IMG/VR virus record: IMGVR_UViG_3300033070_001161
Coordinates: 1 to 64,000 of that record
From: a virus
Taxonomy: Duplodnaviria > Caudoviricetes
Strand: one strand, 5' to 3'
Length of the DNA: 64,000 nucleotides
Shown here: piece after piece, positions 1 to 64,000 of the stretch
How the letters are laid out: every line of letters starts with the position of its first letter
Position numbering within the stretch: the stretch's first letter is position 1
Notes under the pieces: model-generated
What the model saw: only the letters and a program-made list of their open reading frames with translations
What the model was told of the DNA's origin: nothing
Database searches by the model: none
Position numbers and translations under genes: made by a program

Positions 1-17
1 TTGGTTTTTCCTATCGG

Positions 18-45
18 AAAGGGCTTGAAATATAGCCCTTTTTTT
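18..45 (+). terminator. Rho-independent terminator
   Basis: AAAGGGCT-tgaaatat-AGCCCTTT hairpin followed by a T run. Confidence 0.8.
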
Positions 46-172
46 ATAATTTATAATATTATCAAATAATTTAAAAAATTATGTCAAAATATTTGGAAAT
101 GTCAAACAATATATTTAGCTTTGTGTCTTATTATTGGGGTAATTATGTGTATCACTCGAAGCAAAAATATAA

Positions 173-204
173 TTTGATTGTTTCAAATAAAAATATTATC
201 TTTG
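173..204 (+). promoter_or_regulatory. Bacteroidota housekeeping-sigma type promoter (-33/-7)
   Basis: TTTG (173-176), 20-nt spacer, TATCTTTG (197-204) matching TAnnTTTG. Confidence 0.7.
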
Positions 205-232
205 TGAGAGATTTTCATCTCTGTGAAAGACT

Positions 233-291
233 AAGCCTCGGTATGATACTCGATAACCCCAATAATCGAAATCCGAGGCTTTTTTATTTTT
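233..291 (+). terminator. Terminator/attenuator-like hairpin
   Basis: AAGCCTCGG (233-241) pairs with CCGAGGCTT (273-281); inner TCGAT/ATCGA stem; followed by TTTTTATTTTT. Confidence 0.65.
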
Positions 292-305
292 AAAAGCCAA
301 CGAAA

Positions 306-532
306 CCACACGGATTATTCCGTATCACCTCTGAAAGGTAACTCAAGGTAGGAGGTCAGAAGTCGGGTTGAAATTGTCCCCGATAGTGGTGAAAATATTC
401 CATTGTACGAATACGTACAGTTTGAATTCCGAGGGTGAGGATGTAGGAATTCTGGGTAGATGAGACGATGATCATCGGCACTGGCTGTACATAAGTTTTG
501 GAATAAAAGCTCTCTAAAGGGCCGTAGTGTGT
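306..532 (+). ncRNA. Candidate structured non-coding RNA (unassigned)
   Basis: Intergenic stretch, visibly more GC-rich than its flanks, with at least 6 short stems (310-323, 327-339, 363-383, 404-419, 424-452, 509-522) and no plus-strand ORF. Confidence 0.35.
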
Positions 533-549
533 CTAGTTGTGAAAATAAA

Positions 550-582
550 TTTGGAAAATTCAATTTTTTTATTTACCTTTGC
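550..582 (+). promoter_or_regulatory. Bacteroidota-type promoter for the structural operon
   Basis: TTTG (550-553), N20, TACCTTTGC (574-582), 31 nt upstream of the ATG at 614. Confidence 0.75.
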
Positions 583-613
583 TTCCATAATATTTTTTTA
601 TTAAAACGAAAAT

Positions 614-1849
614 ATGACAGAAAATACTAAAGACAAAACATTAACTCAATTGGAAGAATTACTTAAACATAAAAAAAGTAAATCTTATTATGCATCCAAA
701 CTGAATATATCAGTGGAAGAGGTTAATGATTTGTTAAGAGAACTGAGACAAACAGGGAGTACGTATTACGTACAATCTAGTGATTATGTAATACCTCCAT
801 TCACTGTAACATATTCATCCTCAGTTGATTGTGAAAAAGGAACAAAAAAATCAGAGGTGATTTCAGATTTTGAACCAAAAACCATAGAAGAATTAGTAAA
901 ATTACATAAGGTAGATACAGAAAGATATAAAGTGAGTAATTACTGGACAAAGCAAAAAGGAGATAAATTCTACTCTAGTTTGCTTTGTTCGCTTATAAAG
1001 CCTACAGAACTTGATATTGAGAAATTTGGAGATTATGTAAAATCATATAAATCTGATTTTAAACCCGTAAATGTAACGTTTGCTGGTGGAGATAAAGTGG
1101 ATATTGAGATTTCAATTGCTGATTTTCACCTTGATAAATTCACTTTGGACAAAGAAAAAGTAGAAGAACGAGTAAAAAGATATGAAGATATTGTAAATAG
1201 TCTTGTTTCTTCTGTAGATAGGGTGTATCAAATAAATAAGATAGTGTATGTTATAGGTAATGATTTCTTTCATACAGATAACTACCTGAATTCTACAACC
1301 AACCTCACCCCTCAAGATGTATCAATGAGCTATAACGAAGCCTACGAAATAGGTTTTGATCTTATGGTGAGGACAATATCCCAACTCAGGGCATACTGCT
1401 CAGAAATGGACATCATATTAGTTCAAGGTAATCATGACAGAACCAAATCTTATTATCTTGCTCATGCACTTGAGGTGTATTTCAAAGCGGATAAAAACAT
1501 TAAATTTAACAGAGAACATTCTGTAACAAAATATATTAAATTAGGAAATACATTTATCGGTTATCACCACGGTAATACAAAAATTGACGATCTTCCTCTT
1601 TTATTTGCCACTTCTCCTGATTCATGTGTAGATTTCGGAACGTCTAAGTATAGAGAAGTACATACTGGAGATAAACACTTTTATATGGCAAAAGACATAA
1701 AGGGTGTTAGGGTTCAACAACTTCCTTCATTATCTGGTGTAGACAGATGGCATCTTGATAACAACTATGTAAATAGTGTGCGTGCAGCAATTGTCACTGT
1801 ATATCATCCAGAAGAAGGTAAAATTGCAGAATTTGAAAAACGAGTATAA
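614..1849 (+). CDS. Calcineurin-like metallophosphoesterase with N-terminal HTH-like region
   Basis: Motifs in order: IADFH, GNDFFH, QGNHD, YHHG, HTGDKH. Confidence 0.8.
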   Translation: MTENTKDKTLTQLEELLKHKKSKSYYASKLNISVEEVNDLLRELRQTGSTYYVQSSDYVIPPFTVTYSSSVDCEKGTKKSEVISDFEPKTIEELVKLHKVDTERYKVSNYWTKQKGDKFYSSLLCSLIKPTELDIEKFGDYVKSYKSDFKPVNVTFAGGDKVDIEISIADFHLDKFTLDKEKVEERVKRYEDIVNSLVSSVDRVYQINKIVYVIGNDFFHTDNYLNSTTNLTPQDVSMSYNEAYEIGFDLMVRTISQLRAYCSEMDIILVQGNHDRTKSYYLAHALEVYFKADKNIKFNREHSVTKYIKLGNTFIGYHHGNTKIDDLPLLFATSPDSCVDFGTSKYREVHTGDKHFYMAKDIKGVRVQQLPSLSGVDRWHLDNNYVNSVRAAIVTVYHPEEGKIAEFEKRV

Positions 1850-2550
1850 TGACATATAGAAATATAGTTTCTGATATAAGAGGTATGAATAAATTGTTAT
1901 CATCTGATGGTTTAATAAACGATCGGGTGATAATGAATGAAGTTCGTAGTGCTGCCAATATGATTGTAGGTCAAGCTCTACAGAAACGTAAATATTGGCA
2001 AAGTCCTACATTATTTACTCCAGTGCTATGTTTAGAAATGGAAACAGTTCCTCTTCGTGAATGTTGCGAATATACAGGAAGTAAAAATGTAGCAATTTCC
2101 AAAAAATCTCTTCCTAAGATAGGAGAAGGTATATTTGGATTGGCAATACAGGGAGTATTTGGACTTGACTGGTCAGTTAAATTTAAACCTACAAATCCAA
2201 ATAGATATAGTAATCTTTTAAAACTTAAAGTGAAAAATGAAGATTCCTATTTCTGGATAACACAAGATGGACGAGTGGTTGTCACTAATGAAGATACTAA
2301 GAAGATTGATGTATTTGCATATTTTACAGAACCTGTACCCAACGATTTACTTTATCCGGGAAAAGATTGCAACTGTAAGGTGAAACCGTCAATAACTGAT
2401 TTATGTACAAATCCACTAGATCAGAGGTTCCCTTTTATAGAGGAGCGTATTTTCGATTTAAAACAAATGGTGTATAAAAATCTGCTGTCTACATATTTTA
2501 ATCTACCTTACGATAAAACATCAAACCAACTAGATGAAACAAGTAAATAA
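1849..2550 (+). CDS. crAss-like tail ring (collar) protein
   Basis: 233 aa; sits upstream of the IHF-like, ring and muzzle genes as in the crassvirus tail module; overlapping stop/start coupling. Confidence 0.55.
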   Translation: MTYRNIVSDIRGMNKLLSSDGLINDRVIMNEVRSAANMIVGQALQKRKYWQSPTLFTPVLCLEMETVPLRECCEYTGSKNVAISKKSLPKIGEGIFGLAIQGVFGLDWSVKFKPTNPNRYSNLLKLKVKNEDSYFWITQDGRVVVTNEDTKKIDVFAYFTEPVPNDLLYPGKDCNCKVKPSITDLCTNPLDQRFPFIEERIFDLKQMVYKNLLSTYFNLPYDKTSNQLDETSK

Positions 2551-2743
2551 ATTAACTATAGATAATCATATTCGACAAGGATATAGAGTGTATAAAGGGT
2601 TGGAGATTTTTAAACAAAAACCCAAACAGCATATGTTGGAAATTATATCTAAATATCTTGGTGCTGATATATTCTATGATTATAAACTAAATCTATTATT
2701 TATAAAAAATGAGAGTAAAAGTAGAGCACTCACAAACGAGTAG
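2534..2743 (+). CDS. Small hypothetical protein
   Basis: 69-aa ORF filling the gap between two genes and overlapping both. Confidence 0.35.
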   Translation: MKQVNKLTIDNHIRQGYRVYKGLEIFKQKPKQHMLEIISKYLGADIFYDYKLNLLFIKNESKSRALTNE

Positions 2744-3203
2744 GAAAACATACAATCAGTTTTGTGAAGAACATCCTGATATAAAAATCTCATATTTAGA
2801 TTTTATAAATATAATCTATACATTCAACTACGGATTTAGAGATTACTTATTAGAAACAGGTATGAAAGCAAAACTACCATATGGGTTTGGTGATTTTGCT
2901 GTAAGTAAAAGAAAGCAGCGTCTTACACGTAAAATAAAAGACGGAGGGTATGAAGTAACAGCCCTTCCTATAGATTGGAAGAAGACAAAGCAACATAAGA
3001 AATATATATATCACATGAATGCCCATACTGACGGATTTAAATTCAGACTTAAATGGTTTTGTTCATCCGCAAGATTATTTAAATGGGCAGAAATTTGGAA
3101 CTTTAAACCATCTCGTGTAACATCTCGACTTATAAAACACTATGTCGTTGATTTAAAACAAGGAGAAAGGTATTATCAATGGGACGTTTTTAGAAAACTT
3201 TAA
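2709..3203 (+). CDS. IHF/HU-like DNA-binding protein (crAss tail-module type)
   Basis: AKLPYGFGDFAVSKRK resembles the HU/IHF L.GFG.F.v..R signature; basic; expected position between ring genes. Confidence 0.65.
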   Translation: MRVKVEHSQTSRKTYNQFCEEHPDIKISYLDFINIIYTFNYGFRDYLLETGMKAKLPYGFGDFAVSKRKQRLTRKIKDGGYEVTALPIDWKKTKQHKKYIYHMNAHTDGFKFRLKWFCSSARLFKWAEIWNFKPSRVTSRLIKHYVVDLKQGERYYQWDVFRKL

Positions 3204-3214
3204 AATAAAAAACA

Positions 3215-3568
3215 ATGAGTATATTAAGTATTTTACACGCATTTACAAAAGATGCATTTAGTGTTAGTGGACCAGTAACAGCATTATTTGTTTTAGGTAT
3301 TGTTTATTTTTTATCATATTCTATTAAATCTACAAAGACAGGTGGAGAACAACAAACTCCTGATGGGATTAAATATGATGATGATAAAACAAAATTACTT
3401 AAAGTTCACTCAATGAAATTTGTAATAGCACTTGTTGTATTATATATAGGTGCTATTGCATGGATAGGATCAGAGTATGCACCATATGATCCTAAAAAAC
3501 ATGGAGTACCTGAAATTCAAACAGACAGCACTCGTCTTCCTGCTGAAGACATGATTCCTAAAAAATAA
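3215..3568 (+). CDS. Membrane protein, 2 predicted TM segments
   Basis: Hydrophobic stretches ALFVLGIVYFLSYSI and FVIALVVLYIGAIAWIG. Confidence 0.6.
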   Translation: MSILSILHAFTKDAFSVSGPVTALFVLGIVYFLSYSIKSTKTGGEQQTPDGIKYDDDKTKLLKVHSMKFVIALVVLYIGAIAWIGSEYAPYDPKKHGVPEIQTDSTRLPAEDMIPKK

Positions 3569-3999
3569 TGACGTTTGTAATATTAAATATAATAATTGCA
3601 AGTGTATTATTTTATAGAGTGTTAAGAAAAGACGTTGCTTCTGATTTTACTAAATGGCAGAATAACATTCCTGTAAAACATACAAAAGAGTGGGCGATAA
3701 GAGCATTAAATCTTATCCCCACATTGTTGTTTTTAACATTACCGATATATCATTTTTCTTTGGATGTTCTGTATAAATTTATATCAGTATGTTCTCTGGT
3801 TGCATTTGTATACCTAGTATTGTTCAATGGGTGGTATAATAGAAAAAGGAACTTTGATTTTTGGTTTACAGGTAGCAATGATGCAGATGATCCAATCACT
3901 GATAATATTTTACAGCTTCTTTCAAAACCAGTACGAATTATATTACAATTAGCAGCAATTGCTGTCAGCCTATTTTTCTATATAAAATTCCAATTTTAA
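3568..3999 (+). CDS. Membrane protein, about 4 predicted TM segments
   Basis: Four hydrophobic stretches; overlapping stop/start coupling on both sides. Confidence 0.6.
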   Translation: MTFVILNIIIASVLFYRVLRKDVASDFTKWQNNIPVKHTKEWAIRALNLIPTLLFLTLPIYHFSLDVLYKFISVCSLVAFVYLVLFNGWYNRKRNFDFWFTGSNDADDPITDNILQLLSKPVRIILQLAAIAVSLFFYIKFQF

Positions 4000-4853
4000 T
4001 GAGTGTTTACTATAAACAAAACTTTGTAAGTCCTGAAGAGATATTTGCTCTTGTAAAAGAGGAATTAAAATCGTATTTCGATACAGGTGCTGTTGATGAT
4101 AGTCTTTTCCCAAGATGGACAGACGAATGTATAAAAAAACTAGGTAAGGCATCCTATCCTATAAATCAAACATTACTTTGTTTAGATGGATACGAGGCTC
4201 GTCTTCCTGATGATTTCTATAAAGTGAGAGAAGCTTGGGCTTGTACAGAATATGAAAAAGATTATCAACTACCAAACGCAACATATACTCAGGTAAAACA
4301 AGAATCTACAAGAATTGACGATCCTGATGTATATTGCAAACAATGTACAAATTGTGAATTTCCTGATGTAATTCAAGCACTATATAAGACAACAAACACT
4401 GTTGTATTTCAATATAGAAAGCAATATCTACTTACTCCCGGAAACATATATACAGCCTGCCCTCAAGATTTGTATTGTGCTAATTACAACTCAGCTACAG
4501 ACGAGAGCTATGATATACGGGATAATAAATTTGTGGTGACATTTAGAACAGGTACTGTTTATTTGCAGTATTATTCTACACAATTTGATTGTTCAAATCA
4601 GCTTATTCCTGATGAATATAGAACTCAAAAGTTTATTGAATTATACCTGAAACAAAAAATATTTGAGCAGTTATTTAATCAATGTACTGATGAAACATAT
4701 AATCAATTGAGAGAAAAATCAATGATGTATAAACAAATGGCAGATGAAGCCTACATAATGGCTGATACAGAGAATAAGAAAGAAGATGTATATAGGAAAC
4801 AAAGAGCTATCATACGAGTACAAGATAGGTTTAAAAGATACGATATACGATAA
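3999..4853 (+). CDS. crAss-like tail ring / tail tubular protein
   Basis: 284 aa, directly upstream of the muzzle gene; helical C-terminus. Confidence 0.6.
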   Translation: MSVYYKQNFVSPEEIFALVKEELKSYFDTGAVDDSLFPRWTDECIKKLGKASYPINQTLLCLDGYEARLPDDFYKVREAWACTEYEKDYQLPNATYTQVKQESTRIDDPDVYCKQCTNCEFPDVIQALYKTTNTVVFQYRKQYLLTPGNIYTACPQDLYCANYNSATDESYDIRDNKFVVTFRTGTVYLQYYSTQFDCSNQLIPDEYRTQKFIELYLKQKIFEQLFNQCTDETYNQLREKSMMYKQMADEAYIMADTENKKEDVYRKQRAIIRVQDRFKRYDIR

Positions 4854-4862
4854 AATTAACAA

Positions 4863-7800
4863 ATGGCAGAACAAGAATCTTCAAATATATCTCCAAATAC
4901 TAAGCAGGCATATATTGGCTTAAATTTAAACTCAGTGAGTTCCCAGATAAAAAATGGTGAACTCTCTTGGGCATTAAATGCTGTTGTTGAAAACTTTGAC
5001 GGTAATGAAATAAGTTATCAAAATGAGCAAGCTAATATACTATGTTCAAATTTTCCTTCTGGTTATACAGTAATAGGGAAATTGAATATAATTGAAGATA
5101 ATATAAAAATATTCTGGCTTGCTAATGAATCTACAGGACAATCTGAAATTGGTAAAATAGTAGATTGTGAATATTCTACAGTAATAAATCCAGATTGTTT
5201 AAACCTTGATGTAGATCATCCTATTCTTAAATCTGTATATAGGAAGAATGAATGTGGAGAAATAGAGATTTATTGGGTGGATGCTTTAAATAGAACAAGG
5301 TACATAAACCTATCTCAACTTCCTTATAAAGTGGAGGAGGGTGATGTAATATGTGAAGATGTAACTACTACAGAAATAGATTGTAATAAACTTAATTTAC
5401 AGCCAAATTTTAAAATTCCTCAGTTAGATATAATTGATGTAAATTCTGATGGTGAATTAGAAGCAGGTACATATCAGTTTGCAGTACAATATGCAGATGC
5501 TGAAGGTAATCCGTACACATCATTCTATTCTGTTACAAACCCTCTTCCAATATTTGATCCTACAAAAATTACCCAAAATTTTAACTATAAAGTGGGTAAA
5601 TCTATCATTATAAATATATCTAATATTGATAGAACAGGGTTATATGAATTTATAAATGTAGTGGTTGTAAAAACCGTAAATAATATATCAACCCCTGAAT
5701 TAGTAGGAACATACGACATAACCGATGGTGAAGTAAAAATAACATATACAGGACAGAATAAAACAGGAATTAAGTTATCAATAGAAGATATATTTCTGAA
5801 ATATGAAATATATGACACTGCTGATGATATAACCACTGCTCAAGATACCCTTATATTAAAGGGACTTACAACAAATGAAAGAATATCATATCAATCTATT
5901 GCCAATCAAATTAAGCTTTATTGGCAAACATGGAGGATTCCTCAAGATAGATATAAAGATGAACTCGTATCTACATATCTAAGAGGGTATATGGGTGATG
6001 AGGTATATCCCTATGAAATCGCATTTCTCCTTGAAAACGGGGTACAAACTGACGGATTTCATATACCGGGAAGAACAGCAATTCCTTCAGATTTAACACC
6101 TATATCAAATGACGATGTTATAGATACAGATGCTGGAGAATGCGAACCTCAAAACGACACACTTCCTTATTGGCAGGTGTATAATACAGCATCCTTATTG
6201 GGATATGAGCAGGTATATTTAGATTTTTTACAAGGTATTACAACCACCACTTGCACCAATCCTAAGATATGTGGGGTGGAGCAAATTGATCCTAGTGATC
6301 CTGAATGCTATTCTGGGCCATTTCAATATGGTGAATTTGCATATTGGGAATCAACAGATACATATCCTTGTAATGATATATATGGTGAATTATCTGGAAA
6401 ACCTATAAGATTTCATAAGTTTCCCGATAGTACAGTGGCACATATACATGATAATCAGGGATTTATATATCCTAAAGGATTAAAGATTGATGTTAACCAG
6501 ATTGTTCAATTGATAAATAACTCTAGTCTTACTGCTGAACAAAAATCTCAAATTAAAGGATTTAAAATACTCAGAGGTAATAGAGCAAATAATAAATCTA
6601 TTGTAGCCAAAGGGTTATTATATAATGTAGGTAAATATAGAAAAGATAATAAAGGATATTATTATCCCAATTATCCATTTAATGATTTAAGAGAAGACCC
6701 ATTTATCACTGTAAATTCTAATTATATAGAACCTACAGATTCAAATGGTCAATCTGGATCATCTAACTGTTTTGAATATGAAATAACAACGAATCTTGGA
6801 CCTATCACTGTACAATATTTAAATTGTGAAACTTCTCAAACAGAGTTTGCTACAGTACAGACAGGTATTCCTGTAAATATATGCTCCTCTGCTACACCTA
6901 TAATCACTGGTGGCGGTGCAGGTGTAATCAATAAAAAGTCATATTGTTCATCTGGTGATGGTCCTTCAGATATTGTAGAAGGTAAGGCTCAACTCAAAGG
7001 ATTCGATACAGATGATAGTAAACAAAGATATACATTCCATTCTCCAGATACTCATTTCTATCAACCTTATATAGGTAATATATTAAAATTAGAAACAGCA
7101 GAATTTGGTAAAGCTGAAAGTCATTTCGTAGAAGTAAAGAATCATGCAAAGTATAAGTTTTTATCAGATACAGCCGTATCTGTAGCATTACTTACAGCCG
7201 TAGGTATAGGTTTTGCATCTAGCACTGTAGGAGTTAGCACTAATGTATTTAATGGTACTGCTGCTTATACATCATTTCAGATAATGTTAGAAGTAATGGA
7301 AAAACTTCTACCTAATAAGAATTTTGCATACCAACAAACAGCATTGGGTGAGTATAAGCAATACAAACCTGTACAAAATAATACGGGAAATAAGCAAAGA
7401 AAGATTGATTTAGGGGTATATTTACAACCCGGAATGGCAAATATTGGTGATGAAAACACCATAAATAACTACCAGCGAGAATCATCTGTATATTTAAGGA
7501 CAACAAAAACCCTACCTTATGTATCAAGTATACTGGGAGTATCCATAGATAACACCCGTTATACGCTTTCTCAAGCGGGTAAGTGTTCTAATTCTTCTGA
7601 TATTTCGGAAGTGGATATATCCGCTTATTATGGATCAATAAAGAAAAACATACCAAATCAATATGGTCAATTATATACATATGAAACCATAGATACAGGA
7701 TTTCAGTTCTCAATTAACAACACCCAAAGTTATCCCAATGGATGGTATTCTATATTCGGAGGAGATGTATTTATTAATAGATTTGCATTAAAGCGCAAAT

Positions 7801-9635
7801 ATCCATTCTTTATTGACAATAGAGTGAGTCCAGAAGGAACAAATATGTTCCCAAATAATAGTGATGTTTTTTATAATTTTATAGGAAACGTAGGTTATCC
7901 TAAATATTGGTTCAGTACAGATATAAGGAGAGGTAGCTTCTTTGGTTTATTTGGTGTAAAAGACACTGCATTTGACTGTAAAGAAAATAAATTTTTCTAT
8001 GATTCAGGTAAAATTTATCTTTTTTCTTATGGTATTCCTTATTATTTTTGTGAATCAGAAGTAAATGTAGATTTAAGGCAAGCATATAATGATAAAGAGG
8101 GAGATTTCTTCCCTAGGGTATCATCTAATATTCCTGATGATTGGTTGCAAGAGACATATGTTACAATTAAAAATGATAATACCTACTACTATAACAAGAC
8201 ATATTCAAAACAAAACAAAGAAAATTATTTTTCACACCTACCGAATAGCTGGACAGGAGACGAGTGTACTACAAATTATCCGTATAGGGCTATTTTTTCT
8301 GAACAGGTAAGTGATAATAAACGGAGTTTAAACAAGAGTGCTTGGAAAATATTCAAACCTTCTGCAAGATTTGATTTTCCTCAAAATTATGGAAAACTCA
8401 TATCATTAGATGGTATTGAAAATAGACAAGTTCTTGCAAGATTTGAGCAAAAAAGCTTACTATATAACGCAATGCTTACAGCTCCAACCTCTGCTGCAAA
8501 TGTATATTTAGGTCAGAGTTTATTTAATCAACAGGTTCCTCCTCTTGATTACGCAGATGTTGATCTTGGATATATGGGTAGTCAGCATAAATTCCTACTG
8601 AAGACAGAATATGGTCATATTAGTGCAGATTCAAAAAGAGGTCAGATATTTCTTATAAATGGACAGCAATCTAAGGATATTACAAATAATGGTATGTCTA
8701 AATTCTTTACAGAATTTTTAGATTTCCAAATAAAGAAAAGCTTTCCAGAAGTAAATATAGATAATCACTTTAAAGGAATAGGATTACATGGTGTATTCGA
8801 TAGCAAATATAACAGATTAATAATCACTAAATTAGATTATAAACCAATTAAAGGTGTCACTTATCAAGATGGTATATTTAAGTATGACGGTGTAGAAGTA
8901 GAGCTGACAGATACTAATTATTTCTGCAATTATTCATTTACAGCCAGTTACGATTTTGATAATCAGGCATGGATAAGTTTACATACATATATTCCAAATT
9001 ACTATGTAGGTGATGCTAATTACTTCTATTCTGGTATTAATGGTGCGACAAGTAGTATATGGGAACATAATACAGCAATAAATAAATTTAACAATTTCTA
9101 TGGTGAAATTCATCCATATATAATTGAATACCCCTATGCATATGGTCCAAATGATCAGATATTACAGAATATAAAAGATTATTCTAGGGTGTACCAATAC
9201 ACGGATTTTCGTGAATTTATAGAAACAGATGACTATTATTTCAATAAATTAATTGCTTATTCCACACAACAATGTAGTGGTGTATTGAATTTATTCAAAA
9301 AACCTGCAAATAATTTAAGAGAATATAGCACATATCCTAAATATAACACTGATAGTAAAGACATTACATTTACAAAATCGAATAGTTTCTATCAGATTAA
9401 TACATTCTGGGATATGGTGAAATCTGTTAAATCACCAATATGGACAAAATCTTGTGAAAACATATCCATATATAAAGAACTGAATCAATCTAATTTAGAC
9501 TATTCTAAACGTAGCTTTAAAAAAGCCCCACTTAGAAGTAAAGAATTGAAACTCAGATTGATATTAGATAATAGAGATGATATAAAAATCATATCATCAT
9601 TCATAATTTCTCCAACAATGCAATCTTATAAATAA
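4863..9635 (+). CDS. Muzzle / tail stabilisation protein (P22 gp10-like, crAss gp44-like)
   Basis: 1590 aa; N-terminal GLNLNS..QIKNG..SWALNA, YPK/HFPD segments and beta-rich repeats typical of crAss muzzle proteins; synteny. Confidence 0.7.
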   Translation: MAEQESSNISPNTKQAYIGLNLNSVSSQIKNGELSWALNAVVENFDGNEISYQNEQANILCSNFPSGYTVIGKLNIIEDNIKIFWLANESTGQSEIGKIVDCEYSTVINPDCLNLDVDHPILKSVYRKNECGEIEIYWVDALNRTRYINLSQLPYKVEEGDVICEDVTTTEIDCNKLNLQPNFKIPQLDIIDVNSDGELEAGTYQFAVQYADAEGNPYTSFYSVTNPLPIFDPTKITQNFNYKVGKSIIINISNIDRTGLYEFINVVVVKTVNNISTPELVGTYDITDGEVKITYTGQNKTGIKLSIEDIFLKYEIYDTADDITTAQDTLILKGLTTNERISYQSIANQIKLYWQTWRIPQDRYKDELVSTYLRGYMGDEVYPYEIAFLLENGVQTDGFHIPGRTAIPSDLTPISNDDVIDTDAGECEPQNDTLPYWQVYNTASLLGYEQVYLDFLQGITTTTCTNPKICGVEQIDPSDPECYSGPFQYGEFAYWESTDTYPCNDIYGELSGKPIRFHKFPDSTVAHIHDNQGFIYPKGLKIDVNQIVQLINNSSLTAEQKSQIKGFKILRGNRANNKSIVAKGLLYNVGKYRKDNKGYYYPNYPFNDLREDPFITVNSNYIEPTDSNGQSGSSNCFEYEITTNLGPITVQYLNCETSQTEFATVQTGIPVNICSSATPIITGGGAGVINKKSYCSSGDGPSDIVEGKAQLKGFDTDDSKQRYTFHSPDTHFYQPYIGNILKLETAEFGKAESHFVEVKNHAKYKFLSDTAVSVALLTAVGIGFASSTVGVSTNVFNGTAAYTSFQIMLEVMEKLLPNKNFAYQQTALGEYKQYKPVQNNTGNKQRKIDLGVYLQPGMANIGDENTINNYQRESSVYLRTTKTLPYVSSILGVSIDNTRYTLSQAGKCSNSSDISEVDISAYYGSIKKNIPNQYGQLYTYETIDTGFQFSINNTQSYPNGWYSIFGGDVFINRFALKRKYPFFIDNRVSPEGTNMFPNNSDVFYNFIGNVGYPKYWFSTDIRRGSFFGLFGVKDTAFDCKENKFFYDSGKIYLFSYGIPYYFCESEVNVDLRQAYNDKEGDFFPRVSSNIPDDWLQETYVTIKNDNTYYYNKTYSKQNKENYFSHLPNSWTGDECTTNYPYRAIFSEQVSDNKRSLNKSAWKIFKPSARFDFPQNYGKLISLDGIENRQVLARFEQKSLLYNAMLTAPTSAANVYLGQSLFNQQVPPLDYADVDLGYMGSQHKFLLKTEYGHISADSKRGQIFLINGQQSKDITNNGMSKFFTEFLDFQIKKSFPEVNIDNHFKGIGLHGVFDSKYNRLIITKLDYKPIKGVTYQDGIFKYDGVEVELTDTNYFCNYSFTASYDFDNQAWISLHTYIPNYYVGDANYFYSGINGATSSIWEHNTAINKFNNFYGEIHPYIIEYPYAYGPNDQILQNIKDYSRVYQYTDFREFIETDDYYFNKLIAYSTQQCSGVLNLFKKPANNLREYSTYPKYNTDSKDITFTKSNSFYQINTFWDMVKSVKSPIWTKSCENISIYKELNQSNLDYSKRSFKKAPLRSKELKLRLILDNRDDIKIISSFIISPTMQSYK

Positions 9636-12600
9636 TGGCAAAAAAGTACAAATCTAAAAAATTAAAGAAAGCTCAACAGGGTGATACATCACCAATGAAG
9701 TTTGCAGACACGCAAGCAGTCGATCCTGATTCCATGTCAGAGATGATTGATGAAATATCTATATCAAAGCTTCCTAAAATACCTCTTAACCCAAGAGTAA
9801 AAAAGGTAAGTAATGATCTTAGACCCCAAGGAATGTTGAAACCTATAGATTTAAATAGTAAGATTGCAGCTATCGGTGAAGGTAGAGATTTATCTCATCC
9901 TACAGCACTTGCTACCCCTAAGAATAAAAAACCTTTAAACTGGTCAAATATTGCTACCACCACACTTGCTGCTGTAGATATGTTAATTCCTGAAGAACGC
10001 CCGGAATGGCCAGTGGTACAACCTACTAATTCCTATAATCAATATCAATATGGCACTGGTTCTCAGGCAATTGCAAAACATGGTGTTACTATATCCAAAA
10101 CAGGATATAGCAAGAATTCAAAGGATAAGAATAAATCAAAACTCAGAATTCCTTCCAATAACATAACAATGGAGGATGTAGAGTTTCCTATTCTCGGAAA
10201 AGGATCAGATGGCACAACCGTGGTTATGCAACCCGGAGAAAATTATATATTCCCCAATGCTGAATATGTAGACGAAACTCCTGTAATGCAACAAGGGGGT
10301 AATGTAAAAAAACCACAAACAAAAATAGTTTATACAGATTCTAAGTTTGTTAAACTGACTCCCCCTAAAAAGAAACAGCAAGAACCTCTAAAAAAGGAAC
10401 CTATCATAGTTAATGATAAAAATGATCCTAGATTGAAAGCTTATAATGATAGTTTAAATCTTTATAAAGCTTATCAAATGCAGGATAAATTAATGGGAAC
10501 TGGTAAAGGTACTCCCCAAACATTTGATAAAAAGTATAGCTGGACAACAAAGGAGCTACGAGATAGAAGAACACCAAAAAAAGTGAATGGTCTTGATTTA
10601 CCTGTAAGTGTAGATTTCTTAAATGAGCAAGAGCAGTTTTCTGAAGGATTTAATAGTTTATGGGCAAGAAAAGAAGATAAAAAACTTTTAAATTATTATA
10701 AAAGTTTAGGATTTAAACCTAGTCAGATAATGTACCATAGTTCTCCTGATGTAGTTTCAGATAATATAAGACCTATTGGAAATTATTTTGATGGAACAGC
10801 AACAAGTCCTGTTTATAAAAAACCAGTACAACCAGTAATATATCAAGAGGAAAAGAAACTGAAAAAACCTATTCCTGTATATAGTAAAAAAAGTTTATTA
10901 AATTTTGATACAAATGGTAGACCAACTCCTGATGCTCCTCCAGAGTTTCAAATAGCACAGTTTGATAATACCAAACCTACTAAATATTCATTTAGCTATC
11001 CTACAGGAAAGTATAATGAACAAAAAACAGTATATTTTCCAGATGCAGGAAGTTGGAAACAATTTATTGGTAATCAAAAACTTATAAACTCTGATGAAGG
11101 AAAAGATTATGGAACAGCTACAGGTTATATGCAAAAAGGAGGAAAAATGACAGCAAATAAAGGATTAAGTATAGAAGATAATAAATTCACACCTATCTCA
11201 GATAAGACATTAATGATTAATGGGAATAGTCATGATGATGGCGGTACTTTTGTACAATATGGCGATAAGGTGGTAGAAGCCGAAAAAGGCGAACCTCTTT
11301 CTATAAATATGAAAGGGGAGGCTGTAATATTTGGAAATATGAAGAACCCTATCACTGGTAACAAATTTAAAAAAGATGCTGAAATGATAGCAAAAAAAGA
11401 AAAGAAAGTAGGAAAATTGATGGATTATTCGACATCAATTGTAAATAATGTTGATCCATTCGACAAATGGGGTTCTTTAAAATTCAATGCTGCTAAGATG
11501 ATGATGATGGGAGCAAAGAAAAAAGAAAAAGAATTAATGGTAGCTAAAGAACATCTCGGTGATGTACAGGATGCTCTCCTTTCTATTAAAGAAGAGGAGT
11601 CTATAGCTAGGAATGGCAAGATAGTTAAGGCTCAGGATGGGTGGTCTACATTAGAAGCAAGGCGACATAGAGCAAAATCTAAACAAAAACCTATTTTTGA
11701 TTTCTATACCACCGATGCAAAAAAACTTGATCCTGATAAATTTCTGTCTGCTATTTATTCAAATGAAGGTGGTGAAACAGGAGTAAATCCTCCAATTAAA
11801 GGAAATGCATCTGGTAAATATGCATTAATGCCCGCTACTCAACAGGATATGTATAATAAATATTATAAATCCAAAATGAGTTGGGACGCATTCAAAAAGA
11901 GTTATGATACAGATGCTACATTTGAATATGAAGTAGCTAAAGCATTAGCCACTGAAAAAATAAATCAATATAAAACAGCAGCAGAGGCAATTGGTAGTTG
12001 GTACAATCCTAAATCAGTAAAAGATAAAAAGTGGGATGAGGTTCCTTTTCCTGAATATGGAAATAAAATATCAATTAGGCAGTATGTAGATAAAGCTGCT
12101 AATAATTATTTCAGTGGTAAAAATTCTGCTAGTCCGACTAGTATATATAAATCGGAGCCAGCTAAAGTAAGTAAATCAGAGATAATACCCACTGATCTTC
12201 AAGATGTACAATTTTCAAAATTTCAACAATCTCCTATAAAATCTGAAAATAATAGGCAAGTCGGTGATTATCAATATAACTGGAATTTAGAAACCCCTAA
12301 AGATATTCCTGTTGAGTCAGATGCTAAAGGTCTTGATTTTCAACAAGTTATGGGTGAAGTGTATGCAGGTGCTACAAATAGAGAAGAACCTGTATGGCTT
12401 CAGCAATATAATCCAGAGTTATTCCAAGACTATGAAATGAGTCTTCAAGATAGGCGTAATAGAGTTACTTCACAAGGAAGAGCTTCCCGTCAATATTTAT
12501 CAGATAATGCAGGTGCTCAAGCTGTATTAGCTGCTGAAGAACATAACGCAATTGGAGGTATAGATGCTGAAGAATTTAGAATTAATCAACATATATCAAG

Positions 12601-13075
12601 TGATATTGTAAATAAAAATAAACTTCTATTAAACGAAGCTCAAGGTAAAAACTTACAACTTGCTGATCAACAATACGTTAGACAATCTACAGCAAGAAGT
12701 AAAACTAAAGCTACAAATCAAGCGATATTAAATTCCATATCTTCTAAGATTCTTCAGAATAAACTTGAAAATTCAACTCTTCAGGTATATGAAAACTTAT
12801 ACCCTCACTTTAGGTATAACGATCAATATCAACTGAAAAAAGAAGGTAATCCCGGTCAGGACTATCTCAATACTGCTGGTCTTCAACCATTATCTACTAA
12901 TACCAATACAGCAGTAAAAACTAAAAGAGACGCTTCTGGTACAGTGGTATCTACAGAAGAAAACAATCCCGGATGGCTTAAAACCCAAAAGGATATGGAG
13001 GAACTTACCAGATATAAAAACAGATCAATTTCACAAATTTTAAATTCCAAGAAAGCTAATCTCTGGGAAAAATAA
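9635..13075 (+). CDS. Cargo (ejected) protein 1 with lysozyme-like domain
   Basis: GNSHDDGG motif, Gln/Asn-rich helical C-terminus, internal SNEG...SGKYALMPAT lysozyme-like segment; follows the muzzle gene. Confidence 0.6.
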   Translation: MAKKYKSKKLKKAQQGDTSPMKFADTQAVDPDSMSEMIDEISISKLPKIPLNPRVKKVSNDLRPQGMLKPIDLNSKIAAIGEGRDLSHPTALATPKNKKPLNWSNIATTTLAAVDMLIPEERPEWPVVQPTNSYNQYQYGTGSQAIAKHGVTISKTGYSKNSKDKNKSKLRIPSNNITMEDVEFPILGKGSDGTTVVMQPGENYIFPNAEYVDETPVMQQGGNVKKPQTKIVYTDSKFVKLTPPKKKQQEPLKKEPIIVNDKNDPRLKAYNDSLNLYKAYQMQDKLMGTGKGTPQTFDKKYSWTTKELRDRRTPKKVNGLDLPVSVDFLNEQEQFSEGFNSLWARKEDKKLLNYYKSLGFKPSQIMYHSSPDVVSDNIRPIGNYFDGTATSPVYKKPVQPVIYQEEKKLKKPIPVYSKKSLLNFDTNGRPTPDAPPEFQIAQFDNTKPTKYSFSYPTGKYNEQKTVYFPDAGSWKQFIGNQKLINSDEGKDYGTATGYMQKGGKMTANKGLSIEDNKFTPISDKTLMINGNSHDDGGTFVQYGDKVVEAEKGEPLSINMKGEAVIFGNMKNPITGNKFKKDAEMIAKKEKKVGKLMDYSTSIVNNVDPFDKWGSLKFNAAKMMMMGAKKKEKELMVAKEHLGDVQDALLSIKEEESIARNGKIVKAQDGWSTLEARRHRAKSKQKPIFDFYTTDAKKLDPDKFLSAIYSNEGGETGVNPPIKGNASGKYALMPATQQDMYNKYYKSKMSWDAFKKSYDTDATFEYEVAKALATEKINQYKTAAEAIGSWYNPKSVKDKKWDEVPFPEYGNKISIRQYVDKAANNYFSGKNSASPTSIYKSEPAKVSKSEIIPTDLQDVQFSKFQQSPIKSENNRQVGDYQYNWNLETPKDIPVESDAKGLDFQQVMGEVYAGATNREEPVWLQQYNPELFQDYEMSLQDRRNRVTSQGRASRQYLSDNAGAQAVLAAEEHNAIGGIDAEEFRINQHISSDIVNKNKLLLNEAQGKNLQLADQQYVRQSTARSKTKATNQAILNSISSKILQNKLENSTLQVYENLYPHFRYNDQYQLKKEGNPGQDYLNTAGLQPLSTNTNTAVKTKRDASGTVVSTEENNPGWLKTQKDMEELTRYKNRSISQILNSKKANLWEK

Positions 13076-13076
13076 A

Positions 13077-13109
13077 TTTGGAAATCTCATAATCATTCCA
13101 TAAATTTGC
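13077..13109 (+). promoter_or_regulatory. Bacteroidota-type promoter
   Basis: TTTG (13077-13080), N20, TAAATTTGC (13101-13109). Confidence 0.7.
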
Positions 13110-13128
13110 AACACTCAAAATATTAATA

Positions 13129-15630
13129 ATGAGTTCATTTACAGACGAAATACCTCAATTTACACCCTACATTCAACAACAACCTATACATGATATGGCA
13201 AGGGTTGGTATGCAGAGAGAAGCTGAATTTGAAAAGGGTATCCAAACAGTTCAAGGATACTATGATGCATTGTTAAATCTCCCTATAGCTAAAGGTGTCA
13301 CTCAGGAATATGTAAAATCCAAAGTGGGACAACTGAACAATGCTGTAAAACAGAGTGTTTCTGGAGATTTCTCAGATCATAGACTTATTAATCAGATAGG
13401 AGGACTTGCTTCACAAATATCCAGTGACCCTATTGTAGAAAATGGAATACAGTCTACTGCCAGAATTCAAGCAGGTATGACAAAAATGAAAGCTGATCAA
13501 GAAAGAGCTTTAAAAGAAGGTAAAAATCTCATACAGAACATAGAGTGGTTTAATAATAAAGTGAATGAGTTTCTTGGAGATAATGATGTAAAGACTTCAT
13601 TTTCAACAGATTATACACCATATGTAGATAAGCAAGAAAGATTTCAGAAAATATTGAAAGATGCACATCCTGATGCTATTCTTACACAAGGAGATATGAA
13701 TGCTCTTTCAAGGATACAAAATGGAGAATCTGTACCTAATGAAATTCTTCAAGAATTATCCAAAAAAGGCATAGATGCTGCCAAAATACAAAATATTATT
13801 AATTTAGTAGAGGCGCAACCTGACGTTCAACAACAAAACAGAATAGATGGTTGGTATAGGTTTAGAGGATTGGATGCTAATCAAATGGGTGATTATCTTA
13901 CAAAATCTACAAATTCATACATTAAAATGTATGAAGATGCAATCACCAATCTTGCTTTACAAAAAGCAACAGATGCATCTGTAAATCCTGCTGATATTGA
14001 TAAATCTATAAAGCTCTATAAAGAGCAATATACAAAACTTGTAGAAAAATATAATGCTACAATTGGTAAATTAGGAAAAGACCCGGAAGGTGTAAAAGCT
14101 GATCTGGTTGCTGAAGAATTTGCAAATGATATTATAGGTGCTTTTTCTTATAGTGAAACAGAATCCAAATGGATAGAAAATCCTCTTTGGAATCAAATGG
14201 ATAAAGAAAGAAAATACCAACTTGATTTATACAAACAGAAATATCAGGAAGAAAAAGATAAAAAAGAAAAAGTAAAAGAATCCACTGATCCGATTGCTGT
14301 AGAAGGATATGTGAATGAAGAACAAGGTAAATTAGGTGAAGGTAGTATGCTGGATATGCAAAATCAAGCACAATCCAGATATAATAATTTACATAGCTTT
14401 TACGCAAATGCGGTGGCTAGATCATCTCGAATGAAAGAGCCATTCAAAGAGGTAAATGGTCAATGGGTATATAATGTTGGATCAGGGGGGTATGAAAGTG
14501 AAAAAGAAGCAATGGATGCAGTATCTAAAGTGATGCAGACTATAGAGCAGGCAAAAACTACAGGTATTCCACAAGGCCCAACTGCTGATTATATTAAAAA
14601 TGTTCTTCCTGCTGCTGATGAACTTGACCAGATTAACCAAACAGTTATTTCTATAAATAACAAGTTTAAACCTCAAATAGATAAAATAATTGAAAAAATT
14701 GGAGATGAAGACTTGGCTGCATACTATATTGTAAAAAATCAATTACCGGGATGGCAATCCTATGAAAGAAAATTACAAGTAAAGTATAATGTTAATGACT
14801 ATTCATATTTTCATAAAATGGGATTAAACACCCCAGAAGGAGCAGAAAGGTATGCAAAAGCATATAGAGCTGTTAATCCTGATGTTGTATCTACATTACA
14901 AGCAAAAGAAAAAGCATTTAAAGATGTACAATCTACATTTATAAATAAGTCATTCTCTCTCCCTTCTAATGAACCTAAATTAGCTAAACAAAACGCTACA
15001 TTATTTTCTACAATTTTAGGTGTTTATACAGACGCTTCTCAATCAGCCGGAGATAAAACAGATTATGCGAAATTACAAGCATGGCTTGCTGATAAAGATG
15101 TTGATAAAAATCAATACGAATTCAGATACGATAATAATAAAAAACAAGGATATATAGGTATTCGTAGAGGTGATGAGTTCAGAGAAGTAAGTATTAAAGA
15201 TAGTCATTATATGACTATTCCCGGAGCGAATATAAATAATGAATTTTGGAGTAGGTATGGAAATAGATTACAGGTGAGTGGTGATAAAACAACAGGAACA
15301 TTTGACTTTTCTAAACCTGAAACTACTGATGTGCGGGAAACAGGTATATCGTCTGCGATTCCTGTAAAATCCAGAACAGTTAATAATAAATATATAGTGA
15401 AACATCATCTGGAAAAAAGTATGGATGATAAATACTATATAAAAGTGTGGATACAGGAAAAGACACCAACAGGTTTAAAACTTGTAACTTCTCCTGAAGG
15501 ACAGTATTTTGATCCAATTGGTGAGGGTAGCTATAATAGAGCGCAAATTTTGAAAACAATAGATGATGTTTTATCAGATGACCAATCTGTATTAGGATAT
15601 TTAAAACAATTAAATCCGAATTATAAGTAA
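13129..15630 (+). CDS. Cargo (ejected) protein 2
   Basis: 833 aa, helical, no Cys seen; lies between cargo 1 and the vRNAP as in crassviruses. Confidence 0.55.
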   Translation: MSSFTDEIPQFTPYIQQQPIHDMARVGMQREAEFEKGIQTVQGYYDALLNLPIAKGVTQEYVKSKVGQLNNAVKQSVSGDFSDHRLINQIGGLASQISSDPIVENGIQSTARIQAGMTKMKADQERALKEGKNLIQNIEWFNNKVNEFLGDNDVKTSFSTDYTPYVDKQERFQKILKDAHPDAILTQGDMNALSRIQNGESVPNEILQELSKKGIDAAKIQNIINLVEAQPDVQQQNRIDGWYRFRGLDANQMGDYLTKSTNSYIKMYEDAITNLALQKATDASVNPADIDKSIKLYKEQYTKLVEKYNATIGKLGKDPEGVKADLVAEEFANDIIGAFSYSETESKWIENPLWNQMDKERKYQLDLYKQKYQEEKDKKEKVKESTDPIAVEGYVNEEQGKLGEGSMLDMQNQAQSRYNNLHSFYANAVARSSRMKEPFKEVNGQWVYNVGSGGYESEKEAMDAVSKVMQTIEQAKTTGIPQGPTADYIKNVLPAADELDQINQTVISINNKFKPQIDKIIEKIGDEDLAAYYIVKNQLPGWQSYERKLQVKYNVNDYSYFHKMGLNTPEGAERYAKAYRAVNPDVVSTLQAKEKAFKDVQSTFINKSFSLPSNEPKLAKQNATLFSTILGVYTDASQSAGDKTDYAKLQAWLADKDVDKNQYEFRYDNNKKQGYIGIRRGDEFREVSIKDSHYMTIPGANINNEFWSRYGNRLQVSGDKTTGTFDFSKPETTDVRETGISSAIPVKSRTVNNKYIVKHHLEKSMDDKYYIKVWIQEKTPTGLKLVTSPEGQYFDPIGEGSYNRAQILKTIDDVLSDDQSVLGYLKQLNPNYK

Positions 15631-18600
15631 TGCCTGAAGATCAATTACCAAATATAAATAGTCCCTTAGAGGACAAATTGGCAAGTATACAGAACGATTG
15701 GACAAAATCACAATTTTCTGGAAATGGAAACTCTAAAGGAGGCGATCCTACATCAACTCTTTTGAAAAAAATGAACGGTGTAATGTCTGCTAAAGAGTCA
15801 TATAGTACTCCAGACATTGTATCTCCAAATATAATAGATGTATCAGGACGATATCCTAAACAATTAGTAGGTTGGGATAATGAAGACCTTTATGGTGATG
15901 CTCAATCTGGATGGAGCCAAGCATGGAGAGGTATTGTAAAAGGTGTAGCTCTTGCAGGAACTACCTTCTTACAAGGTACTTTAGGATTGGTATATGGATT
16001 AGGTGCAGCAGCCGGAACACTTGAATTGAATAAATTGTTTAATAATGATTTTTCAAATGCTATAGATGATTTCAATAAAATGCTTGAAAATCAATATTTA
16101 CAGAATTATTACACCAAAAGAGAAAGAGATGCTAAATGGTATGAACCAGCTAACCTTTTTTCTACAAACTTTATTTTTGATAAATTTGTAAAAAATCTTG
16201 GATTTTCTATAGGTGCTATATATTCAGGTGCTGCCGTAGCAAAAGCCCTTAGAATGATTCCTGCTATAAGTTCATTATTTACAGGCGAAAAAGCTGCTGC
16301 TACATTAGCTCAAATAGAAAGTAAATTGTCTACTGTTCCTGCATTACAGAGAACAGATGAAATGTATAATATGCTTATCAAAGCATCTGACGCTGCTACA
16401 AAAGCTGCTAAATTTGGATCAGGCGTAGAAAGAACAGTAATAGGTACATTAGGTGCTGTAACAGAAGGTGGTATAGAAGCCCTTCAAGGACTTAATGAAT
16501 ATAGAAATTCTTTAATAGATAACTATATAGCTACCAATGGTGTAGCTCCGGTGGGAGACGAACTTGATAAAATCAATGATTTATCCAGTAGTTTAGGTAA
16601 TAGTAGATTTCTTCTTAATATTGGATTATTGTCTGCTACCAACTATATAATGCTTCCTAAAATATTAGGATCATCTTATAAAACTTCTAAATCTCTTGCA
16701 AATAAAGAGATAAATAATATTGTAAAAAATCAAGAAGGTAAATGGGTAAGTGCATTATCTCAAGCTCCAAGAGTTGAAAAATTTATTAGAAAATCTACAA
16801 ATGTTGCAGAACTCTTTTTCTCTCCTACAGAAGGATTTGAAGAACTTTCTCAATATGCAATTGAGCGTGGTGTAAATGATTATTACTCAAAGGCTTATAA
16901 AGGTGAAGGTAGAAGTTTTGCAAACTCTATGCTTGCAGGATACGACCAAGCTATAAACAGTAATGAAGGAATGGAACAGTTCCTGATTGGTGCTTTATCT
17001 GGTGGTATGCAACAAGCAGGAATTGTAGGTACATATCAAAATGAAAAAGGACAAACTAAGGTAGGTATTGGTAAATCAGGTAATATAGGTGAGCGTGGTA
17101 TTACAGGAACAGGTGGAGAACGTGGTAGAAACACAACATCATTTCTTGCTCAAATGAATGATCCTAAAAATCAGATGAGATTTAAATCTGATACTTGGGT
17201 GAAAGACATGGTAGATGCTACGGCAAGGGGTATAAATCTTCAAAAAGAAGGTGAAGCTTTTATTCGCCAAGGTGATGTTCTTGAAGCAAAAGATAACGAA
17301 GCAGATTATATGCATAACTATCTTGCTGTTCGTATTAAACACGGTAGATATGATTTAGTGCAGGATGATATAGAGAACTTCAGACAACAAGCAGCTTCTC
17401 CTGAAGGGCTTAATATGCTGAAACAACAAGGATATGCTAATGAGAATGACACTCAACAAACATTCCTTGCTCGTGTTAATAACTTTGAAAAACATGCTAA
17501 AAACATAGATTCTCTGTATCAATCACTTAATATGGTGTATGGTGCAAAGATTAACCAAGACGGACAGCGTGTATATTCAGATGAGGTAATTGATAAAATG
17601 GTGTATGTTGGCTCAAAAATAGCCGACTATGAACAACGTATTCCTGAATTATCTCAGCAACTGCTTAGTAATCAAATAGTTCTGGGCGATACATTAAGTA
17701 ATATCTATAAAAATGGAGTTCCTTCTGCCGATGCTGTAAAAGATGCTATTAAACAGATAGACGATCTTAGTGTAATTGATAGTAAGAAAGATGAACTGAA
17801 GCAATCCCTCCGTGATGTAATTGAATTAACAGGTAGAAGGAAAGAGTTTCTTGATGAATTCAAAAAACTTAAAACCTCTCCTGAGTCTTTTACTACAGTA
17901 ACAGAACCCACTACTACCACCGCTACCACTGACAAAAAGAAGATTAAACTCAAGACAAAAGATGGTGAAGAAGAGCTGGAAGTAGGCACTGAATATTTTG
18001 CAGGTTCCCAAGTTATAGAATCTAAAGAAGGTGTAGTATATGAAAAGTTCCCAAGATTTACAATAATAGGCGAGAATGAAGACGGTTCTGTTAAAATAAA
18101 AACATCAAATGGCGATATTTTAGATGTAAAGAAAGATGCATTTTCTAAATATAAATTTGGTAAAGTTTCAGATACTGAAAAACATCCAAATGCAATGTTT
18201 TACGTTGAAGCTTCTGATACTATATTTACATTTAATATGGGGAAAAAGGATAAAAACCCAAGAGGTAGATTGTCCTATGATCCTAAAACAGATAAATTAT
18301 ATTTTATAACATTAGATGGTAAAAAGACAATTGCTGTAACAAGGGATCAATTTTCACCTAAAAAAGGATATAGTATTGCTCAAATTTATTCTTCTGATAA
18401 ACTAACACCTAAAGCAGAAGAGGCTTTAAAGCAAGAAGTTAATTTATCTGAAATACAAGAAAAGCGTGAGGCTAGACTTAAAATCATCTCTGAACTCAGA
18501 GAAGCTGCTTATGATAGACTTGATAAATTAACAGATAAGATTTCTCAAAAGAAAGAACAACTTGAAGGAGTTGAGAAAAACCTTAAAGAACTCGAAGAAA

Positions 18601-21600
18601 AGCTTCAAAAAGATGACAATTTCCGTAAAAATGGAAAAGGATTCAAAAAAGCTGGTAAAGAGGTAATCCGTCAGTTGAATATTCTGAGTGGAATGAGAAC
18701 CCTTTTGAGTAGAGAAATAGAAGAACTTACTGCTGAACAGGAGGAAGTTGAATTTAACATATCCTATTTTGAGGATATGGGTCAGAATATTGATGAACTT
18801 CCTACAGATAGCAAAGACTTCATAGAAGAACTTAATAATCAAGTGCTTGATCTTCAGATACTTTATGAAGAAACAGGCAAACAAATCAATTACTTATCAG
18901 GCGTATTAAGTAAGGTGGAAGATGCGTTGAAAACAGCAGTTGATTTTGCTCTCAATCTTATTCAAAAATTTGAGAAAAAATATCCCGGATTACCCATAGC
19001 ACCTGAAGCCCTTAGAAGTTTCTTAAATAAAGACTTGGAATTTAAAGGAACATGGCCTGATTATCAATCATATCTTACTGCCAATCCTAATCTTCTTTCT
19101 GATCTCAGGGAGTTTGATAGGGAACTTGCAGATATTGATGATCTGGATGTTATTCCTAATGAGCGTTCAGTAAAAGAACTTCAAGATAATATTGCTGATC
19201 TTAATAAACAACTTGCACAATATGAAAAGGAAATAAAAGCAAAGTCTGCAATTCTTGATAAATTTGAGGATATTGCAAAAGAATATAAACGCAAGGAAGA
19301 AGCTAAGCGTCAATATGAAAAAGATAAAGCTCTTCACGATGCTTTGTTCAAAGCACAATCTCAATTATCTGAGCAACCTTCAGATGATAGTACAGATGAT
19401 GAGCTTGCTAAAATAGAAACAAAAGATAAAGAGGCTTCTAAAAAGAAAGACCTTTCTATCTATCCTATTTCTACAATAGCACCATCAAGGGAAACTGATC
19501 CTGAATTTGAGAATAAACCTCATCTTTTAAGAGAGGAGAAATTTTTAAATAATTATGCTGCTGGTCTTCTTAAAGATGAAAATGGTAATGATATTACCCC
19601 TGATTTAAGAGTGCTTGTTATACATAGAAATAATCAAGCAAAATATGGACTTGACGGACTTGTAGAATTACGTAATCCCAAACAAGCCGATGAATCAGAA
19701 GAAGCATACGATAAAAGACTTACAAATGCTGAAAGTGGAACAATTCTTTATTTATACATAAAGAAAGGGGAAGGAGAATGGGAAGTAATAGATGAAAATG
19801 GTAAGAAAATAGGAAGCTTTGATAATGAGTTTAATCCTTCAGGAATTGATATAAATAAGGTGGTAACATCTACAGCTCCAGCAGCTAAAATATCACTTAA
19901 AGCAGGATCATTTACTAATAAAGATAACCTTAATTTAGCTGAAGTTGAAAAAGCTTGGCTTGAAAAAAGAAAACAATTATTAGAAGAGGGTGATTTACTC
20001 ACTGTATCAGGAGTATCTCGTGGTGTAAAACAAGTAACAAGTACATCCGATAAGAATCCTATTACCCCTACTCTTACAGATTCAAAAACAGTTGATAAAC
20101 AGCAAGTTATATTTGTATCTACTTCGGATGTAATTAATACGCCTAATGATACTATTTATTATAAAGCAGGTAGACCTTATTTCCAAATAGGAGATAATGT
20201 TATTCTTTTAAATAATAGAAATATTAATGAAAAAGAAGCAGATGCTATATTCTTAGTATTAAAAGAAGTAGCTACTAAATTCCAAGAATCAATCAAAGCA
20301 AATCGTCCTAATCTGGATAAGCAATTAGTTGATTGGTTAAATTCTATAATCTATTGGTATAGCCCATCTGAGAAAAATCCTACAGCACATAATCATCAGA
20401 TTTATGTAAAATCTGGTAAATTATTCATATCCGGCGTAGACACTGGTATATATTTTAATCCTGATAGCTTAGATGCTAATAGGAAACCTATTATCGAAAC
20501 ATTCCTTAAAGGAAATACCGCAGGACGGGGTACATATCACCATGTATCTCATAAAAACTTATCTTCAGATCAACCCTATATTGAGTACTACACTGAAGAT
20601 GGTAAAACCTTAAAAACCAGAGAGCATAAATCATATCAGCATTATCTCATTGCTAATAACGTAGTGTCTACAAACGTAAGACCTCAAATGAGCGATACGG
20701 ATAGCAACATTCGTGGTAGATATGCTATCACTGATATGGAACTCTCTCTTCCTAAAGAGGATGTTAAACCTCCCAAAGTTGAAAAAAAGGAAGAAGTAGT
20801 ACAATCCTCTGGAAAACCTGATAAACTTGCCGAAGCATTAGCTGTGCTTGCTGCAAATAAAGCTAAAAGACAAGCTAAAAAAGAAGGTGCTGCTGCTGAA
20901 GAAAAAGAAGAAAAATCAATAGTTCCATCTAAAGCCAATAGATTGAAATCTACAGATACAGTGTCTGTAAGTATAAAAGCTGCCGATCTTCTTGCAAAAT
21001 TAAATGGTAAGGGATTTGTAGGAACTGATAGTAATGATGAAGAATATAGAAGAGTTGTAGAAAAAAGTATAGATAATGTAAAAAAAGAAGATATTGCTGC
21101 TGTAAAAGCGTGGTTTGCTAAAAATCTTCCAAATGTACCTCTCAATATTGTAGAACATATCCTCAAAACTACAGATGGTGGTTTTGCTTGGGGTAAGTTT
21201 TCAAGTGTGGGTGTTACAATGTATGAAAAAGCAAAAGAGGGTACAGGATACCATGAAGCATTTGAAGCAGTATGGAAAATGTTTATACCTGTTGAAGATA
21301 AGCAGAAGATAGTATCTGAAATGAGACGCAGAAAAGGCTCATTCTATGATGCTATCACTGGTCAAAATACGGAATATAAATCAGCTACAGATACACAATT
21401 AAAGGAAAAACTGGCAGATGAATTTGCAGAATATGTGCAAACAAACGGTGCTATTTCTGAAAAAATAAAAGGTCAACCTTGGATAATCAGAATATTCAGG
21501 GCTTTAAAAGAACTTTTTGAAAAACTTGTTTCTCCACAAAACAATATAGATCAATTATTTAGGAATATAAATAGTGGTCAGTATGCTACAAAACCAGTTA

Positions 21601-24600
21601 ATCTGGAATCAGTGGTGGGGGATGAATACAGTAGGGTGGCAGATTTATCGCATCAGCTTACAAAAGAACTTATGGAAGACATTACATCAAAGATTTTGAA
21701 TAATTTCTTTGGTGCTAATGCTACATTATCTTTAGCTAATTTATCAGATAATAAGGAAATACCATTAGATGCCTATTACGATGCTATCAAACCTATGTTA
21801 GCTAATAAATTTGTATCAATTGGTAAACAAGCCCTCACTGAAGGTGATGAAGAACTTGCTCTTAATTTTTTAAGTATTGCTGATAATATCACCGATAATT
21901 GGGATGATGTTGTAAAATTAAATAAAGAATATTTAAAAACATTTGGTCTTACAAGCAGTCATGAACAGGCATCTGATAATCTTCCTGAAAAGGTGAAAGA
22001 AGCAAAACAGGCTGAATTTGAAGATGATAATGATGGTATTCAAGATGATGATGAACCTGAATTTGAACAGGAGAATAAATCTCAATTAGAATATGATAGG
22101 GATATATTTACAATTTCTGGTAAGAAAAACGCTTCTGCCGGAATAAGGTTATTATTTGCTACACTTAGGGATGCTAAATTTATTCGTCAGTCTAAAGATG
22201 ATGTGTCCGTAGTTCCAGCTATAGAATTTGAAAGATCATCACTTAATGGATTCAAATTTGTGCAATATGCAAGAGTATTCAATCAAGTAGCAAACGCATT
22301 AGTTAATACTAATAAGATGGAAAATCTTATTAAAAAGCTTGTCAACCATGCTAAAACAAATGCTCCTATTGTAGACCTTTTAAGTCCTAATAAATTAAAT
22401 ATAAATAGAACAACAGGTAAAATAAATTACAATTCATTATCATATAATGAATGGAGAATACTCTTGGATTTTGTAAAAACCATGAGTAAACAATCCCCTA
22501 ATGCCCTCATATATGATATGAAAGGTAATACAGCCAAGCTTATTCCGGGTAATAAATATTCAGGAATTGAGCAAATTAAGAGGAATTTTGTAAAGAATGT
22601 AAAAAATAACAAAGAGTTATTCTCTTTTGATAAAAAGAAAAAGACATTTGTTGTCAATCCTGAATTCTTTAAAAAGAACCCAACACCAACCAATGACAAA
22701 GCATATATAGATTTTGCAAATTCTATAGGTATTAAAACTGTAGACGGTGAATTATTATCGTTGGCTATGTTAAAAGCTATGCCTTTATTTCAAAAAGCAA
22801 AATTCAAAAGTGCTTTATCTAGGGTGTATACTCAATTAAAAAAACAAGACCCTTTATTTGATACATCAAATAAGGCATTACAGATTGAAACTCCTCTGAA
22901 TGAAATAAGTATTGCTATCATTTCCGCAACAAAAGATGACGGTTCTAACACCTTCTTAAACGTACTGAGAAAACCAGTACAGTCAGTGGTGTTGAATAAC
23001 CCCCTGTCTACTTTCTTTAATAATTTCAATTCTGTTTCCTCTCTCGATAATCTGCAAAAAGAGGAGCAAGGACTTACTGATGGGTTTTCTAAAAACTCAG
23101 TGATATTACAAAGAGGTGGTAGATTCTTTAACGAAGATGGTGATCGTACAGATGAGAAGATTGAAGTGGGATATATTGACGGTATAAAAACTCCAAGAAA
23201 CTCTAAACAATCTTCTAAATTATCCCTTATTCAAAGAAGACTCCTTTCTTTCAACCTTAATTTACAAGGTTGGTTTGTTCCTATCACAAATGGTGATAAG
23301 AAAACAGAATGGATACTATCTTTAGGTAATCATATATCTTTCAACCAAGTGGTTGCTGGAACTCACTGGGATTCAATATATTCTATATTTCATAACTATC
23401 TGAAAACAGAAATGGAAGTAGCACAAGTAGACGATGCTAACACATTAGCTGTTCTGGATAAACAAAAAAGGCGTGGAAATCTGAGGTTTTTCCTCAATAT
23501 TCTTCCTGAAAATATTACAAAAAAAGCAAAAGTTGTAATAGATAATCTCGGAGATATTGATGAATTTATTGAAGAAAATGAGAAAAATATCAACAGTGCA
23601 ATACGTAAATTCTTAGAAAAAGAAGCTAGTAGAACACGTACAGAGTTCCAGATATATAATATATTAGCAGTAGATGACAACGGAAATTATATATTTGATG
23701 GAATTGATGAAAAATTCGTAATGGATAACATCAATGATCAGGGTGTAAATAAATTTAGTGAAGAGCAGGTTGATAATGTAATTCTCTATAGAACTGTTAA
23801 TCAGGTGATTAACAATATAGAAATGCATAAACTTGTTATTGGCGACCCTGCATTTATGTCTGATCCTGCAAAACGTATTCCCGGAGCAATGGGTGGTGTA
23901 AATCAGACTACATATGGATCACATGAATTTAATACGCATTTTTCAGCATTAGCAAATAGAACTGATGTTAATTCTAGCTCAATACAATTAGAACCTACTG
24001 ATTTAGGATACACTCCTTTCTCAGATGATGTTTCTATTGTAATATATCAAGATGTTATCGTAGAAGGTAGGGTAGAAGGTAGTGACTATAAGAACACAAA
24101 TGAAGTGGATGGTGGTTCAAAAATGAACCTTTCTGCATATAGAGAATTGAAAATAAGATCAGCAGAATGGACCGATGAACAGGAAAAACAATATCAATAT
24201 CAAATGGCATTCTTCAGAGATAGAATGTCAAAACAGGGAAAATATGACTATTCTTCAAAAGAATTAAAAGAACATGACGTTAACCTTTTAAAACAAGGTC
24301 AGCCTCAAGAAGGTATTTTTGAAATTATCAAACCTAAAGGATGGGGTCAGAATACAGCATCTCCATATAAAGATATAGTGTTCCTGAAAACATCAGCTCA
24401 ACCTATTATCCCTACTGTAGCAAAAGATACAAACGATGAACTTCTTCTTCTGAAAATGATGAATGAAGGTATAAAAATTGCAGCTTTTGAATCAGCAGTA
24501 AAAGTAGGGGTACGTAGCACTGAAGCAGCATATGTAGATGGTAAGTTTAATGAAAATAAATACAACCCCGATGCAATACTCTATCCTTCTTGGAAAGATT

Positions 24601-27600
24601 TAGGTATTCAGGTAGAAACCCAATTCTCTCAAGGTAAGAATAAACTGACATTAGGTAGTCAGCTTACAACACTCGCTACACTTAACCTGTTATCTGGTGG
24701 TGTACCACAAGGATTTACAGCTACAGAATGGAGCAAACTTTCTGAAGAAGAAAGAATGGCAAAATCTGAAATATACAGAGAGGTAGTTACAAATAATCAG
24801 ATTCTTGTAGAACTTACAAATAATGGATATGTAGAACTTCTCGATAAATTAGGAATAGAAGAAGATGAAGATGGAAATTATGAAATAGTTGATTATCAAC
24901 GAGTTGTAGATTTCCTTAAAGAACAGGCTCGTGACATGGATGATAATACAAAAGCTGCTCTTAAAGTGGACGATGTATTAAATTCATTAGCCGTACCTCT
25001 TGAGGCTATCCCTACATATACTCAATTGAAAGCAATTCTTTATTCTATTGTAGATAAAAACATAGCATCTCCTAAAACATCAGGTATTGGTTTAGTGCAG
25101 ATGCCGTCTACATTTACAGAAAATGAAGCGAGAACTACGCTTGTCGGTAATTCCACTTATAAATTCTATACAAAAGAAGAGCCTTGGATTGAGGTAAGTT
25201 TACCCGCATGGTTTAGAGATCATCTTGAGAGATTTTATATTAATAATAAAAAACCCATTCCTTCAGAAGAAGAGCTGCTCAAATTATTGAATGATACTGA
25301 TATATTAAATGGTATAGGTTTCCGTATCCCCACTCAGGAAATGAACTCTGTAGAGGTGTTTAAAATTAAGAGTTTTCTTCCTAAAGTGATGGGTAACACT
25401 ATTATTGTACCTTCAGAAATCACCACAAAAGCGGGTAGTGACTTTGACATTGATAAACTGAATGCGTATCTTAAAAATGTTATAATTACCAAAACGGGTA
25501 AAATATCCAAAGTAGCATCATTTAATTCTCAGGAAGAAGCCGCTGATCATTTTGGAAGTGAATATGAAAATACTATTCAGAAGGAAATCAATAAAATTGA
25601 AAAATATGAAGATTTCCGTGAAACTCTTTTAGCTGTATTCAATGCAATAGAAAATATCAAGGGTGATATTACCTTAGATAAAATCAAAAAAGCACTCAAT
25701 GAAAACCTTAAAGAATTCTATGATGTGCATATGACTCTTCTTAATGAAATTATAGATCAAGCTGCTGAAGAACAATTAAATCCTTCAGAATATATTCAGA
25801 ATCAGATAGATAGGCTTTCCCGTAAAAAAGGAAAACTTAATGCTAAGTTATTTAATGAACTGGCTAAAGAGATGTATATTAAAAAATATACAAGAAAATC
25901 TCTTGAAAACGCATACTACGAATCCCTCGAAAGGCTTGTTCAGCTTCCTGAAAACTTTGAAAGGTTGATACAAATCAACACTACAAAAAATCTTGAAGAA
26001 ATTAAGAATAACCTTAATAAGGCATTATTCACTGAGGATGAAATTAAACAAAATAACATCAATACAGGTGAAAAACTTGCATTGAACTATCTTCCTATTA
26101 TCTCACCTTACACTCTGGATGAAATCAGGCATAATCTGGTTACAGGTAAGGATGGTGTTGGTATTGCTGCTGCTGCTCAAAAGAGCAACTCAATTATGCA
26201 ACGTACTCAGGTAGTGATTGATCCAAGTAGAGTGAATCTCCTTGACGATATTGATCCATTAAGAACACAATTAATAGGTGATGGTGTTATACGTTTTCCT
26301 CATAATAAAATTAATGGAAAACCCACCATATCAATGTCTAAAACAGCAGATGGTAAAAAATATATTTCAGATATTATCTCTGAGTATATTAACGGATTTG
26401 TGGACGTTGTAAAGAATACATTCATTATTGAAATGGGTGTTACCACTCGTACAGCAGGTACGTTCTTATTTATGGATAGACTTGGTAATAACACTGAACA
26501 TACCACCTATTTTATGAACCAACCTATTATCAGGCAATATTTAAAATTTCTTGATAAAAACAAGATAAATGGTATTAGACATAAAGAAAGTATAGGTGAA
26601 ATTTACTCTACTTGGGGTGATGTTAAGTATACAGGAAACGACACGCTTCCTACAGCTAATCAATTACTGGATAATATTAAAGAATATAAAGGAAAAAATA
26701 GGGATTTTAAGAATTTATCTCCTGAATTTGTAGAAGAGCAATCTAAAATATTTAATGAATTCCTGAAATATCAGGAGATGGCATCTGATTTATTTACCCT
26801 TATGCAGGGTATAAATTGGGATACAGCCCACATGTCTGATCCTGAACAATTCCTTCTGAAGGATATTAATTACGATAAGGCAAACAACACCATATTCACT
26901 CCTGCTTCAGAGATATTGAAGAATGTATTTATTGGAAATACACGCCAAAAATTGATGGATTCTAGGAATGCAATAGGTGGTTTTATAGCCATAGAACATC
27001 CTAATGTACGTGAAGTGCTAGATACATTAAAGCGTAAGTTCATTAGTATGAGCTTCTTCCCCAAGCCTGATGTATATAGTGCTATTGCTAAACGTATAAA
27101 TAACTCCTTTTTAAACTATATCTTACAGGTAAAAGGTGGATATAACAGAACTCAGATTGAGCAAGTTCTTTTGGATGAGCAAAATGGAGCAGCTTCACTA
27201 CTTGAAGATTTACAAATTGCCACTAAAAAAGATTCTGTTTTACATTCAATTCTGAAGCAATTCTCCATTGAAAGAAGAGGTAATGATGCTAATAGTGTAA
27301 AAGCTATTATATTCAAGAAAAGTGGTAATGATAAATACGACAGAGATACTGATATTGACAATTTCAGAATTTTAAAAGAAAACGCATACACTCAGGAATT
27401 ATATAAAAAACTGGTCAGGGCAGCTCTTTTACAATCTGGTGTACAGTATTCTCCTATTTCATATTCACATTTAATACCTTCTGAAGACTATGCAAAAGCA
27501 CTATCTAGTCTTGTGAATAATCTGTCTACATACACCGATCTGGATAAATTCCTCACATCTAAATCATTTGCTAGAAACAACTGGAGTAATTCAGATGTAG

Positions 27601-28721
27601 CTAAACCGTTGACAATCAGTGAGAAAATGAAGGGTGTATCAGATATGGGTACAGTGTGGGCTATTCCGTTTATTCTTCCTAAACAACTTTCTAAGTTCCC
27701 TAAAGGATCAATAATGAAATCAAGAATGTTCTTAGGAGAATATGCTAAGTATCAACCACTTAACTCAATGGGTAGAGAAATGGCTTTTGTGCCCGATCTT
27801 ACATATATGATAAATAAAAAGGATGCGTTTGAGAAAAACAATCCTATTTTAACAAAAACATATCTCTACGAAATTGTCAAAGACGAAATGGGTAAACCTC
27901 TTACAATTACAGAAAATTACAAAAATAAACAAGATGAAGAGGTACAAAGTGTAAGTTATCTGTATAAAGCAATCAATGCTTGGGGAGATGGTATGTATGC
28001 ACAAGAGTATTATGATGCTGAACGTTCTTCACAAATTGAAAATAATACATTCAAAGTGGATGAAACAGTAGTAAATGATACAGCTATTTATACAGCATTA
28101 CGTGGAAAATCTGTATCTTTGCAAAGTAAAAAAGAAATTAAAACAGAGCTTATAGAATCTTCTAATAAAGTAATAGAAGGAGATATCTTTAGTATAAAAG
28201 GAATTCCTGTTATTACCACTAATTTAGGAGGTGTTCATGGGGCAGGATTAGCGCAAAAAGCTAAAAGTAAAGGTCTTATCAAGCAAGGAGATGGTTTATT
28301 TAAAGCAAATAATAACGTTGTTCAACTTCCTGTAAAAAAAATATGGAGTGATAATATGGCAATGAACAACAATATGAAACTACTTGCAGAAAGTCTTAAT
28401 AAATTAGTAAAAGTAGCAAATGAAAATAAAAATAATACGTATTTATTACCACTCGCTGGACTAGGGCATGGTGAAGGAAAAGTCAGTGAAATAATGCCAC
28501 TTTTAATTTCAACGTTACAAGCTTCTGAAAATATTAAATTAATATTACCTACAGAAGATATTTCTTTAGGTAGACAAGCTACTGTAAGAAAAGATGAAAC
28601 TAGAAAAAAACTACCTGAAATAAAAACAATGTTAGAAAAAGCAGGATTTATTAAAAGTAATAAGATAAATACTTCTGATAATAAATCAACTCAGGATAAA
28701 ATAAACGACTGTTTAGGATAA
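15630..28721 (+). CDS. Giant virion-packaged multidomain RNA polymerase (crAss-like, double-psi beta-barrel) with zincin-like and C-terminal macrodomain
   Basis: 4363 aa; GFRIPTQ followed by GSDFDIDKL catalytic motif (DFDID at 25440-25454); YHEAFE...EKLADEF at 21252; macrodomain at 28170-28550; N-terminal Gly/Ala-rich hydrophobic helices. Confidence 0.9.
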   Translation: MPEDQLPNINSPLEDKLASIQNDWTKSQFSGNGNSKGGDPTSTLLKKMNGVMSAKESYSTPDIVSPNIIDVSGRYPKQLVGWDNEDLYGDAQSGWSQAWRGIVKGVALAGTTFLQGTLGLVYGLGAAAGTLELNKLFNNDFSNAIDDFNKMLENQYLQNYYTKRERDAKWYEPANLFSTNFIFDKFVKNLGFSIGAIYSGAAVAKALRMIPAISSLFTGEKAAATLAQIESKLSTVPALQRTDEMYNMLIKASDAATKAAKFGSGVERTVIGTLGAVTEGGIEALQGLNEYRNSLIDNYIATNGVAPVGDELDKINDLSSSLGNSRFLLNIGLLSATNYIMLPKILGSSYKTSKSLANKEINNIVKNQEGKWVSALSQAPRVEKFIRKSTNVAELFFSPTEGFEELSQYAIERGVNDYYSKAYKGEGRSFANSMLAGYDQAINSNEGMEQFLIGALSGGMQQAGIVGTYQNEKGQTKVGIGKSGNIGERGITGTGGERGRNTTSFLAQMNDPKNQMRFKSDTWVKDMVDATARGINLQKEGEAFIRQGDVLEAKDNEADYMHNYLAVRIKHGRYDLVQDDIENFRQQAASPEGLNMLKQQGYANENDTQQTFLARVNNFEKHAKNIDSLYQSLNMVYGAKINQDGQRVYSDEVIDKMVYVGSKIADYEQRIPELSQQLLSNQIVLGDTLSNIYKNGVPSADAVKDAIKQIDDLSVIDSKKDELKQSLRDVIELTGRRKEFLDEFKKLKTSPESFTTVTEPTTTTATTDKKKIKLKTKDGEEELEVGTEYFAGSQVIESKEGVVYEKFPRFTIIGENEDGSVKIKTSNGDILDVKKDAFSKYKFGKVSDTEKHPNAMFYVEASDTIFTFNMGKKDKNPRGRLSYDPKTDKLYFITLDGKKTIAVTRDQFSPKKGYSIAQIYSSDKLTPKAEEALKQEVNLSEIQEKREARLKIISELREAAYDRLDKLTDKISQKKEQLEGVEKNLKELEEKLQKDDNFRKNGKGFKKAGKEVIRQLNILSGMRTLLSREIEELTAEQEEVEFNISYFEDMGQNIDELPTDSKDFIEELNNQVLDLQILYEETGKQINYLSGVLSKVEDALKTAVDFALNLIQKFEKKYPGLPIAPEALRSFLNKDLEFKGTWPDYQSYLTANPNLLSDLREFDRELADIDDLDVIPNERSVKELQDNIADLNKQLAQYEKEIKAKSAILDKFEDIAKEYKRKEEAKRQYEKDKALHDALFKAQSQLSEQPSDDSTDDELAKIETKDKEASKKKDLSIYPISTIAPSRETDPEFENKPHLLREEKFLNNYAAGLLKDENGNDITPDLRVLVIHRNNQAKYGLDGLVELRNPKQADESEEAYDKRLTNAESGTILYLYIKKGEGEWEVIDENGKKIGSFDNEFNPSGIDINKVVTSTAPAAKISLKAGSFTNKDNLNLAEVEKAWLEKRKQLLEEGDLLTVSGVSRGVKQVTSTSDKNPITPTLTDSKTVDKQQVIFVSTSDVINTPNDTIYYKAGRPYFQIGDNVILLNNRNINEKEADAIFLVLKEVATKFQESIKANRPNLDKQLVDWLNSIIYWYSPSEKNPTAHNHQIYVKSGKLFISGVDTGIYFNPDSLDANRKPIIETFLKGNTAGRGTYHHVSHKNLSSDQPYIEYYTEDGKTLKTREHKSYQHYLIANNVVSTNVRPQMSDTDSNIRGRYAITDMELSLPKEDVKPPKVEKKEEVVQSSGKPDKLAEALAVLAANKAKRQAKKEGAAAEEKEEKSIVPSKANRLKSTDTVSVSIKAADLLAKLNGKGFVGTDSNDEEYRRVVEKSIDNVKKEDIAAVKAWFAKNLPNVPLNIVEHILKTTDGGFAWGKFSSVGVTMYEKAKEGTGYHEAFEAVWKMFIPVEDKQKIVSEMRRRKGSFYDAITGQNTEYKSATDTQLKEKLADEFAEYVQTNGAISEKIKGQPWIIRIFRALKELFEKLVSPQNNIDQLFRNINSGQYATKPVNLESVVGDEYSRVADLSHQLTKELMEDITSKILNNFFGANATLSLANLSDNKEIPLDAYYDAIKPMLANKFVSIGKQALTEGDEELALNFLSIADNITDNWDDVVKLNKEYLKTFGLTSSHEQASDNLPEKVKEAKQAEFEDDNDGIQDDDEPEFEQENKSQLEYDRDIFTISGKKNASAGIRLLFATLRDAKFIRQSKDDVSVVPAIEFERSSLNGFKFVQYARVFNQVANALVNTNKMENLIKKLVNHAKTNAPIVDLLSPNKLNINRTTGKINYNSLSYNEWRILLDFVKTMSKQSPNALIYDMKGNTAKLIPGNKYSGIEQIKRNFVKNVKNNKELFSFDKKKKTFVVNPEFFKKNPTPTNDKAYIDFANSIGIKTVDGELLSLAMLKAMPLFQKAKFKSALSRVYTQLKKQDPLFDTSNKALQIETPLNEISIAIISATKDDGSNTFLNVLRKPVQSVVLNNPLSTFFNNFNSVSSLDNLQKEEQGLTDGFSKNSVILQRGGRFFNEDGDRTDEKIEVGYIDGIKTPRNSKQSSKLSLIQRRLLSFNLNLQGWFVPITNGDKKTEWILSLGNHISFNQVVAGTHWDSIYSIFHNYLKTEMEVAQVDDANTLAVLDKQKRRGNLRFFLNILPENITKKAKVVIDNLGDIDEFIEENEKNINSAIRKFLEKEASRTRTEFQIYNILAVDDNGNYIFDGIDEKFVMDNINDQGVNKFSEEQVDNVILYRTVNQVINNIEMHKLVIGDPAFMSDPAKRIPGAMGGVNQTTYGSHEFNTHFSALANRTDVNSSSIQLEPTDLGYTPFSDDVSIVIYQDVIVEGRVEGSDYKNTNEVDGGSKMNLSAYRELKIRSAEWTDEQEKQYQYQMAFFRDRMSKQGKYDYSSKELKEHDVNLLKQGQPQEGIFEIIKPKGWGQNTASPYKDIVFLKTSAQPIIPTVAKDTNDELLLLKMMNEGIKIAAFESAVKVGVRSTEAAYVDGKFNENKYNPDAILYPSWKDLGIQVETQFSQGKNKLTLGSQLTTLATLNLLSGGVPQGFTATEWSKLSEEERMAKSEIYREVVTNNQILVELTNNGYVELLDKLGIEEDEDGNYEIVDYQRVVDFLKEQARDMDDNTKAALKVDDVLNSLAVPLEAIPTYTQLKAILYSIVDKNIASPKTSGIGLVQMPSTFTENEARTTLVGNSTYKFYTKEEPWIEVSLPAWFRDHLERFYINNKKPIPSEEELLKLLNDTDILNGIGFRIPTQEMNSVEVFKIKSFLPKVMGNTIIVPSEITTKAGSDFDIDKLNAYLKNVIITKTGKISKVASFNSQEEAADHFGSEYENTIQKEINKIEKYEDFRETLLAVFNAIENIKGDITLDKIKKALNENLKEFYDVHMTLLNEIIDQAAEEQLNPSEYIQNQIDRLSRKKGKLNAKLFNELAKEMYIKKYTRKSLENAYYESLERLVQLPENFERLIQINTTKNLEEIKNNLNKALFTEDEIKQNNINTGEKLALNYLPIISPYTLDEIRHNLVTGKDGVGIAAAAQKSNSIMQRTQVVIDPSRVNLLDDIDPLRTQLIGDGVIRFPHNKINGKPTISMSKTADGKKYISDIISEYINGFVDVVKNTFIIEMGVTTRTAGTFLFMDRLGNNTEHTTYFMNQPIIRQYLKFLDKNKINGIRHKESIGEIYSTWGDVKYTGNDTLPTANQLLDNIKEYKGKNRDFKNLSPEFVEEQSKIFNEFLKYQEMASDLFTLMQGINWDTAHMSDPEQFLLKDINYDKANNTIFTPASEILKNVFIGNTRQKLMDSRNAIGGFIAIEHPNVREVLDTLKRKFISMSFFPKPDVYSAIAKRINNSFLNYILQVKGGYNRTQIEQVLLDEQNGAASLLEDLQIATKKDSVLHSILKQFSIERRGNDANSVKAIIFKKSGNDKYDRDTDIDNFRILKENAYTQELYKKLVRAALLQSGVQYSPISYSHLIPSEDYAKALSSLVNNLSTYTDLDKFLTSKSFARNNWSNSDVAKPLTISEKMKGVSDMGTVWAIPFILPKQLSKFPKGSIMKSRMFLGEYAKYQPLNSMGREMAFVPDLTYMINKKDAFEKNNPILTKTYLYEIVKDEMGKPLTITENYKNKQDEEVQSVSYLYKAINAWGDGMYAQEYYDAERSSQIENNTFKVDETVVNDTAIYTALRGKSVSLQSKKEIKTELIESSNKVIEGDIFSIKGIPVITTNLGGVHGAGLAQKAKSKGLIKQGDGLFKANNNVVQLPVKKIWSDNMAMNNNMKLLAESLNKLVKVANENKNNTYLLPLAGLGHGEGKVSEIMPLLISTLQASENIKLILPTEDISLGRQATVRKDETRKKLPEIKTMLEKAGFIKSNKINTSDNKSTQDKINDCLG

Positions 28722-28736
28722 AACAATAAAATAATT

Positions 28737-29426
28737 ATGGCCTGTCCCAATATAAACTCTCCTCAGTGGAAGGATTTAGTAAGTAAAATAGGTGTATTTG
28801 AAGCAATGAGAGAATTCATCAAAAATGGTGAAGAAATCCCAGATGCTGCAAATTATCAAGAAACATTTTCAGGTATTAATGCTACGTTAAAAGTAGTAGG
28901 AGCACTCCAGAAAATGACAAGAAACTCGTATCCTTCCAATCAGGTACAAGGATTTTATAATGACTTGATAAAATTAGGTACACCTAAGAATCAATTAGAT
29001 TTATTAAAAGACCATATAGAAAGGAATAATATAAAACAAATCAATGTTAATGATTTGATTGTCAGTATTTTATCTGAAATGAACTACACAATTGAAATTA
29101 ATACTGCTACAACAAGTTTAAAAAGAGATTATGATGAGGGATATGAATTTTCTGAAGAAGAGTTAATGAGAGGTCCACAATCAGAAGATTTATTAAAAAA
29201 ACCAAGACCAACTACATATTATGCTAATTTAACTGTACCGGGAGGTACTAATTATACAGAAAATGAAATAGCTACACCAGCTATTGTTCCTTCTATTAAA
29301 GGACATGCTCAATTTTCTACAGATAATGGTATTGGATGGTTTCGTTCAGATGACAAACATCCCTTTACAGGATTTTTAGAAGATTTAATTGCTTCGGGAA
29401 CAATAAAAAAAGCACCTTGCGAATAA
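28737..29426 (+). CDS. N-terminal fragment of a split RNAP-cluster cargo protein
   Basis: Starts MACPNINSPQW; ends in the first half of a polyvalent-protein-type domain (VPGGTNYTENEI...GHAQF...GWFRSD) plus a tail ending APCE. Confidence 0.7.
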   Translation: MACPNINSPQWKDLVSKIGVFEAMREFIKNGEEIPDAANYQETFSGINATLKVVGALQKMTRNSYPSNQVQGFYNDLIKLGTPKNQLDLLKDHIERNNIKQINVNDLIVSILSEMNYTIEINTATTSLKRDYDEGYEFSEEELMRGPQSEDLLKKPRPTTYYANLTVPGGTNYTENEIATPAIVPSIKGHAQFSTDNGIGWFRSDDKHPFTGFLEDLIASGTIKKAPCE

Positions 29427-29911
29427 TGAAAACAGGAATATATAAAATAGAAAATAAAATAAATGGTAAATTTTATATAGGAAGTGCTGTACATTTCTAT
29501 AATAGAAAATCTGACCATTTTAGAAGATTAAGATTAGGTATTCATAAAAATACTCATCTTCAAAATTCTTATAATAAATACGGCAAAGAAATTTTTACAA
29601 TGTTTTTAATAGAAGAATGTATTAAAGAAGATTTACCTATAAAAGAACAATATTATATTGATACTTTAAAGCCTGAATATAATATTTGTTTAAAAGTAGA
29701 AGGAAGATGGGGTTTAAATCATACAGAAGAAGTTAAATCTAAAATTTCAGATTCTGTAAAAAAGTTTCATAGAGAAGTTGGACATTCTGAAGAGACTAAA
29801 AGTAAAATTGCTAATGCCTTAAAAGGTAGAAAACAATCTTCAGAAACTATTGAAAAACGTAGACAAGCTAATATTAAAGCTTGGGAACTTAAAAAATTAA
29901 ACAATAATTAA
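29426..29911 (+). mobile_element. Free-standing GIY-YIG homing endonuclease with NUMOD3-like repeats
   Basis: GIYKIENKINGKFYIGS, E...ID...PEYN, H[TS]EE[TV]KSKI repeats; probable start is the TAATG overlap at 29426 (ORF track starts at 29417). Confidence 0.9.
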
Positions 29912-29913
29912 CT

Positions 29914-32900
29914 ATGGCTTGTTACGAATATAAAGGTGTAAAATATACCGAAGAAGATTTAGTAAAATTATTACAATCCCAGCAACTAAAAACAAGACGC
30001 ATTTTGGAGCTCCAGTCAGATTTATTTCAGAAAGGTAGGGATGAAAAAAAAGCACTTGCTTGGAATAGATATATTTTAGATAATAAAGGTGATGTTATAG
30101 GAGAAAATCCCAATTTTCAATCAGAACAAGATTTTTTAAATTTACTTAGAAAAGACAATAACTGGGTAACATTCTTTGTTAAATCTATTATACAAGATAG
30201 TGCTAAAAAAGGATATGAAAAAGTGTTATTTCCTTCTGGAAATACAGCTAGTAAAGTAGAAGGTCATACTACTTTAGAAGAATTTAAGAAACAGAAAGAA
30301 AATAGGATTAAAAAACTTGAAAAACAAAGACTGGCTTTAGAAGATGAAGCAGAAAACAATACCGCTGTAGATTCTGATGGTGGTGAATATGATTATACAG
30401 AGGAATTTGAGAATATTGACACCGAGATTTATCAACTTAAACAAGAACTTAAAAGAATAGAAGAGGAGGGCTTTGGTGCATTATTACCTATTTTCAAATT
30501 TTATGAAGAAACAGTAACCAATGTACTCAAAAAACAAGGATACAATCCTACTCAAATCACTGATGAATATGGTAATACATGGAATGAAGTAGAAATAAAT
30601 GAACTTGCAAATAACACTATATTATTTCAAAAACAGGGAATAAAACAATCTAAAGCATCTGCAAAAACGATAGCTAAGGTAAAAGAATTCCTTAAAAGAA
30701 TAGGCGTAGACATACAAGCCCTCGATACAGAACGATATGGAGGTATTAATGGTGTTGCCAATTTCTTAGAAGGATTCATACAACTTGCAGAGGGTAAAGA
30801 AGATGTTGCTATCACTGAAGAAGCAATGCACTTTCTTGTAGAAATATTAGAACTTACCAATCCTACATTATTCAAACAAATGATGAATAAGATAGGTAAG
30901 TATAACGTATTCTCAAAAGTAATGAAATTATATTCACAAGACTCTGAATATCAAACAGATGGAAAACCTGATATTCTTAAGCTTAAAAAAGAAGCTATAG
31001 GTAAACTCCTTGCTGAATATTATATACAGTCTGAAGATGGTCAATCTGAAGCTCCTGATTTGATGATTCAAACAAAATCATGGTGGGAGCAGATCATTGA
31101 CGCTATTAAGAAATTCCTGAAAATTGCAGATTTTAATCCTTTCCAAGAAGCATTAGATAGTTTTAATGACTTAAATAACACAAATTCACCTACAAAAATA
31201 TTAGCTAAAAGGATATTAGATAGTTTGTCAGATGACAATATGTTTAAAAAAGCCATTAAAGATACATACGATAATGGTGATTATAAAGCTGTAGTAACAA
31301 CCTTCTATCAACAACTTACAGATAAGTCAGTATTTGGTATGAGTCCTTATGAATCCACTGTAAAAATGCTTGGTGGAAATGAAGAATTGGCTAAAGATAT
31401 TATATCTTTAGGTAATCCTTTTTATCAATTATCTGAAGAAAAAAGAAAAAAACAGCAAGAAATTGCAAATTCTTTCGATCAAAAACTTAAAGATTTTGAG
31501 ATAAGGAAAGTGACAGGTAAAGCTGAATTTGAAGAGCAAGATGATATAAACTACTATGAGCGTAAAAGAGATGGTAAGATAGGTAAGGTGGCAAAGCGTG
31601 TAACGGATTTTGTTAAAGAAACAAAACGTCCCGATGTTCTTGCAAAATTTGAAAATGCTTCAGCCAAAGAAAAGAATACATATAAACAAAAAGCAGAATA
31701 TGGTACAGCATTTCACAATGATGCTGAATCAATTATAAAAGCATCCCTCACTTCTGATGGATATTTAAAACCTATTGATCAGATTAATGTAGATGCTATC
31801 ACTCCAAATCTTCCTCAAGCTGGATTTTTGGCATTAAAGAACTATCTAGTTGGTGAAATAGACAATGAGGGTAATATCATTCCGGGTATATTATATACAC
31901 AATTTCCAACAGGAACTCTCTTCAAAGTCGAGCAAATTATCTACGATGAAAAAAGAGACGTTGCTGGAACAATTGATCTTATGGGTATCACTCCCGAAGG
32001 TAAGATAATGATATATGATTGGAAAACCAAATTCCTTGATACAAAGAAATTTGACGATGTTCCTTTCTATTCTCAGGCGGATTATAGAATACAGCTTGCT
32101 CAGTATAAAGCAATGATGTATAGATATGGATTAAAACCTAAAGAGGACGTTATTGTAGCTCAGGCAATTCCTATCGTATATAAAGGTAAGATAGACTCTT
32201 TAAATGGGGATGTCACCCTTACAGATATAATATTTCCAGAAATAGATATAAAACAAGAAACTAGACGTTACCTTCTTCCTGTACCTATTGCTGAACAATC
32301 TTCAGGAAATACAAAAGTAGACCAATATATTGATGCACTTAACCAATTATATCAGGTTTTGTACAAACAAAAAGATGTAAATAAAGAGCTTAAAAATGAG
32401 CAATTAAATGCAATTTCTGGTGCAATTCGTGAATTACAGGTGAAACAAGAATTTGGTCCTCTTGCAGAACAAGGACTTATTTTCTTAAAAAGTGCAGAAC
32501 GTGTTATAGAAGATATAAACACTCAACTGAAAAATGAAGATGGTACTTATAAGGAAATTGATCCTAAACAAGTAGATGAGTATTCAAAAAAACTGAAACT
32601 TATAAACGACAATATCCACAAATATCAGTCTACTTATCAGTTATTCGATGAATTATATGGCGATAAAAATCTTACAGAATATCAGCAGGAAACCTATAAT
32701 AAATTAGAAAGATTATCATTGGATAGTGGTAAGATTGCATCTAAAATTAATACGGAATATATAAATTTTGTTAAGCAATATTATACGTCAAAAGAAGGAC
32801 TTGATATATTAAAGACAGAAAAACCAATTCAAGGTTTACTGGATAGGTCTATTCAAAGCTTATCTCGAATGCAAAATGTTGCTCTCCAATATCTTAGGAG

Positions 32901-35484
32901 TGTTACAGCTAGAGCAAACTTTCAAAAGCAAAGAGATGCAATAAAAAGACAGGAAGAACTTAGAAAATTACTAGATGCTTTCAAAAAAACAGCTCAGGCT
33001 AGAGGATTATCTCCTACAAAATATTTTACACTCCTTGTCAGTAAGAACAAGAAAGGTGATCCTATGAACCAACTTATTAAAAAAATTAAGACTGAGTTCT
33101 ATACAGAATTTGAAAAAGCAACAAAAGACGAACCTGATATAAACTGGATAAAACAAAATATAGACCTTGATAAGTATATTGAGGATAAAGAAAAAGTTAT
33201 TCAGAAAATGTTTGATCAGATTGATGCTAGTATATATAGTTCTAATTCTAAAGAGGACGCTAAACGCAAAGAGGAAAAGAAAGAAGATATTATCAAAATG
33301 TATTCTTTCGACACTCCAAATGCGTTAGGGTGGTATAGGCAAGACCTCAAATATTATATAAAGGATGAGAGTAAATGGGAAACAGATGAATATAAACAAA
33401 TGTCTAAGGATAAATCTATTTTAGACTTATACGATTTTATCATAAAGCTCAATAAGGAAGCTAAAGATATGGGATATCATGATGACAAAACATCGTTGAG
33501 ATTTCTCCCTTGGATGAGAGCCTCTATGCTCGACAGAATACGTACTTCTGGACTGTCAGCAATAGGCGATAGCATGGAATATCTATATAAACTTACTCCT
33601 GAAGAAGAAATCAGCTATTCTAAGGTTGATCCTAACACTGGAACAATTGAGAAATCTATTCCTGCATTTTTTACAAAAAACTTTGCTCCTGAAATAAGAG
33701 ATGCTGATGGAAACATAGAAGGATATGATTTATCAGATGTATCTACAGATTTAGGAGAAACCCTACCTATGTATATAGAAGCTTTATATGAATTTAAATC
33801 TTTATCAGATATTGAACAATCTGTAAAAGCTGTACGTGACGTAGAAGCCGCTAAAAAAGCGTTCCTTTTAGATGAAAAGGGTAGAATTGTTAAGGAAAAA
33901 GGAACAAATATAAACAAATTAGCTAATGATAATGAGGCAAATGTAAAACTCTATGATAGTTTTGTAGAGGCTATTTTATATAAAAGAACATATGATAGTA
34001 CAGCAAATCTGTCTACAGGGGCTACAAAAACCATCGAAAAAATGAACCAATACTTCAGATTGAAGGTGTTTGGTTTAAACATATTTACTCCAATCACCAC
34101 ATTTATTGGTGGTAATTTACAAGCTCTTATAAATTCAAGAAAGCTTTGGAGAGGACAGCAATTTTTAAAAAATGAAATGAAAATTGTCGGTAATCTGTTT
34201 AAAGGGGAAGAAGGTAATATAGAAAAAGGACTTATTGATTACTTTATACCTTTTACTGAAAATAGGGCAAAACTGAATGCGGAAAGAATGTCTTTTGAGA
34301 AAATTCAAAGATTTTCATTTTCTGATTTCATCATGGCTCCTATTAGAAAGACGGATATAATGGTACAAATGGCTACATCTCTTACAATGCTTGAAAATAC
34401 AGTGTTGATTGATGGTGAATTAGTAAATGCTCGTGAATATATCCTTAACAGTAAAGAATATAGAGATCGCTATAAAGACTCATCTCAGTTAAAATCTTTA
34501 GAAAAAGACTTTGAAAAGAAAGTTAAAGAACTCGTTGATTCTAAAGGAGTTATGAAGTTTGCTAAGTTTAATAAGGACGGTCTTCTTGAAATAGAAGGAG
34601 TGTCAAGAGATTCTGATACTGTTAATAGATTGAGGCTCAGGATGTTAGATGAAATTAAAAATCTTACAGGTAACTTAACAGAAGAAGACAAACGAGATGC
34701 AGATAGAAACATTCTCCTCAAATCAATGATGATGTTTAAAAACTGGATTCCTAGACTTGCTGCTGTAAGATTTGGAGATTTACAGAAAAATATTGATGCT
34801 AACCAATATGAAATGGGTAGGGTGAGAATGGTATATCAAGTGATCAAAAATGGAGACGGGGGGTGGATAAAAGGACTTACTAATGGTATACGTGATCTTA
34901 GAAATATGGTGGCAGGTAATGAGGAAGGTCTTAAAGTCCTTGCAAAATACTATGAACGTACTGCTGAAAGTTATAAAAATAAGACAGGAAATGATCTAGA
35001 AATGACTCCCGAAGAATTCTATGATATGACTCGTAGGGCTATAGAACAAACAGCAAAAGATGCTGCTCTTTTAGCTACATTTATGACTATGTTTATTTAT
35101 GCAAAATCAACACCACCCGATGATGATGATAGTGATGAAAATAAGAATTTTTATAAAATTTCTGTAAGAATGCTGGATAAACTGACAGATGAGATTTCAT
35201 TCTATTATAATCCTCTTTCATTACAACAGATTTCTACAGGTTCTTGGATGCCGTCTATAGGTATATTAACAGACGGTATTAAGTTTTCAGGAAGTCTTAT
35301 AAAAGAGGTGGGTGGACGTACATTTGGTGTAGAAAAATGGGAAGAAACTGCACATCCCACTAAGAATTTTTTAAATATGATCCCTATAGCTAATCAGTTT
35401 TTTAAGACATTTATACCAGTTATTAACCCTGATATAGCTAAAGATTTGGATATACGAGTATCTACAGAATCTCGTAGAAACTAA
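29914..35484 (+). CDS. Large RNAP-cluster cargo protein (C-terminal part of the split gene) with zincin-like and PD-(D/E)xK nuclease domains
   Basis: 1856 aa; MACYEYKG head then KTRRILELQSD; EEAMH at 30817; GTAFH...E...AGTIDL...IYDWKT...QLAQY at about 31700-32120. Confidence 0.75.
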   Translation: MACYEYKGVKYTEEDLVKLLQSQQLKTRRILELQSDLFQKGRDEKKALAWNRYILDNKGDVIGENPNFQSEQDFLNLLRKDNNWVTFFVKSIIQDSAKKGYEKVLFPSGNTASKVEGHTTLEEFKKQKENRIKKLEKQRLALEDEAENNTAVDSDGGEYDYTEEFENIDTEIYQLKQELKRIEEEGFGALLPIFKFYEETVTNVLKKQGYNPTQITDEYGNTWNEVEINELANNTILFQKQGIKQSKASAKTIAKVKEFLKRIGVDIQALDTERYGGINGVANFLEGFIQLAEGKEDVAITEEAMHFLVEILELTNPTLFKQMMNKIGKYNVFSKVMKLYSQDSEYQTDGKPDILKLKKEAIGKLLAEYYIQSEDGQSEAPDLMIQTKSWWEQIIDAIKKFLKIADFNPFQEALDSFNDLNNTNSPTKILAKRILDSLSDDNMFKKAIKDTYDNGDYKAVVTTFYQQLTDKSVFGMSPYESTVKMLGGNEELAKDIISLGNPFYQLSEEKRKKQQEIANSFDQKLKDFEIRKVTGKAEFEEQDDINYYERKRDGKIGKVAKRVTDFVKETKRPDVLAKFENASAKEKNTYKQKAEYGTAFHNDAESIIKASLTSDGYLKPIDQINVDAITPNLPQAGFLALKNYLVGEIDNEGNIIPGILYTQFPTGTLFKVEQIIYDEKRDVAGTIDLMGITPEGKIMIYDWKTKFLDTKKFDDVPFYSQADYRIQLAQYKAMMYRYGLKPKEDVIVAQAIPIVYKGKIDSLNGDVTLTDIIFPEIDIKQETRRYLLPVPIAEQSSGNTKVDQYIDALNQLYQVLYKQKDVNKELKNEQLNAISGAIRELQVKQEFGPLAEQGLIFLKSAERVIEDINTQLKNEDGTYKEIDPKQVDEYSKKLKLINDNIHKYQSTYQLFDELYGDKNLTEYQQETYNKLERLSLDSGKIASKINTEYINFVKQYYTSKEGLDILKTEKPIQGLLDRSIQSLSRMQNVALQYLRSVTARANFQKQRDAIKRQEELRKLLDAFKKTAQARGLSPTKYFTLLVSKNKKGDPMNQLIKKIKTEFYTEFEKATKDEPDINWIKQNIDLDKYIEDKEKVIQKMFDQIDASIYSSNSKEDAKRKEEKKEDIIKMYSFDTPNALGWYRQDLKYYIKDESKWETDEYKQMSKDKSILDLYDFIIKLNKEAKDMGYHDDKTSLRFLPWMRASMLDRIRTSGLSAIGDSMEYLYKLTPEEEISYSKVDPNTGTIEKSIPAFFTKNFAPEIRDADGNIEGYDLSDVSTDLGETLPMYIEALYEFKSLSDIEQSVKAVRDVEAAKKAFLLDEKGRIVKEKGTNINKLANDNEANVKLYDSFVEAILYKRTYDSTANLSTGATKTIEKMNQYFRLKVFGLNIFTPITTFIGGNLQALINSRKLWRGQQFLKNEMKIVGNLFKGEEGNIEKGLIDYFIPFTENRAKLNAERMSFEKIQRFSFSDFIMAPIRKTDIMVQMATSLTMLENTVLIDGELVNAREYILNSKEYRDRYKDSSQLKSLEKDFEKKVKELVDSKGVMKFAKFNKDGLLEIEGVSRDSDTVNRLRLRMLDEIKNLTGNLTEEDKRDADRNILLKSMMMFKNWIPRLAAVRFGDLQKNIDANQYEMGRVRMVYQVIKNGDGGWIKGLTNGIRDLRNMVAGNEEGLKVLAKYYERTAESYKNKTGNDLEMTPEEFYDMTRRAIEQTAKDAALLATFMTMFIYAKSTPPDDDDSDENKNFYKISVRMLDKLTDEISFYYNPLSLQQISTGSWMPSIGILTDGIKFSGSLIKEVGGRTFGVEKWEETAHPTKNFLNMIPIANQFFKTFIPVINPDIAKDLDIRVSTESRRN

Positions 35485-35538
35485 CCTACAATAGCTTTAA
35501 AATCAATATGTTGTCTTTACTTTTACATAATTTAAATC

Positions 35539-35547
35539 TATATTTGC
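35539..35547 (+). promoter_or_regulatory. -7 promoter box, probably giving a leaderless transcript
   Basis: TATATTTGC ending 3 nt before the ATG at 35551; no clear -33 box at 20-nt spacing. Confidence 0.5.
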
Positions 35548-35550
35548 AGA

Positions 35551-36219
35551 ATGGTAAATAAAATTATTTACAAAACAGGACAAAAATTAGGCAATTTAGA
35601 ATATATCTCTGAAGTAGATGCTCATGTTCGTCCCAACGGAGGAACTAGAAGAAAAGCCATATTTAGATGCAATTGTGGGAAAGAATTTATATGTTTAATT
35701 GAAAGTATTAAGTATGGAAATACTACATCTTGCGGATGTTTAGTAAATCGAAAAGGCGGTAAAACCACACATGGACATACAACTAAGGTAAATAATCTAA
35801 GAACTACAGAATTTATTATATGGCAGGGTATGATTGCAAGATGTGGTGGTTATAAAACAGGTAGAAAGTATAAACGTTATGCTGCTAGGGGAATAAATGT
35901 ATGTGAGAAGTGGTTAAATTCTTTTGATGATTTTTTAAAGGATATGGGGTTTAGACCTAGTAAAAATCATAGCTTAGATAGGATAGATAATAATGGAAAT
36001 TATTGTCCAGAGAACTGTAGATGGGCAACAATAAAAGAACAAAATAGGAATAAATCTACTAACAGATTAGTTACTTTTAATGGTAAAACTCAATGTATTT
36101 CGGATTGGGCAGAAGAAATAGGTATAAATAGAGCTACATTATATGATAGAATTGAAAATTGGCCAATAGAAAAGGCATTGACAACTCCATTAATGAGAAA
36201 AAATAAAAATATCGCATGA
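35551..36219 (+). mobile_element. Free-standing HNH-type homing endonuclease
   Basis: CNCG...TTSCGC zinc motif, YAARGINVCEKW, SLDRIDNNGNYCPENCRWAT..EQNRN, C-terminal HTH. Confidence 0.85.
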
Positions 36220-39041
36220 CTTGTAATACTATGCCAAATATAAATAATCCATGTCCCATATACGTAAAAGCCAAATGTGTAGTTTATACAGGTGTAAACC
36301 TAGACTGCATAGAAGCTACTACTAACGAACGTTTGGATTCGATTTTATCAAAGATTAATGATAAATTATGCGCTGTAGGCACTGGTGTTTATTTAACACC
36401 GGGAACAAATATATCTATTACAGGAACTGGTACTGAATTTAACCCATATGTAATAAATTCAACATTTAGTGGGTGGAGTATTAATGGTAATAGTGATACT
36501 ACATCTGCTAATTTCTTAGGAACTACTACTTTACAACCACTTGTATTTAAAGTAAATAATACACATGCCGGATTTATTTCTGCAAGAACAGGAAATCCTG
36601 CTGCTGTATCTGGAAGTGTTATTCTTGGGCAATTTGCAGGTAGAGATTTAGGATTAAATAATGGTGCAAATACTATCATAGGACATGGAGCAGGTACTTT
36701 TCTAAAATACGATCCTTCAAAAGGGAACCAAAATACATTCATTGGAATGTGGGCAGGCCATGCTACTAAATATCATAGTGATCCATTTGGAGGACGTAAT
36801 GTATTTGTTGGTCAATCTGCTGCATTTAGAAACTACAATGGTTCTTCATTAACTTATGTGGGAACTTTTGCCGGAGAGTTAAATAACCAAGGTAATAGCA
36901 ATACAGGATTAGGTAGGGACGCACTTCGTTCAAATATTGATGGTAGTTTTAATATTGCAGTGGGAGGATTGGCTTCTTTGTATAACACTACAGGTATTAA
37001 AACTATTGCAATCACAAATGGGGGAAGTGGGTATACATTTGCAAATGTAACTATTTCTGCTCCTCCTGCAATAAGCCCCGGTGTATATCAGGTGACAGCA
37101 ACTGCTACAGCTACTGTTTCTGGTGGACAAGTAATAGGTATAACAATAACTAACGCCGGAGGTGGTTATTCTCTCCTTACAGGAGAAGGTGATTTTCATA
37201 CAGGTATTACAGTAACTATTACAGGAGATGGTACAGGAGCAACCGCATCTGTCACTGAAACTAAATCAGGAATAGGTAATACTACTTTAGGATTTGCTGC
37301 CGGAATGAATAATAATTACGGCAGTTATAATGTAAACATTGGTTATCTTACAGGAAATAGAACAGAAGATAGTTATACAACATTAGTAGGAACATCAGCA
37401 GGAATAGGATCAGGCGCACCGACCACTATAACAGGAGCAATAGCAATTGGATATAATTCTAAAGTTTCCGCTGATTATACTATGGCTCTTGGAGGAACAG
37501 GTTCTTATGCTGTTAATGTAGGTATTAATACGGAAACAGCAAGAAAGAAATTGGATGTGGTGGGTGGAGATATTCTTGTACACGAGCATACAATAGGTAG
37601 AGGAGCAGGTTCAATCGCTACAAATACTGTATTTGGTACAAATGCATTAACAGTTAATACAACATCTTCACCAAATAATGTTGTGATAGGATATGAAGCC
37701 TCTAATACAGGTAATGTATCATACGGATTTAATACAATTTTAGGATATAGAGCAAATTATAGCGGTAGCTATAGTGGAGCTGCCAATACTATTATTGGTG
37801 CTGAAGCAGCTTATCTGAACCATGCTCAACAAGCAGTTGCTATAGGTTTTAGAGCAATGTATACTCAAGGTAGTAATGGATCAATAGCTGTAGGTGCTTA
37901 TTCTCTTTATAATAATGTACACAATGGATCATCTGCAAGACAATGGAATACTGCTGTTGGTGAATATACACTTTATAATCTTGGTGGATTAGGTATTCCT
38001 CAAGTAAATACTGCAATAGGAGGATATGCAGGATATGGAATAACAGCAGGTTCTTATAATGTTGCAATTGGTTCATTATCAATGGGTAAAGGATGGAGTG
38101 GTGTAGGAACAGCAGGTTCTTCAGGTAATCATAACGTAGCTTTAGGACATGCTGCCCTATATTATATAAATGATTCTACAGGTAATATTGGACTTGGACA
38201 TAATGCATTTTTTAATAGTGCATTTGCTCCTACTATAGGATATAATATAGCAATAGGATATAATGCTGGTATTGATATCACCACAGGTAACTATAATGTA
38301 CTATTAGGAGGATATTCTGGTGTTGACTACGCTACATTATCAAACTATATCGTGTTTTCTGATGGTGAAGGAAACCAAAGATTTAATGTAAATAGCTCTG
38401 GTAAAATGAGAATTTTCTCATATGGAGCAGGAACTCATACAGGAACAGCTACTTATAACTTATCTGTAGATACTAATGGTAATGTTATTGAAACAGCTAT
38501 ATCAGGAGGATCATATACATTTGAAAATGGGTTAACAGAATCATTAGGAAATGTTCATCTTGGAGGCGTTCTTATAGAGAATACAACTATAGACGGTTCT
38601 GAGAATATATATGATATGATATTTGCAAATGTTGATTCATTTGCAATACAAGATACTACTTCTTTTGATATAAATACTTTAGCTAGTGCTACAAACGGTA
38701 TGTCAATAAGAGGTAAAATTGCTATAAAAGGAGCAATGTCACCTGCTCAAATAACTTCAGATCAGAATAATTATTCCCCTACAGATTTAAATTTACATTC
38801 AGTACTTCGCATTTCTTCAGATGCATCAAGAACAATTACAGGATTGGATATAGGTTATGAAGGTAGAATTATTTACATTTTTAATGTAGGTACAAATAAT
38901 ATTATACTTTCTAACGAAAATGCTTCGTCTACCGCAGCAAATAGATTCAAAATAGGATCAGATATAACAATTGGTGCAGATAGAGGAGTACAATTATGGT
39001 ATGATACTACATCTAGTAGATGGAGAGCTGTAAGTATTTAA
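36216..39041 (+). CDS. Tail fibre/spike with YadA-head-like repeats
   Basis: Many N(T/V)(A/F)IG..A repeats, Gly/Asn/Thr-rich, GGSGYT insert, C-terminal beta domain ending WYDTTSSRWRAV. Confidence 0.75.
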   Translation: MTCNTMPNINNPCPIYVKAKCVVYTGVNLDCIEATTNERLDSILSKINDKLCAVGTGVYLTPGTNISITGTGTEFNPYVINSTFSGWSINGNSDTTSANFLGTTTLQPLVFKVNNTHAGFISARTGNPAAVSGSVILGQFAGRDLGLNNGANTIIGHGAGTFLKYDPSKGNQNTFIGMWAGHATKYHSDPFGGRNVFVGQSAAFRNYNGSSLTYVGTFAGELNNQGNSNTGLGRDALRSNIDGSFNIAVGGLASLYNTTGIKTIAITNGGSGYTFANVTISAPPAISPGVYQVTATATATVSGGQVIGITITNAGGGYSLLTGEGDFHTGITVTITGDGTGATASVTETKSGIGNTTLGFAAGMNNNYGSYNVNIGYLTGNRTEDSYTTLVGTSAGIGSGAPTTITGAIAIGYNSKVSADYTMALGGTGSYAVNVGINTETARKKLDVVGGDILVHEHTIGRGAGSIATNTVFGTNALTVNTTSSPNNVVIGYEASNTGNVSYGFNTILGYRANYSGSYSGAANTIIGAEAAYLNHAQQAVAIGFRAMYTQGSNGSIAVGAYSLYNNVHNGSSARQWNTAVGEYTLYNLGGLGIPQVNTAIGGYAGYGITAGSYNVAIGSLSMGKGWSGVGTAGSSGNHNVALGHAALYYINDSTGNIGLGHNAFFNSAFAPTIGYNIAIGYNAGIDITTGNYNVLLGGYSGVDYATLSNYIVFSDGEGNQRFNVNSSGKMRIFSYGAGTHTGTATYNLSVDTNGNVIETAISGGSYTFENGLTESLGNVHLGGVLIENTTIDGSENIYDMIFANVDSFAIQDTTSFDINTLASATNGMSIRGKIAIKGAMSPAQITSDQNNYSPTDLNLHSVLRISSDASRTITGLDIGYEGRIIYIFNVGTNNIILSNENASSTAANRFKIGSDITIGADRGVQLWYDTTSSRWRAVSI

Positions 39042-39061
39042 AAAAACAATTAAGATTTTAT

Positions 39062-39601
39062 ATGAATTGGGTTGAACTTTTTGGAGAAATTGTCAAGTTT
39101 TTTAATAATTTATTTCATCTTCCGTCTCGTCAAATAAAAAGAATTGTATTTATATATGATACAATGCATAGGATTCTTGATGACACGGAAGTACAACAAG
39201 TGTTAGTATTTAAAGTGCATAATGGGGGTGGGCTTATAAAGCCTAATTCACCTATATTTGTATCAGTACTTTATGAAGATTATACAACACCTATAAGAAG
39301 TGTAAAGGATAGTTATCAACGCTTAGAAGTAGATAGAGAATATTTGAAAATGTTATCTGAATTGTATGAAAAAAAACATATAAAAATACGTACAAATAAG
39401 TTAATACCTAAATCATTACAGCATAGTTTGAATGTTTTAGAAGGAATTCAGTATATGGAGTTCTTCTTTTTAGGTCAGGATAGAAGGAATGTATATTTCT
39501 GCGTATGTTCTTCTGTATGGGAAAATGGATGGAGTGACAAAATAGATCAGGATGCTTTTGTAAAATTATCAATAAATTCTATAAAGAATAATATAAGATA
39601 A
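39062..39601 (+). CDS. Holin-like/GAF-fold protein (HNG motif family)
   Basis: VLVFKVHNGG...SVLYE pattern recalled from Bacteroidota phage holin-annotated proteins; start at ATG 39062 preferred over 39020. Confidence 0.35.
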   Translation: MNWVELFGEIVKFFNNLFHLPSRQIKRIVFIYDTMHRILDDTEVQQVLVFKVHNGGGLIKPNSPIFVSVLYEDYTTPIRSVKDSYQRLEVDREYLKMLSELYEKKHIKIRTNKLIPKSLQHSLNVLEGIQYMEFFFLGQDRRNVYFCVCSSVWENGWSDKIDQDAFVKLSINSIKNNIR

Positions 39602-39655
39602 GCTATAATAGCATTATTATTAACCGAATTAACTGGTTTTACCAAATAATCTTTA

Positions 39656-39664
39656 TATTTTTGC
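39656..39664 (+). promoter_or_regulatory. -7 promoter box
   Basis: TATTTTTGC, 14 nt upstream of the ATG at 39679; weak -33. Confidence 0.45.
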
Positions 39665-39678
39665 AAAAAAATAACTAT

Positions 39679-40452
39679 ATGAAGGTTTGTTGGGTAACTT
39701 GTTTTGCAGGAAGACACGATAAAGTAGAAAGAGTAATCAAATGTTTTATGGATCAGGTATATGACGATTATATGTACCTACTACTTTATAATAATTCAAA
39801 AAATCATCAATTTCTAGATTTTATAGAAATGCCTGAAAATAAACAAATTATATTAGTTAATAACTATTTGGACAAAGAATCAGGTAGTGAATATACCAAT
39901 ACAGGAGCAATATTTAGAGACGCTCTTACATTCGTACCAGAAGATGTAAATATTATTAATTTTGCAGATAGTGACGATATATTCCTACCAAACCATACAA
40001 AAGAAGGAGTAAAGGGATATAAAGATGCAATTTCTATAAATCCTGCTTTTAAAGCATATAAACCATTTTTTTCATATTATTTACATGATGATAATCAAGT
40101 AGATAAAGCTCACAATAATATGGAGCCTTCAATTTTTGTTAATTTTGATTATGTAAAAAATACAGGTTTTTATTATGTTCCTGCATCATATCATCAAAAA
40201 TGGTTAACTCCTTTACAGAAGAACTATAATATATACCAACCTTTAAAAGGTGTACCTACATTCCTATATTGTTGGGAATCAGGTCATAATACACATAAAA
40301 TATCAGGACTTGGAGATCACGCTGATAATTTTACAAATCATCGAAAATTTGAAGTAGATGATGGTGATAGTGTACTATCTCCGGCTTTAAACTACGAAGT
40401 GGAGAAATATTATACATTAATAAAACAGAAACAAATTGCCAATTTTAAATAA
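39679..40452 (+). CDS. GT-A fold glycosyltransferase (GT2-like)
   Basis: N-terminal VTCFAGR..VERVIKCFMDQ, FADSDDIFLPNH DxD motif; start at ATG 39679 preferred. Confidence 0.75.
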   Translation: MKVCWVTCFAGRHDKVERVIKCFMDQVYDDYMYLLLYNNSKNHQFLDFIEMPENKQIILVNNYLDKESGSEYTNTGAIFRDALTFVPEDVNIINFADSDDIFLPNHTKEGVKGYKDAISINPAFKAYKPFFSYYLHDDNQVDKAHNNMEPSIFVNFDYVKNTGFYYVPASYHQKWLTPLQKNYNIYQPLKGVPTFLYCWESGHNTHKISGLGDHADNFTNHRKFEVDDGDSVLSPALNYEVEKYYTLIKQKQIANFK

Positions 40453-43400
40453 TTTCGGTCCTATTATTATATCTAGTACAAATTCTAGCTCAATTACATT
40501 AGATAATTGTGCTGTAGAAAATGTTATGGGTATAGGTAGTGCTAAAATATACGTTAATAATAAAATGACGGTTCTTGGAAAAGTTAAATTCCAGAACTCA
40601 AATAATGTATCTTTTGGCATGAATGGATCAGTTATTACGGCTTCTGCACTAGCGGGATCAGGTGCAAACTTTGTATTAAGTAATACCAATGGTATAAGTT
40701 TTGGTACGGCAGGTAGTGTTGTAACAGCAAGTTATACAGTTCCTACAGACTATTTTTCTTCAAATCAGTCTACTCTTTTACAACTTACTGCAAATAATAG
40801 TTTATCTTTAGGTACTAGTTATACTTCCCACACACATAGTCAATATTTAAATACATCTCAATCCACTCTGTTTTTAACCAATCAGAGTGTGCAACCTATT
40901 TCTATATCTGCATCTAATGGATCAACAACCCTGATTTCATTACAACTTGGTACTGAAAATGGTCTTACTTTATATCATAGTAATGGTTCTATATTAGGTA
41001 GTTATACAGATGGGGGCGGTGGAGGTGCAGATGGCATTAATAGAATATCAGCAGGTACGCAAATAGCAGGACTTACACAAACAGTAGTACTAAGTAATTC
41101 TAACAATGTAAGTTTTGGAATGAATGGTAATTCAGTGGTTACTGCTTCTGCAAGTTATTCACAACCAACAGATTATATATCAACTGCTCAAAGCAGTTTG
41201 TTCCAACAGACATCATTAATGTCTAATTATTTAGGAACAGAATATACATCACATAGTCATTCTCAGTATTTAAATACATCTCAAAGTAGCTTATTTCAGG
41301 CAACTTCTGATAATTCATTATCTCTTGGTACTGAATATACATCCCACACACATAGTCAGTATGTAAACACTTCACAAAGTAGTCTTTTTCAACAGACATC
41401 TTTGATGAGTAATTATTTAAATACTTCACAATCATCTCTGTTTGAACAGAGTTCCCATACTACCATATTTTTAACTTCTCAAAGTGCTCAAGCATTTAGT
41501 GCTTCTGGAGGTTCTTCTACTTTTCAGACTCTTAATTTTGCAAACTCAAACGGGTTTACATTTAGCAATACTAATGGTAGTATTCGTGCAAGTTACACTG
41601 TACCAACAGATTATGTATCTACAAACCAAAGTAGTTTATTTGCTTTAACTGCAAATGATTCTCTTTCTTTAGGTACTGGATATACAACACATACACATTC
41701 ACAATATCTGAATACTTCTCAATCATCATTGTTTGAGCAGTCTTCTCATACAACTATTTTCCTGACAACTCAGAGTGGACAAGCATATTCTGCTGGTAAT
41801 GGAAGTAATACTTTCCAAACACTCTCTGTAGCTGATAGTAATGGTGTATCATTTTCTACTGGCACTCAAGGATTATATGCTACTGTAAGAACAAACTATG
41901 CATCTTCAGATCATAGTCATGGTAATCCTACTCTTGCTTTAACAAATTTAACTGGTACAACTGCTTCAAACTCAGGAGGTTTTACATTATCTTTATCTGC
42001 CGCAGCAGGCGGAGGGGGTGCTGATGGTTATAATATATTAGCTGCTGGTACACAAACAGCAACTACGGCAGGTACTGTTGTATTGTCAAATAGTAATGGT
42101 ATATCTTTTGGTATGAGTAATAGTAGTGTTATAACTGCTTCTTATACAGTGCCTACTGATTATGTATCAACAGCTCAATCCTCCCTATTTTTTCAAACAT
42201 CCAACTCATCTTTATTTGAGTTGTCATCTCATACAACTTTATTCCTTACTACTCAAAGTGGTCAGGCATTTAGCGCAAGTGGAGGATCGTCTACATTCCA
42301 AACATTATCATTTCAAGATAGTAATGGTGTATCTTTCAGTAATAATGCAGGTGCAATCAGAGTATCACACGCACTTCAATTTACAAGTAATACTTCTGCA
42401 ATTACAGCAAGTGCTTTAAATACCTCCCAGAGTAGTCTTTTTCAGCATACTTCTGCAACAAGTGCAATTACTTCAAATGCTTTAAATACATCACAAAGTT
42501 CATTATTTCAACATACTTCAGCTACTTCAGCAATAACCTCTAATGCATTGAATACCAGTGCTTCACGAGTTATTAATATTATAGCAGCAACTAATAATAC
42601 TGGTGGTGGTACAGCATCTTTATCAAGCAATGTATCCTTTAGCAATGCTAACGGTATGACATTTTATACATCTGCTGGTAGTGCTATAGTAGGTAGTTAT
42701 ACAGTGCCTACTCTTACAAACAGTTCGCTTACAATGCAAGCTGGAGCATCAACTCTTAGCTCTGTAAGTAGAATTGCTTTTGGGGATGGTAATGGAGTTT
42801 CATTTGGTGCGTCAACATCAAACAATGGTTCAATTACTATAACTGCATCAGTAGCAACAAGTTATGCAGCATCAAATCACTCACATGGCAATCCTACATT
42901 AGCTCTTACAAACTTATCTGGAAGTACAGCAAGTAATAGTGCAGGATTAACTCTTTCTTTGTCTGCTGCTGCACCGGGGGCCGGAGGTGGTATTGTATTA
43001 GCAAACTCACAAACCACATATACTTCAGGAACAGTTAATTTATCTGGAGCTGGAGCTATTACAATTCAGTCTACAACAGGACAAAGCTTCCAGATTAGTG
43101 TACCTGCAACATCTTCATTATCAGCCACTGGTATAATTTCCATTTCAACAAATGGGTCTACAGTGTCTATTGGAGCTTCTCAAAGTAACCAAAACATATC
43201 ATTATATGCTTTAGGAAACACTACTCAGAATTCTTCTACAGTGTTGAATGCCAGTGCTTTATCATTTAATGGACTTAATGGTGCTACAGTAGGATTCTCA
43301 AATGGTAGTATTCAAATTAGTGCAGCAACAGGCGGAACAGGAGGAGGTGGAGGAGGAATAGCCTTAGCTAACTCTCAGACTACTTATACTTCCGGTACAG

Positions 43401-44155
43401 CTCACTTATCTGGTGCAGGTGCTATTAGTGTTATATCTACCACTGGACAATCCTATATATTAAGTGCTCCCGGATCATCATCTATCTCTGGAACTGGTCA
43501 AGTATCTATTTCAGTAAATGGTTCTACTATTTCTATAGGAGTACCTAATGGTGAAACAAGAAGTTTTTATAATCCATATTCTGATATACCTATGGTTGCA
43601 GGTCAGGCTGGTCAGGGTACATTAAATATAAACCCTAACGATTTTCCCAATATTACATTTGATAGAATTTATATGCCAATAAATAATACAAATTCTTCAA
43701 ACTCTTCAGGATCACACACTTTATCTTTTTGGGTAGGATTATATACAAGAAATAACTCAACTTTATCTCTTGTGATGAGTGCATCACAATCATATACAAT
43801 TGTTCACTCTGGTACAGCAGGAAGTTATTCCTTATATTCAGGTATGCGACATGTAAGTATTCCATTAAGTTCATCTCTAAGTGAAGGTTTATATTTTGTA
43901 GGTATAGTCTCTCGTACAACATCTGGTGGAGCAAATGGATCATATTCTCAATTTGTAGCATCTAATATTAACTCTAACTTCTTAGGACATTTTGGTTCTT
44001 CTCATAATACAACATATCAGTTTAGACCCGGAATAGGTGTATATTCTGTTACAACTAGTGGTATACCTTCATCTATTGCAATTTCTCAACTTAGAGGTTC
44101 TGATTCACAAGGATTAAGACCTCCAGTATTAATTTTTGCAAATTCTACAATCTAA
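40436..44155 (+). CDS. Ser/Thr/Gly-rich repetitive fibre protein with HxH metal motifs
   Basis: 1239 aa, TTG start overlapping the GT stop; repeated NTSQSSLFQ, SNSNGxSFG, SYTVPTDY and SHGNPTLALTNL modules; six HxH motifs; very few charged residues. Confidence 0.7.
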   Translation: MPILNNFGPIIISSTNSSSITLDNCAVENVMGIGSAKIYVNNKMTVLGKVKFQNSNNVSFGMNGSVITASALAGSGANFVLSNTNGISFGTAGSVVTASYTVPTDYFSSNQSTLLQLTANNSLSLGTSYTSHTHSQYLNTSQSTLFLTNQSVQPISISASNGSTTLISLQLGTENGLTLYHSNGSILGSYTDGGGGGADGINRISAGTQIAGLTQTVVLSNSNNVSFGMNGNSVVTASASYSQPTDYISTAQSSLFQQTSLMSNYLGTEYTSHSHSQYLNTSQSSLFQATSDNSLSLGTEYTSHTHSQYVNTSQSSLFQQTSLMSNYLNTSQSSLFEQSSHTTIFLTSQSAQAFSASGGSSTFQTLNFANSNGFTFSNTNGSIRASYTVPTDYVSTNQSSLFALTANDSLSLGTGYTTHTHSQYLNTSQSSLFEQSSHTTIFLTTQSGQAYSAGNGSNTFQTLSVADSNGVSFSTGTQGLYATVRTNYASSDHSHGNPTLALTNLTGTTASNSGGFTLSLSAAAGGGGADGYNILAAGTQTATTAGTVVLSNSNGISFGMSNSSVITASYTVPTDYVSTAQSSLFFQTSNSSLFELSSHTTLFLTTQSGQAFSASGGSSTFQTLSFQDSNGVSFSNNAGAIRVSHALQFTSNTSAITASALNTSQSSLFQHTSATSAITSNALNTSQSSLFQHTSATSAITSNALNTSASRVINIIAATNNTGGGTASLSSNVSFSNANGMTFYTSAGSAIVGSYTVPTLTNSSLTMQAGASTLSSVSRIAFGDGNGVSFGASTSNNGSITITASVATSYAASNHSHGNPTLALTNLSGSTASNSAGLTLSLSAAAPGAGGGIVLANSQTTYTSGTVNLSGAGAITIQSTTGQSFQISVPATSSLSATGIISISTNGSTVSIGASQSNQNISLYALGNTTQNSSTVLNASALSFNGLNGATVGFSNGSIQISAATGGTGGGGGGIALANSQTTYTSGTAHLSGAGAISVISTTGQSYILSAPGSSSISGTGQVSISVNGSTISIGVPNGETRSFYNPYSDIPMVAGQAGQGTLNINPNDFPNITFDRIYMPINNTNSSNSSGSHTLSFWVGLYTRNNSTLSLVMSASQSYTIVHSGTAGSYSLYSGMRHVSIPLSSSLSEGLYFVGIVSRTTSGGANGSYSQFVASNINSNFLGHFGSSHNTTYQFRPGIGVYSVTTSGIPSSIAISQLRGSDSQGLRPPVLIFANSTI
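42413..42559 (+). repeat. In-frame 66-nt tandem repeat (ALNTSQSSLFQHTSATSAITSN x2 plus partial)
   Basis: Identical 22-aa units with synonymously diverged codons starting at 42413, 42479 and 42545. Confidence 0.85.
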
Positions 44156-44703
44156 TGGCAGGTACAGCAACTATATATTGGATATCACAATCAGCAGGAG
44201 GAGGAGGTTGTCCTTTTTTAGCAACTTCTTGGGTAGGTACTACAAACTGGCAGGAATCACCTACGGGTATATGGGGTCCTATATCACATCCTCCTAATGG
44301 TGAGGGTATGGTGAATGATAGTATTGCAGGTGACGGTTATATACAAGCAGAATATAACAATACAGATAATGAATCTACAGCCATATTCCTTACAACACTA
44401 GAATCTCCAACTACTCCATATTATGAAAATGTAGAATACGGACTGTATATAAATTCTGATGGTAATTACTGGAGTGCTACAGGAGGAGCAACATATACTG
44501 ATTTATCTGTTCTTGCAGTATCTGGCGATTTATTTAGAGTAATAAGAACAGGAACAACCATAAAAGGTCAGTATTATAGATCAGGTTCGTGGACTGATTT
44601 AGTGACATATACTACAGGAAGTACAGGAACTCTTTATTTAGGAGTATCGTCTGCCAATCCCGGTGTACCAAAATATTGTAGAAACCCAAAATATTGTAAT
44701 TAA
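44155..44703 (+). CDS. Small beta-rich virion/adhesion protein (lectin-like fold possible)
   Basis: Gly/Thr/Tyr-rich alternating beta pattern; overlapping stop/start coupling between fibre and lyase. Confidence 0.5.
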   Translation: MAGTATIYWISQSAGGGGCPFLATSWVGTTNWQESPTGIWGPISHPPNGEGMVNDSIAGDGYIQAEYNNTDNESTAIFLTTLESPTTPYYENVEYGLYINSDGNYWSATGGATYTDLSVLAVSGDLFRVIRTGTTIKGQYYRSGSWTDLVTYTTGSTGTLYLGVSSANPGVPKYCRNPKYCN

Positions 44704-46001
44704 TGGCAACCTATTATATTTCTCCTTCAGGTAATGATACAACAGGTTCTGGTACAATTGGAAGTCCTTGGTTTTCTTTAAATAAAGTATGGGCTTCTGC
44801 TGGATTAGTAGCAGGAGATACAGTTTATTTAAGGGGAGGAACTTATACATATACAATACAACAGTACTTAACTGGAAAAAATGGTTCATCTGGAAATACT
44901 ATAAAACTATATAATTATCCGGGAGAGGCTCCAGTAATTACCCGTGGTGCTAGTTTTGATAAGTCAGCAGGACACCATAGAGGAATGGTTTATTTAGAAG
45001 GCAACTACTTTCATGTAAAAGGAATTAGATTTACTGGAATGTATACAGATGATAATCAGGTAGATGCTGGTCTACAAACTTACAATGTAAATAACTGTAG
45101 ATTTGAATTACTGGAATGTGATAATAATGTAGAAGGAATGATCGTAGAGAATAATTCATCAGGAAATCTGATTATAAATTGTGATTTTCACGATAATTAC
45201 TCGAATTATAGTGGTACAAATGGTGGAAACTCAGATGGACTGGGTATAACTTATAATCTAAATGCATCAAGTACAAATACCGTAGAAGGATGTAGAGCTT
45301 GGAATAACGGGGATGACGGATTTGATACATTTGAATGTTTAGGATTTGTAACTTTTAGAAAATGTTGGTCATGGCACAATGGTTTTCAATATGGTACTAC
45401 TACTCCAGCAGGTAATGGGACAGGTTTTAAACTAGGTTCTGACTTCCTTGGCCCAAATCCGGGAGTTGTTAAACGTAGAATGGAAAACTGTATTGCATGG
45501 GATAACGGAGATTCTTCAGCATCAGGTGGTGCAGCAGGTGCTCACATTAATGAGGCAGAACATCTTGTAGAAATATATAACTGCACATTCTTTGATAATG
45601 GTATTACAGGATTCAATCTTCACTATAATAATGGTGCTCACGTACTTAGAAATGTAATATCTTTTAATAATGCCAGTAAGGATGTTGAAACCAGTACGAA
45701 TAGTAGCTCATTAACTTGTTCTTATGGAACTGGATCAAGTGACGCTTTATCAGGATGGACTCAAAATGCCACTACTGGAGATTTTGTATCAGTAACTCCT
45801 ACAGGAGTAAGTGGTGCTAGACAAGCTGGAGGTAGTCTACCAGTTGTAACATTTTTACATCTTACAGCAGGTAGCGATATGATAGATACAGGAACAAATG
45901 TAGGACTTACTTATATAGGTTCTCCAGATAGAGGAGCTTTTGAATATGGATTATCAGAACTTGAAAGCGGAAATAATGCCACTTTAGCATGGTTTTCTTA
46001 A
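44703..46001 (+). CDS. Right-handed beta-helix polysaccharide lyase (PL9-like) depolymerase
   Basis: YYISPSGND..G.GT..SPW, GDTVYLRGGTY, GNSDG, CRAWNNGDDGFD, GNGTGFKLG. Confidence 0.8.
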   Translation: MATYYISPSGNDTTGSGTIGSPWFSLNKVWASAGLVAGDTVYLRGGTYTYTIQQYLTGKNGSSGNTIKLYNYPGEAPVITRGASFDKSAGHHRGMVYLEGNYFHVKGIRFTGMYTDDNQVDAGLQTYNVNNCRFELLECDNNVEGMIVENNSSGNLIINCDFHDNYSNYSGTNGGNSDGLGITYNLNASSTNTVEGCRAWNNGDDGFDTFECLGFVTFRKCWSWHNGFQYGTTTPAGNGTGFKLGSDFLGPNPGVVKRRMENCIAWDNGDSSASGGAAGAHINEAEHLVEIYNCTFFDNGITGFNLHYNNGAHVLRNVISFNNASKDVETSTNSSSLTCSYGTGSSDALSGWTQNATTGDFVSVTPTGVSGARQAGGSLPVVTFLHLTAGSDMIDTGTNVGLTYIGSPDRGAFEYGLSELESGNNATLAWFS

Positions 46002-46007
46002 TAAAAA

Positions 46008-46040
46008 TTTGCTTTTTAACTAAATACTTATTATCTTTGC
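46008..46040 (+). promoter_or_regulatory. Bacteroidota-type promoter
   Basis: TTTG (46008-46011), N20, TATCTTTGC (46032-46040). Confidence 0.75.
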
Positions 46041-46060
46041 ACTAAAACCAAAAAATAAAG

Positions 46061-46795
46061 ATGGGTAACGAAGCTAAAATACATTTTGATCCTTTATATA
46101 GCTATGCAGGATATCATAATTCAAATCCTGAAACAAACAAAAGACTCTCAAAATCAAAAAGTTATGAAGATTTATCCACAATATGCATTGTACCTTGTGT
46201 AGGGGGAATTCCTCCAAAAATAGTACAATCGTGGAGAGGTATGATGACACCAATGAATCAGAGATTTATTATGATTATGGTGGAAAAAATGGAAGTGGGA
46301 CAGGCTTATTCAACTACAATTGAACAAATTCTTGCAAATCCTGAACTTTCTAAATGGAAATACATACTAACAATCGAGCATGATAATGCACCTCCTCCCG
46401 ATGGACTTCTCAAACTATATGAAAATATGGATAAATATGACGGTATAGGAGGATTGTATTTTACAAAAGGTGAAGCTGGTCAACCTATGTGTTATGGTAA
46501 ACCAAATTCATTTCCTGTTAATTTTATTCCATTTATGCCTGATCCTGAGACAGTTACACCATGTAGAGGTATCGCTATGGGATTTTCTCTTTTCAAAATG
46601 GAAATGTTTAAGGATAAACGTCTACCAAGACCTTTATTTGAAACAAAACAAGAGTATATTCCCGGAGTAGGTGCTCAAGCTTATACACAAGACCTCAAGT
46701 TTTGTGAGGAAGCAGGTAAATTGGGATATAAATTTGCTGTAGATTCAAGGGTTAAAGTAGGACATTACGATTACGCTAACGATTTTATGTGGTAG
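46061..46795 (+). CDS. GT-A fold glycosyltransferase (GT2-like)
   Basis: YILTIEHD, IGGLY, GIAMGFSLFK, TQDLKFC, VKVGH pattern. Confidence 0.7.
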   Translation: MGNEAKIHFDPLYSYAGYHNSNPETNKRLSKSKSYEDLSTICIVPCVGGIPPKIVQSWRGMMTPMNQRFIMIMVEKMEVGQAYSTTIEQILANPELSKWKYILTIEHDNAPPPDGLLKLYENMDKYDGIGGLYFTKGEAGQPMCYGKPNSFPVNFIPFMPDPETVTPCRGIAMGFSLFKMEMFKDKRLPRPLFETKQEYIPGVGAQAYTQDLKFCEEAGKLGYKFAVDSRVKVGHYDYANDFMW

Positions 46796-46824
46796 ATTAT
46801 TACTAATTAAAAACTAAAAAAAAA

Positions 46825-47010
46825 ATGGATATACAAAAACCTTACGTATTTTATGATCAATACGGTAATTTATGGGAATGTGAATTTGGTTCTTGTGATA
46901 TTTTACCAAATCCACAAAATATGTGGAATGGAATAGCACAAAGAATCAATTTGGAAGAAATGCAAAATGATCCTCATGAAAAAAATGTGAAAGTAAAAAC
47001 AAACCAATAA
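46825..47010 (+). CDS. Small hypothetical protein
   Basis: 61-aa ORF with an A-rich start context filling the gap between genes. Confidence 0.55.
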   Translation: MDIQKPYVFYDQYGNLWECEFGSCDILPNPQNMWNGIAQRINLEEMQNDPHEKNVKVKTNQ

Positions 47011-47013
47011 ATA

Positions 47014-47616
47014 ATGGCAAAAAAACAAACCAAAAAAGAAGAAAAAGTATCAGAGGTATTAGAAGTAGTACCTGTAAAACCAGTAAGAATTGACTTTGGC
47101 TGTGGTCAAAATTGTACAGTAGGTGAAGATGGTGAAAAATATATAGGAGTAGATTTTGTAAAATGTGAAGGTGTTGATATAGTGCATGATTTAACTAGTT
47201 TTCCTTATCCTTTTGAGGATAATAGTGTAGATGAAATCGTAAGTAGTCACTTTGTAGAACACCTTACAGGTGAAGATTTCATGAAACATATGGATGAATG
47301 TTGGAGGATTCTGAAACCTAATGGTAAAATGAGGCTCATACACCCTTATTGTTTTTCAGAAAGAGCTTTTCAGGACCCAACTCACAAGACATTTATTCCT
47401 GCTGCTCGTTATCTTTATTTTGATAAAAACTGGAGAGCAGTTAATAAATTAGATCATTACCCAATTAAGAGTGATTATAGTTTTGAAGTGCATGTATCAT
47501 TCCATAATGATAAAGGTGAAAATTGGACAATGAGAGAAGAAAAATTCAGAAATTTTGCTATGGCACATTATATTAATGTAGTAGCTGATCTGATTGTTTA
47601 CTTAACTAAACGCTAA
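47014..47616 (+). CDS. Class I SAM-dependent methyltransferase (Methyltransf_11-like)
   Basis: IDFGCG, YIGVD, DIVHDL...PFEDNSVDEI.SSHFVEHL, RILKPNG. Confidence 0.85.
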   Translation: MAKKQTKKEEKVSEVLEVVPVKPVRIDFGCGQNCTVGEDGEKYIGVDFVKCEGVDIVHDLTSFPYPFEDNSVDEIVSSHFVEHLTGEDFMKHMDECWRILKPNGKMRLIHPYCFSERAFQDPTHKTFIPAARYLYFDKNWRAVNKLDHYPIKSDYSFEVHVSFHNDKGENWTMREEKFRNFAMAHYINVVADLIVYLTKR

Positions 47617-47617
47617 T

Positions 47618-48724
47618 ATGAGAGAATATAGTATAATTTCATGCGTAGAGGATAATGAGCGATTTATTTGGGAAACTACTGTTCAATTACATAACGCTAG
47701 GAAATATAATCTTTCTGATAAATTCAGAATATTAGTATTTCTACCTGCTTATAATCTTTCCAAAGGAATATCGCCAAAATGGAAGCAATTAGCAGAAATA
47801 TTCAAAGAAACTAAATTCTTTTTCTTTGTAGATAAAAATGCAAAAGTTACAGATTTAGCAGTAGAATATCAATATATACCTATTCATAGGTTATCTTCAT
47901 TAGAACAACATTTTAAAGATTTTCCAGAGCTTGAAAAGCAAGCTATATTATATATAGATAGTGACGTTATTTTTACATCCACTCCTAAATTCTTAGATTA
48001 TTTAGATGATGATGTAAACTACCTTTCTGATACACGTACTTATTTAAATCATGAGTATCTTGTATCTAAAACAAAGGATGTAATTAAAGAAAAGCAGGAA
48101 GAATATACAAAAGCAAATATAATAGCTAAAGCAGTATCATTTGCAAAAATCACTGAAGAAGATTTAAAAGAACACAATGATAGCACCGGAGGAGCACATT
48201 ATTTATTTAAAAATATTACATCTAAATTCTTCTCCTCATGCATAGAAACATGTTTACTGGTAAGAATGTATTTTCAAATCGTAAATCAACAGTGGTTTCC
48301 CGGAGAGTTTCCTCAAGAAAAAGAAAACAACGGTATACAAAGTTGGTGCGCAGATATGTGGTCCATTCAATGGAATTTATGGAGATTCAAATTACCATCA
48401 GAAACACCAAGTTGGATGGACTTCGCTTGGGCCACAGAAGAAACATCCAAATTAGATAAGCGTTTCTGGATGCATAATGCAGGGGTTACAGCAGATTCAA
48501 AAATAAGAATAGTTGATAATTTAAAAACCAAAAAAGATGAAGCTGGAAATCCTATTATTATAGATGCTCCTGCTTTTTATAAAGAAGCTTACAAGAACAA
48601 ATCAGTATTTGACGATGTTGAAAATCTACAAAAAATAGTAAATCATCCTGAATCTTCTAAATATTGTACATCTGTATATGTTCAGGAAATTATAGATACA
48701 TACAATTCACTAATAAAAAAATAA
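47618..48724 (+). CDS. GT-A glycosyltransferase resembling peptide O-glycosyltransferases (GT96 SERGT1 / GT95 HPAT-like)
   Basis: RFIWETTVQLH, YIPI, LYIDSDVIF, GGAHYLF, SWCADMW and WMHNAG occur in the same order as SERGT1 motifs recalled from memory. Confidence 0.55.
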   Translation: MREYSIISCVEDNERFIWETTVQLHNARKYNLSDKFRILVFLPAYNLSKGISPKWKQLAEIFKETKFFFFVDKNAKVTDLAVEYQYIPIHRLSSLEQHFKDFPELEKQAILYIDSDVIFTSTPKFLDYLDDDVNYLSDTRTYLNHEYLVSKTKDVIKEKQEEYTKANIIAKAVSFAKITEEDLKEHNDSTGGAHYLFKNITSKFFSSCIETCLLVRMYFQIVNQQWFPGEFPQEKENNGIQSWCADMWSIQWNLWRFKLPSETPSWMDFAWATEETSKLDKRFWMHNAGVTADSKIRIVDNLKTKKDEAGNPIIIDAPAFYKEAYKNKSVFDDVENLQKIVNHPESSKYCTSVYVQEIIDTYNSLIKK

Positions 48725-48730
48725 ACAAAA

Positions 48731-49138
48731 ATGAATAACAGAACACGAATTTTTACACGTTTGGATGCCAAGAAAAACCGTATTCCCGGATCATCTGTAC
48801 AACGCAAAAGTATGCCTAAAGTGGGCGATTGGGTTGAAGAGGATGTTAACCTATGTTGTGCCCCATATGTATTACTTACTGCTACACCAGCAGATGTTAC
48901 AGATGATGTATTTAACGTAGTAATTTCATGTAGTGCTTCCCCTGTACTTACTCAGGTGGTAACACTCGCAGCAGCTACTACTACTATTCAAGAGGTAGTA
49001 GATGGATTAAACAGTAAAGCATCCCATCTTGGTGTATTCCAAGTAGACGGAAGTAATATACTTTTAAAGTTGAAGCAAGATATAGCAGATACACTTTGTA
49101 CAGATTCTGCAAATCTTACTTTAGCTATCACCGTATAA
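48731..49138 (+). CDS. Hypothetical, probable virion protein
   Basis: Basic N-terminus (R..PGS..R..MPKVG.W.E..CC) and beta-rich C-terminus. Confidence 0.5.
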   Translation: MNNRTRIFTRLDAKKNRIPGSSVQRKSMPKVGDWVEEDVNLCCAPYVLLTATPADVTDDVFNVVISCSASPVLTQVVTLAAATTTIQEVVDGLNSKASHLGVFQVDGSNILLKLKQDIADTLCTDSANLTLAITV

Positions 49139-49148
49139 ATAAACTTTT

Positions 49149-49556
49149 ATGGCAATCTTAATTGGGGATGAAAGTTCCTCTAAATCATTGACTATTGAAC
49201 AAATAGCGTCAAGGCTTTCGTATTTCTATGAGCAAATACATCTGCTCCATTGGCAAACAACATCTATTGCTGAACATCAATCTTTAGGATCATTATATGA
49301 AAAACTAGTAGATTTTAAAGATGAAATAATTGAAAAGCTGATGGGATATATGTCAAAGCGACCGTCTGCTTTTAAAATAGAACCATTAGTTAATTATAGT
49401 CAAGGTGTTCCTCAAAAAATGGTGAAAGCATTAGCTACATTTGCTACTCAATTAGAAAGTTGGGCAGAAGAACAAGAATATTGTGATGTAGAACAAATAG
49501 CACAAACGCTAAATGGGGAAGCTAATAAGACACTATATCTATTAACTCTAAGCTAA
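49149..49556 (+). CDS. Ferritin/Dps-like four-helix protein (DUF5856-like)
   Basis: QIHLLHWQT.S.AEH.SLG.LYE.L.DFKDEIIEKLMG. Confidence 0.7.
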   Translation: MAILIGDESSSKSLTIEQIASRLSYFYEQIHLLHWQTTSIAEHQSLGSLYEKLVDFKDEIIEKLMGYMSKRPSAFKIEPLVNYSQGVPQKMVKALATFATQLESWAEEQEYCDVEQIAQTLNGEANKTLYLLTLS

Positions 49557-49558
49557 AT

Positions 49559-49840
49559 ATGGAAGTATCATATAAGAATTTTACAAAAGATCATATTCTA
49601 GACAATGAGGCTCATTATTTTGATTTGTTGGAGACGCTTATTGATAGTATGGACAGTAATTCCTACTTCACAATAATAAAGAATCCAGAAGATTATACTT
49701 TTCGACTTAGTTTATCTATTAGAAAAATAGATCATATAATAAGTCATATAAACTCCCTCAATAACGCATGGGGAATAAAAGCAGATTTTTCTAAATCTAT
49801 GAGATCAGGAAATATTTTTTGGAAAATTCATATAAGTTAA
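49559..49840 (+). CDS. Hypothetical protein
   Basis: 93-aa ORF, closely packed with neighbours. Confidence 0.55.
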   Translation: MEVSYKNFTKDHILDNEAHYFDLLETLIDSMDSNSYFTIIKNPEDYTFRLSLSIRKIDHIISHINSLNNAWGIKADFSKSMRSGNIFWKIHIS

Positions 49841-49850
49841 TTACCTTTAC
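49818..49850 (+). promoter_or_regulatory. Variant Bacteroidota-type promoter
   Basis: TTTGGAAAATTCA (same as at 550), 20-nt spacer after TTTG, TACCTTTAC. Confidence 0.5.
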
Positions 49851-49871
49851 ACTATAAAACCAGATAAAAAA

Positions 49872-50300
49872 ATGAAAACAATTAAATTAAAAACTAAATA
49901 TCTCGAAAACTATTTAGTTGAAATCTTTGGATCGGACAGGGTACAAGACCCACTTCTTTTAAAGAATATTTCTCAAAAAACTAAATTCAACCTAAAAAAA
50001 CTAGGTAATTCAATTCAAACAGAATATCGTCAAGTAGTTGATCATATTAAAGAATTATTTGATGAGTACCATGAGGAATATATACCAGAAGGAGAAAGCA
50101 CTCCTAAGAAAAGAATTAAAGAAGGATTAAGTGAGGAATTTAATACCAAACTTAAAGAACTTGATGAACTTGTCGTAGAGATACAAACAGTAGAATTCAC
50201 CGAAAAAGACTTTACAGATGTTGTTACAAAAGAAATTGTTGCAGGAAGCGTATATTACAATATTCTCGATGTCCTGTTATGGGAAGAACAAGTTGATTGA
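49872..50300 (+). CDS. Hypothetical acidic helical protein
   Basis: 142-aa ORF, last gene before the convergent terminator. Confidence 0.6.
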   Translation: MKTIKLKTKYLENYLVEIFGSDRVQDPLLLKNISQKTKFNLKKLGNSIQTEYRQVVDHIKELFDEYHEEYIPEGESTPKKRIKEGLSEEFNTKLKELDELVVEIQTVEFTEKDFTDVVTKEIVAGSVYYNILDVLLWEEQVD

Positions 50301-50320
50301 TTACATTGTTGACATAAGTA

Positions 50321-50348
50321 AAAAAGCCCCTAATTAAAGGGGCTTTTT
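50321..50348. terminator. Bidirectional Rho-independent terminator
   Basis: AAAAAGCCCCT-aattaa-AGGGGCTTTTT at the convergence of the plus and minus gene blocks. Confidence 0.9.
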
Positions 50349-51929
50349 CGTTTGTGGCCAATTATTAACATATTCTCTTAATTCTTCTTTTGACATTGCT
50401 CTTATCTTTTCCAGCTCTTCGTAATTCTTACCAAACATAGGATTCGATCCTCCACTATCAGGTCCACACCAATGATCTACGTGATATACTATTCCTTTGA
50501 TTCTCAGGATTTTATATCCTAATTTATCAAATCGTTCATATCTCTCCACATCTTCCGGGCCGTAGCTTATAAAGTTTTCATTCTCTCCTCCTCCTTCAAA
50601 AAACTTGTCTTTATTCCATATAATAATATGTCCTACACTCTTAGGATCAAATGGTCGTGTTCCTTTAAACACCGTACTACCTAATATACCCACATCTCCT
50701 CCTCTATCCCTCAGTTTGCGATACCACTCCACTCTATTTAATCGAGCTACCCTACCATCATAAGGATACACCATATCAGCTTCTCCTCGTCTAATAGCAT
50801 CTACACCAAGTTTCATCTGTAGAATTGAACATATATTATCGCAATCGAAATTTATTACACACTTATAACTTAATGCACTACTAGCCATAACATTTAACAT
50901 TCGAGTTCTATGAAAATGTTCTCCTCCAAATATACTATAATTATGATTGGGTAGAAATTTACCAAAGAAATTGCCTCCTTGTTCTCCTACATGAATCGTA
51001 GATTCAAAATTATTCTCAATCCATTTGAGAATTAATTCCATATTTTCTTCTCTATCTTTATGGTCATACTTTACAGGAATTGTAAAATATGCATCTTTTA
51101 TATCAAGTTTTTCACCTCTATAATCATATGATGTCCAATCTTCCGGCCAAAAATCATCAGTGTTATGTGTTTCTTCCAAATATCCTTTAAAGTATTTAGA
51201 AGGATATACAACAGTACTATCTGGTTTTTGTCCAAGATAAGCCTGCCACCATGAAAATGTGCTATTAGGTATAATAAAATGATCGCAGAATGTACCTAAA
51301 CAGAGCTGTTCTATATCAGATAATCCATCTGCAAAATGGATACTTTCATGACAATCTAAATGGCGTTTAGCATAGTCATAATTATCACTAAATACAAGAA
51401 TGTTATTTTCCTGTTCCCAATTTGGGAAATATTTATATAAAGCTCCAAGTTGATATTTAATATCTAAAATTTCATAATTTCCATTATCTACATAATCTTC
51501 TGCTACACGTATACCAATTAATATTGTATGTTTATTATTTGAAAATATATGACTATATTGTTCATACAACCTATATTTAAATTCAGGTATAAAATTAAAT
51601 AATAAACCACTTATATCAGACCTATAGTGTGCCCAATATTTAGGAGATTGCAACCATCCTGTAACGCTAACATGTTCCTTTCCTTCAAACTGTTCCTTCC
51701 AATAATCCCATCCAGAGAATGAGTAAGATGGTTCACCTATATCCTGTTTAAAATCTCCTCTTGGAATAAGAGGAATATTAGATGTAAAATATTCAGCATA
51801 ATTCCATTCAGGAAGTGCTAATTTCCTATTAAATCGTTTTGACATTCCATATAATGCAGCTAATTGAAACATTGAGTTTCCAAGTCTACCCATTCTTCGT
51901 CCAAATTTAGAATAAGAAATAGTTTTCAT
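50334..51929 (-). CDS. Bifunctional glycosyltransferase: GT11 (alpha-1,2-fucosyltransferase-like) fused to GT2/GT7C (galactosyltransferase-like)
   Basis: N-half GRLGNSMFQ, GWLQSPKYW, VFSD, HFIIPNSTFSWWQAYL; C-half FHRTRMLN, NFDCD, GGENENFISYGPEDVER..R..G..I.R..G..YH.DH. Confidence 0.8.
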   Translation of the reverse strand: MKTISYSKFGRRMGRLGNSMFQLAALYGMSKRFNRKLALPEWNYAEYFTSNIPLIPRGDFKQDIGEPSYSFSGWDYWKEQFEGKEHVSVTGWLQSPKYWAHYRSDISGLLFNFIPEFKYRLYEQYSHIFSNNKHTILIGIRVAEDYVDNGNYEILDIKYQLGALYKYFPNWEQENNILVFSDNYDYAKRHLDCHESIHFADGLSDIEQLCLGTFCDHFIIPNSTFSWWQAYLGQKPDSTVVYPSKYFKGYLEETHNTDDFWPEDWTSYDYRGEKLDIKDAYFTIPVKYDHKDREENMELILKWIENNFESTIHVGEQGGNFFGKFLPNHNYSIFGGEHFHRTRMLNVMASSALSYKCVINFDCDNICSILQMKLGVDAIRRGEADMVYPYDGRVARLNRVEWYRKLRDRGGDVGILGSTVFKGTRPFDPKSVGHIIIWNKDKFFEGGGENENFISYGPEDVERYERFDKLGYKILRIKGIVYHVDHWCGPDSGGSNPMFGKNYEELEKIRAMSKEELREYVNNWPQTKKPL

Positions 51930-52663
51930 ATTATACGTGTTTTATTATTTAAAATTCTACATATTAATGCTGTAGATACCTTATATTCTTTAGATAATTT
52001 TTTATGGGTATAATATCCAGTTTTATATTTATTTCTTATATCAATTATATCTATATCTAATAATTTGGAGTTCCAATGATCTTCTCCAAATACTTTTTTA
52101 ATTTTTCCATTCTTTAATCCTATTGTTCTAGCCGTAGATAATGCTTTTTTATGACTATCTGATTTATTAATACCTTTAGTAGATAAAGATATTTTTTGTT
52201 TTGTCTTTTCTGAATGCTTAAATTTTTTTAATTTTCTAGTAGCTGTTCTTTTTTCTATAGATATTGGATTTAATTTAATTCCTAAATGACATTTAGATAT
52301 TTTAATTTTAGTTTCTTTTGTATGTTTTTTACTTGATAATTTTATTTTAGTTTCTTCTGAGTGTTTTCCTCTACTTCCTGCATTTCTGATATTTAAAAGA
52401 GTAAATCCACAATCTTTATATAAATCCATATATAATTGCTCATATTTATCTAAAATATCCTGAGTTACATCCAGTGGTAACTCTTGAATTATTTGAAAAT
52501 AATGATTTTCAATTCCATATTTTTTTAAAGAATTATACAACTTTTGTTGATTTATACAAGAATATGATTTATATTTAGATAATCTCGCTACTATATTCCA
52601 AGATTGTCCAATATAAATCTTATTACTAGGGCTAATAAATTTATATATTACAGGGTTACTCAT
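51926..52663 (-). mobile_element. Free-standing GIY-YIG homing endonuclease with NUMOD3 repeats
   Basis: VIYKFISPSNKIYIGQS, KH[ST]EETK repeats, C-terminal HTH. Confidence 0.85.
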
Positions 52664-53226
52664 AATTTTTGAAATATTAATAGAGTATTTTTAAAATATT
52701 CATAATGTCCTTCTATAACAGATCGAGCGTATGTAGTAGGTTCCATTAAAAATTTCATATTTCTTTTACATACTTGTTCAATCACCCATGTATTTTCTTG
52801 ACAATTTACATGGCCTATTCCATCTTGTCCCGGAACTGCCCATGATAATATTAGCACTTTTGAATGTGCTGTATTATAACATATATTGTTTAAAAATTGA
52901 TCTGTATATTCAAGGGGAATGTGTTCTCCTACTTCTAAACATAATGAATTACCTATAGGGTCTTTTGTTATAGGTGATGTTAAATCTTGTTCCATTATAT
53001 TTGAAAATTCTCCAAAATCTCGTATATTAGGTGTACCTTCTATACCATGTAAAAGTTCAAACCCCCTATCATGAAAATATCTAAGATATGATCCTACACC
53101 ACATCCCCAGTCTATAAGTACATCCTTTTTATCTAAATAATCACCTATCCATTTAGCCAATCTGTAGCTAAAGTCATGGCTACTACTGGCTTCATTTATT
53201 GTCCATATTCCTGTTTCTGTAGGCAT
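52660..53226 (-). CDS. Class I SAM-dependent methyltransferase
   Basis: IDWGCGVGSYL, LEVGEHIP, LILSWAVPGQDGIGHVN. Confidence 0.8.
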   Translation of the reverse strand: MPTETGIWTINEASSSHDFSYRLAKWIGDYLDKKDVLIDWGCGVGSYLRYFHDRGFELLHGIEGTPNIRDFGEFSNIMEQDLTSPITKDPIGNSLCLEVGEHIPLEYTDQFLNNICYNTAHSKVLILSWAVPGQDGIGHVNCQENTWVIEQVCKRNMKFLMEPTTYARSVIEGHYEYFKNTLLIFQKL

Positions 53227-53227
53227 A

Positions 53228-53635
53228 TTATTCTTTATATTCTAAGTTATATTTACTATAATGTTTATCCCAAAGTTCTTTATCTTTCTGTTTTTCATAT
53301 TGTCTAATCAAAGCTCGTTCACCATCATAATCAAATAATTTATTAAGCATATCACGAAGAGAATCTATTGTAAAGGTAGTATTTACGGGCTTTTCTTTCA
53401 TTTGTTCATATATACCTTTCGTTGATGATTTAAAATCAGGTTTAGGATACTTTTCTGCAAAATAAGCATCATGTACTTCTTGAGGGATAGATTTATATTT
53501 ATGCTCCCAAGGAAACCATTCTGGATATTTATCAATAATTATACGTACTCTTTCCATTGTTTCTCTACCAACATATTTTACATGGTTATATACCATTACT
53601 TCTTGTACTTCAGTAGGGATTAAACTAGTTATCAT
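53228..53635 (-). CDS. Hypothetical protein
   Basis: 135-aa ORF coupled to its neighbours. Confidence 0.55.
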   Translation of the reverse strand: MITSLIPTEVQEVMVYNHVKYVGRETMERVRIIIDKYPEWFPWEHKYKSIPQEVHDAYFAEKYPKPDFKSSTKGIYEQMKEKPVNTTFTIDSLRDMLNKLFDYDGERALIRQYEKQKDKELWDKHYSKYNLEYKE

Positions 53636-54279
53636 TTCTTTTCAATTACAATTAATTCTTTATAAAAAGATATAGATGCTATCATATCTTCATATTTCTC
53701 CAATCCTCCGTAATTCTGTGTATTACTGATATGTTCAAAATTAAGAACATCAGTGAGACGCTTAAAAAAGTTCATTGTAGTGTTTGTATAAGGATCACCA
53801 CCATCATCACCCTGATATTCTTCACTATCCCAATAGCTTGTATGTACATCTTCCACAATATAATACCCTCTTTCGTTTAATAGAGGAAATAATATTTCAA
53901 AAGATCGTATAGTTCTTTGATTATTATGACTAGCATCATCAATGATAATATCAAAATGGTTCCCTTTCATTATCAATTTTAAAAAGAAATCCCTATCATT
54001 CTGATCGCCTATATGTGTTTCTATTCTGTTAGGAACATTTAAAAATTCTTTTTTATATATATCTACACCTATTATTTTAGCATTTGGTAAATAATCAGCA
54101 AAAGCTTTTAAATCACCTCCTCCCCTATCTTCATAATGATACCCACCTATTCCTAATTCTAATAATGTAAAATCAGAATGTCTAATTGGGTCTAATATTC
54201 TTGTATATATAGGGGAGTAATTATGATGATTACTCCCCTTATCACTTCCATATTTATTAAATAATTCGTCTAACGTCAT
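53632..54279 (-). CDS. Sugar O-methyltransferase (MycE/ElmMI-like)
   Basis: KYGSDKG..H.Y...Y, LLELGIGG, IIGVDI, GDQND, DIIIDDASH, GYYIVEDVHTSYW. Confidence 0.75.
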   Translation of the reverse strand: MTLDELFNKYGSDKGSNHHNYSPIYTRILDPIRHSDFTLLELGIGGYHYEDRGGGDLKAFADYLPNAKIIGVDIYKKEFLNVPNRIETHIGDQNDRDFFLKLIMKGNHFDIIIDDASHNNQRTIRSFEILFPLLNERGYYIVEDVHTSYWDSEEYQGDDGGDPYTNTTMNFFKRLTDVLNFEHISNTQNYGGLEKYEDMIASISFYKELIVIEKK

Positions 54280-54536
54280 GGTTTATAGTTTAATTGCAAT
54301 CCGTATTTTTTGAAATATTCATTGATTAGACTAAAATCATGTGTCCTTTTCCAGATACGCTTTAATCTACGGCAATGATTTACAGGATGTTGTTCCCATT
54401 CTCCTATAAGTTGCTGTTTTTTCTCATTAAAATGAGTTCCCGGCCAGTATTTATGAAATGCATAATACTCGTCAGGGGGAAGTTTATTACCTTCTTGTCT
54501 AATCCATTTAAAAATATCCTTATTTCCTATTGTCAT
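54276..54536 (-). CDS. Hypothetical protein
   Basis: 86-aa ORF with 4-nt overlaps. Confidence 0.55.
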   Translation of the reverse strand: MTIGNKDIFKWIRQEGNKLPPDEYYAFHKYWPGTHFNEKKQQLIGEWEQHPVNHCRRLKRIWKRTHDFSLINEYFKKYGLQLNYKP

Positions 54537-54880
54537 ATTAGTTCTCCTTTTTCATGTAAAGATAGTAATTTTTTATATTCAGCGTACTGTTTCGGTGCTT
54601 TTTCTGGAAATTCTGAAAATTGAGTGTGTGCATCAGGATGTACAATTTTAACATTCCATTCACAAAACTTATATTGAGGATACTTAGATTTTGGTAATAT
54701 ATGACTATACACAACACTGGATTGTCTATATCTATCTCTTGATAGTTTCTGACCCGTTTCAAAACATATAACGTAAGTATTACCAAAATGATTCATTATT
54801 TCTCGTTCATCCCATAATGAAAAAAAGAAGAGTTTCATTAATTCGTTTTCTGCTTTTTTTTGATCTTTTATTTTTCTCAT
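54533..54880 (-). CDS. Small HNH/NinG-like nuclease-fold protein
   Basis: CFETG...SHILPKSKYP......WNV...HPDAH pattern. Confidence 0.5.
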   Translation of the reverse strand: MRKIKDQKKAENELMKLFFFSLWDEREIMNHFGNTYVICFETGQKLSRDRYRQSSVVYSHILPKSKYPQYKFCEWNVKIVHPDAHTQFSEFPEKAPKQYAEYKKLLSLHEKGELI

Positions 54881-55134
54881 TATACCCTGCTATAAATTTT
54901 ATTAAAATTTTCATTAAAGAAATCAATCATGTTATTTGTCACTTTTCTCCATCTTTTATATAAATGTGTACGTTTATCGGGTACATTTTCTGTATAATTT
55001 TCAATTAAATCCATTAATTCAGCAGCACTTATATCCTTCATAAATACACCATTTCCAATATATTGTGGGCCTAGTGGTGCATTATCAGTGTCATAATCAT
55101 CTAAATTTGGTTTTTTACTCGTATTCTTCTTCAT
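54880..55134 (-). CDS. Hypothetical protein
   Basis: Probable start at ATG 55134 (MKKNTSKK). Confidence 0.5.
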   Translation of the reverse strand: MKKNTSKKPNLDDYDTDNAPLGPQYIGNGVFMKDISAAELMDLIENYTENVPDKRTHLYKRWRKVTNNMIDFFNENFNKIYSRV

Positions 55135-55273
55135 ATATCTTGAGTTTTCTATTGATATAGTCAATCTTCATTTTTTGATTTTTAGTTATGTCAATCATAT
55201 CTGTATAAAAATCAATAAGCCAATCTATCACTCTGTAATATCCATTAGAAGTTATATTTATATCTCCTGTCAT
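55115..55273 (-). CDS. Small hypothetical protein (52 aa, not in ORF track)
   Basis: MTGDINITSN...YEEEYE; ATGA-coupled to the stop of 55270-55644. Confidence 0.45.
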   Translation of the reverse strand: MTGDINITSNGYYRVIDWLIDFYTDMIDITKNQKMKIDYINRKLKIYEEEYE

Positions 55274-55644
55274 TTTATTGTAGTGATTACACCATTTTTA
55301 ATTGTACATGTATGTTCTCCAATTCCAATTGGAAATTCTGCATTTCCAAGCACTTTCCACATTCTAATAAGTTCATCAGTGATCACTTTATTTTCAACAT
55401 CATTTACATCTATAAGCTCAACTCTTTCTAAAAATCTTAATTTTGCATGTTCGCTTAATACAAGTTTATCTTTTGTCAGATCAGCTATTTGAGCTTTTAT
55501 ACTATTGATATTCCTACTACGCTTTTTTATATTTTCAACAACCTCACACCTCTGTTTTTCCAGTACTCCCAATTCAGCTTTCTCCTTTTCAAGCCTTGAA
55601 TATAACGATTTTAACGTCACTTCAGATTTTATAGATTTATCCAT
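55270..55644 (-). CDS. Hypothetical protein: coiled coil plus SEHA.LR.LER domain
   Basis: N-terminal coiled coil; LSEHAKLRFLER resembles RelE-like/DUF4258-type folds. Confidence 0.45.
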   Translation of the reverse strand: MDKSIKSEVTLKSLYSRLEKEKAELGVLEKQRCEVVENIKKRSRNINSIKAQIADLTKDKLVLSEHAKLRFLERVELIDVNDVENKVITDELIRMWKVLGNAEFPIGIGEHTCTIKNGVITTIK

Positions 55645-55646
55645 AG

Positions 55647-56012
55647 TTATTTCCTTAAAAATTCATCCCAAAGTTCTTTTTCTTCGTCTACTTTTTCTTC
55701 CTTAATATGCTTTACTACACCATGTTCATTTGGTTTTCCCCATTTACGTTTTTTAATTATTTCAAATTTATCACGTATAAGATTGACGATATCATCATAC
55801 TCATATCCATTGATATGAGCAGACTCAAATAATAGTATAAAGCAATCAGCATATTCGTTTTTTATATTTTGGCTATTTGGAGAAGTTGATTTCAACTCCT
55901 CCATAAGCTCTACAATTTCCTCTTCTAAATGTTTCAATTTAGAAACATTTGAACCATGTGGAAAGGTTTCTCTTTGCCATTCTGTTATTTCTTTAAATAA
56001 TTCACTAGTCAT
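55647..56012 (-). CDS. dATP/dGTP pyrophosphohydrolase (DUF550, MazG-like fold)
   Basis: W..ETF, LKHLEEEI.EL, EYADCFILL, K.....KRKW.KP. Confidence 0.7.
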   Translation of the reverse strand: MTSELFKEITEWQRETFPHGSNVSKLKHLEEEIVELMEELKSTSPNSQNIKNEYADCFILLFESAHINGYEYDDIVNLIRDKFEIIKKRKWGKPNEHGVVKHIKEEKVDEEKELWDEFLRK

Positions 56013-57054
56013 TTATTTCAATATTTTTTGTTTTAATGTATTCTTTTACTTTTGTTTCGAGTTCTGCTAAATATTCAGGATTATCTTTAAGGAATTGTTT
56101 AACTCCATCTTCTCCTTGTAGTTTTGCCTCACCTACTGTATACCAAGCACCGCCTTTTGTGATTTCTCCCATTTCAAGAGCAAGATCAATTATTTCTTGA
56201 ATTCTTTGAATTCCTTTACCAAACTCTACATAATATTCAAATGTCTTATAAGGAATACCAATTTTAGATTTTGTAATTTTACCTTTTACATGTATTCCAT
56301 ATGCACCATTTGCATCTTTGTCTACACTTTTACTTATTTCAATTTTAAGAGATTGTAGATATTTCCAAGCTTCTCCTCCGGGTTCTGTAAGAGGTACATA
56401 TCCTCCAGGATTCATTCTATATTGGTTAAGATATATAAAACCACTAGTACTGGCACTTAATGCTCCATTCACAGCCCTATACGCTTTAGCCATCATAGAC
56501 GCTACTCCTGCAAGCCTACCTCCAGAAATACCATTTGCTATCTCTACAGCAGGAATTAATGCAGCAACACTATCCATTACAACCACACCATATAAATTAC
56601 TTTGCAACACTTTACATAAAAACTCAAGCCATTCTTCACCAGATAATAATTCTCTGTCTTTAATTCCTAAATGCTTGAGTAGTGATTCTCTATCAACAAG
56701 GTGTAATTTAGAAAGGTCTACACCTATTGACTGAGCATATTCAAGATCAATAGTTCCTTCAACATCAAGGAATGCACATAAATTACCCTTTTTTTGTTCT
56801 TCTGCTATTATATGTAAAGCCAGTGTCGTTTTACTACTACTTTCTTTACCAATAATACATGTACATTTACCACCTTTCGGTATGCCTAATCCACCTGTAG
56901 CAGCATCCAATGTAAGACTACCTGTACTACACCATTCTTTCACTTCATCTACTTGTCTTTCAGATGCTTTGACCATTACACCTTTACCAAAAAGTTCTTC
57001 AAATTTTTTGAAGGTTTCATCAGCTTGTGCTTCATCAGTTCTCTTTTTTGCCAT
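56005..57054 (-). CDS. recA: RecA/UvsX-like recombinase
   Basis: STGSLTLD.A.G.GIP.G, variant Walker A GKESSSKTT, FLDVE, VVMDSVAAL, NQ.R, T.PGG, G.WY. Confidence 0.85.
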   Translation of the reverse strand: MAKKRTDEAQADETFKKFEELFGKGVMVKASERQVDEVKEWCSTGSLTLDAATGGLGIPKGGKCTCIIGKESSSKTTLALHIIAEEQKKGNLCAFLDVEGTIDLEYAQSIGVDLSKLHLVDRESLLKHLGIKDRELLSGEEWLEFLCKVLQSNLYGVVVMDSVAALIPAVEIANGISGGRLAGVASMMAKAYRAVNGALSASTSGFIYLNQYRMNPGGYVPLTEPGGEAWKYLQSLKIEISKSVDKDANGAYGIHVKGKITKSKIGIPYKTFEYYVEFGKGIQRIQEIIDLALEMGEITKGGAWYTVGEAKLQGEDGVKQFLKDNPEYLAELETKVKEYIKTKNIEIND

Positions 57055-57066
57055 ATGTTTTTATTT

Positions 57067-57074
57067 CAAAGATA
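57067..57074 (-). promoter_or_regulatory. -7 promoter box upstream of recA
   Basis: TATCTTTG on the minus strand, 12 nt upstream of the ATG; weak -33. Confidence 0.5.
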
Positions 57075-57091
57075 AGAAATCTATCTGAAAT

Positions 57092-57128
57092 AAAAAAATT
57101 AAAGTCCCCCTATAGAAATAGGAGGACT
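57092..57128 (-). terminator. Rho-independent terminator
   Basis: Minus-strand AGTCCTCCTAT-ttct-ATAGGGGGACT (U-G wobble works only on this strand) followed by TTAATTTTTTT. Confidence 0.8.
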
Positions 57129-57169
57129 ATTATCAGATGTAATCAGGATTAAAACCCAAAAAGACATCC

Positions 57170-57685
57170 TTAAAATGCCTCGTTTTTAGTTTTATATTTT
57201 TCTGATAATTCGTTCATGTATGTTACAAATCTTTTATATAAATCTCGGTTGTCGTTGTTTTTTTCAAAACTTCTTGTAAATGAGAGTCTTACATCTGATG
57301 CATAACTCTTATTTGTAGTACCAATATATTCAGCTAATAACACACCTGTTATACCATTCTCCATACCATACTTAATGAATAAGCATCTGGATATATGATA
57401 ATCGTGTGTTTTATTATCTATACTGTTCTTAACGTTAAACCCTGTAAAACAAGCAATTGCATTTGCAATAGCTATTGTCTGAATTCGTCTTTTGTCAATA
57501 TCTACCATTTTTCTCCTCCAAAGGTCTAATTTTTTATTTATTATCTTAACTTTCTCTTTATATTCATCTGGTGATTTCTTGCGTTCAGAAACACCATATT
57601 GCTCACGTAATTTATCTCGTTTCTTTAATAATTTCCAGACTTTCTTTTGAATTTCGTTTTTATATTCCCATTTATATACTTTCAC
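57170..57685 (-). CDS. Hypothetical basic protein, possible C-terminal HTH
   Basis: 171 aa, GTG start overlapping the upstream TGA. Confidence 0.55.
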   Translation of the reverse strand: MKVYKWEYKNEIQKKVWKLLKKRDKLREQYGVSERKKSPDEYKEKVKIINKKLDLWRRKMVDIDKRRIQTIAIANAIACFTGFNVKNSIDNKTHDYHISRCLFIKYGMENGITGVLLAEYIGTTNKSYASDVRLSFTRSFEKNNDNRDLYKRFVTYMNELSEKYKTKNEAF

Positions 57686-58479
57686 AAAATTTCTTTTAAT
57701 GATTTTATTCGTTTAAATCCTACATCATAACGTTGATTATGGGGAGCGTCAAATAAGAATGTGCATATTCCTGCATTATTTAGCTCCACAAAGTTTTCAT
57801 ACCGATCATCTACAAATATCTCAATTCCACTTTTCTTGGCTACATCAATTTTACTTTCTCCAAAATTTACACTATATACTGGCATTGTAGGAAAACCATT
57901 CTTGTCAAGCCATTCCTCTGTCCATTCTTTAGGAATACTGCGGGATGTAATATAACAATGAGGTTCAAAATTAATTTCAGATGGAGGTGTTTTTACAGGA
58001 ATAGAGAGCCAAAAATCTTTATCTTCTGCTAAAAGTTTAAATTTATCTCCTATATGACGATCAAAATTCCAAGTTTCAGGTACTTCCTGACCATGATATT
58101 TTGTCCAATGCCCCACCCAATCAGCAAGCACTTCATCTATATCAAGTCCTATTTTAGGACGATTTAAATAACTATGAGGTCTATTATCTCCTTGAGGAAA
58201 TATCTTATAATATGCTATCATAAAGTGGGCATTACAGGCTAAATGAGCAGCATGTAATTCTCCTGATTCAGGATCATAATCTTCTCCTCTTTTTATAGCA
58301 GCCATGTGTCTTTCAGCAGATTCGTACACTTTACTCCATACCATACCTTTCTCCCAATTTCTGGGAGCATATTTCTCAGCACCTTTAGTAAGTACTCTTA
58401 CCATTTGTTCGTGTGCCCAAGGATGTACTAAATCATATCTTAATTTTCCCTCATTATATCTTAATGCTTCTCCACTCAT
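57682..58479 (-). CDS. DUF5664 dATP/dGTP diphosphohydrolase domain fused to a HAD 5'(3')-nucleotidase
   Basis: RYNEGKLRYDL, GAEKY..RNWEKG, RH...DPESG..H.AH; then IGLDIDEVLADW, ITSR, FVDDR. Confidence 0.8.
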   Translation of the reverse strand: MSGEALRYNEGKLRYDLVHPWAHEQMVRVLTKGAEKYAPRNWEKGMVWSKVYESAERHMAAIKRGEDYDPESGELHAAHLACNAHFMIAYYKIFPQGDNRPHSYLNRPKIGLDIDEVLADWVGHWTKYHGQEVPETWNFDRHIGDKFKLLAEDKDFWLSIPVKTPPSEINFEPHCYITSRSIPKEWTEEWLDKNGFPTMPVYSVNFGESKIDVAKKSGIEIFVDDRYENFVELNNAGICTFLFDAPHNQRYDVGFKRIKSLKEIL

Positions 58480-58482
58480 AAT

Positions 58483-58860
58483 CTATTGATTTTCAAGTAC
58501 TTCAAATGCTTTTTTAAATGCATCCACTTCACATTCAATCCTCGTCATACTTAAAGACGAAGGATCATTATAGGTTTCTTTAGATGTTCTAATTTGCCAA
58601 GACCATCCATGCATTTCATCAGGTCCATCTAAAAGTACTATAATATATTGTTTATCGAAAAATTCATATAACTGTCTGAAATTGAATAATATACTACCAT
58701 AAATCAGATCATCTGTCAGCTCAGGTAAATCTGCTGATGTATAACCATCTCCTTGTTGTAACAAGATTTTTCCATAATTCACCAACTGATCTTTAGTAAA
58801 TTCTTCCAATTTCTTATATGAATTGGGATATTCCTTTTTTATTAATTTTATATCAATCAT
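58483..58860 (-). CDS. Hypothetical protein
   Basis: 125-aa ORF. Confidence 0.55.
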   Translation of the reverse strand: MIDIKLIKKEYPNSYKKLEEFTKDQLVNYGKILLQQGDGYTSADLPELTDDLIYGSILFNFRQLYEFFDKQYIIVLLDGPDEMHGWSWQIRTSKETYNDPSSLSMTRIECEVDAFKKAFEVLENQ

Positions 58861-59039
58861 GATTCAAATGTTTGTTTTATTGATTTTGAAAATTCATCTA
58901 ACATTTGTATTTCCATAAGTTCAAGTATTCTCTTCACTTTTTCTTTATCTACAATACCAGATGCTTTTGAACTATCTTTATAAACAAGTTCTATTTCATC
59001 TAGTTTATCTAACGCTTTTTGTAACGGACTTTTTTCCAT
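58857..59039 (-). CDS. Small hypothetical protein
   Basis: Probable start at ATG 59039 (MEKSPLQKAL). Confidence 0.5.
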   Translation of the reverse strand: MEKSPLQKALDKLDEIELVYKDSSKASGIVDKEKVKRILELMEIQMLDEFSKSIKQTFES

Positions 59040-59592
59040 TTGCTTTAGTTTTAATTTTTTCAATATCAAGAGTCTCTTTCTCCATATCTGGAATACTCCA
59101 GAGTTCTGCATCTTTATCCAACTCTACATCAAGAAAAAGCTCTATCTCTTTTCTGAATTTTTCATTCTGAGAAAACACATCCCACTGAAAAGTAGGAATG
59201 TGTTTCATATATACCTTTACGGTTTTATCATAGCATCCTCTAATAAATTTAGAAAGTTTTGAATATTTACCTTGTTTAAATAGTTCAAAATCTTTCTGTA
59301 AATGATCTGGTATTTTATATATTAATACCACATACCCCCCTGCATAGTCATAATCCTCTTTAAAATGAATATTTTCAAATTCTTGAGCATTTAAAAACTG
59401 CTCAAACTGTTCAAAATCATGAGGTTTGAATAATATATACATATTATCTCCAATATCCTCTTCTCTTAGTTTATCTTTAAGGTAGGAATTAATTAATCCG
59501 TATTCACTCTCAAGATGAGAGAAATGGGAGCCTGTTATAGGCTTTAATAAAAAAAGTGTACTGCAATTATATTTAAAAAGTTCGTCGATCAT
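59005..59592 (-). CDS. Hypothetical protein
   Basis: 195-aa ORF coupled to the exonuclease gene. Confidence 0.6.
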   Translation of the reverse strand: MIDELFKYNCSTLFLLKPITGSHFSHLESEYGLINSYLKDKLREEDIGDNMYILFKPHDFEQFEQFLNAQEFENIHFKEDYDYAGGYVVLIYKIPDHLQKDFELFKQGKYSKLSKFIRGCYDKTVKVYMKHIPTFQWDVFSQNEKFRKEIELFLDVELDKDAELWSIPDMEKETLDIEKIKTKANGKKSVTKSVR

Positions 59593-60722
59593 TAATTATA
59601 GTTTTCTAAAGCTATTATACCATTTTGTTCGTATGCCGTTTTACTGATATTCCAAACTTTACTTTCATTAGCCCATATAATATTATCAACCAACTCTTTT
59701 ATTCCTCTAAATTTAGAAGAATTTATTGAAAATCCTTCCCAAGCATCATTCAAATGCTGTTCATTTAATCTATATATTAAGGGTCTTCTATTATTTTTGG
59801 AAGTATCTGCTGATATAAATTGATACGGTTCTAATTTATAATCTTTCAGTCCGTTGTTCATCATAAATGAAGTAATACCAATGCTGTACCAACCTGCCTG
59901 AATATAATATTTTTTCTTAATATAATTAAATGGAAATATTGTATTATCATATGTTGATTTTAAATCATATGGGAATACAGATTTCTTATTATGATCCACA
60001 ATTAATAAATCAACTTCACATTTACCCTTAATGCTACCATTTTCTCCTTTATAGATAAAATCTATAGGAAATTTTGGTAGTTTTTCAATACCGTCTACTT
60101 CATTAGTTAAATCCAACAAAGATTTTGTAAAATCATCTTGGAGAAGGTATGACGAAATTTCTAACGCCCTAAGTTTAAGTCCTTCACTTACAACAAGTTT
60201 ACCAATATTGTCTATTTTAGACTTAAAATATTCAGCAGGACTCATGCCTGTTTTATTCTTAGTATTAAAATCCTCTATTGCCCACTCTACAGTTTTACCT
60301 TTATATTTACCAGCCCTCTGAACGTTATCGAAAGCTTCTCTGAATCTAGGTTCAAACTCTTCTGTTATCTCACCATCTATTATTGTTCTCTTTGTTATTT
60401 TAAAGAGTTCATCGGCTAACATAAATCCTTGTGCACTAGAAGAAGGTTCTCCTGTTAATAATGCATATCTATCACTAAATATTTGCTCAAATTCTGTAGC
60501 ATCCCCTTTAGCTGTAAGAAGTATATCGTCAATTAGATTTCCTAATAGACTTGCACTTGTATCTTCATCCTCTTTTGGAAGTCCTAATATGAATTCTTCA
60601 TAGAATTTTACAGGACTTTTATCAAAAGTAACAATACTACTATAATTTAATGCCTCGATTTTACGATATTCTACATCAGGTGTAGCTATTTTTTCACGTT
60701 TTACTTCGCCTTTTGCTCCCAT
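59592..60722 (-). CDS. PD-(D/E)xK exonuclease (RecE/ExoVIII-like)
   Basis: LNYSSI..F..SP..F, GNLID, KCEVDLL.VD......YDLKST, YYIQAGWY. Confidence 0.75.
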   Translation of the reverse strand: MGAKGEVKREKIATPDVEYRKIEALNYSSIVTFDKSPVKFYEEFILGLPKEDEDTSASLLGNLIDDILLTAKGDATEFEQIFSDRYALLTGEPSSSAQGFMLADELFKITKRTIIDGEITEEFEPRFREAFDNVQRAGKYKGKTVEWAIEDFNTKNKTGMSPAEYFKSKIDNIGKLVVSEGLKLRALEISSYLLQDDFTKSLLDLTNEVDGIEKLPKFPIDFIYKGENGSIKGKCEVDLLIVDHNKKSVFPYDLKSTYDNTIFPFNYIKKKYYIQAGWYSIGITSFMMNNGLKDYKLEPYQFISADTSKNNRRPLIYRLNEQHLNDAWEGFSINSSKFRGIKELVDNIIWANESKVWNISKTAYEQNGIIALENYN

Positions 60723-61123
60723 CCTCTTGTTAATTTAGTGATTACTAATCTACTACGTCTTTTATTCTCTAATTTTACATTAGTTATTTGAAACGGAAGA
60801 GATATAATTTGCTCCCTATAAGAATAAAATGTACTATTACACCATTCCAAAAAACATTTCTTAGGTGTAGCTGGATTATCAATGGTTATACTTATAACGT
60901 TAGGATGATAGTATATACCATTATTTTCTACAACAAGTACAGTACGAGTTTTTTTATATTTTTCGTATACTTCTCTAGCTAAAGCTTTTGTAAATTGATC
61001 TTTTTTACTACATTTTAAAATAAAAATATGTAATTTAGTCGGAGATTCTTCATCTACTTCAGCAAAAATAGCTAATCTTTTTCCTTTTTCATCGTATTTT
61101 GATAAATTACTAAAATATTTCAT
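60701..61123 (-). CDS. Hypothetical protein
   Basis: 140-aa ORF. Confidence 0.55.
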   Translation of the reverse strand: MKYFSNLSKYDEKGKRLAIFAEVDEESPTKLHIFILKCSKKDQFTKALAREVYEKYKKTRTVLVVENNGIYYHPNVISITIDNPATPKKCFLEWCNSTFYSYREQIISLPFQITNVKLENKRRSRLVITKLTRGWEQKAK

Positions 61124-61593
61124 AGTTTTTTTAATTTTTCTTTGTCTTCTTTTGTTTTAGCATCATGACATGGATTACAAAGTACTTGTAAACCATCCAC
61201 TTCACAAAATAATTTTTCCACAAAATCTGGAAGATCAGATGCTTGTCTTAATATACCAGCAGGTTCTATATGGTCAACAGTGATATTCTTTCCAGAAAAC
61301 CACTCTTTACATATATTACATTGATACTCAAACTTTTGTCTCTTATTTGGACCAGAATAATTCCTTCTGGATTTATCTCGACACACTGATATTGGTTTCC
61401 AATATATTGTACGCCTACGTAAAGCCGATCTAATCATTGTCCAAAATTCAGATTCTGTCCAAGTGTTATGATTCCTAGTTCTAGGTAATCCTTTTCTCTT
61501 TTTTACAAGAGCTTTCTTTTTTACAGCTACAGCTCTTCGTTTTTTTGGTGAAGTATCACTTCTTACTTTGTTATTTTTTTGTTTTTTTCTCAT
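61120..61593 (-). CDS. HNH endonuclease
   Basis: CNIC...VDHIEP...LQVLCNPCHDAKT. Confidence 0.8.
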   Translation of the reverse strand: MRKKQKNNKVRSDTSPKKRRAVAVKKKALVKKRKGLPRTRNHNTWTESEFWTMIRSALRRRTIYWKPISVCRDKSRRNYSGPNKRQKFEYQCNICKEWFSGKNITVDHIEPAGILRQASDLPDFVEKLFCEVDGLQVLCNPCHDAKTKEDKEKLKKL

Positions 61594-61841
61594 GTTTCGT
61601 CTATTGATTTGATCTCAACATCGAGTATACCATCATCACACGATTGTATATGATCCTCTATAAGTCCAGCTAGACTTTTTGCAGCATTATATAACTCGCT
61701 GGTTGTCTGCTCTTTAGATAATGGACCTTTTACACAAACGCCTACTTTTACTTTTATAACTATATTAAATTCGCCATCTATATCGTTCCAAGGCGCACCG
61801 TAACTATTTTCTGTTAAATCTGGAGGAAGGTTACTACTCAT
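61590..61841 (-). CDS. Small hypothetical protein
   Basis: Probable start at ATG 61841 (MSSNLPP) just downstream of a promoter; the TTG start at 61877 lies inside the promoter. Confidence 0.55.
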   Translation of the reverse strand: MSSNLPPDLTENSYGAPWNDIDGEFNIVIKVKVGVCVKGPLSKEQTTSELYNAAKSLAGLIEDHIQSCDDGILDVEIKSIDET

Positions 61842-61846
61842 AAGTA

Positions 61847-61878
61847 CAAATTTAAAGAACCTAGAAACATTATCCAAA
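61847..61878 (-). promoter_or_regulatory. Bacteroidota-type promoter overlapped by a 13-bp inverted repeat
   Basis: Minus strand TTTG, N20, TAAATTTG; inverted repeat arms at 61855-61867 and 61881-61893. Confidence 0.7.
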
Positions 61879-61907
61879 TATTTCTAGGTTCTTGTTATAA
61901 AAATTGT

Positions 61908-63095
61908 TTAAAATGCTGACTCTTCAACAGTATTGGTTAAGTCACTAGAACCATCTGACAGATATACGGGTGTTGATCCACCATCTGCTGTATAAAATAA
62001 TGTACTAGCAGTTATATTCATAGTACCCGGACTACTATAATAAGTACTACTACCCGTAGTACTTCCAATAGAAACATTATTGAAACCAGTAGAAATTCCG
62101 TCTCGCAGAATACTTACATCCGAATCCGTTATTGCCGGATCAGTAGCTAATACAGGCGTATCTCCATCAACGTTATGTGTAGCTGTCATATATTCGTTAA
62201 ATTCATCTATTAATTCTTCTACCTTCTTCTGAATTTCTGTACGAGATTTTCCTTGTATTTTATAAAAATTAACAAAGCAACTATCTAATATAAATTTCTC
62301 AGGTACATTCCAAACTTGGTATCCTTGATTGATGATATTATTTAATTTAGCTTTATGTGCTTTACGTACAGTTTGACTACCCTTAAAGGAGGGGTGATCT
62401 ACATCATCATTTACAAGTACAATCACCTTGGTAGGATCAATTTTACCTGTCATTAACATATGATATTTTTGATATATGTAATTTTCAGGTAACACTACAG
62501 ATATAAATGTAGGTATAAATTTAGGATTATCATCATTTCTTAGATAATACAAAGAGTTATGTAAATAAGACAGTGTTATTAATCTTCCTGCATATAATGA
62601 CCTATGTACATTAGATGCAATAAAATCAGCAAAATCATATCCTCTGCTAGAGCCTATATAACTGTCAAGTAATATAAACTCATTATTATTTATATACTTA
62701 TTTATAGCATCATTTGTTACGCCAAGTATTCGTTCTATAGACCCAAATCCGTGATTATGCATATTTCTAGCAAATAAATTCGGAATAAAATCATTTGGTA
62801 ACTGTTTACCACAAAATTTATCTGTCTGATTCATTACATATTTAATACTAGACACATCTAAAAAATCTATATCTGATGCAAATAAATAACTAAGTGGTAT
62901 AAAATCAGTATATGGACAAATAATATTGCTTCTATCATTTACTTCTATATGCTCGTTATATATTTGTAGACTATTTTGTATATTCATAAACATATCAATA
63001 AAAGAAGTTTCTTCTTTTTGACGTTTAAAAAAACTAAGTCTCTCTTTAGGTTTTCTTCTTACAACAGGTTTTTCTAAAATGGCTTCACTTGACAT
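61908..63095 (-). CDS. Hypothetical protein with low-complexity Ser/Thr/Asp tail
   Basis: 395-aa ORF overlapping the ThiF gene end. Confidence 0.6.
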   Translation of the reverse strand: MSSEAILEKPVVRRKPKERLSFFKRQKEETSFIDMFMNIQNSLQIYNEHIEVNDRSNIICPYTDFIPLSYLFASDIDFLDVSSIKYVMNQTDKFCGKQLPNDFIPNLFARNMHNHGFGSIERILGVTNDAINKYINNNEFILLDSYIGSSRGYDFADFIASNVHRSLYAGRLITLSYLHNSLYYLRNDDNPKFIPTFISVVLPENYIYQKYHMLMTGKIDPTKVIVLVNDDVDHPSFKGSQTVRKAHKAKLNNIINQGYQVWNVPEKFILDSCFVNFYKIQGKSRTEIQKKVEELIDEFNEYMTATHNVDGDTPVLATDPAITDSDVSILRDGISTGFNNVSIGSTTGSSTYYSSPGTMNITASTLFYTADGGSTPVYLSDGSSDLTNTVEESAF

Positions 63096-63811
63096 GATTC
63101 TACATCTTTAAGTTTATAATCAAAAATAGGAAGATACATTCTTTGATGAAAAGGTACATCCCTAAATTCCATAGCTAATTTACAGTTTGTAAGAAAGTTA
63201 CATAATACAGATGTTATCATTCCTCCTATCATCATTGCGCTGAATGTAGTTTGTTTATTTGTACAATCCAGATCAGGAACATCTTTGTCATCAAAAAGCC
63301 ATTTTTCTTGATATTCTTTTATAGCCTCCTTATTATCATAATCCACTGCAAATATTTCTAATGTTTCTAATAATAATCTACCATCTATAAAAATAGCAGG
63401 TAATGAAGGTTCATATTTTTTCCTTACATCTACGCAAGACATCCAAGAATCAAATGCGTCTTTTCTAGTTTTCATGTTATCCAAAGCACTTATACAAACA
63501 TTATCCATCTGTTCAGTTTCTTCAAAATAATCATCTATTGTATATATGTCATTATTACAACCAAGTTCAATTATATTACTTTTTACACATACCACTTTTG
63601 GTTTACCTACATCAGATTTTTTGTAAAATTGACCTCCTTTTACGTTAGTTTCATCTACAACATCTGGGTCAATAATTGTAATAGTATGACCTATTCTGGA
63701 TAATGATAATGCTGTCCAGCTACCTATGCCTCCAGCACCAATTAATGTAATATCTGTTTGTTGATCTGCCCAATCAGCACCACTCCATCTAGTTCCTACA
63801 GTAACGCTCAT
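63074..63811 (-). CDS. ThiF/MoeB/E1-like adenylating enzyme
   Basis: LIGAGGIGSW, IIDPDVVDETN, DVGKPKV, SALDNM.TR, IDGR. Confidence 0.85.
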   Translation of the reverse strand: MSVTVGTRWSGADWADQQTDITLIGAGGIGSWTALSLSRIGHTITIIDPDVVDETNVKGGQFYKKSDVGKPKVVCVKSNIIELGCNNDIYTIDDYFEETEQMDNVCISALDNMKTRKDAFDSWMSCVDVRKKYEPSLPAIFIDGRLLLETLEIFAVDYDNKEAIKEYQEKWLFDDKDVPDLDCTNKQTTFSAMMIGGMITSVLCNFLTNCKLAMEFRDVPFHQRMYLPIFDYKLKDVESCQVKPF

Positions 63812-63813
63812 AA

Positions 63814-63999
63814 TTATATAATTTTATTTACTAAATTTATTTCTTCCGAGATAGTTGCTATCATTTCTGATACCAATCTTGATCTAAATGAATATGGATA
63901 GAGATAATCTTTTGTGATTTCTAATAATTCCACATAATCATCTACATTTTTGTATAGATGAATTACATCAAAATGTTCTGATAGAAGTGTCTGAAAATC
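63814..63999 (-). CDS. Partial CDS (C-terminal 61 aa; start outside the window)
   Basis: Open frame DFQTLLSEHF...NLVNKII* ending 2 nt before the ThiF ATG. Confidence 0.6.
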   Translation of the reverse strand, partial: DFQTLLSEHFDVIHLYKNVDDYVELLEITKDYLYPYSFRSRLVSEMIATISEEINLVNKII

Positions 64000-64000
64000 A

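Follow-up and report, generated by a model that had tools for sequence, protein, structure and literature searches.

Facing terminal cysteines follow the breaks in the virion RNA polymerase block of a crassvirus and its relatives, with one break of homing endonuclease origin

In the window analysed here, that is, the whole 64,000-nucleotide stretch of IMG/VR record IMGVR_UViG_3300033070_001161, the virion RNA polymerase (RNAP) block is made of three proteins of 4363, 229 and 1856 amino acids (aa) whose translations contain only four cysteines in 6448 residues, and these face each other in pairs across the two breaks between the proteins. The same pairing follows the breaks of the block in related phages, and the second break in the window stems from a homing endonuclease gene. 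We consider it fairly probable that the block is concatenated by inter-protein disulfide clasps, the first native and the second endonuclease-borne. No phages are more abundant in the human gut than crassviruses. It is an open question how they keep their huge multi-protein polymerase cargo together, package it and deliver it (PMC10172136), and a comparison of crassvirus cargo with N4 has been called for (PMC13434306).

The features of the window that bear on this reading are as follows.

9635-15630, plus strand: two cargo-like proteins upstream of the chain, 1146 aa (9635-13075) and 833 aa (13129-15630)
15630-28721, plus strand: virion RNA polymerase, 4363 aa, collinear with crAss001 gp47 and gp50
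28737-29426, plus strand: 229-aa protein, N-terminal fragment of a split gene that is unbroken in most relatives
29110-30500 (approximate limits), plus strand: mosaic patch, from DNA comparison with relatives L081 and L085
29358-29423, plus strand: C-tag, the 22 C-terminal residues of the 229-aa protein (...SGTIKKAPCE), absent from unsplit relatives
29426-29911, plus strand: free-standing GIY-YIG/NUMOD3 homing endonuclease, 161 aa (PF01541 1e-8, NUMOD3 6e-7, phrog_314 2e-32)
29914-29988, plus strand: N-tag, residues 1-25 of the 1856-aa protein (MACYEYKGVKY...)
29914-35484, plus strand: 1856-aa protein, C-terminal fragment of the split gene; residues 255-414 match crAss001 gp49

The sole cysteine of the 4363-aa polymerase is residue 4361 (codon 28710-28712, ...KINDCLG before the stop), two residues before the C-terminus. 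The 229-aa protein has Cys3 (28743-28745, MACPN), which sits in a conserved start M-x(1-3)-C-[PI]-N, and Cys228 (29418-29420, ...KKAPCE before the stop), which sits in the C-tag, and the 1856-aa protein has a single cysteine at residue 3 (29920-29922, MACYEY). Four cysteines, each no more than three residues from a terminus, is what the original prediction had counted, and it was also right that the two cargo-like proteins have none. These lack terminal cysteines in the relatives as well as in the window and stand outside the clasp system. Most other window ORFs have a cysteine content of about 1-3%. If four cysteines were scattered randomly over 6448 residues, the probability of finding one no more than three residues from every one of the four facing ends would be about 1e-12. 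Clusters of cysteines near the N-terminus occur in other window proteins, for example the 941-aa ORF at 36216.

The identity of the block comes from alignment with two cultured crassviruses. crAss001 gp47 maps to residues 89-1995 and gp50 to residues 2820-3634 of the 4363-aa protein, which has the catalytic motif DFDID (the DFDxD of two-barrel RNA polymerases) at residue 3271, in a region that aligns with phi14:2 g066 (E 7e-24) and crAss001 gp50 (E 5e-23). By these alignments the block is the Crassvirales virion RNA polymerase cargo block, placed after two cargo proteins. PHROGs has no family for the 4363-, 1146-, 833-, 229- or 1856-aa proteins, and the endonuclease aside, a Pfam search gave weak sub-threshold matches only (DUF6046, PD-(D/E)XK). 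A tblastn search of the 229-aa protein against cultured phages gave no matches. Its AlphaFold2 model is confident at residues 1-120, poor in the remainder and uninformative on the clasp, and had no Foldseek match in the PDB at E<=0.001.

The proteins gp47, gp50 and gp49 of crAss001 and g067, g066 and g065 of phi14:2 are homologous to and collinear with the 4363-aa protein and the 229/1856-aa pair, but both phages break the chain elsewhere than the window does, crAss001 near residue 2000 of the window polymerase, a point at which the latter is unbroken. The cysteines are nevertheless found at the ends: gp47 has one, at residue 2339 of 2341; gp50 has Cys5 and Cys2404 of 2412, plus one internal (Cys1334); and gp49 has one, at residue 5. 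In phi14:2 the protein g067 ends in its sole cysteine (Cys1797), two are present in g066 (Cys3 and Cys2179 of 2180), and the sole cysteine of g065 is residue 3. The pattern extends beyond the window, which supports the original prediction, and as a sequence rule it assigns partners to the ends: in crAss001 gp47 would be linked to gp50 and gp50 to gp49, and in phi14:2 g067 to g066 and g066 to g065. Mass spectrometry has detected RNAP-block proteins in virions of crAss001 (PMC10172136) and, according to notes in the sequence records, of phi14:2, and by homology to these the window proteins are probably present in the virion and ejected.

To survey the rule more widely, cysteines were scored in the last 8 and first 8 residues at junctions in 80 IMG/VR relatives. 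Both sides carried a terminal cysteine at 55 of 57 distinct intra-chain junctions, and at a further 14 junctions where one flank was unrecognisable by BLAST, compared with 0 of 22 junctions outside the chain. No junction had a lone cysteine once a start-codon artefact in L109 was corrected, and the free N-terminus of the first piece and the free C-terminus of the last piece never had one. Breaks occur at many different places in the chain, with or without an endonuclease gene, and facing pairs appear or vanish together with them; unbroken giants without any cysteine include proteins of 5133 aa (L145), 4447 aa (L149) and 2779 aa (L134). The original prediction had proposed a cysteine count across relatives as its test, and the outcome is strict pairing where the block is broken and absence where it is fused.

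The junction cysteines lie 0-5 residues from the C-terminus and at positions 3-7 from the N-terminus. When the last 200 aa of the upstream pieces are aligned (12% mean identity), the cysteine is the only invariant column, and in the downstream pieces C3 and N5 are invariant. Upstream pieces end in G-x-[IL]-x-[KIV]-x-C, and downstream pieces start with M-x-C-[PI]-N...W/Y..L or M-x-C-K-Y-x-Y-K-G. Chain interiors contain 73 cysteines in 319,276 residues (0.023%), an exclusion that is not absolute, as there are 5-9 internal cysteines in L121, L104 and L123 in addition to Cys1334 of gp50. Nor is the cysteine always terminal, since four relatives (L113, L120, L139 and L143) have a 63-66-aa extension after the tag cysteine. 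The two exceptions to the 57-junction rule may be artefacts. The cysteine-free break in L128 is probably not a true one, its two frames overlapping as in a frameshift; L159 has one break without cysteines for which no explanation was found.

At the second break in the window the two cysteines do face each other, as the original prediction had it, but this is not a plain gene junction, because an endonuclease gene that went unnoticed lies between. Sequence comparison further shows that the 229- and 1856-aa ORFs are the two parts of a single gene cut by the homing endonuclease, and not two independent native products. The gene is continuous at about 1900-2400 aa in most relatives, the majority of the 80 being unsplit at the window's break site, and in the unsplit protein of L081 the stretch 441-2306 matches residues 26-1856 of the 1856-aa protein at 91% identity. 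The endonuclease ORF occupies the entire gap between the two halves and leaves no non-coding space: its start codon overlaps the stop codon of the 229-aa ORF (TAA and ATG in TAATG), and only 2 nt separate its own stop from the ATG that follows. It has one cysteine, which is internal. An AlphaFold2 model of residues 1-500 of the L083 protein, which is unsplit, had a mean pLDDT of 59 and gave no indication of whether the break falls within a domain.

The history of this break can be read from DNA comparison. Outside the mosaic patch the window is 97-100% identical to L081, its nearest relative, which is unsplit and has no cysteine at the break site. Inside the patch it matches L085 at 90-98% over 29297-29927, while elsewhere L085 has no DNA-level similarity to it. 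L085 has an endonuclease 92.5% identical to that of the window in the same site, and the C-tag of the window is shared with L085, L086 and L094 (...GTIKKVPCG). The cysteine pair of the window sits within the imported patch. On these comparisons a patch of about 1.3 kb with the C-tag, endonuclease and N-tag was acquired from a distant lineage; the second break of the chain is recent, and its cysteine pair was brought by the selfish nuclease gene.

Under the reading that we favour, clasps would tie the pieces of RNAP cargo end to end. In clasp 1, which would be native and conserved across the family, the polymerase would be held through Cys4361 to Cys3 of the 229-aa protein. In clasp 2, which would have come with the GIY-YIG cassette, the two halves of the split gene product would be held together through Cys228 of the first and Cys3 of the second. 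An inter-chain disulfide is the most likely nature of either clasp, a chemistry that we infer, and it would form in the assembled or released virion once the short terminal tags dock. In favour of such a bond, crAss001 virions have disulfides between proteins, at the portal vertex as well as within the tail (PMC10172136), and a disulfide links two ejection proteins of cyanophage A4 tail to head (PMC12002296). With its pieces clasped end to end, a broken gene would still give an almost linear single chain, comparable to the uninterrupted giants of relatives or the N4 polymerase. Internal cysteines would be selected against, so that only the intended pairs can form. As the cytoplasm of the producer cell is reducing and many hosts are anaerobes, the disulfide may form only after release, in which case it would not explain co-packaging. 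Ordered threading of the chain through the tail and its reduction in the cytoplasm, like the stoichiometric packaging envisaged in the original prediction, are speculative; any staple that holds the parts of a split protein together at their ends should have near-terminal cysteines, and their position alone is therefore no proof of threading.

The tags could instead be held together by non-covalent contacts or by a metal ion that they share, with the cysteines as ligands or packing residues and no disulfide formed, which we regard as unlikely though worth weighing. The conservation of flanking motifs besides the cysteine would fit such docking, as would the reducing cytoplasm and a disulfide in cyanophage A4 that merely adds stability to a helix in a cleft (PMC12002296). 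A metal site, however, would have one cysteine per terminus, and no conserved histidine or second cysteine was found near the terminal cysteine in the junction alignments, which leaves too few ligands for a usual zinc site; the near-complete loss of other cysteines also fits avoidance of wrong disulfides better. It is less probable still that each terminal cysteine binds a third partner (a capsid, portal or tail protein, or a lipid) and not the neighbouring piece of the chain. In its favour, structural proteins of crAss001 are linked by many disulfides (PMC10172136), and other window proteins, such as the 941-aa ORF, have N-terminal cysteine clusters; but the chain cysteines always occur in facing pairs, never at free chain ends, and are gained and lost with breaks.

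An artefact, chance or a feature of the RNA or DNA (self-splicing intron, split intein, TGY junction signal) is very improbable, even though crAss-like phages carry many group I introns and inteins (PMC7886860). For chance, the figure is about 1e-12 in the window alone. A group I intron was rejected, since 28500-30200 has no Rfam intron match at E<=1 and the endonuclease ORF fills the gap completely. A split intein, prompted by 'MANC' starts and by the L113-type cysteines 63-66 aa before the end, was rejected too: the residue preceding the cysteine is unconserved, no intein blocks and no Hint/intein Pfam family at E<=0.01 were found, and there is only one residue after Cys228 and two before Cys3. 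A DNA-level signal at gene junctions was rejected on the gene order of crAss001, in which gp47 and gp50 lie on opposite strands and still have the cysteine pair.

Genes in pieces are a known outcome of homing endonuclease insertion, as in nrdA of the T4-like phage Aeh1, which is split by mobE. The window resembles this class in having a free-standing endonuclease gene, here of the GIY-YIG type, inserted into a gene that relatives have unbroken, next to a mosaic flank from co-conversion. The window differs in that the cassette puts a short cysteine-bearing tag on each new end. Unlike split inteins and 'fractured genes', the proposed rescue would be an inter-protein staple without splicing, and there is neither intein nor intron. 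An endonuclease-borne clasp, if real, would represent a new way for selfish elements to break up essential genes while the phage stays viable, and would provide a natural short tag pair for joining proteins end to end. The wider view, in which GIY-YIG endonucleases spread as cassettes with their own pair of cysteine tags, the cut halves are restapled and the Crassvirales RNAP cargo is a disulfide-concatenated pseudo-polyprotein, is offered tentatively and is rather doubtful; if true, it would add a third way, beside introns and inteins, to render a nuclease insertion harmless.

The original prediction knew of no description of such a junction. One has been published: in the pre-ejectosome of cyanophage A4 (Anabaena phage A-4L), a disulfide between gp27 Cys1715 and gp26 Cys5 was seen by cryo-EM; there a cleft accommodates the C-terminal helix, which the disulfide only 'further stabilises' (PMC12002296). 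We checked both sequences and found one cysteine each, at C-2 and N5. Like the window chain, gp27 and gp26 are consecutively encoded virion-internal proteins with near-sole cysteines at facing ends. However, A4 belongs to another family, has one pair in one phage with no polymerase and no homing endonuclease, and its disulfide was not presented as part of a rule on gene breaks. BLASTP detected no similarity of gp26 or gp27 to the window chain (best E-value 0.14), and A4 is thus an analogy only. As for the terminal-cysteine rule in Crassvirales, no published description was found, the crAss001 and phi14:2 papers that were searched making no mention of it. As far as our searches reach, the tail-to-head disulfide is already known from A4 and the rule is apparently new.

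A second parallel is the N4-like phages (Schitoviridae), in which suppression of cysteine in ejected proteins is near-total (PMC11445570). Like the window polymerase, their vRNAP is a giant, virion-packed protein that passes through a narrow tail and is almost free of cysteine; that of N4 is described as 'beads on a string' and believed to be ejected in an unfolded or loosely folded state (PMC13434306). It differs in belonging to another polymerase family and in being a single unbroken chain of 3500 aa, and without breaks the N4 chain has no terminal cysteines.

The RNAP block of the window, which derives from a crAss-like phage with a G+C content of 32%, comprises the following genes.

15630-28721, + strand, two-barrel RNAP protein of 4363 aa, with the motif DFDID at residue 3271
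28737-29426, + strand, ORF of 229 aa, directly after the 4363-aa polymerase ORF
29426-29911, + strand, ORF of 161 aa, GIY-YIG/NUMOD3 homing endonuclease, between the 229-aa and 1856-aa genes
29914-35484, + strand, ORF of 1856 aa, after the 161-aa ORF

The 4363-aa polymerase is collinear with gp47 followed by gp50 of the cultured phage crAss001, and with g066 of phi14:2. It is one chain, corresponding to gp47 plus gp50 in crAss001 and to g067 plus g066 in phi14:2; the crAss001 break would map near residue 2000, where the window protein has no cysteine. As originally predicted, the polymerase has a single cysteine (residue 4361), as does the 1856-aa protein (residue 3); there are two in the 229-aa protein (3 and 228) and none in the two cargo-like proteins upstream (1146 and 833 aa). 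In most other ORFs of the window the cysteine content is 1-3%. The probability of the four cysteines falling in this arrangement under random placement is approximately 1e-12.

All + strand ORFs and all cysteines were mapped in 80 loci of IMG/VR relatives with 10-kb flanks, and junctions between long, cysteine-poor ORFs were tabulated and classed by BLAST to the window proteins. This count, which had been proposed along with the original prediction, found the terminal cysteines conserved, paired and strictly linked to breaks in the chain: at 55 of 57 distinct junctions between chain pieces, a cysteine lies within the 8 terminal residues on both sides. Both cysteines are also present at 14 further junctions with one flank unrecognisable by BLAST, and at none of 22 non-chain junctions (between two cargo genes, between cargo and the start of the chain, or between its end and the following gene). 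One of the exceptions (L109) reflects a wrongly chosen start codon, the true start being MACIN..., and in the other (L128) the frames overlap, as is typical for a frameshift. The only unexplained exception among the 80 loci is a break with cysteine on neither side (L159:3065-3274), where ...VTKSQVFKRE(stop) is followed by a 208-nt gap and MKVEINSL....

Upstream pieces carry the cysteine 0-5 residues before the C-terminus, and downstream pieces carry it at residue 3-7. An alignment of the C-terminal 200 aa of upstream pieces (mean identity 12%) has the terminal cysteine as its sole invariant column, and C3 and N5 are invariant in the downstream pieces. Chain interiors contain 73 cysteines in 319,276 residues (0.023%). 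Giant proteins that run unbroken through the junction regions have none (L145, 5133 aa; L149, 4447 aa; L134, 2779 aa), and two loci (L144 and L147) have no cysteine at the equivalent of junction 1, that between the polymerase and the 229-aa protein. Comparison of these sequences strongly supports the proposal that the facing cysteines pair.

In crAss001, gp47 (2341 aa) has a single cysteine at 2339, gp50 (2412 aa) has cysteines at 5, 1334 and 2404, gp49 (1349 aa) has one at 5, and gp46 has none. Because gp47 is encoded on the strand opposite to gp50-gp49, the pairs track the order of the protein chain and not gene neighbourhood, and a junction signal at the DNA level is ruled out. In phi14:2, g067 ends in its only cysteine, the solved polymerase g066 has cysteines at 3 and 2179 of 2180, and g065 has just one, at residue 3. 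Artefacts of an intron, an intein or chance are excluded by the lack of any intein family in Pfam at E<=0.01 or intron match in Rfam at E<=1 over 28500-30200, the opposite strands of gp47 and gp50, and the ~1e-12 probability.

Cysteine pairs had been placed at both gene junctions of the window; the pairs are real, but the prediction missed the endonuclease gene, and the second junction was created by a homing endonuclease cassette. The endonuclease is free-standing (Pfam 1e-8; phrog_314 2e-32), its start overlaps the stop of the 229-aa ORF (TAATG), and 2 nt separate its stop from the start of the 1856-aa ORF. In most of the 80 relatives, the counterpart of the 229-aa protein forms the N-terminus of a protein of 1900-2400 aa. 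An AlphaFold2 model of the 229-aa protein had good confidence over residues 1-120 only and gave no Foldseek match in PDB at E<=0.001; a model of the first 500 aa of the unsplit L083 protein had a mean pLDDT of 59. No split is present at the endonuclease site in the closest relative, L081: residues 1-207 of the 229-aa protein align with its residues 1-210, and residues 26-1856 of the 1856-aa fragment with 441-2306 (91%). DNA identity to L081 is 97-100% at 28658-29108 and from 30499 onward, and between these stretches 29297-29927 is 90-98% identical to L085, a locus whose DNA is elsewhere not similar to the window. The endonucleases of the window and L085 are 92.5% identical, whereas the flanking host protein is just 43-58% identical. 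The tags are also common to L086 and L094 (87-89% DNA identity), yet the GIY-YIG gene of these two loci differs (174 aa). Taken together, the L081-like flanks, the L085-like patch and the shared tags establish by sequence comparison that the cassette, a 22-aa C-terminal tag (...SGTIKKAPCE), the endonuclease and a 25-aa N-terminal tag (MACYEYKGVKY...), replaced a variable linker very recently, giving the second break an endonuclease origin. The imported tags contain both cysteines of the second junction.

The linker at this site is an insertion hot spot. Unsplit L081 carries a 230-aa insert there (L081:10631-11320, residues 211-440) with a P-loop-like GHPTIGKS motif, and other relatives have a linker of only ~36 aa.

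Chain breaks occur at many positions, with an endonuclease present at some and absent at others; 9 of 10 inserted ORFs tested have a GIY-YIG catalytic domain. A 182-aa ORF with only a weak I-HmuI NUMOD-like match (L083:9466-10014) lies exactly in junction 1 of that relative, between ...KIKDCLGGK(stop) and MSCPN, and native junctions are therefore also endonuclease landing sites. The tag pair G-x-[IL]-x-[KIV]-x-C-x(stop) and M-x-C-K-Y-x-Y-K-G recurs, also at breaks without an endonuclease, among them g067|g066 of phi14:2. A different insertion occurs at the facing cysteines of four loci (L113:11896-14917, L120:8121-11082, L139:835-4297 and L143:2-7503), where a conserved extension of 63-66 aa (...YPTHKEGG...GLVIPKN) comes after the tag cysteine (...LEIDC); a CHGC-motif ORF of 594-783 aa follows, and then a piece starting M-A-N-C-I-Y-K-Y-K-G. 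The CHGC-motif ORF, searched in L113, matched no Pfam family.

Ejected proteins of N4-like phages are known to lack cysteine, which has been attributed to their passing through the periplasm (PMC11445570). A disulfide joining two ejection proteins tail to head is likewise already known, having been seen once, between gp27 Cys1715 and gp26 Cys5 in the pre-ejectosome of cyanophage A4 (PMC12002296). Each of these two proteins has exactly one cysteine in the A-4L record, at 1715 of 1717 aa in gp27 and at 5 of 1114 aa in gp26. As in the window chain, a near-sole cysteine lies at the C-terminus of one ejection protein and the N-terminus of the next; A4 gp26/gp27 have no sequence similarity to the window chain. 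The crAss001 atlas describes disulfides linking proteins in the tail and at the portal vertex and is silent on the cysteines of gp47, gp49 and gp50, though virions were analysed both reduced and non-reduced (PMC10172136). Neither the phi14:2 preprint nor the crAss-like genome survey mentions cysteine.

In the best-supported reading, each facing pair forms an inter-chain disulfide, a chemistry we infer from the structure in A4 and from the disulfides of crAss001 virions. Such bonds would join the polymerase-block pieces into a single, nearly linear chain, all other cysteines having been removed so that wrong pairs could not form. An interface that is metal-bridged or purely non-covalent appears unlikely, and binding of the terminal cysteines to a third partner, in place of each other, more improbable still. 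Under the disulfide reading, the linked chain might, speculatively, be drawn in order through the tail and freed by reduction. Since the ends produced by splitting a protein adjoin in the fold, a near-terminal staple is expected anyway, and the position of the cysteines alone is therefore no proof of threading. The disulfide may form only after lysis, in which case co-packaging would require earlier, non-covalent docking of the tags.

N-terminal cysteines also occur in two other proteins of the window. All five in a 941-aa protein (36216-39041, + strand) fall in the first 52 residues (3, 13, 21, 31 and 52), leaving the remaining ~890 residues without any, and a 1239-aa protein (40436-44155, + strand) has a single cysteine at 25. 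These may be disulfide anchors of tail or fibre proteins, like those reported for the crAss001 tail; similar N-terminal clusters are kept in relatives (MNVTCSAE..., MRTAAICPT...).

Follow-up and report, generated by a model that had tools for sequence, protein, structure and literature searches.

A crAss-like virion protein gene that directly follows the virion RNA polymerase gene is broken in two by a free-standing GIY-YIG homing endonuclease gene, and the new protein termini on the two sides of the break carry a short tail and a short head that, judging from the sequences, belong to a portable and conserved family of tail/head pairs in which either side has one invariant cysteine; this family is what is new here. 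The mobile unit comprises the tail-coding DNA, the endonuclease gene and the head-coding DNA, and moves between distantly related phages. Below, positions refer to the window, that is, the complete analyzed stretch of 64,000 nucleotides; the polymerase gene and all parts of the split locus are on the plus strand.

The polymerase gene (15630..28721) encodes a giant virion RNA polymerase-type protein of 4363 aa, the DFDID region of which matches putative crAss-like phage RNA polymerases (tblastn, E 1e-21 to 1e-23); a PDB sequence search with this protein returned nothing. The next ORF (28737-29426, 229 aa) starts with an N-terminal MACPNINSP head and includes the upstream half of the split protein (28737..29354), the conserved core of which ends PGGTNYTENEI..GHAQFSTDNGIGWFRSDD; the final D of GIGWFRSDD is encoded at 29352-29354 and is followed by the cassette-borne tail, the 23 aa KHPFTGFLEDLIASGTIKKAPCE (29355-29423) that together with the TAA stop codon fill 29355..29426. 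The ATG of the endonuclease gene (29426..29911) overlaps this stop codon as TAATG. The cassette-borne head, the 25 aa MACYEYKGVKYTEEDLVKLLQSQQL (29914..29988), opens the third ORF (29914-35484, 1856 aa), where it leads into KTRRILELQSDLFQKG; the downstream half of the split protein (29989..35484) begins at KTRRILELQSDLFQKGR and contains a weak PD-(D/E)XK match at residues 588-751. The ORFs of the upstream half, the endonuclease and the downstream half are in three different frames, and the gap between the halves, 487 nt, contains a complete gene, with only 69 + 77 nt outside the endonuclease ORF. All these elements, from the ORF ends and the tail to the new start and the head, had been located correctly in an earlier, sequence-only reading of this DNA, and its tail and head boundaries coincide with the limits of homology: the upstream ORF is homologous as far as residue 206-207 in 80 + 80 loci (IMG/VR and metagenome), and homology in the downstream ORF starts at residue 26. 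The designation of the split domain as a “polyvalent-protein domain” in that reading is not a database fact because this domain has no family in Pfam or PHROGs; a tblastn search of GenBank phages with both halves and a related-locus search with P0022 produced no match, and a PDB sequence search with the downstream half yielded nothing.

In most of the relatives, the corresponding region is uninterrupted. The motifs on the two sides of the break reside in a single stop-free frame, joined by a hypervariable linker, in 63 of 80 IMG/VR loci, and likewise in one stop-free frame in 68 of 80 metagenome loci; among the 130 motif-carrying protein cluster representatives, 98 contain both motifs in one frame. 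These counts bear out the continuity of the GWFRSD and KTRRILE motifs elsewhere, as stated in the earlier reading. The linkers of the continuous forms range from 2 to about 230 aa, and it is the position of this linker, between the invariant motifs GIGWFRSDD and KTRRILEVQSDLFQKGR, that the endonuclease cassette occupies. In all 14 loci that are split at this point (site 1), a GIY-YIG gene fills the gap, in agreement with the proposal that insertion of a free-standing endonuclease interrupted a domain that most relatives encode without a break. A homologue split at the same point without an endonuclease, which had been named in advance as the observation that would count against this proposal, was looked for and found in none (0 of the 14 split loci among the IMG/VR and metagenome loci examined). 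The nearest relatives (L001 and L160) are unsplit, and in a quick tree, the 12 split rows require 12 state changes, at least 5 of these on well-supported branches. As in Aeh1-type genes-in-pieces, the gene is continuous in relatives, is split exactly at the endonuclease and has acquired unique tails on both new termini.

The endonuclease (161 aa) contains a GIY-YIG domain (Pfam PF01541, 1.1e-8, residues 3-86), with recognizable GIY, YIG, Arg, Glu and Asn positions, followed by a NUMOD3 motif as the DNA-binding module (PF07460, 6e-7, residues 120-136), and matches PHROG 314 (homing endonuclease, 2e-32). The protein is short and lacks a C-terminal helix-turn-helix. The catalytic domain and DNA-binding module, the gene's own start (ATG at 29426) and stop (29909-29911), the presence/absence polymorphism and the high-identity island described next are all features of a free-standing GIY-YIG homing endonuclease.

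This island (29315..29950) is 90-100% identical in sliding windows to the DNA of another locus, L005, and runs from the last part of the conserved motif through the tail and the endonuclease into the head, of which it includes the first ~12 codons. Identity is 33-57% upstream of 29195, 77-83% at 29195-29344, 65% at 29945-30034 and <50% from 30005 to about 30130, with short conserved patches further downstream; the island flanks are <60% identical. At the protein level, the endonuclease is 92.5% identical to its L005 counterpart, whereas identity drops to 58% and 43% in the protein halves on either side. The stretch 29315..29950 is the recently transferred or co-converted unit. The tail is missing in continuous homologues, as is the head, and both travel with the endonuclease within one high-identity island, so that the earlier suggestion that they are supplied by the cassette holds. 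Apart from that of the L005 contig, none of the endonuclease relatives in IMG/VR are flanked by the tail and head of the cassette, which means that GIY-YIG genes are not generally accompanied by this module.

The tail and the head can be followed across many genomes. Tail DNA is near-identical in L005, L006, L014 and L164, and the tail is borne by 28 protein representatives; altogether, the family covers several insertion sites, several endonuclease lineages and dozens of genomes. Tails read as a helix, a Ser-Gly turn and a short strand with a penultimate Cys, and heads as Met-Ala-Cys, a beta-hairpin and a helix. The tail Cys is invariant in 15/15 aligned tails, with the stop codon located within 0-1 residue after it in all 15, and M1 and C3 are invariant in 15/15 heads, with Y6 present in at least 90%. 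Tails and heads that differ greatly in sequence still follow this structural pattern. Tail-like and head-like motifs were found at termini only (the head only at N-termini), never protein-internal and never fused, and the same tail/head type occurs at three positions, namely, site 1, after QSD.FQK.R, and near residue 95 of the downstream half, always with a GIY-YIG gene. In pooled comparisons of related sequences, pN/pS is about 0.24 for the tail (pS 0.14) and also about 0.24 for the head (pS 0.39), so both peptides appear to be maintained by purifying selection. No lead emerged from searching the ESM Atlas with the head. Several of the virion proteins in the window share N-terminal Cys heads and the PNIN[SN]P motif, and in fused architectures, the core domain comes without the N-terminal head module.

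A pair of the same kind is present at a junction that contains no endonuclease. The polymerase ends in ..DKINDCLG*, a native Cys-tail, and after 15 nt, the next gene starts with MACPNINSPQW, so that a Cys-tail is directly followed by a Cys-head (28710..28760). This arrangement after the polymerase gene is found in most of the related loci as well as in the human-gut crassvirus cr108_1. Given that the same Cys-tail/Cys-head pair occurs at endonuclease-free junctions, including 28721/28737, the cassette probably did not originate the module but took it over from a native junction.

The rival explanation that survives best, although we consider it unlikely, is that the tail and the head are not partners but independent terminal signals: every virion or cargo polypeptide translated on its own would require one signal at its N-terminus, for example, for packaging or ejection, and another at its C-terminus, and the cassette would rescue the split by providing the orphaned downstream half with a new N-terminal signal. 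Heads also follow proteins without a Cys-tail (at 36216 in the window, behind an HNH gene; in L047 and L063; and in the site-3 inserts of L059 and L040), so the head may function without a tail partner, and both the recurrence of Cys heads and PNIN[SN]P on several virion proteins and the headless core domain of the fused architectures fit this explanation. Against it, a terminal Cys upstream and one downstream of the same junction are strongly paired, with 50 junctions having both, 32 neither and 12 discordant (Fisher p 3e-13, uncorrected for relatedness), and most of the 12 discordant junctions are calling artefacts; furthermore, the tail seems to be under purifying selection just as the head is, and each cassette provides one.

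Somewhat less probable still is the possibility that the tail and the head are neutral passengers co-converted with the endonuclease, with the inherent affinity of the split domain sufficing to re-associate the halves. Unaided reassembly is common among split proteins, the Aeh1 halves bound each other without tails (PMC3045599), and recent transfer partly accounts for how very little the tail DNA has diverged (pS 0.14); but the low pN/pS applies to the tail and the head alike, the head peptide has been kept despite synonymous divergence, and the invariant Cys and Met and the structural pattern are retained across very different sequences and three insertion sites. That a continuous protein is regained via RNA splicing, protein splicing or ribosomal bypass is highly improbable even though introns or inteins are the usual home of endonuclease genes and T4 MobA is accompanied by a 50-nt bypass element, given that the 69 and 77 nt outside the endonuclease ORF are both under apparent protein-level selection, three frames and a gap holding a complete gene separate the halves, the start Met does not vary among the heads, and all 15 tails stop 0-1 residue past the Cys.

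Rfam intron models produced no match in 28500-30500 even at E up to 10, and no Hint/intein domain was found in the Pfam search, in line with the original description of the insertion as one tolerated without splicing of RNA or protein. Three specific candidates were rejected: a group I intron (no ribozyme-core match in Rfam, and flanks that evolve as coding sequence), an intein or split intein (no Hint domain, extra peptide totaling 48 aa, three frames), and a bypass of the T4 gene-60 type (a gap of 487 nt vs ~50 nt that holds a whole gene, and an invariant downstream ATG).

We favor, as moderately probable, the interpretation that the tail/head pair lets the split halves stay joined, neutralizing the insertion, and that the pair was captured from the native junction by the endonuclease. 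The cassette tail (helix, turn, strand, Cys, stop) and head (Met-x-Cys, hairpin, helix) look like the same kind of pair as that at the native junction; an endonuclease residing in the gap between the RNA polymerase gene and the next gene probably took the flanking gene ends along into coding sequence. The tail of the first half would then dock onto the head of the second half, bringing together the two invariant cysteines, possibly through a disulfide bond or joint binding of a metal within the particle, and the joined halves would be assembled or packaged as one unit, rendering the insertion harmless. Such docking would have a parallel in the tails that Aeh1 NrdA-a/NrdA-b derived from an endonuclease. 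Telling against it, the Aeh1 tails serve higher-order assembly and not binding between the halves, and the correspondence of tail families with head families could stem from common descent of the cassettes, not co-adaptation. A complex prediction for a 34-aa tail and a 34-aa head, with a 15-row alignment for each, scored 0.11 (mark 0.32) and counts neither way. AlphaFold2 modeling of an unsplit homologue (L003, 549 aa, 50-row alignment) gave a mean pLDDT of 69, falling to <50 over the whole motif region (residues 153-266), so the insertion site cannot be called a surface loop; a Foldseek search of PDB with this model returned nothing at E <= 0.001. The AlphaFold2 model of a natural 139-aa piece that has a head as well as a tail (L079; pLDDT 44) no more than hints at a hairpin and helix in the head and a helix and strand in the tail.

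Among the known systems, the closest is the nrdA-a / mobE / nrdA-b genes-in-pieces arrangement of phage Aeh1, which was reportedly described by Friedrich et al. in 2007. The endonuclease-derived tails of these split genes are essential for NrdA function, being dispensable for binding between the halves and needed only for higher-order assembly (Crona et al. 2010, PMC3045599). This solution was explicitly set apart from RNA or protein splicing, and such tails were expected to be idiosyncratic and undetectable by similarity (PMC3045599). The novelty claimed in the sequence-only reading, a “third way” to tolerate an insertion besides introns and inteins, accordingly belongs to the 2010 work on Aeh1 (PMC3045599). 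The two systems share a free-standing homing endonuclease within a gene that is continuous in relatives, but the endonuclease is GIY-YIG here and HNH in Aeh1; here, the tails make up a conserved sequence family in which each side has one invariant Cys, show no clear opposite-charge pattern, have a putative function with indirect support from purifying selection and invariant residues, and occur at three or more sites plus native junctions in dozens of genomes. To our knowledge, Aeh1 NrdA is the only case in which the rescue of a split gene by tails from an endonuclease has been examined experimentally.

The T4 gene 39/mobA/gene 60 cassette with its 50-nt ribosomal bypass (bioRxiv 10.1101/2022.08.31.505936), said to have been reported by Bonocora et al. 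in 2011, is another relevant comparison. There too, a homing endonuclease is accompanied by an element that makes up for the harm done by inserting, and the topoisomerase gene has become two genes, but the T4 compensator is an RNA/nascent-peptide recoding signal, whereas here it would be a terminal peptide pair with an ordinary stop and start. Fractured genes, as presented where Dassa et al. 2009 is cited in PMC3045599, are split inteins whose halves are separated by a free-standing endonuclease. They resemble the locus described here in the gene broken in two, the endonuclease in the gap, the extra sequence on both new termini and the junction cysteines; the differences are that the tail and head amount to 48 aa vs about 130 aa or more for the Hint fold, that intein blocks are lacking, and that the Cys is second-to-last in the tail as opposed to the first residue of the N-intein. 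In polyketide and non-ribosomal peptide synthases, docking domains, short matched C- and N-terminal modules, order consecutive giant polypeptides. The likeness to the tail/head pair is a functional analogy only: the docking domains share no sequence relationship with it, have no connection to mobile elements and do not rely on cysteines.

A broader and distinctly more tentative proposal is that the virion proteins of the RNA polymerase cluster in Crassvirales are linked tail-to-head by a dedicated pair of terminal modules, with a covalent or metal bridge between their invariant cysteines in the particle, and that GIY-YIG genes captured this pair as a portable “fission kit.” If so, separately translated pieces would behave as one chain in packaging and ejection, and GIY-YIG endonucleases would be able to invade coding sequence at many positions with no need for an intron or intein. 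Two small peptides that associate by themselves would also be useful as a split-protein tool. The recurrence of the tail family turns the one-off case of Aeh1 into a testable general mechanism for free-standing endonucleases invading coding DNA and suggests that the giant proteins ejected by crAss-like phages may be connected in a manner not described before.

The split virion protein gene occupies positions 28737–35484 as three consecutive plus-strand ORFs, each in a different frame. ORF A (28737–29426, 229 aa) carries the invariant motif GIGWFRSDD and ends with a 23-aa C-terminal extension, the tail (KHPFTGFLEDLIASGTIKKAPCE); its TAA stop codon overlaps the ATG of the next ORF as TAATG. The latter (29426–29911, plus strand, 161 aa) encodes a GIY-YIG endonuclease (Pfam GIY-YIG, 1.1e-8; NUMOD3, 6e-7; PHROG 314, 2e-32). 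ORF B (29914–35484, plus strand, 1856 aa) starts two bases past the endonuclease stop codon with a 25-aa N-terminal extension, the head (MACYEYKGVKYTEEDLVKLLQSQQL), followed by KTRRILELQSDLFQKGR. The gene upstream of ORF A (15630–28721, 4363 aa) contains a DFDID motif, and the 900 aa around it match putative RNA polymerases from crAss-like phages that infect Bacteroides, Flavobacterium and Cellulophaga (E ~1e-21 to 1e-23); this match identifies the window as the virion RNA polymerase cluster of a 32% G+C crAss-like phage. The space between ORF B, which has no C-terminal Cys, and a tailspike-like gene (product start MTC) holds another free-standing endonuclease, of the HNH type (35551–36219; PHROG 374, 1e-56). 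The giant RNA polymerase protein (15630–15690, MPEDQLPNINSP), ORF A (28737–28780, MACPNINSP) and the 941-aa tailspike-like protein (36216–36260, MTCNTMPNINNP) have an N-terminal motif in common that may be a shared signal, e.g. for packaging.

As the sequence-only reading had stated, GIGWFRSDD, at the end of the A homology, and KTRRILELQSD, at the start of the B homology, belong to one continuous protein elsewhere. In 63 of 80 IMG/VR loci encoding relatives of ORF A, a single stop-free frame leads from the A homology into the B homology as far as residue 225 or beyond; the two motifs are continuous in 68 of the 80 metagenome-contig loci, and the second is reached in 98 of the 130 representatives of 50%-identity protein clusters that bear the first. 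Homology extends up to residue 206–207 of ORF A and resumes at residue 26 of ORF B, in agreement with the tail and head boundaries drawn in that reading. The motifs, where conservation in the protein peaks (invariant alignment columns), flank a hypervariable linker of 2 aa (locus L076, ..GWFRSDDKYGSKTRRVLE..) to about 230 aa that in some cases includes whole P-loop domains; this site is a general insertion hot spot, endonucleases being one kind of insert. P-loop inserts of ~150–230 aa are found in the linkers of the unsplit L001 (6630–7320), L024, L033, L040 and L065 (GHPTIGKSYL..DDDYANEV; in L065, GTSGSGKSTF). The domain around the motifs matched no family in Pfam, PHROG or PDB searches, and AlphaFold2 gave no confident fold for the motif stretch. 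In the unsplit homologue L003:6457–6798 (residues 153–266, PGGTNYTENEI..GIGWFRSD..RRILEVQSDLFQKGR), pLDDT is 30–46 with a 50-row alignment, so that the most conserved stretch is also the worst modelled.

At every locus split between the motifs (viral contigs L005, L006, L014, L074, L079 and L152, seven metagenome-contig loci, and the window), a GIY-YIG gene fills the gap. Endonuclease-free homologues split at the same point, which the sequence-only reading had named as evidence against it, were sought, and no such case was found among these IMG/VR and metagenome loci. The tail, endonuclease and head together form a mobile unit. The endonucleases of L005 and the window are 92.5% identical, whereas identity of the host halves falls to 58% and 43%. 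Along the two genomes, sliding DNA identity is 33–57% upstream of 29195, 77–83% over the conserved motif, 90–100% from ~29315 to 29950, and 65% past 29950, then <50% until short conserved patches further downstream; the high-identity island takes in the tail and endonuclease and reaches a dozen codons into the head. The nearest relatives of the window are unsplit (L001/L002, 81% for A; L003, the same as L160) and join it in a supported clade of three (SH-aLRT 96). On a tree of the conserved part of ORF A (a quick maximum-likelihood search, 118 rows, many weak branches), the 12 split rows need 12 state changes, at least 5 of them forced by well-supported branches. L006, L014 and L164 have near-identical tails and heads surrounding a different GIY-YIG lineage. 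The same genome carries, outside the window in the replication module, a second GIY-YIG gene (G000:C1:73474-73836, minus strand; L158), which shares 41% identity with the first (E 6e-18); the ORFs on either side of it lack the Cys-tail/Cys-head pattern.

The same kind of tail and head recurs at three protein positions, and at each of them a GIY-YIG gene occupies the gap: between the motifs (site 1), directly after QSD.FQK.R (site 2; L018, L033, L040, L063, L078) and near residue 95 of B (site 3; L016). Tails consist of an amphipathic stretch, [SG]G, x-L-x-I-x, Cys, 0–1 residues and stop; heads, of M-[AGSK]-C, a Y/K-rich hairpin (..YKG..Y..) and an acidic helix (..EEF..). Across 15 aligned pairs, only the tail Cys and head Met1 and Cys3 are invariant. 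In the collected proteins, tail-like motifs are exclusively C-terminal and head-like motifs exclusively N-terminal, with none internal or fused. Tails in ..VPCG accompany MACY.Y.G.KYTE heads, and ..I.C. tails accompany MACKY.YKG..Y..EEF heads, a pairing that may be simple linkage within the cassette. At site 3 in L059:2297–4297 and L040:8389–10740, a 667–784 aa ORF (MYKNI[KN]VEAEHNELILENS..) is inserted; the upstream piece lacks a Cys-tail (..GLVIPKN, stop) and the downstream piece has a hairpin-type head (M[AS].CIYKYKGKDYT..). On two IMGVR_UViG_3300045988 contigs (L148:3549–3580, L154:10818–10945), MACKYIYKGK.. heads sit on ORFs shortened under table 11, by an in-frame stop after 10 codons in L148 (MACKYIYKGK, stop, FNSE..) and to 42 codons in L154; the ORFs next to them are short, and a stop codon may be reassigned in these phages.

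The insertion, the separate ORFs and the mobility of the tail–endonuclease–head unit are shown by the sequence comparisons. We somewhat favor the possibility that tail and head dock, bringing the two cysteines together; the docked halves would stay one functional or packaging unit. Speculatively, the cysteines could be linked by a disulfide within the particle or through a metal that they share. For a natural piece carrying both ends, a single-sequence model of low confidence hints at a hairpin and helix in the head and a helix and strand in the tail. That some heads have no Cys-tail upstream speaks for independent terminal signals, an explanation to which we give a minor share of the probability. 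Tails and heads are under protein-level constraint, with pN/pS of 0.24 for both (Nei-Gojobori, non-independent pairs from the window's tail/head family) and substantial synonymous divergence in the head (pS 0.39); they are a module rather than debris, and these selection data contradict the view of them as neutral passengers, which is improbable. Restoration of a continuous product by splicing or bypass is very hard to credit, given the three different frames, the invariant downstream start codon, the mere 69+77 nt beyond the ends of the endonuclease ORF, the lack of any intron match in Rfam at E up to 10, the absence of a Hint domain for protein splicing, and the 487-nt gap to be bypassed.

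The tail and head have counterparts at native junctions. In the window, the polymerase protein ends ..DKINDCLG and, 15 nt later, ORF A starts MACPNINSPQW.., with no endonuclease between them. In nearly all related loci, the upstream protein has a Cys among its last few residues and the downstream protein has one at position 3–5; of 94 distinct junctions, 50 have both, 32 neither, and 12, mostly calling artefacts, are discordant (Fisher p 3e-13, uncorrected for relatedness). The same junction in the human-gut crassvirus cr108_1 reads ..NLCK, stop, then MANVCPNTSSQAW.. Hairpin-type heads like those at the split sites also follow the polymerase gene in L006, L038, L043 and L153, and some native polymerase tails (..LAEAGTIIKNNKC) resemble, by eye, the site-1 tail of the window (..LIASGTIKKAPC). 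In L044, L074 and L079, junctions that precede the A core also house GIY-YIG genes. The simplest history is that an endonuclease occupying an intergenic junction would have moved into coding sequence, taking the gene ends of its neighbors along, as proposed by Crona et al. for Aeh1 mobE. The cr108_1 RNA polymerase is itself annotated as two CDS (L146:15366–15655, MT774385.1), broken inside the catalytic motif (..AKAGSD, stop, then LYDIDK.., with ~290 nt of intervening non-coding sequence), which resembles an intron within the DFDID motif.

In Aeh1 nrdA, the unique tails arising from mobE insertion are essential (Crona et al. 2010, PMC3045599), so the "third way" of neutralizing an insertion, besides introns and inteins, was already in print. 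Cysteines are nowhere mentioned in the crAss001 structural atlas (PMC10172136). The observation behind the sequence-only reading is upheld, and its interpretation is supported in part, with regard to a mobile insertion, separate ORFs and a constrained tail and head; its claim to novelty falls. Beyond Aeh1 NrdA, this locus contributes a family of tails and heads that is conserved, recurrent and, it appears, portable; the cysteines of the family are invariant, and it has a native homologue without an endonuclease.

Follow-up and report, generated by a model that had tools for sequence, protein, structure and literature searches.

Separable enzyme modules predicted to glycosylate virion proteins in a crAss-like phage

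What would a phage do with five glycosyltransferase (GT) domains and three SAM methyltransferases placed around a Ser/Thr-rich fibre gene, and which molecules would these enzymes modify? The question is raised by the window analysed here, a stretch of 64,000 nucleotides from a crAss-like phage contig that originates from sludge and fresh water. The contig covers about 70% of the genome, the head region being part of the missing 30%. In the initial annotation the enzymes were read as a pathway for virion O-glycosylation; every gene it named was found where it had been placed, and its observation is confirmed, with the GT domains in four genes and the enzymes divided between plus- and minus-strand genes that converge at 50300-50334. 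The strength with which the individual domains could be verified varies, and the interpretation as virion glycosylation is partly supported.

The full enzyme set is kept in a relative with 89% identity, and another with 57% identity retains most of it. All enzymes of the region are soluble, with zero membrane segments. The window had been said to contain no genes for nucleotide-sugar synthesis, and this holds more widely: NTP_transferase and epimerase/dehydratase families are absent from both the contig and a complete 122-kb relative. The best explanation, to which we assign a probability of roughly six in ten (0.62), is that soluble cytoplasmic enzymes O-glycosylate proteins of the phage particle as separable modules, not as a single pathway. 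Phage-encoded glycosylation aimed at virion proteins is the best-supported reading.

One candidate substrate, by composition, is the repeat fibre of 1239 aa (40436..44155, plus strand), with 20% Ser, 13% Thr (33% together), 4% charged residues and 2% Pro. The initial annotation proposed a linear initiate-extend-cap-methylate pathway in which the eight enzyme domains all work on this protein one after another and give it a mucin-like coat. The composition of the fibre and its location among the enzyme genes speak for such a scheme, as does the company that one GT and one methyltransferase keep with similar fibres elsewhere (below); however, the layout of relatives does not. The fibre was found only in L003 and L004 among the 80 loci compared, and the block 40436-47616 is inserted between a pair of GT genes that lie side by side in L006, L009 and L016. 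The upstream GT gene does overlap the start of the fibre gene (17 nt, given the TTG at 40436 as start codon), but because the fibre block is an insertion, this overlap is an accident of it. L006 lacks the fibre and yet retains four of the seven enzyme genes, with five of the eight enzyme domains. A fibre-less relative keeps the gene of the GT2-like enzyme, a GT of the 47618 type, GT11-GT7C and a pair of methyltransferases. Nor does the protein resemble a mucin: Pro is low, Ser/Thr density reaches at most eight per 15 residues, there is no poly-Thr run, and the L003 orthologue carries seven HxH motifs, repeats of a kind typical of folded fibres. Together with a core GT that follows poly-Thr tags instead, these features make the linear pathway unlikely and count against the mucin-like glycan.

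The fibre nevertheless has a plausible claim as a substrate of its nearest enzymes. Its cassette, all on the plus strand, continues with a 182-aa protein (44155..44703) that is inherited together with the fibre in L003 and L004 and gave no match in family searches. In L199, L200, L201, L203 and L205 the corresponding slot ahead of the GT is taken by ORFs of about 200-230 aa with a Ser+Thr content of 19-29% (at least 23% in four of the five). The next gene (44703..46001) encodes a Pel9A-like right-handed beta-helix protein (PF22842, E 1e-23), probably a glycan-degrading tailspike-type protein, which is only 40% identical in L003 as against 61-96% for the neighbouring genes. It is followed by a GT-A glycosyltransferase (46061..46795) for which Pfam returned no match to the protein itself; 10 of 46 homologues match PF00535, and the family profile matches the viral GT-A enzyme A197 of STIV (PDB 2c0n) at E 1.3e-7. 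The cassette closes with a firm Methyltransf_11 SAM methyltransferase (47014..47616; PF08241, E 9e-10).

In 18 of 19 other loci, genes of the 46061 and 47014 types stand side by side, and the pair directly follows a Ser/Thr-rich fibre in about 11 of 15 distinct contigs. The fibres that precede it contain 26-38% Ser+Thr and 1-8% charged residues, against a background in which only 3.6% of ORFs reach 28% Ser+Thr. Partial homologues of the fibre also lie upstream of 46061-type GTs in other phages, and two near-complete genomes carry fibre and pair without the core GT; Ser/Thr-rich fibres exist, too, with no 46061 GT nearby. These patterns suggest that fibre, GT and methyltransferase travel as a mobile unit, in which the fibre could plausibly be the substrate of the two enzymes.

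The core GT (47618..48724, plus strand) belongs to phrog_4417, has relatives on at least 443 viral contigs and appears to be a core gene of the clade, which consequently offers no GT-less members as a negative control. It had been assigned to GT96/GT95; direct HMM tests of that identity were negative, and Pfam, GT8 included, gave no match. The AlphaFold2 model (pLDDT 95) instead shows a GT-A fold with an invariant DxD motif (D114xD116). Its closest structure is glycogenin (Z 15.2 over 235 residues); UGGT, LgtC and GlyE match at Z of about 13-14 (GlyE 13.5), and Skp1 galactosyltransferase is also among the closest. Glycogenin, UGGT, Skp1 galactosyltransferase and GlyE, which acts on serine-rich adhesins, all glycosylate proteins. 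The GT8-like folds also cover enzymes of lipo-oligosaccharide synthesis, LgtC among them, which counts against a protein target. We propose that the enzyme is a protein O-glycosyltransferase acting on Thr-rich tags.

The proposal draws on what lies beside the gene. ORFs dense in Ser/Thr begin within 1.5 kb downstream of the core GT in 56 of the 80 loci, against a background of 0.067 per 1.5 kb elsewhere in the same loci. Among the cultured phages sampled, whose hosts are Enterococcus, Staphylococcus, Lactococcus, Lactobacillus, Clostridium, Arcanobacterium and Chryseobacterium, a distant core-GT homologue sits within 3 kb of a gene with a Thr-rich tract in 13 of 13. In 11 phages the tract consists of a poly-Thr run, in the two Lactobacillus myoviruses of PTTV repeats, and its usual carrier is the major capsid protein or a tail protein; the homologue itself is located within a head or tail module or else among genes that lack annotation. 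Closer to this phage, a head-module protein of about 380 aa has a poly-Ser/Thr C-terminal end in 77 of 80 loci, including that of G001, a complete relative whose core GT is 89% identical and whose head region contains poly-Thr tracts.

A second putative carrier is encoded directly downstream of the core GT. The CC-domain protein (48731..49138, plus strand) starts with a conserved N-terminal domain of 45 aa that finishes in Cys-Cys, followed by a small, globular C-terminal domain; four Cys are conserved in the family alignment, and structure comparison of its AlphaFold2 model (pLDDT 85) gave no clear fold match. The family has 138 members in 79 sources, and 130 of 137 genes begin within 3 kb after a core GT. 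In 78 of the 80 loci, and in this window too, the core GT is followed by a member; about two thirds of the family (91 of 138) contain a run of at least five Ser/Thr. The copy at 48731 has no poly-Thr tail, whereas its orthologues in L007 and L008 are tailed, and no run of six Thr codons occurs anywhere in this contig; we therefore infer the tagged substrates from relatives and place them in the missing 30% of the genome. The core GT tracks poly-Thr tags rather than the 1239-aa fibre. Further downstream on the plus strand (49149..49840), a DUF5856 (Dps/ferritin-like) protein (PF19174, E 2e-11; 72 of 80 loci) and a 93-aa protein (70 of 80) are conserved neighbours of the core module, and we assign them no role in glycosylation.

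The enzymes might instead remodel the host surface by altering the lipid-linked precursors of its capsule, LPS or O-glycan, which could, for instance, block superinfection or keep progeny from sticking to debris; they would then co-travel with receptor-binding genes because both must match. GT11, GT2-like and GT8-like enzymes do commonly build surface polysaccharides, and the receptor-binding cassettes that hold the 46061 GT and 47014 methyltransferase are exchangeable and place them next to a beta-helix protein that degrades glycans. We consider this unlikely, however, as the set includes no flippase, polymerase, Gtr-type or other membrane protein, the window holds no signs of lysogeny, and the tight cross-phylum pairing of core GT and poly-Thr or Thr-rich tracts on capsid and tail proteins would be left unexplained.

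DNA is another conceivable acceptor, since GT-A and GT-B enzymes of phage T4 glucosylate hydroxymethylcytosine, and sugars on modified bases, as in T-even phages, would help to evade restriction. This alternative is hardly credible here: no thymidylate-synthase-like hydroxymethylase was found in the contig or the complete relative, core-GT homologues reside in head and tail modules and not in nucleotide-metabolism modules, and we know of no role in DNA modification for sugar O-methyltransferases or GT11 enzymes.

With virion proteins as the favoured target, the accessory enzymes can be considered. The first, a GT2-like GT-A enzyme (39661..40452, plus strand), has 263 aa from a TTG start, the ATG at 39679 being the start chosen initially. 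Many of its 149 homologues, on contigs of about 120 kb, carry PF00535 (GT2), and genes of this type lie directly upstream of the 47618-type GT in L005, L006, L008, L009 and L016. A GT92 identity was not confirmed (18.9 bits, below the cut-off of 23).

The remaining enzymes are on the minus strand, in the same block as RecA and replication genes, and may differ in expression timing. A two-domain GT (50334..51929) joins an N-terminal GT11 domain (fucosyltransferase family) to a C-terminal GT7C-like GT-A domain. The GT11 assignment is firm (PF01531, E 1.3e-16, 61.2 bits against a cut-off of 23.9), but that of GT7 falls just short in the phage's own protein (PF02709, E 1.8e-4, 21.5 bits against 23). 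Many of the 436 homologues carry PF02709, and many have an N-terminal PF13489 methyltransferase fused to them. The adjacent gene (51926..52663) encodes a GIY-YIG homing endonuclease (TIGR01453, E 1e-19; phrog_314); in L006, which lacks it, the methyltransferase and GT11 genes abut, and a sludge contig without it joins 51929 to 52666. From this comparison we take the endonuclease to be a mobile insert between the methyltransferase and GT11, outside the pathway. The methyltransferase concerned (52660..53226, a weak PF13489 match) is of the type that many homologues, about 720-750 aa long, carry fused ahead of GT11-GT7C, which suggests that the two are functionally tied. A 135-aa protein (53228..53635) between the two methyltransferase genes is conserved in L003 and L006 and gave no match in family searches. 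Last comes a sugar O-methyltransferase (53632..54279; phrog_21658, E 8e-26) reduced to the catalytic domain, whose identification as a MycE-type enzyme held up: by phmmer, residues 3-191 match MycE (PDB 3ssm) at E 6e-30 and TylE (8ia9) at E 4e-25. The match directly supports a predicted sugar O-methylation step.

It is conceivable that only the core GT serves virion proteins and that the minus-strand GT11-GT7C and methyltransferases, perhaps with further enzymes, modify something unrelated, for instance a host metabolite or a different phage product. Their sharing of a block with RecA and replication genes would fit, as would their distribution, in 3 to 14 of the 80 loci depending on the gene (14 for the 53632 type) and independent of the core GT. 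Yet L045, L067 and L079 have GT and methyltransferase sets at the same block end and all possess the core GT, and MycE-type enzymes methylate sugars that an acceptor already carries. We regard such a split as very unlikely.

Under virion glycosylation, the enzymes would use host nucleotide sugars and SAM to place O-linked, partly methylated glycans on virion proteins before or during assembly. In module B (47618-49138, the clade core), the retaining-type glycogenin-like GT-A enzyme probably adds the first sugar to Thr runs, which would serve as portable tags; in relatives these would sit on the adjacent CC-domain proteins, the head-module protein and sometimes fibre-like proteins. In the mobile module A (40436-47616: fibre, beta-helix protein, A197-like GT-A enzyme and methyltransferase), the enzyme pair probably decorates the fibre. 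The accessory module C (the 39661 GT2-like enzyme, GT11-GT7C, the methyltransferase fused to it in relatives and the MycE-like enzyme) probably extends and methylates the glycans. Folds, families, solubility, synteny and co-occurrence are shown here; from them we infer that proteins are the target, in what order the steps run, which sugars serve and what the phage gains, be it shielding, solubility or adhesion.

The nearest precedent is that of mycobacteriophages Che8, Corndog and Myrna, in which soluble GTs encoded by the phage glycosylate proteins of the capsid and tail tube (Freeman et al. 2023, Cell Host Microbe 31:1216, as summarised in PMC12363180). As far as that account extends, experimental proof of phage virion glycosylation is confined to mycobacteriophages, and virion sugars in the present group are predicted from gene content. 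The two systems share soluble phage GTs and accessory genes that vary among lineages. They differ in hosts and phage groups, since the present phage is crAss-like and core-GT relatives occur in phages of Firmicutes and Bacteroidota, and in the presence here of tags of pure poly-Thr and of small proteins that seem dedicated to carrying them. The enzyme set is also much larger here (five GT domains, three methyltransferases), and the core GT belongs to an unannotated family.

Other likenesses concern single enzymes. STIV A197 and the 46061 GT are both small viral GT-A enzymes, and the viruses that encode them are each suspected of adding sugars to structural proteins of their own. A197 comes from an archaeal virus; the match to it is remote and at profile level, and its substrate is itself unproven. 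Glycogenin/GT8 and GlyE-type enzymes share with the 47618 protein the GT-A fold and DxD motif and have protein-linked acceptors, but at 6-10% sequence identity and with no Pfam GT8 match, and LgtC fits equally well. In chlorovirus PBCV-1, multi-domain GT-GT-methyltransferase proteins of the A064R type work in the cytoplasm and build the methylated glycans of the capsid. Their architecture is analogous to that of the methyltransferase-GT11-GT7C fusions in relatives; PBCV-1 is a giant virus of eukaryotes whose glycans are N-linked to Asn and whose enzymes are unrelated. The closest counterparts of the 53632 protein are the macrolide sugar 2'-O-methyltransferases MycE and TylE, of about 400-420 aa; the phage protein has 215 aa and matches their catalytic domain without the N-terminal auxiliary domain, and the acceptor proposed for it is a protein-linked sugar instead of a macrolide sugar.

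The best reading of the glycosyltransferase (GT) and methyltransferase genes in the window is that the phage O-glycosylates its own virion proteins, using at least two separable modules plus accessory enzymes that would extend and methylate the glycans; we give this a probability of roughly 0.6. The sugars used, the order of the steps, and the benefit to the phage are points that we infer. Every gene listed in the initial annotation, which had proposed such a pathway around a Ser/Thr-rich fibre, is present in the window, and none of its five GT domains or three methyltransferases has a membrane segment. On the Kyte–Doolittle scale, the GTs and methyltransferases stay at or below 1.33 in every 19-residue window. 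Two non-enzyme proteins reach 1.69 and 1.78, that is, the CC-domain protein at 48731 (modelled as small and beta-rich) and RecA at 56005, neither of which resembles a membrane protein. This solubility weakens one alternative, that the enzymes remodel the host surface, as does the fact that Gtr-type membrane flippase and membrane GT partners were not found. Nucleotide-sugar synthesis genes had been reported as absent, and none occurs in the contig or in G001, a complete 122-kb relative.

The enzyme encoded at 47618–48724 (the core GT; family phrog_4417) is hard to name by sequence. Its comparison with Pfam, including Glyco_transf_8, at E-values up to 10 returned nothing but a chance NosL match, and its family profile gave only spurious short matches among PDB sequences. 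Single-sequence PDB searches with this protein and those encoded at 39661, 46061, and 50334 returned nothing meaningful, and the enzymes gained no useful names from NCBIfam. The AlphaFold2 model of the core GT (37 homologues, pLDDT 95) has a GT-A fold, closest to glycogenin (Z 15.2, rmsd 3.6, 235 residues), UGGT, Skp1 galactosyltransferase, LgtC, and GlyE, and the motif D114xD116 is invariant in the family. By predicted fold and DxD motif, then, it is a GT8-like retaining GT-A enzyme without a Pfam Glyco_transf_8 match. The GT95/GT96 (HPAT/SERGT1) label assigned earlier did not hold up: PF23452 has no match in the protein at E-values up to 10 and appears in only 2 of 37 homologues, at E ~0.013. 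Genome-level HPAT searches (E up to 1) gave no match either, though the controls of that search also gave no signal; the sole lead to HPAT is a neighbouring Atlas cluster in which 10% of members carry it.

The 47618 family is present on at least 443 IMG/VR contigs, and in the 80 loci fetched the core GT has just three constant neighbours: a DUF5856 protein, a 93-aa protein, and, encoded immediately downstream of the GT, a small protein of the CC-domain family. The first two, encoded at 49149–49840 in the window (DUF5856 being Dps/ferritin-like), come after the genes for the core GT and the CC-domain protein in 72 and 70 of the 80 loci, respectively. CC-domain proteins share a 45-residue N-terminal domain with Cys-Cys at its end; we counted 138 copies from 79 sources, often arrayed in groups of two to four, and of the 137 whose offset is known, 130 begin no more than 3 kb past the core GT. 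Runs of at least five Ser/Thr, typically at least seven threonines and repeated, are found in 91 of the 138. A Ser/Thr-dense ORF starts within 1.5 kb after the core GT in 56 of 80 loci, against a background of 0.067 per 1.5 kb in the rest of these loci.

The window's own CC-domain copy (48731–49138) ends, without a tail, in a small globular domain that has four conserved cysteines; in its orthologues in two related loci, L007 and L008, the same domain is followed by a poly-Thr tail. The conserved cysteines of the family alignment are C42, C43, C67, and C123. Their number suggests two disulfides, which would place the protein in an exposed, extracellular setting. The predicted fold has no clear match, the best Foldseek E-value (0.12) and the best VIA-align Z (5.6) lying below noise level.

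The window covers the first 64 kb of an IMG/VR viral contig of 81 kb that CheckV scores as ~70% complete, with a GC content of ~32%. Genes for giant proteins and tail fibres lie on the plus strand, and RecA and replication genes on the minus strand. An HNH endonuclease gene (35551–36219) separates the last of the giant protein genes from the tailspike gene, and the highest Ser/Thr density of the window is a threonine-rich patch (~17886–17930; 10 Ser/Thr per 15 residues, near residue 752) in the 4363-aa ORF at 15630–28721. The capsid gene itself is missing from the contig. That of G001, whose core GT shares 89% identity with the window's, codes for a major capsid protein of the Crassvirus type (PF23898, E 6.6e-23), which places the window phage among environmental crAss-like phages. 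Metagenomes of sludge, bioreactors, rivers, and fresh water, from about ten studies, contain DNA that is related or nearly identical; two wastewater runs labelled "RNA-Seq" look like DNA and yielded short contigs only. Megablast of the region against cultured phages found no match. Judged by single genes, its closest cultured relatives are a Chryseobacterium phage (28% identity in the core GT) and a Leptolyngbya phage (25% in the capsid), the latter being the only capsid match among cultured phages. A search by capsid protein for sisters without the core GT found none, all 80 loci belonging to the same clade, and the core GT seems to be a core gene of that clade. One might also read the enzymes as glycosylating DNA, as in T-even phages; this is weakened by the absence of PF00303 (the thymidylate synthase family, which includes the hydroxymethylase) from both the window's contig and the complete G001, in searches whose controls were positive.

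No run of six Thr codons occurs in the ~70%-complete contig of the window, while G001 has two, in a part of the genome that this contig lacks. The first encodes a tail at the C terminus of a 378-aa protein, whose gene lies three genes downstream of the capsid gene, and the second lies in a gene for a 117-aa Cys-rich protein just ahead of the tail-fibre genes. The orthologue of the former (~380 aa) ends in poly-Ser/Thr in 77 of the 80 loci fetched by capsid protein, and two of the three exceptions are cut by the end of the locus. This head-module protein matches only a PHROG family of unknown function, with no Pfam, cultured-phage, or Atlas match. In the more distant, complete genome G003, a 502-aa fibre-like protein carries poly-Thr too. 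The endolysin gene of G001 (L103:6730–7284) falls within the head/fibre block, with the gene for the poly-Thr-tailed 378-aa protein on one side and the fibre genes on the other.

Homologues of the core GT were found by tblastn in 62 cultured phage records, 13 of which we inspected: one phage infects Chryseobacterium and 12 have Gram-positive hosts (Enterococcus, Staphylococcus, Lactococcus, Lactobacillus, Levilactobacillus, Clostridium, and Arcanobacterium). The catalytic motifs DSD, GGAQ, W-x-A-D/E-M-W, and HNAG are visibly common to the crAss-like and Gram-positive-host homologues. In most of the 13 the gene lies within the head/tail morphogenesis module, and it usually comes right after the gene for the major capsid or major tail protein. 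Its neighbours are unannotated or non-structural in the Chryseobacterium phage and in two Lactobacillus myoviruses. A poly-Thr run is encoded within 3 kb of the GT in 11 of 13, mostly as a tail at the C terminus of the capsid or tail protein, and the two Lactobacillus myoviruses have proline-threonine (PTTV) repeats in its place. We found no description of this pairing outside mycobacteriophages in the searchable literature.

In several cultured phages the stretch that codes for poly-Thr runs on in a different frame or, in frame, immediately past the annotated stop of the capsid or tail gene, e.g., L104:2731–2830 (VPE25), L108:2634–2897 (Staphylococcus phage SA2), L107:2687–2893 (Arcanobacterium phage TPWB06), and L109:2926 (bIL285). 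This arrangement suggests programmed frameshifting or readthrough, giving a longer, tagged form.

Three accessory enzymes, a GT11-GT7C protein (50334), a methyltransferase (52660), and a MycE-like enzyme (53632), are encoded at the end of the minus-strand block, where similar GT and methyltransferase pairs are also found in the distant lineages L045, L067, and L079. The GT11 label is sound (PF01531, 61.2 bits against a cut-off of 23.9, residues 13–247); the site corresponding to the HxRRGD donor-binding motif reads IGIRVAEDY, with one Arg and an acidic residue kept and the rest altered. The GT7 label is unconfirmed in the protein itself (PF02709, 21.5 bits against a cut-off of 23), PF02709 being on record in many homologues, and the two-domain form is kept in hundreds of them. 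The 52660 methyltransferase is a weak match alone, and its type is fused ahead of GT11-GT7C in many relatives, which ties the two functionally. In the window, a GIY-YIG homing endonuclease gene (51926–52663, minus strand) splits them, and in the related locus L006 they abut. In a contig from a sludge metagenome, 51929 is linked to 52666 by 237 other letters in place of the endonuclease; therefore, the insert is polymorphic. It could be argued that the minus-strand genes act on an unrelated target. This alternative is weakened, and what counts above all against it, as against host-surface remodelling and DNA glycosylation, is that the core GT is paired with Thr-rich tags across phyla. O-glycosylation of virion proteins is thus the reading that we keep.

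On the plus strand, the Ser/Thr-rich fibre (40436–44155; 33% Ser+Thr, 4% charged, and 2% Pro) leads an inserted, mobile cassette that continues through a beta-helix protein (44703–46001), a GT (46061), and a methyltransferase (47014; a clear Methyltransf_11). In the window, L003, and L004 this block separates a GT2-like gene (39661) from the core GT, and two other fibre genes occupy the site in L007. The GT2-like gene directly abuts the core GT in L005, L006, L008, L009, and L016. In L006, which lacks this fibre, the GT2-like gene is still present along with the core GT, GT11-GT7C, and two methyltransferases. The overlap of the GT gene with the start of the fibre, noted in the initial annotation, therefore marks a site of insertion and is not a matter of dedicated operon design. 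The GT92 label of the 39661 protein is not confirmed (PF01697, 18.9 bits, under the cut-off of 23); its homologues have PF00535 (GT2) instead. The 46061 protein has no Pfam match; 10 of 46 homologues match GT2, and the family profile matches STIV A197, a viral GT-A enzyme (E 1.3e-7).

For one part of the cluster, the 46061/47014 pair, the idea put forward in the initial annotation does gain support: these two genes lie side by side at 18 of the 19 other viral loci. The pair directly follows very large fibres (760–2222 aa) in ~11 of 15 distinct contigs; these fibres have 26–38% Ser+Thr and 1–8% charged residues, and some are homologous to the window's fibre. As background, 3.6% of ORFs of at least 300 aa reach 28% Ser+Thr in 160 crAss-like loci. 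Similar fibres also occur with no 46061-type GT nearby, so the coupling is strong without being exclusive, and two near-complete genomes with the 46061/47014 cassette have no core GT. The C-terminal domain of the fibre, used as query, found two close relatives only. The fibre also carries repeated Ser-His-x-His-Ser-Gln-Tyr motifs (seven HxH in the L003 orthologue), which we take to resemble the metal-binding HxH of folded phage fibres such as T4 gp37. The Pel9A-like beta-helix is 40% identical to its L003 counterpart (L003:6740–7978), against 61–96% for the flanking genes, which suggests a recent swap of a receptor-degrading domain.

More tentatively, and at somewhat less than even odds, these observations may be joined into one scheme. 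Poly-Thr runs would be a portable tag for glycosylation, read by the widespread, unannotated phrog_4417 family, members of which occur in phages of at least three bacterial phyla. CC-domain proteins, each a disulfide-stabilised anchor with a poly-Thr brush, would give the particle a mucin-like coat of glycans, such dedicated small carriers belonging to a large environmental crAss-like clade. Three independently mobile modules would be stacked in this lineage, and the product would be methylated, possibly fucose-type hetero-oligosaccharides on head proteins and on the uncharged fibre.

To our knowledge, self-glycosylation of the phage particle has been demonstrated only for mycobacteriophages. 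If the modules work as proposed, virion sugar coats would be common in phages of very different hosts and could be recognized by a simple rule, that is, a GT gene beside a poly-Thr tag or an uncharged Ser/Thr-rich fibre. A large family of "hypothetical" phage genes would gain an annotation, and the compact enzyme-plus-tag pairs could serve glyco-engineering; the coats would also bear on how phages meet mucus, biofilm matrices, grazers, and antibodies. The core enzyme is present in cultured phages as well, e.g., Enterococcus phage VPE25 and Chryseobacterium phage MA9V-3, which makes the question testable there. For the methylating step, the initial annotation had pointed to a MycE-type sugar O-methyltransferase, and the 53632 protein is by sequence a clear MycE/TylE homologue, matching residues 184–369 of 3ssm (E 6e-30). 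MycE has 419 residues and the phage protein 215; the match covers the C-terminal half of MycE only, and the phage enzyme lacks the N-terminal auxiliary (tetramerisation) domain.

Follow-up and report, generated by a model that had tools for sequence, protein, structure and literature searches.

A widespread phage glycosyltransferase family encoded beside poly-threonine tags, with a probable role in the O-glycosylation of virion proteins

The gene at positions 47618..48724 (plus strand) of the 64,000-nucleotide stretch of viral DNA analysed here, hereafter the window, raises the question of which molecule its product glycosylates, and whether it places the first sugar or extends a glycan begun by another enzyme. 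The window belongs to a fragmentary IMG/VR virus record, 81,221 bases long with an estimated completeness of 70%, and the gene is one ATG-initiated open reading frame for a predicted soluble protein of 368 amino acids assigned to PHROG 4417. The six motifs quoted in the initial annotation were all found in the translation and in the order given there (ISCVEDNERFIWETTVQLH at residue 7, YIPI at 86, ILYIDSDVIF at 110, GGAHYLF at 191, SWCADMW at 242 and WMHNAG at 284), and they are no chance strings but the core that is conserved in a protein family. Residues Y86, R91, Y112, D114, D116, G191, G192, Y195, Q241, D246, H286, A288, G289 and K322 are invariant in an alignment of 50 sequences, and Y86, D114, D116, Y142, H286 and K322 are still invariant in 134 more distant members. 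The family was matched by 592 representative clusters at E<=1e-3 and its subfamily profile by 3664 clusters at 90% identity, which establishes that the gene is real, and two subfamily profiles could be confirmed at no fewer than 589 and 443 places in IMG/VR. The match to PHROG 4417, a family annotated as of unknown function, has an E-value of 1.5e-26 and aligns residues 7-295 with profile positions 4-254 of 293, while every homologue in GenBank is labelled hypothetical. A Pfam scan gave no match at E<=1 apart from one to NosL, which was rejected as spurious, and neither the protein sequence nor the family profile retrieved a solved glycosyltransferase from the PDB, all matches being spurious. 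A complete relative of 122,240 bases carries a copy of the gene whose product is 89% identical to that of the window, and in the literature searched no description was found of the family, of poly-Thr tails in phages or of HPAT enzymes in phages.

An AlphaFold2 model built with an alignment (pLDDT 96.4, pTM 0.93) consists of a single Rossmann-like alpha/beta/alpha domain, as in GT-A enzymes, with the DxD motif of that fold (D114-S-D116) directly after the strand formed by residues 109-112. Its best fold matches are retaining GT-A enzymes, several of which target proteins or protein-bound glycans, namely glycogenin (score 14.6, rmsd 3.7 A over 235 aligned residues, and 15.1 in a second search), the Skp1 alpha-galactosyltransferase AgtA (14.5), the catalytic domain of UGGT (13.9), LgtC (13.8), WbbM (13.7), LARGE1 (13.5) and GlyE (13.2), with GT6 enzymes at 11.6-12.3. 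Judged by its model, the protein, with its DxD motif, falls structurally among the GT8-like, retaining GT-A glycosyltransferases, and it probably depends on a metal and a nucleotide sugar; H286 is invariant, and in GT8-type folds a C-terminal His is the third metal ligand. We infer the retaining mechanism, and likewise which acceptor and which donor sugar the enzyme uses and that it acts first. Its identity to the GT8-type enzymes (glycogenin, LgtC, GlyE, XXYLT1 and LARGE1), to UGGT of GT24 and to AgtA of GT77 is only 6-12%, and it differs further from the GT8-type enzymes in being larger by about 100 residues and from GT8 in having no match to Pfam Glyco_transf_8 at E<=1. No membrane anchor was found by hydropathy or in the model, the maximum hydropathy over 19 residues being 1.33 and the chain opening directly with strand 1, and since it has no hydrophobic segment the enzyme should be cytoplasmic. 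In this it differs from the GT27 polypeptide GalNAc-transferases, which are Golgi-resident retaining GT-A enzymes that start mucin-type O-glycans on dense Thr/Ser/Pro tandem repeats; the phage enzyme moreover lacks a lectin domain, and GT27 is absent from its top 50 fold matches. The capsid glycosyltransferase A064R of the chlorovirus PBCV-1 is a weaker fold match than the GT8 enzymes, and the PBCV-1 system, in which the capsid glycans are N-linked, is not known to involve a poly-Thr tag.

The main indication of an acceptor comes from the genes that surround the family. Neighbours were collected from 160 IMG/VR loci, 80 of a short subfamily and 80 of the subfamily of the window, by mechanical calling of open reading frames, and each was scored by its richest 30-residue window for Ser plus Thr. 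In the short subfamily the gene at position -1 reaches at least 18 Ser/Thr in 30 residues in 49/78 loci (median maximum 24 of 30), the genes at -2 and -3 do so in 13/69 and 6/57, and each remaining position from -8 to +8 does so in 0-1 loci. In the subfamily of the window the same threshold is reached by the gene at +1 in 21/80 loci (34/80 at a threshold of 15), by that at +2 in 11/76 and by that at -1 in 8/79, where background positions give 0-2. Pure tracts (30 of 30 Ser/Thr) and tracts of the form TTTTTAAPTTTTT are common. Collapsing the glycosyltransferases at 70% identity left 48 clusters, of which 30 had a poly-Ser/Thr gene within three genes of the glycosyltransferase, and poly-Ser/Thr genes made up 38/259 of the near against 2/388 of the far genes (odds ratio 33, p=4e-14); as the loci were picked by glycosyltransferase similarity, these figures show association and not causation.

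Isolated phages display the same arrangement at named structural genes. In VPE25 and bIL285 the glycosyltransferase gene comes immediately behind the major capsid gene, in iLp84 a small poly-Thr gene (gp8) separates the two, and in phiFL1A, phiCTP1 and 1706 the gene immediately upstream of it encodes the tail tube; in PT94 it follows a gene for a small poly-Thr protein and has the tape-measure gene downstream, and in MA9V-3 it lies between a poly-Thr protein gene and a Gp10_C baseplate-like gene. A Thr run is present on the capsid, tail-tube or a neighbouring protein in 8/8 isolated phages examined, and in 7/8 the glycosyltransferase gene is found among capsid or tail genes. On the capsid and tail-tube proteins of these isolated carriers the run is C-terminal, as in the tail tube of 1706, which carries ...GVTTTTTTTTTTHHD, and the capsid protein of phiFL1A, which carries ...GETTTTTKPTTTTTKPTTTTTTTQG. 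A control is provided by the tail-tube protein of bIL285 (orf50), which has 194 homologues of less than 60% identity in other phages, and six of these were read, from Javan590, Javan499, phiRg507T2_2, EauS-123, GBSV1 and PH10, all of which fall outside the 77 records with a match to the glycosyltransferase. All six, at about 47-56% identity, are without a Thr run and stop soon after a conserved W(F/Y)xxVY motif. As the Thr tail is absent from these six tail-tube homologues, where the glycosyltransferase is absent too, tag and enzyme appear to be gained and lost jointly among the tail-tube sequences.

In the crAss-like lineage to which the window belongs, a composition scan of the open reading frames found no poly-Thr tract in the window or elsewhere in the 81-kb record. 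The record begins about 31 kb into the map of the complete 122-kb relative, as placed by a shared exonuclease gene, so that the head module lies outside it. In the relative a single strong tract was found, a C-terminal tail with 22 of 30 residues Ser/Thr on a 378-residue protein encoded three genes past the major head protein, and this tailed capsid gene is among those that the record does not reach. The tail is kept in 7/7 homologues found (59-100% identical), in the form ...YLGxPxxESG, about 20 Ser/Thr, L(I/V/T/L)P and stop; across the lineage it spans about 20-25 Ser/Thr, and the tailed homologues include genomes whose glycosyltransferases are 57-58% and 36% identical to that of the window. 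We tentatively identify the 378-residue protein as an auxiliary capsid protein, on the basis of a low-confidence model (pLDDT 53.5), a whole-chain fold match and gene order. The poor model superimposes on 7qof_a at an rmsd of 11.8 A, the matched chain has 333 residues, and partial FliD-like and PH-like matches fit the published length and two-domain architecture of gp36 of phicrAss001, an auxiliary capsid protein that makes up the outer layer of the capsid, each major capsid protein being accompanied by a single copy (PMC10172136). The phicrAss001 gp36 ends ...SGLTIATL at exactly the point where the tail starts in the lineage of the window, and phicrAss001 has no match to the glycosyltransferase. 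Comparison of the 378-residue protein with gp36 by hhalign gave a probability of 1.5%, and tblastn of the tailed protein against isolated phages gave no match.

Within the window, a SAM-dependent methyltransferase of 200 amino acids (47014..47616, plus strand; Methyltransf_11, E 9.1e-10; phrog_6636, E 7.6e-10) ends 1 nt before the start codon of the glycosyltransferase, so that the two are probably co-translated, and it is a candidate glycan methylase; methyltransferases rank among the commonest partners of the family in other loci. Upstream, a second and unrelated glycosyltransferase-like protein of 244 amino acids (46061..46795, plus strand) matches phrog_1574 (E 1.9e-10) and phrog_12406, annotated as glycosyltransferase (E 3.9e-4), has no Pfam match and is a candidate elongating enzyme; it shares the plus-strand block with the glycosyltransferase. 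Convergent to these, a two-domain glycosyltransferase (50334..51929, minus strand; Glyco_transf_11, E 1.3e-16; Glyco_transf_7C, E 1.8e-4; phrog_2644, E 1.8e-31), with a GT11-like N-terminal and a GT7C/GT2-like C-terminal part, is a candidate for elongating the same glycan. Directly downstream, a small protein of 135 amino acids (48731..49138, plus strand), without Pfam or PHROG family, begins 6 nt past the stop of the glycosyltransferase gene and, on comparison of the +1 translations of 15 related loci, is an orthologue of a conserved family encoded beside the glycosyltransferase, which has an N-terminal ...GxW.E....CC motif followed in most relatives by a poly-Thr tract. The copy in the window ends ...LTLAITV; the relatives at loci L137 and L138 align as far as its last residues and then continue with 8-20 Thr, and the copy in the 89%-identical relative stops at the same point, so that by sequence comparison the orthologue in the window has lost its tract. 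The richest Ser/Thr candidates left in the 81-kb record are a beta-helix protein and a repeat fibre of 1239 amino acids (40436..44155, plus strand; 33% Ser+Thr, at most 15 of 30 residues), the latter without a Pfam or PHROG family match and with a homologue of 1226 amino acids in the 122-kb relative. From its composition this fibre is the richest candidate acceptor inside the window, though it has no poly-Thr tract, and its NTSQSSLFQ repeats, which had been suggested as the substrate, are a possible acceptor; the relatives point to poly-Thr tails instead.

The poly-Thr association across loci and in isolated phages, together with the tail-tube control, makes an O-glycosylation function well supported, and a role of the family in the O-glycosylation of virion proteins, probably at the initiating step, is the best reading. 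The initial annotation had cast the protein as the initiating enzyme of phage protein O-glycosylation; its protein O-glycosylation part is borne out by the tie of the family to Thr/Ser tags on virion proteins, and the initiating step is the part that we infer. In the mechanism that we favour, a soluble, cytoplasmic enzyme of the retaining type would attach O-linked sugars to Thr/Ser-rich tags that the phage carries on its particle proteins, either ahead of particle assembly or in the course of it; it would most likely put the first sugar on the peptide, after which variable neighbouring glycosyltransferases and methyltransferases would extend and decorate the glycan, and in the crAss-like lineage the clearest tag would be the C-terminal Ser/Thr tail on the auxiliary capsid protein. 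Taken as a whole, we give this explanation somewhat better than even credence.

It was also proposed that the protein is a member or homologue of the plant peptide glycosyltransferase families GT95 and GT96, and this part of the proposal was not sustained, as the Pfam HPAT model PF23452 (cut-off 23.9 bits) never matched at family level. It gave no match to the protein at E<=1, touched 2/50 close relatives at E 0.013 only, and matched 0/74 distant relatives at E<=0.01 and 0/13 further relatives comprising isolated-phage homologues and representatives. Searches with PF23452 and PF23741 in the virus's own genome and in three bacterial carriers matched no family gene (nor any control), and the same models left the family genes unmatched in 79 IMG/VR records and 401 Bacteroidota genomes, a weak test given that the controls were unmatched too. 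A profile search among longer proteins, toward the SGT1 length of about 800 residues, returned four fused phage forms only, and no Pfam entries were present among the 120 matches listed for the subfamily profile. It is in our view doubtful that the family nonetheless shares ancestry with the plant extensin enzymes (GT95 HPAT and GT96 SGT1), as a genuine branch of theirs in viruses or prokaryotes, though several observations speak for it. The lead towards HPAT comes from a language model: PF23452 is carried by 22 of the 30 nearest named ESM-Atlas clusters (DUF7164 by 6), on 10% and 40% of the members in two such clusters listed, and these nearest clusters are all viral and of 274-294 amino acids among those listed; the two relatives touched by the model, the frequent Pro within tags (AAPTTT, VAPTTT) and a 2OG-Fe(II) oxygenase downstream in 2/50 loci are also consistent with kinship. 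Against it stand the unmatched proteins and genomes listed above and the missing membrane anchor of the phage enzyme. The plant and algal HPAT enzymes and the peptidyl-serine alpha-galactosyltransferase SGT1 (SERGT1) add the initial sugar to Ser/Hyp tracts of low complexity in structural proteins, and the plant enzymes are membrane-anchored in the Golgi (PMC8012813), whereas the phage enzyme is predicted to be soluble and its acceptor tracts would be of Thr. As an analogy of function the comparison holds, in that the tract of low complexity which would receive the first sugar likewise belongs to a structural protein. The chemistry of a plant branch (Hyp-arabinosylation, Ser-galactosylation) could possibly be shared, and common ancestry would be compatible with tag glycosylation.

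The alternative that bears most directly on the initiating step is that the enzyme extends a glycan already begun on the Thr/Ser tags by another phage or host enzyme, and as several elongating enzymes figure among the best fold matches, it is a live rival, if an unlikely one. Of the closest solved folds, many (AgtA, GlyE, UGGT, LARGE1) extend glycans and do not start them, GlyE acting on the glycans of serine-rich repeat proteins and AgtA on those of Skp1; the top fold match, however, is glycogenin, which glycosylates a protein side chain directly. The gene content argues in the same direction as glycogenin. The enzyme is constant beside the tag gene and the other glycosyltransferases vary: downstream of it in 50 loci were found GT6 (6), GT32-like (5) and GT2 (4) genes, about 10 of methyltransferase families, 3 for radical SAM proteins and 2 for 2OG-Fe(II) oxygenases. 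A constant enzyme by the tag with variable partners fits a peptide-directed initiator followed by lineage-specific elaboration, and phiFL1A (38.7 kb) has no second glycosyltransferase in the annotation of its record; fusions of the family with GT2, GT32, GT7C or methyltransferase domains also speak for an initiating role. In the window at least three other glycosyltransferase domains could be the initiator instead. Initiation by the enzyme studied here remains the reading that we prefer.

Long chromosomal forms of the family (450-710 amino acids), in Chitinophaga, Pedobacter and Sphingobacterium, have no poly-Ser/Thr neighbours; the family is therefore not tied to such tags everywhere, and these bacterial forms may have a different acceptor. 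It is very improbable that the acceptor of the phage enzyme is no virion protein but host envelope glycans, teichoic acids or phage DNA, with the poly-Thr link owed to a shared place in late operons, for while there are known cases of phage glycosyltransferases that glucosylate DNA or change the serotype of the host (reviewed in PMC12619734) and the chromosomal homologues lend this some weight, the enrichment is position-specific within the same structural modules (-1 in 49/78 against about 0 beyond three genes), the tail is seemingly gained and lost with the glycosyltransferase gene among tail-tube homologues, and the gene lies inside the capsid and tail operons of small temperate and lytic siphophages. 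DNA modification and host-serotype conversion were set aside on account of this position-specific link to the tag genes.

The glycosylation of phage virions is known as such, and what is new is a very widespread, uncharacterised glycosyltransferase family together with a distinctive encoded poly-Thr tag. To our knowledge, mycobacteriophages are so far the only phages whose own enzymes have been described as glycosylating the virion. There, going by the summary of Freeman et al. 2023 in PMC12619734, the glycans are at the C-termini of capsid and tail-tube subunits, and here too the glycosyltransferase gene adjoins a capsid or tail-tube gene, the encoded protein having a run of Thr at its end. 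The hosts differ, the phages of the present family infecting Bacteroidota and Firmicutes, and the tag is here nearly pure poly-Thr/Ser. That thousands of phage lineages share a poly-Thr tag and a soluble enzyme that starts a mucin-like O-glycan, the family being possibly kin of the plant extensin glycosyltransferases, is a proposition that we regard as evenly balanced. The lineages in question include crAss-like, jumbo and aquatic phages and siphophages of Enterococcus, Lactococcus, Lactobacillus, Staphylococcus and Clostridium, with the tag on capsid, tail-tube or fibre proteins.

If this is true, particles with a sugar coat would be common among gut, dairy, skin and aquatic phages, including therapy candidates (Enterococcus phage VPE25 and relatives) and dairy-spoilage phages. 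The coat would be dense, with one tail on each outer auxiliary capsid protein in the crAss-like lineage and several hundred tails per capsid if the T=9 architecture of phicrAss001 holds, and it could affect antibody recognition and clearance, mucus adherence, particle stability and host range. The poly-Thr tag and its single soluble enzyme would also constitute a compact, portable tool for the glycosylation of proteins in the bacterial cytoplasm.

A further tailed protein was found in the head module of the crAss-like lineage, where the complete 122-kb relative G043 encodes a 378-aa protein (25262-26398; L214:6262-7398 in our locus set) with homologues at L235-L239 and L223:6900-8039. At its C-terminus is a conserved stretch of approximately 20 Ser/Thr residues that closes with L(I/V/T/L)P, and as the protein resembles gp36 of phicrAss001, the auxiliary capsid protein that makes the outer capsid layer of that phage (PMC10172136), it is regarded as a candidate auxiliary capsid protein. 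The tail in the tailed crAss-like homologues starts at the exact point where phicrAss001 gp36 ends. Besides the tail on its tail-tube protein, Enterococcus phage VPE25 has a short Thr run, ETTTTTTKK, toward the C-terminal part of the prohead protease/scaffold fusion (L002:3349-4527).

The glycosyltransferase (GT) gene is adjoined by genes for a small-protein family (67-167 aa), whose members are encoded at 48731-49138 of the window and by the gene directly downstream of the GT in L137, L138, L149, L156, L157, L164, L169, L173, L193 and L207. Its members, for which no family match was obtained in Pfam or PHROG, share a basic N-terminal module ending in GxWxEIxAYECC and followed by a poly-Thr tract, the latter being absent from the window copy. 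They may represent mucin-like decoration or 'brush' proteins.

On the chromosomes of Chitinophaga, Pedobacter, Sphingobacterium and Elizabethkingia (L012, L014-L016, L018-L031, L033, L035-L048), the same GT domain occurs in long forms of 450-710 aa that have a C-terminal extension; poly-S/T neighbours are absent around these loci, and the long forms may act on a different acceptor. In other representatives (P0158, P0172, P0177, P0181, P0217, P0262 and P0267-P0269; 575-903 aa) the GT domain is fused to methyltransferase, GT2, GT7C or GT32-like (PF04488) domains, an arrangement which fits multi-step glycan assembly lines.

In IMG/VR loci L055-L131 (alignment A6), 50 genes that follow the GT were compared, of which three encode radical SAM/SPASM enzymes and two encode 2OG-Fe(II) oxygenases of the prolyl-hydroxylase-like family PF13640. 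As proline is frequent within the poly-Thr tags (AAPTTT, VAPTTT), these prolines might conceivably be hydroxylated like those of plant extensins, though rarely.

The structural block of the window also contains an HNH homing-endonuclease-like gene (35551-36219, + strand; phrog_374, E 1e-56), flanked by ORFs of 1856 aa and 941 aa, the latter tail-spike-like. Further downstream, a Ser/Thr-rich fibre gene and a 182-aa ORF are directly followed by a gene (44703-46001, + strand) whose product is a right-handed beta-helix protein similar to Pel9A (E 1e-23) and probably a tail-spike or depolymerase.
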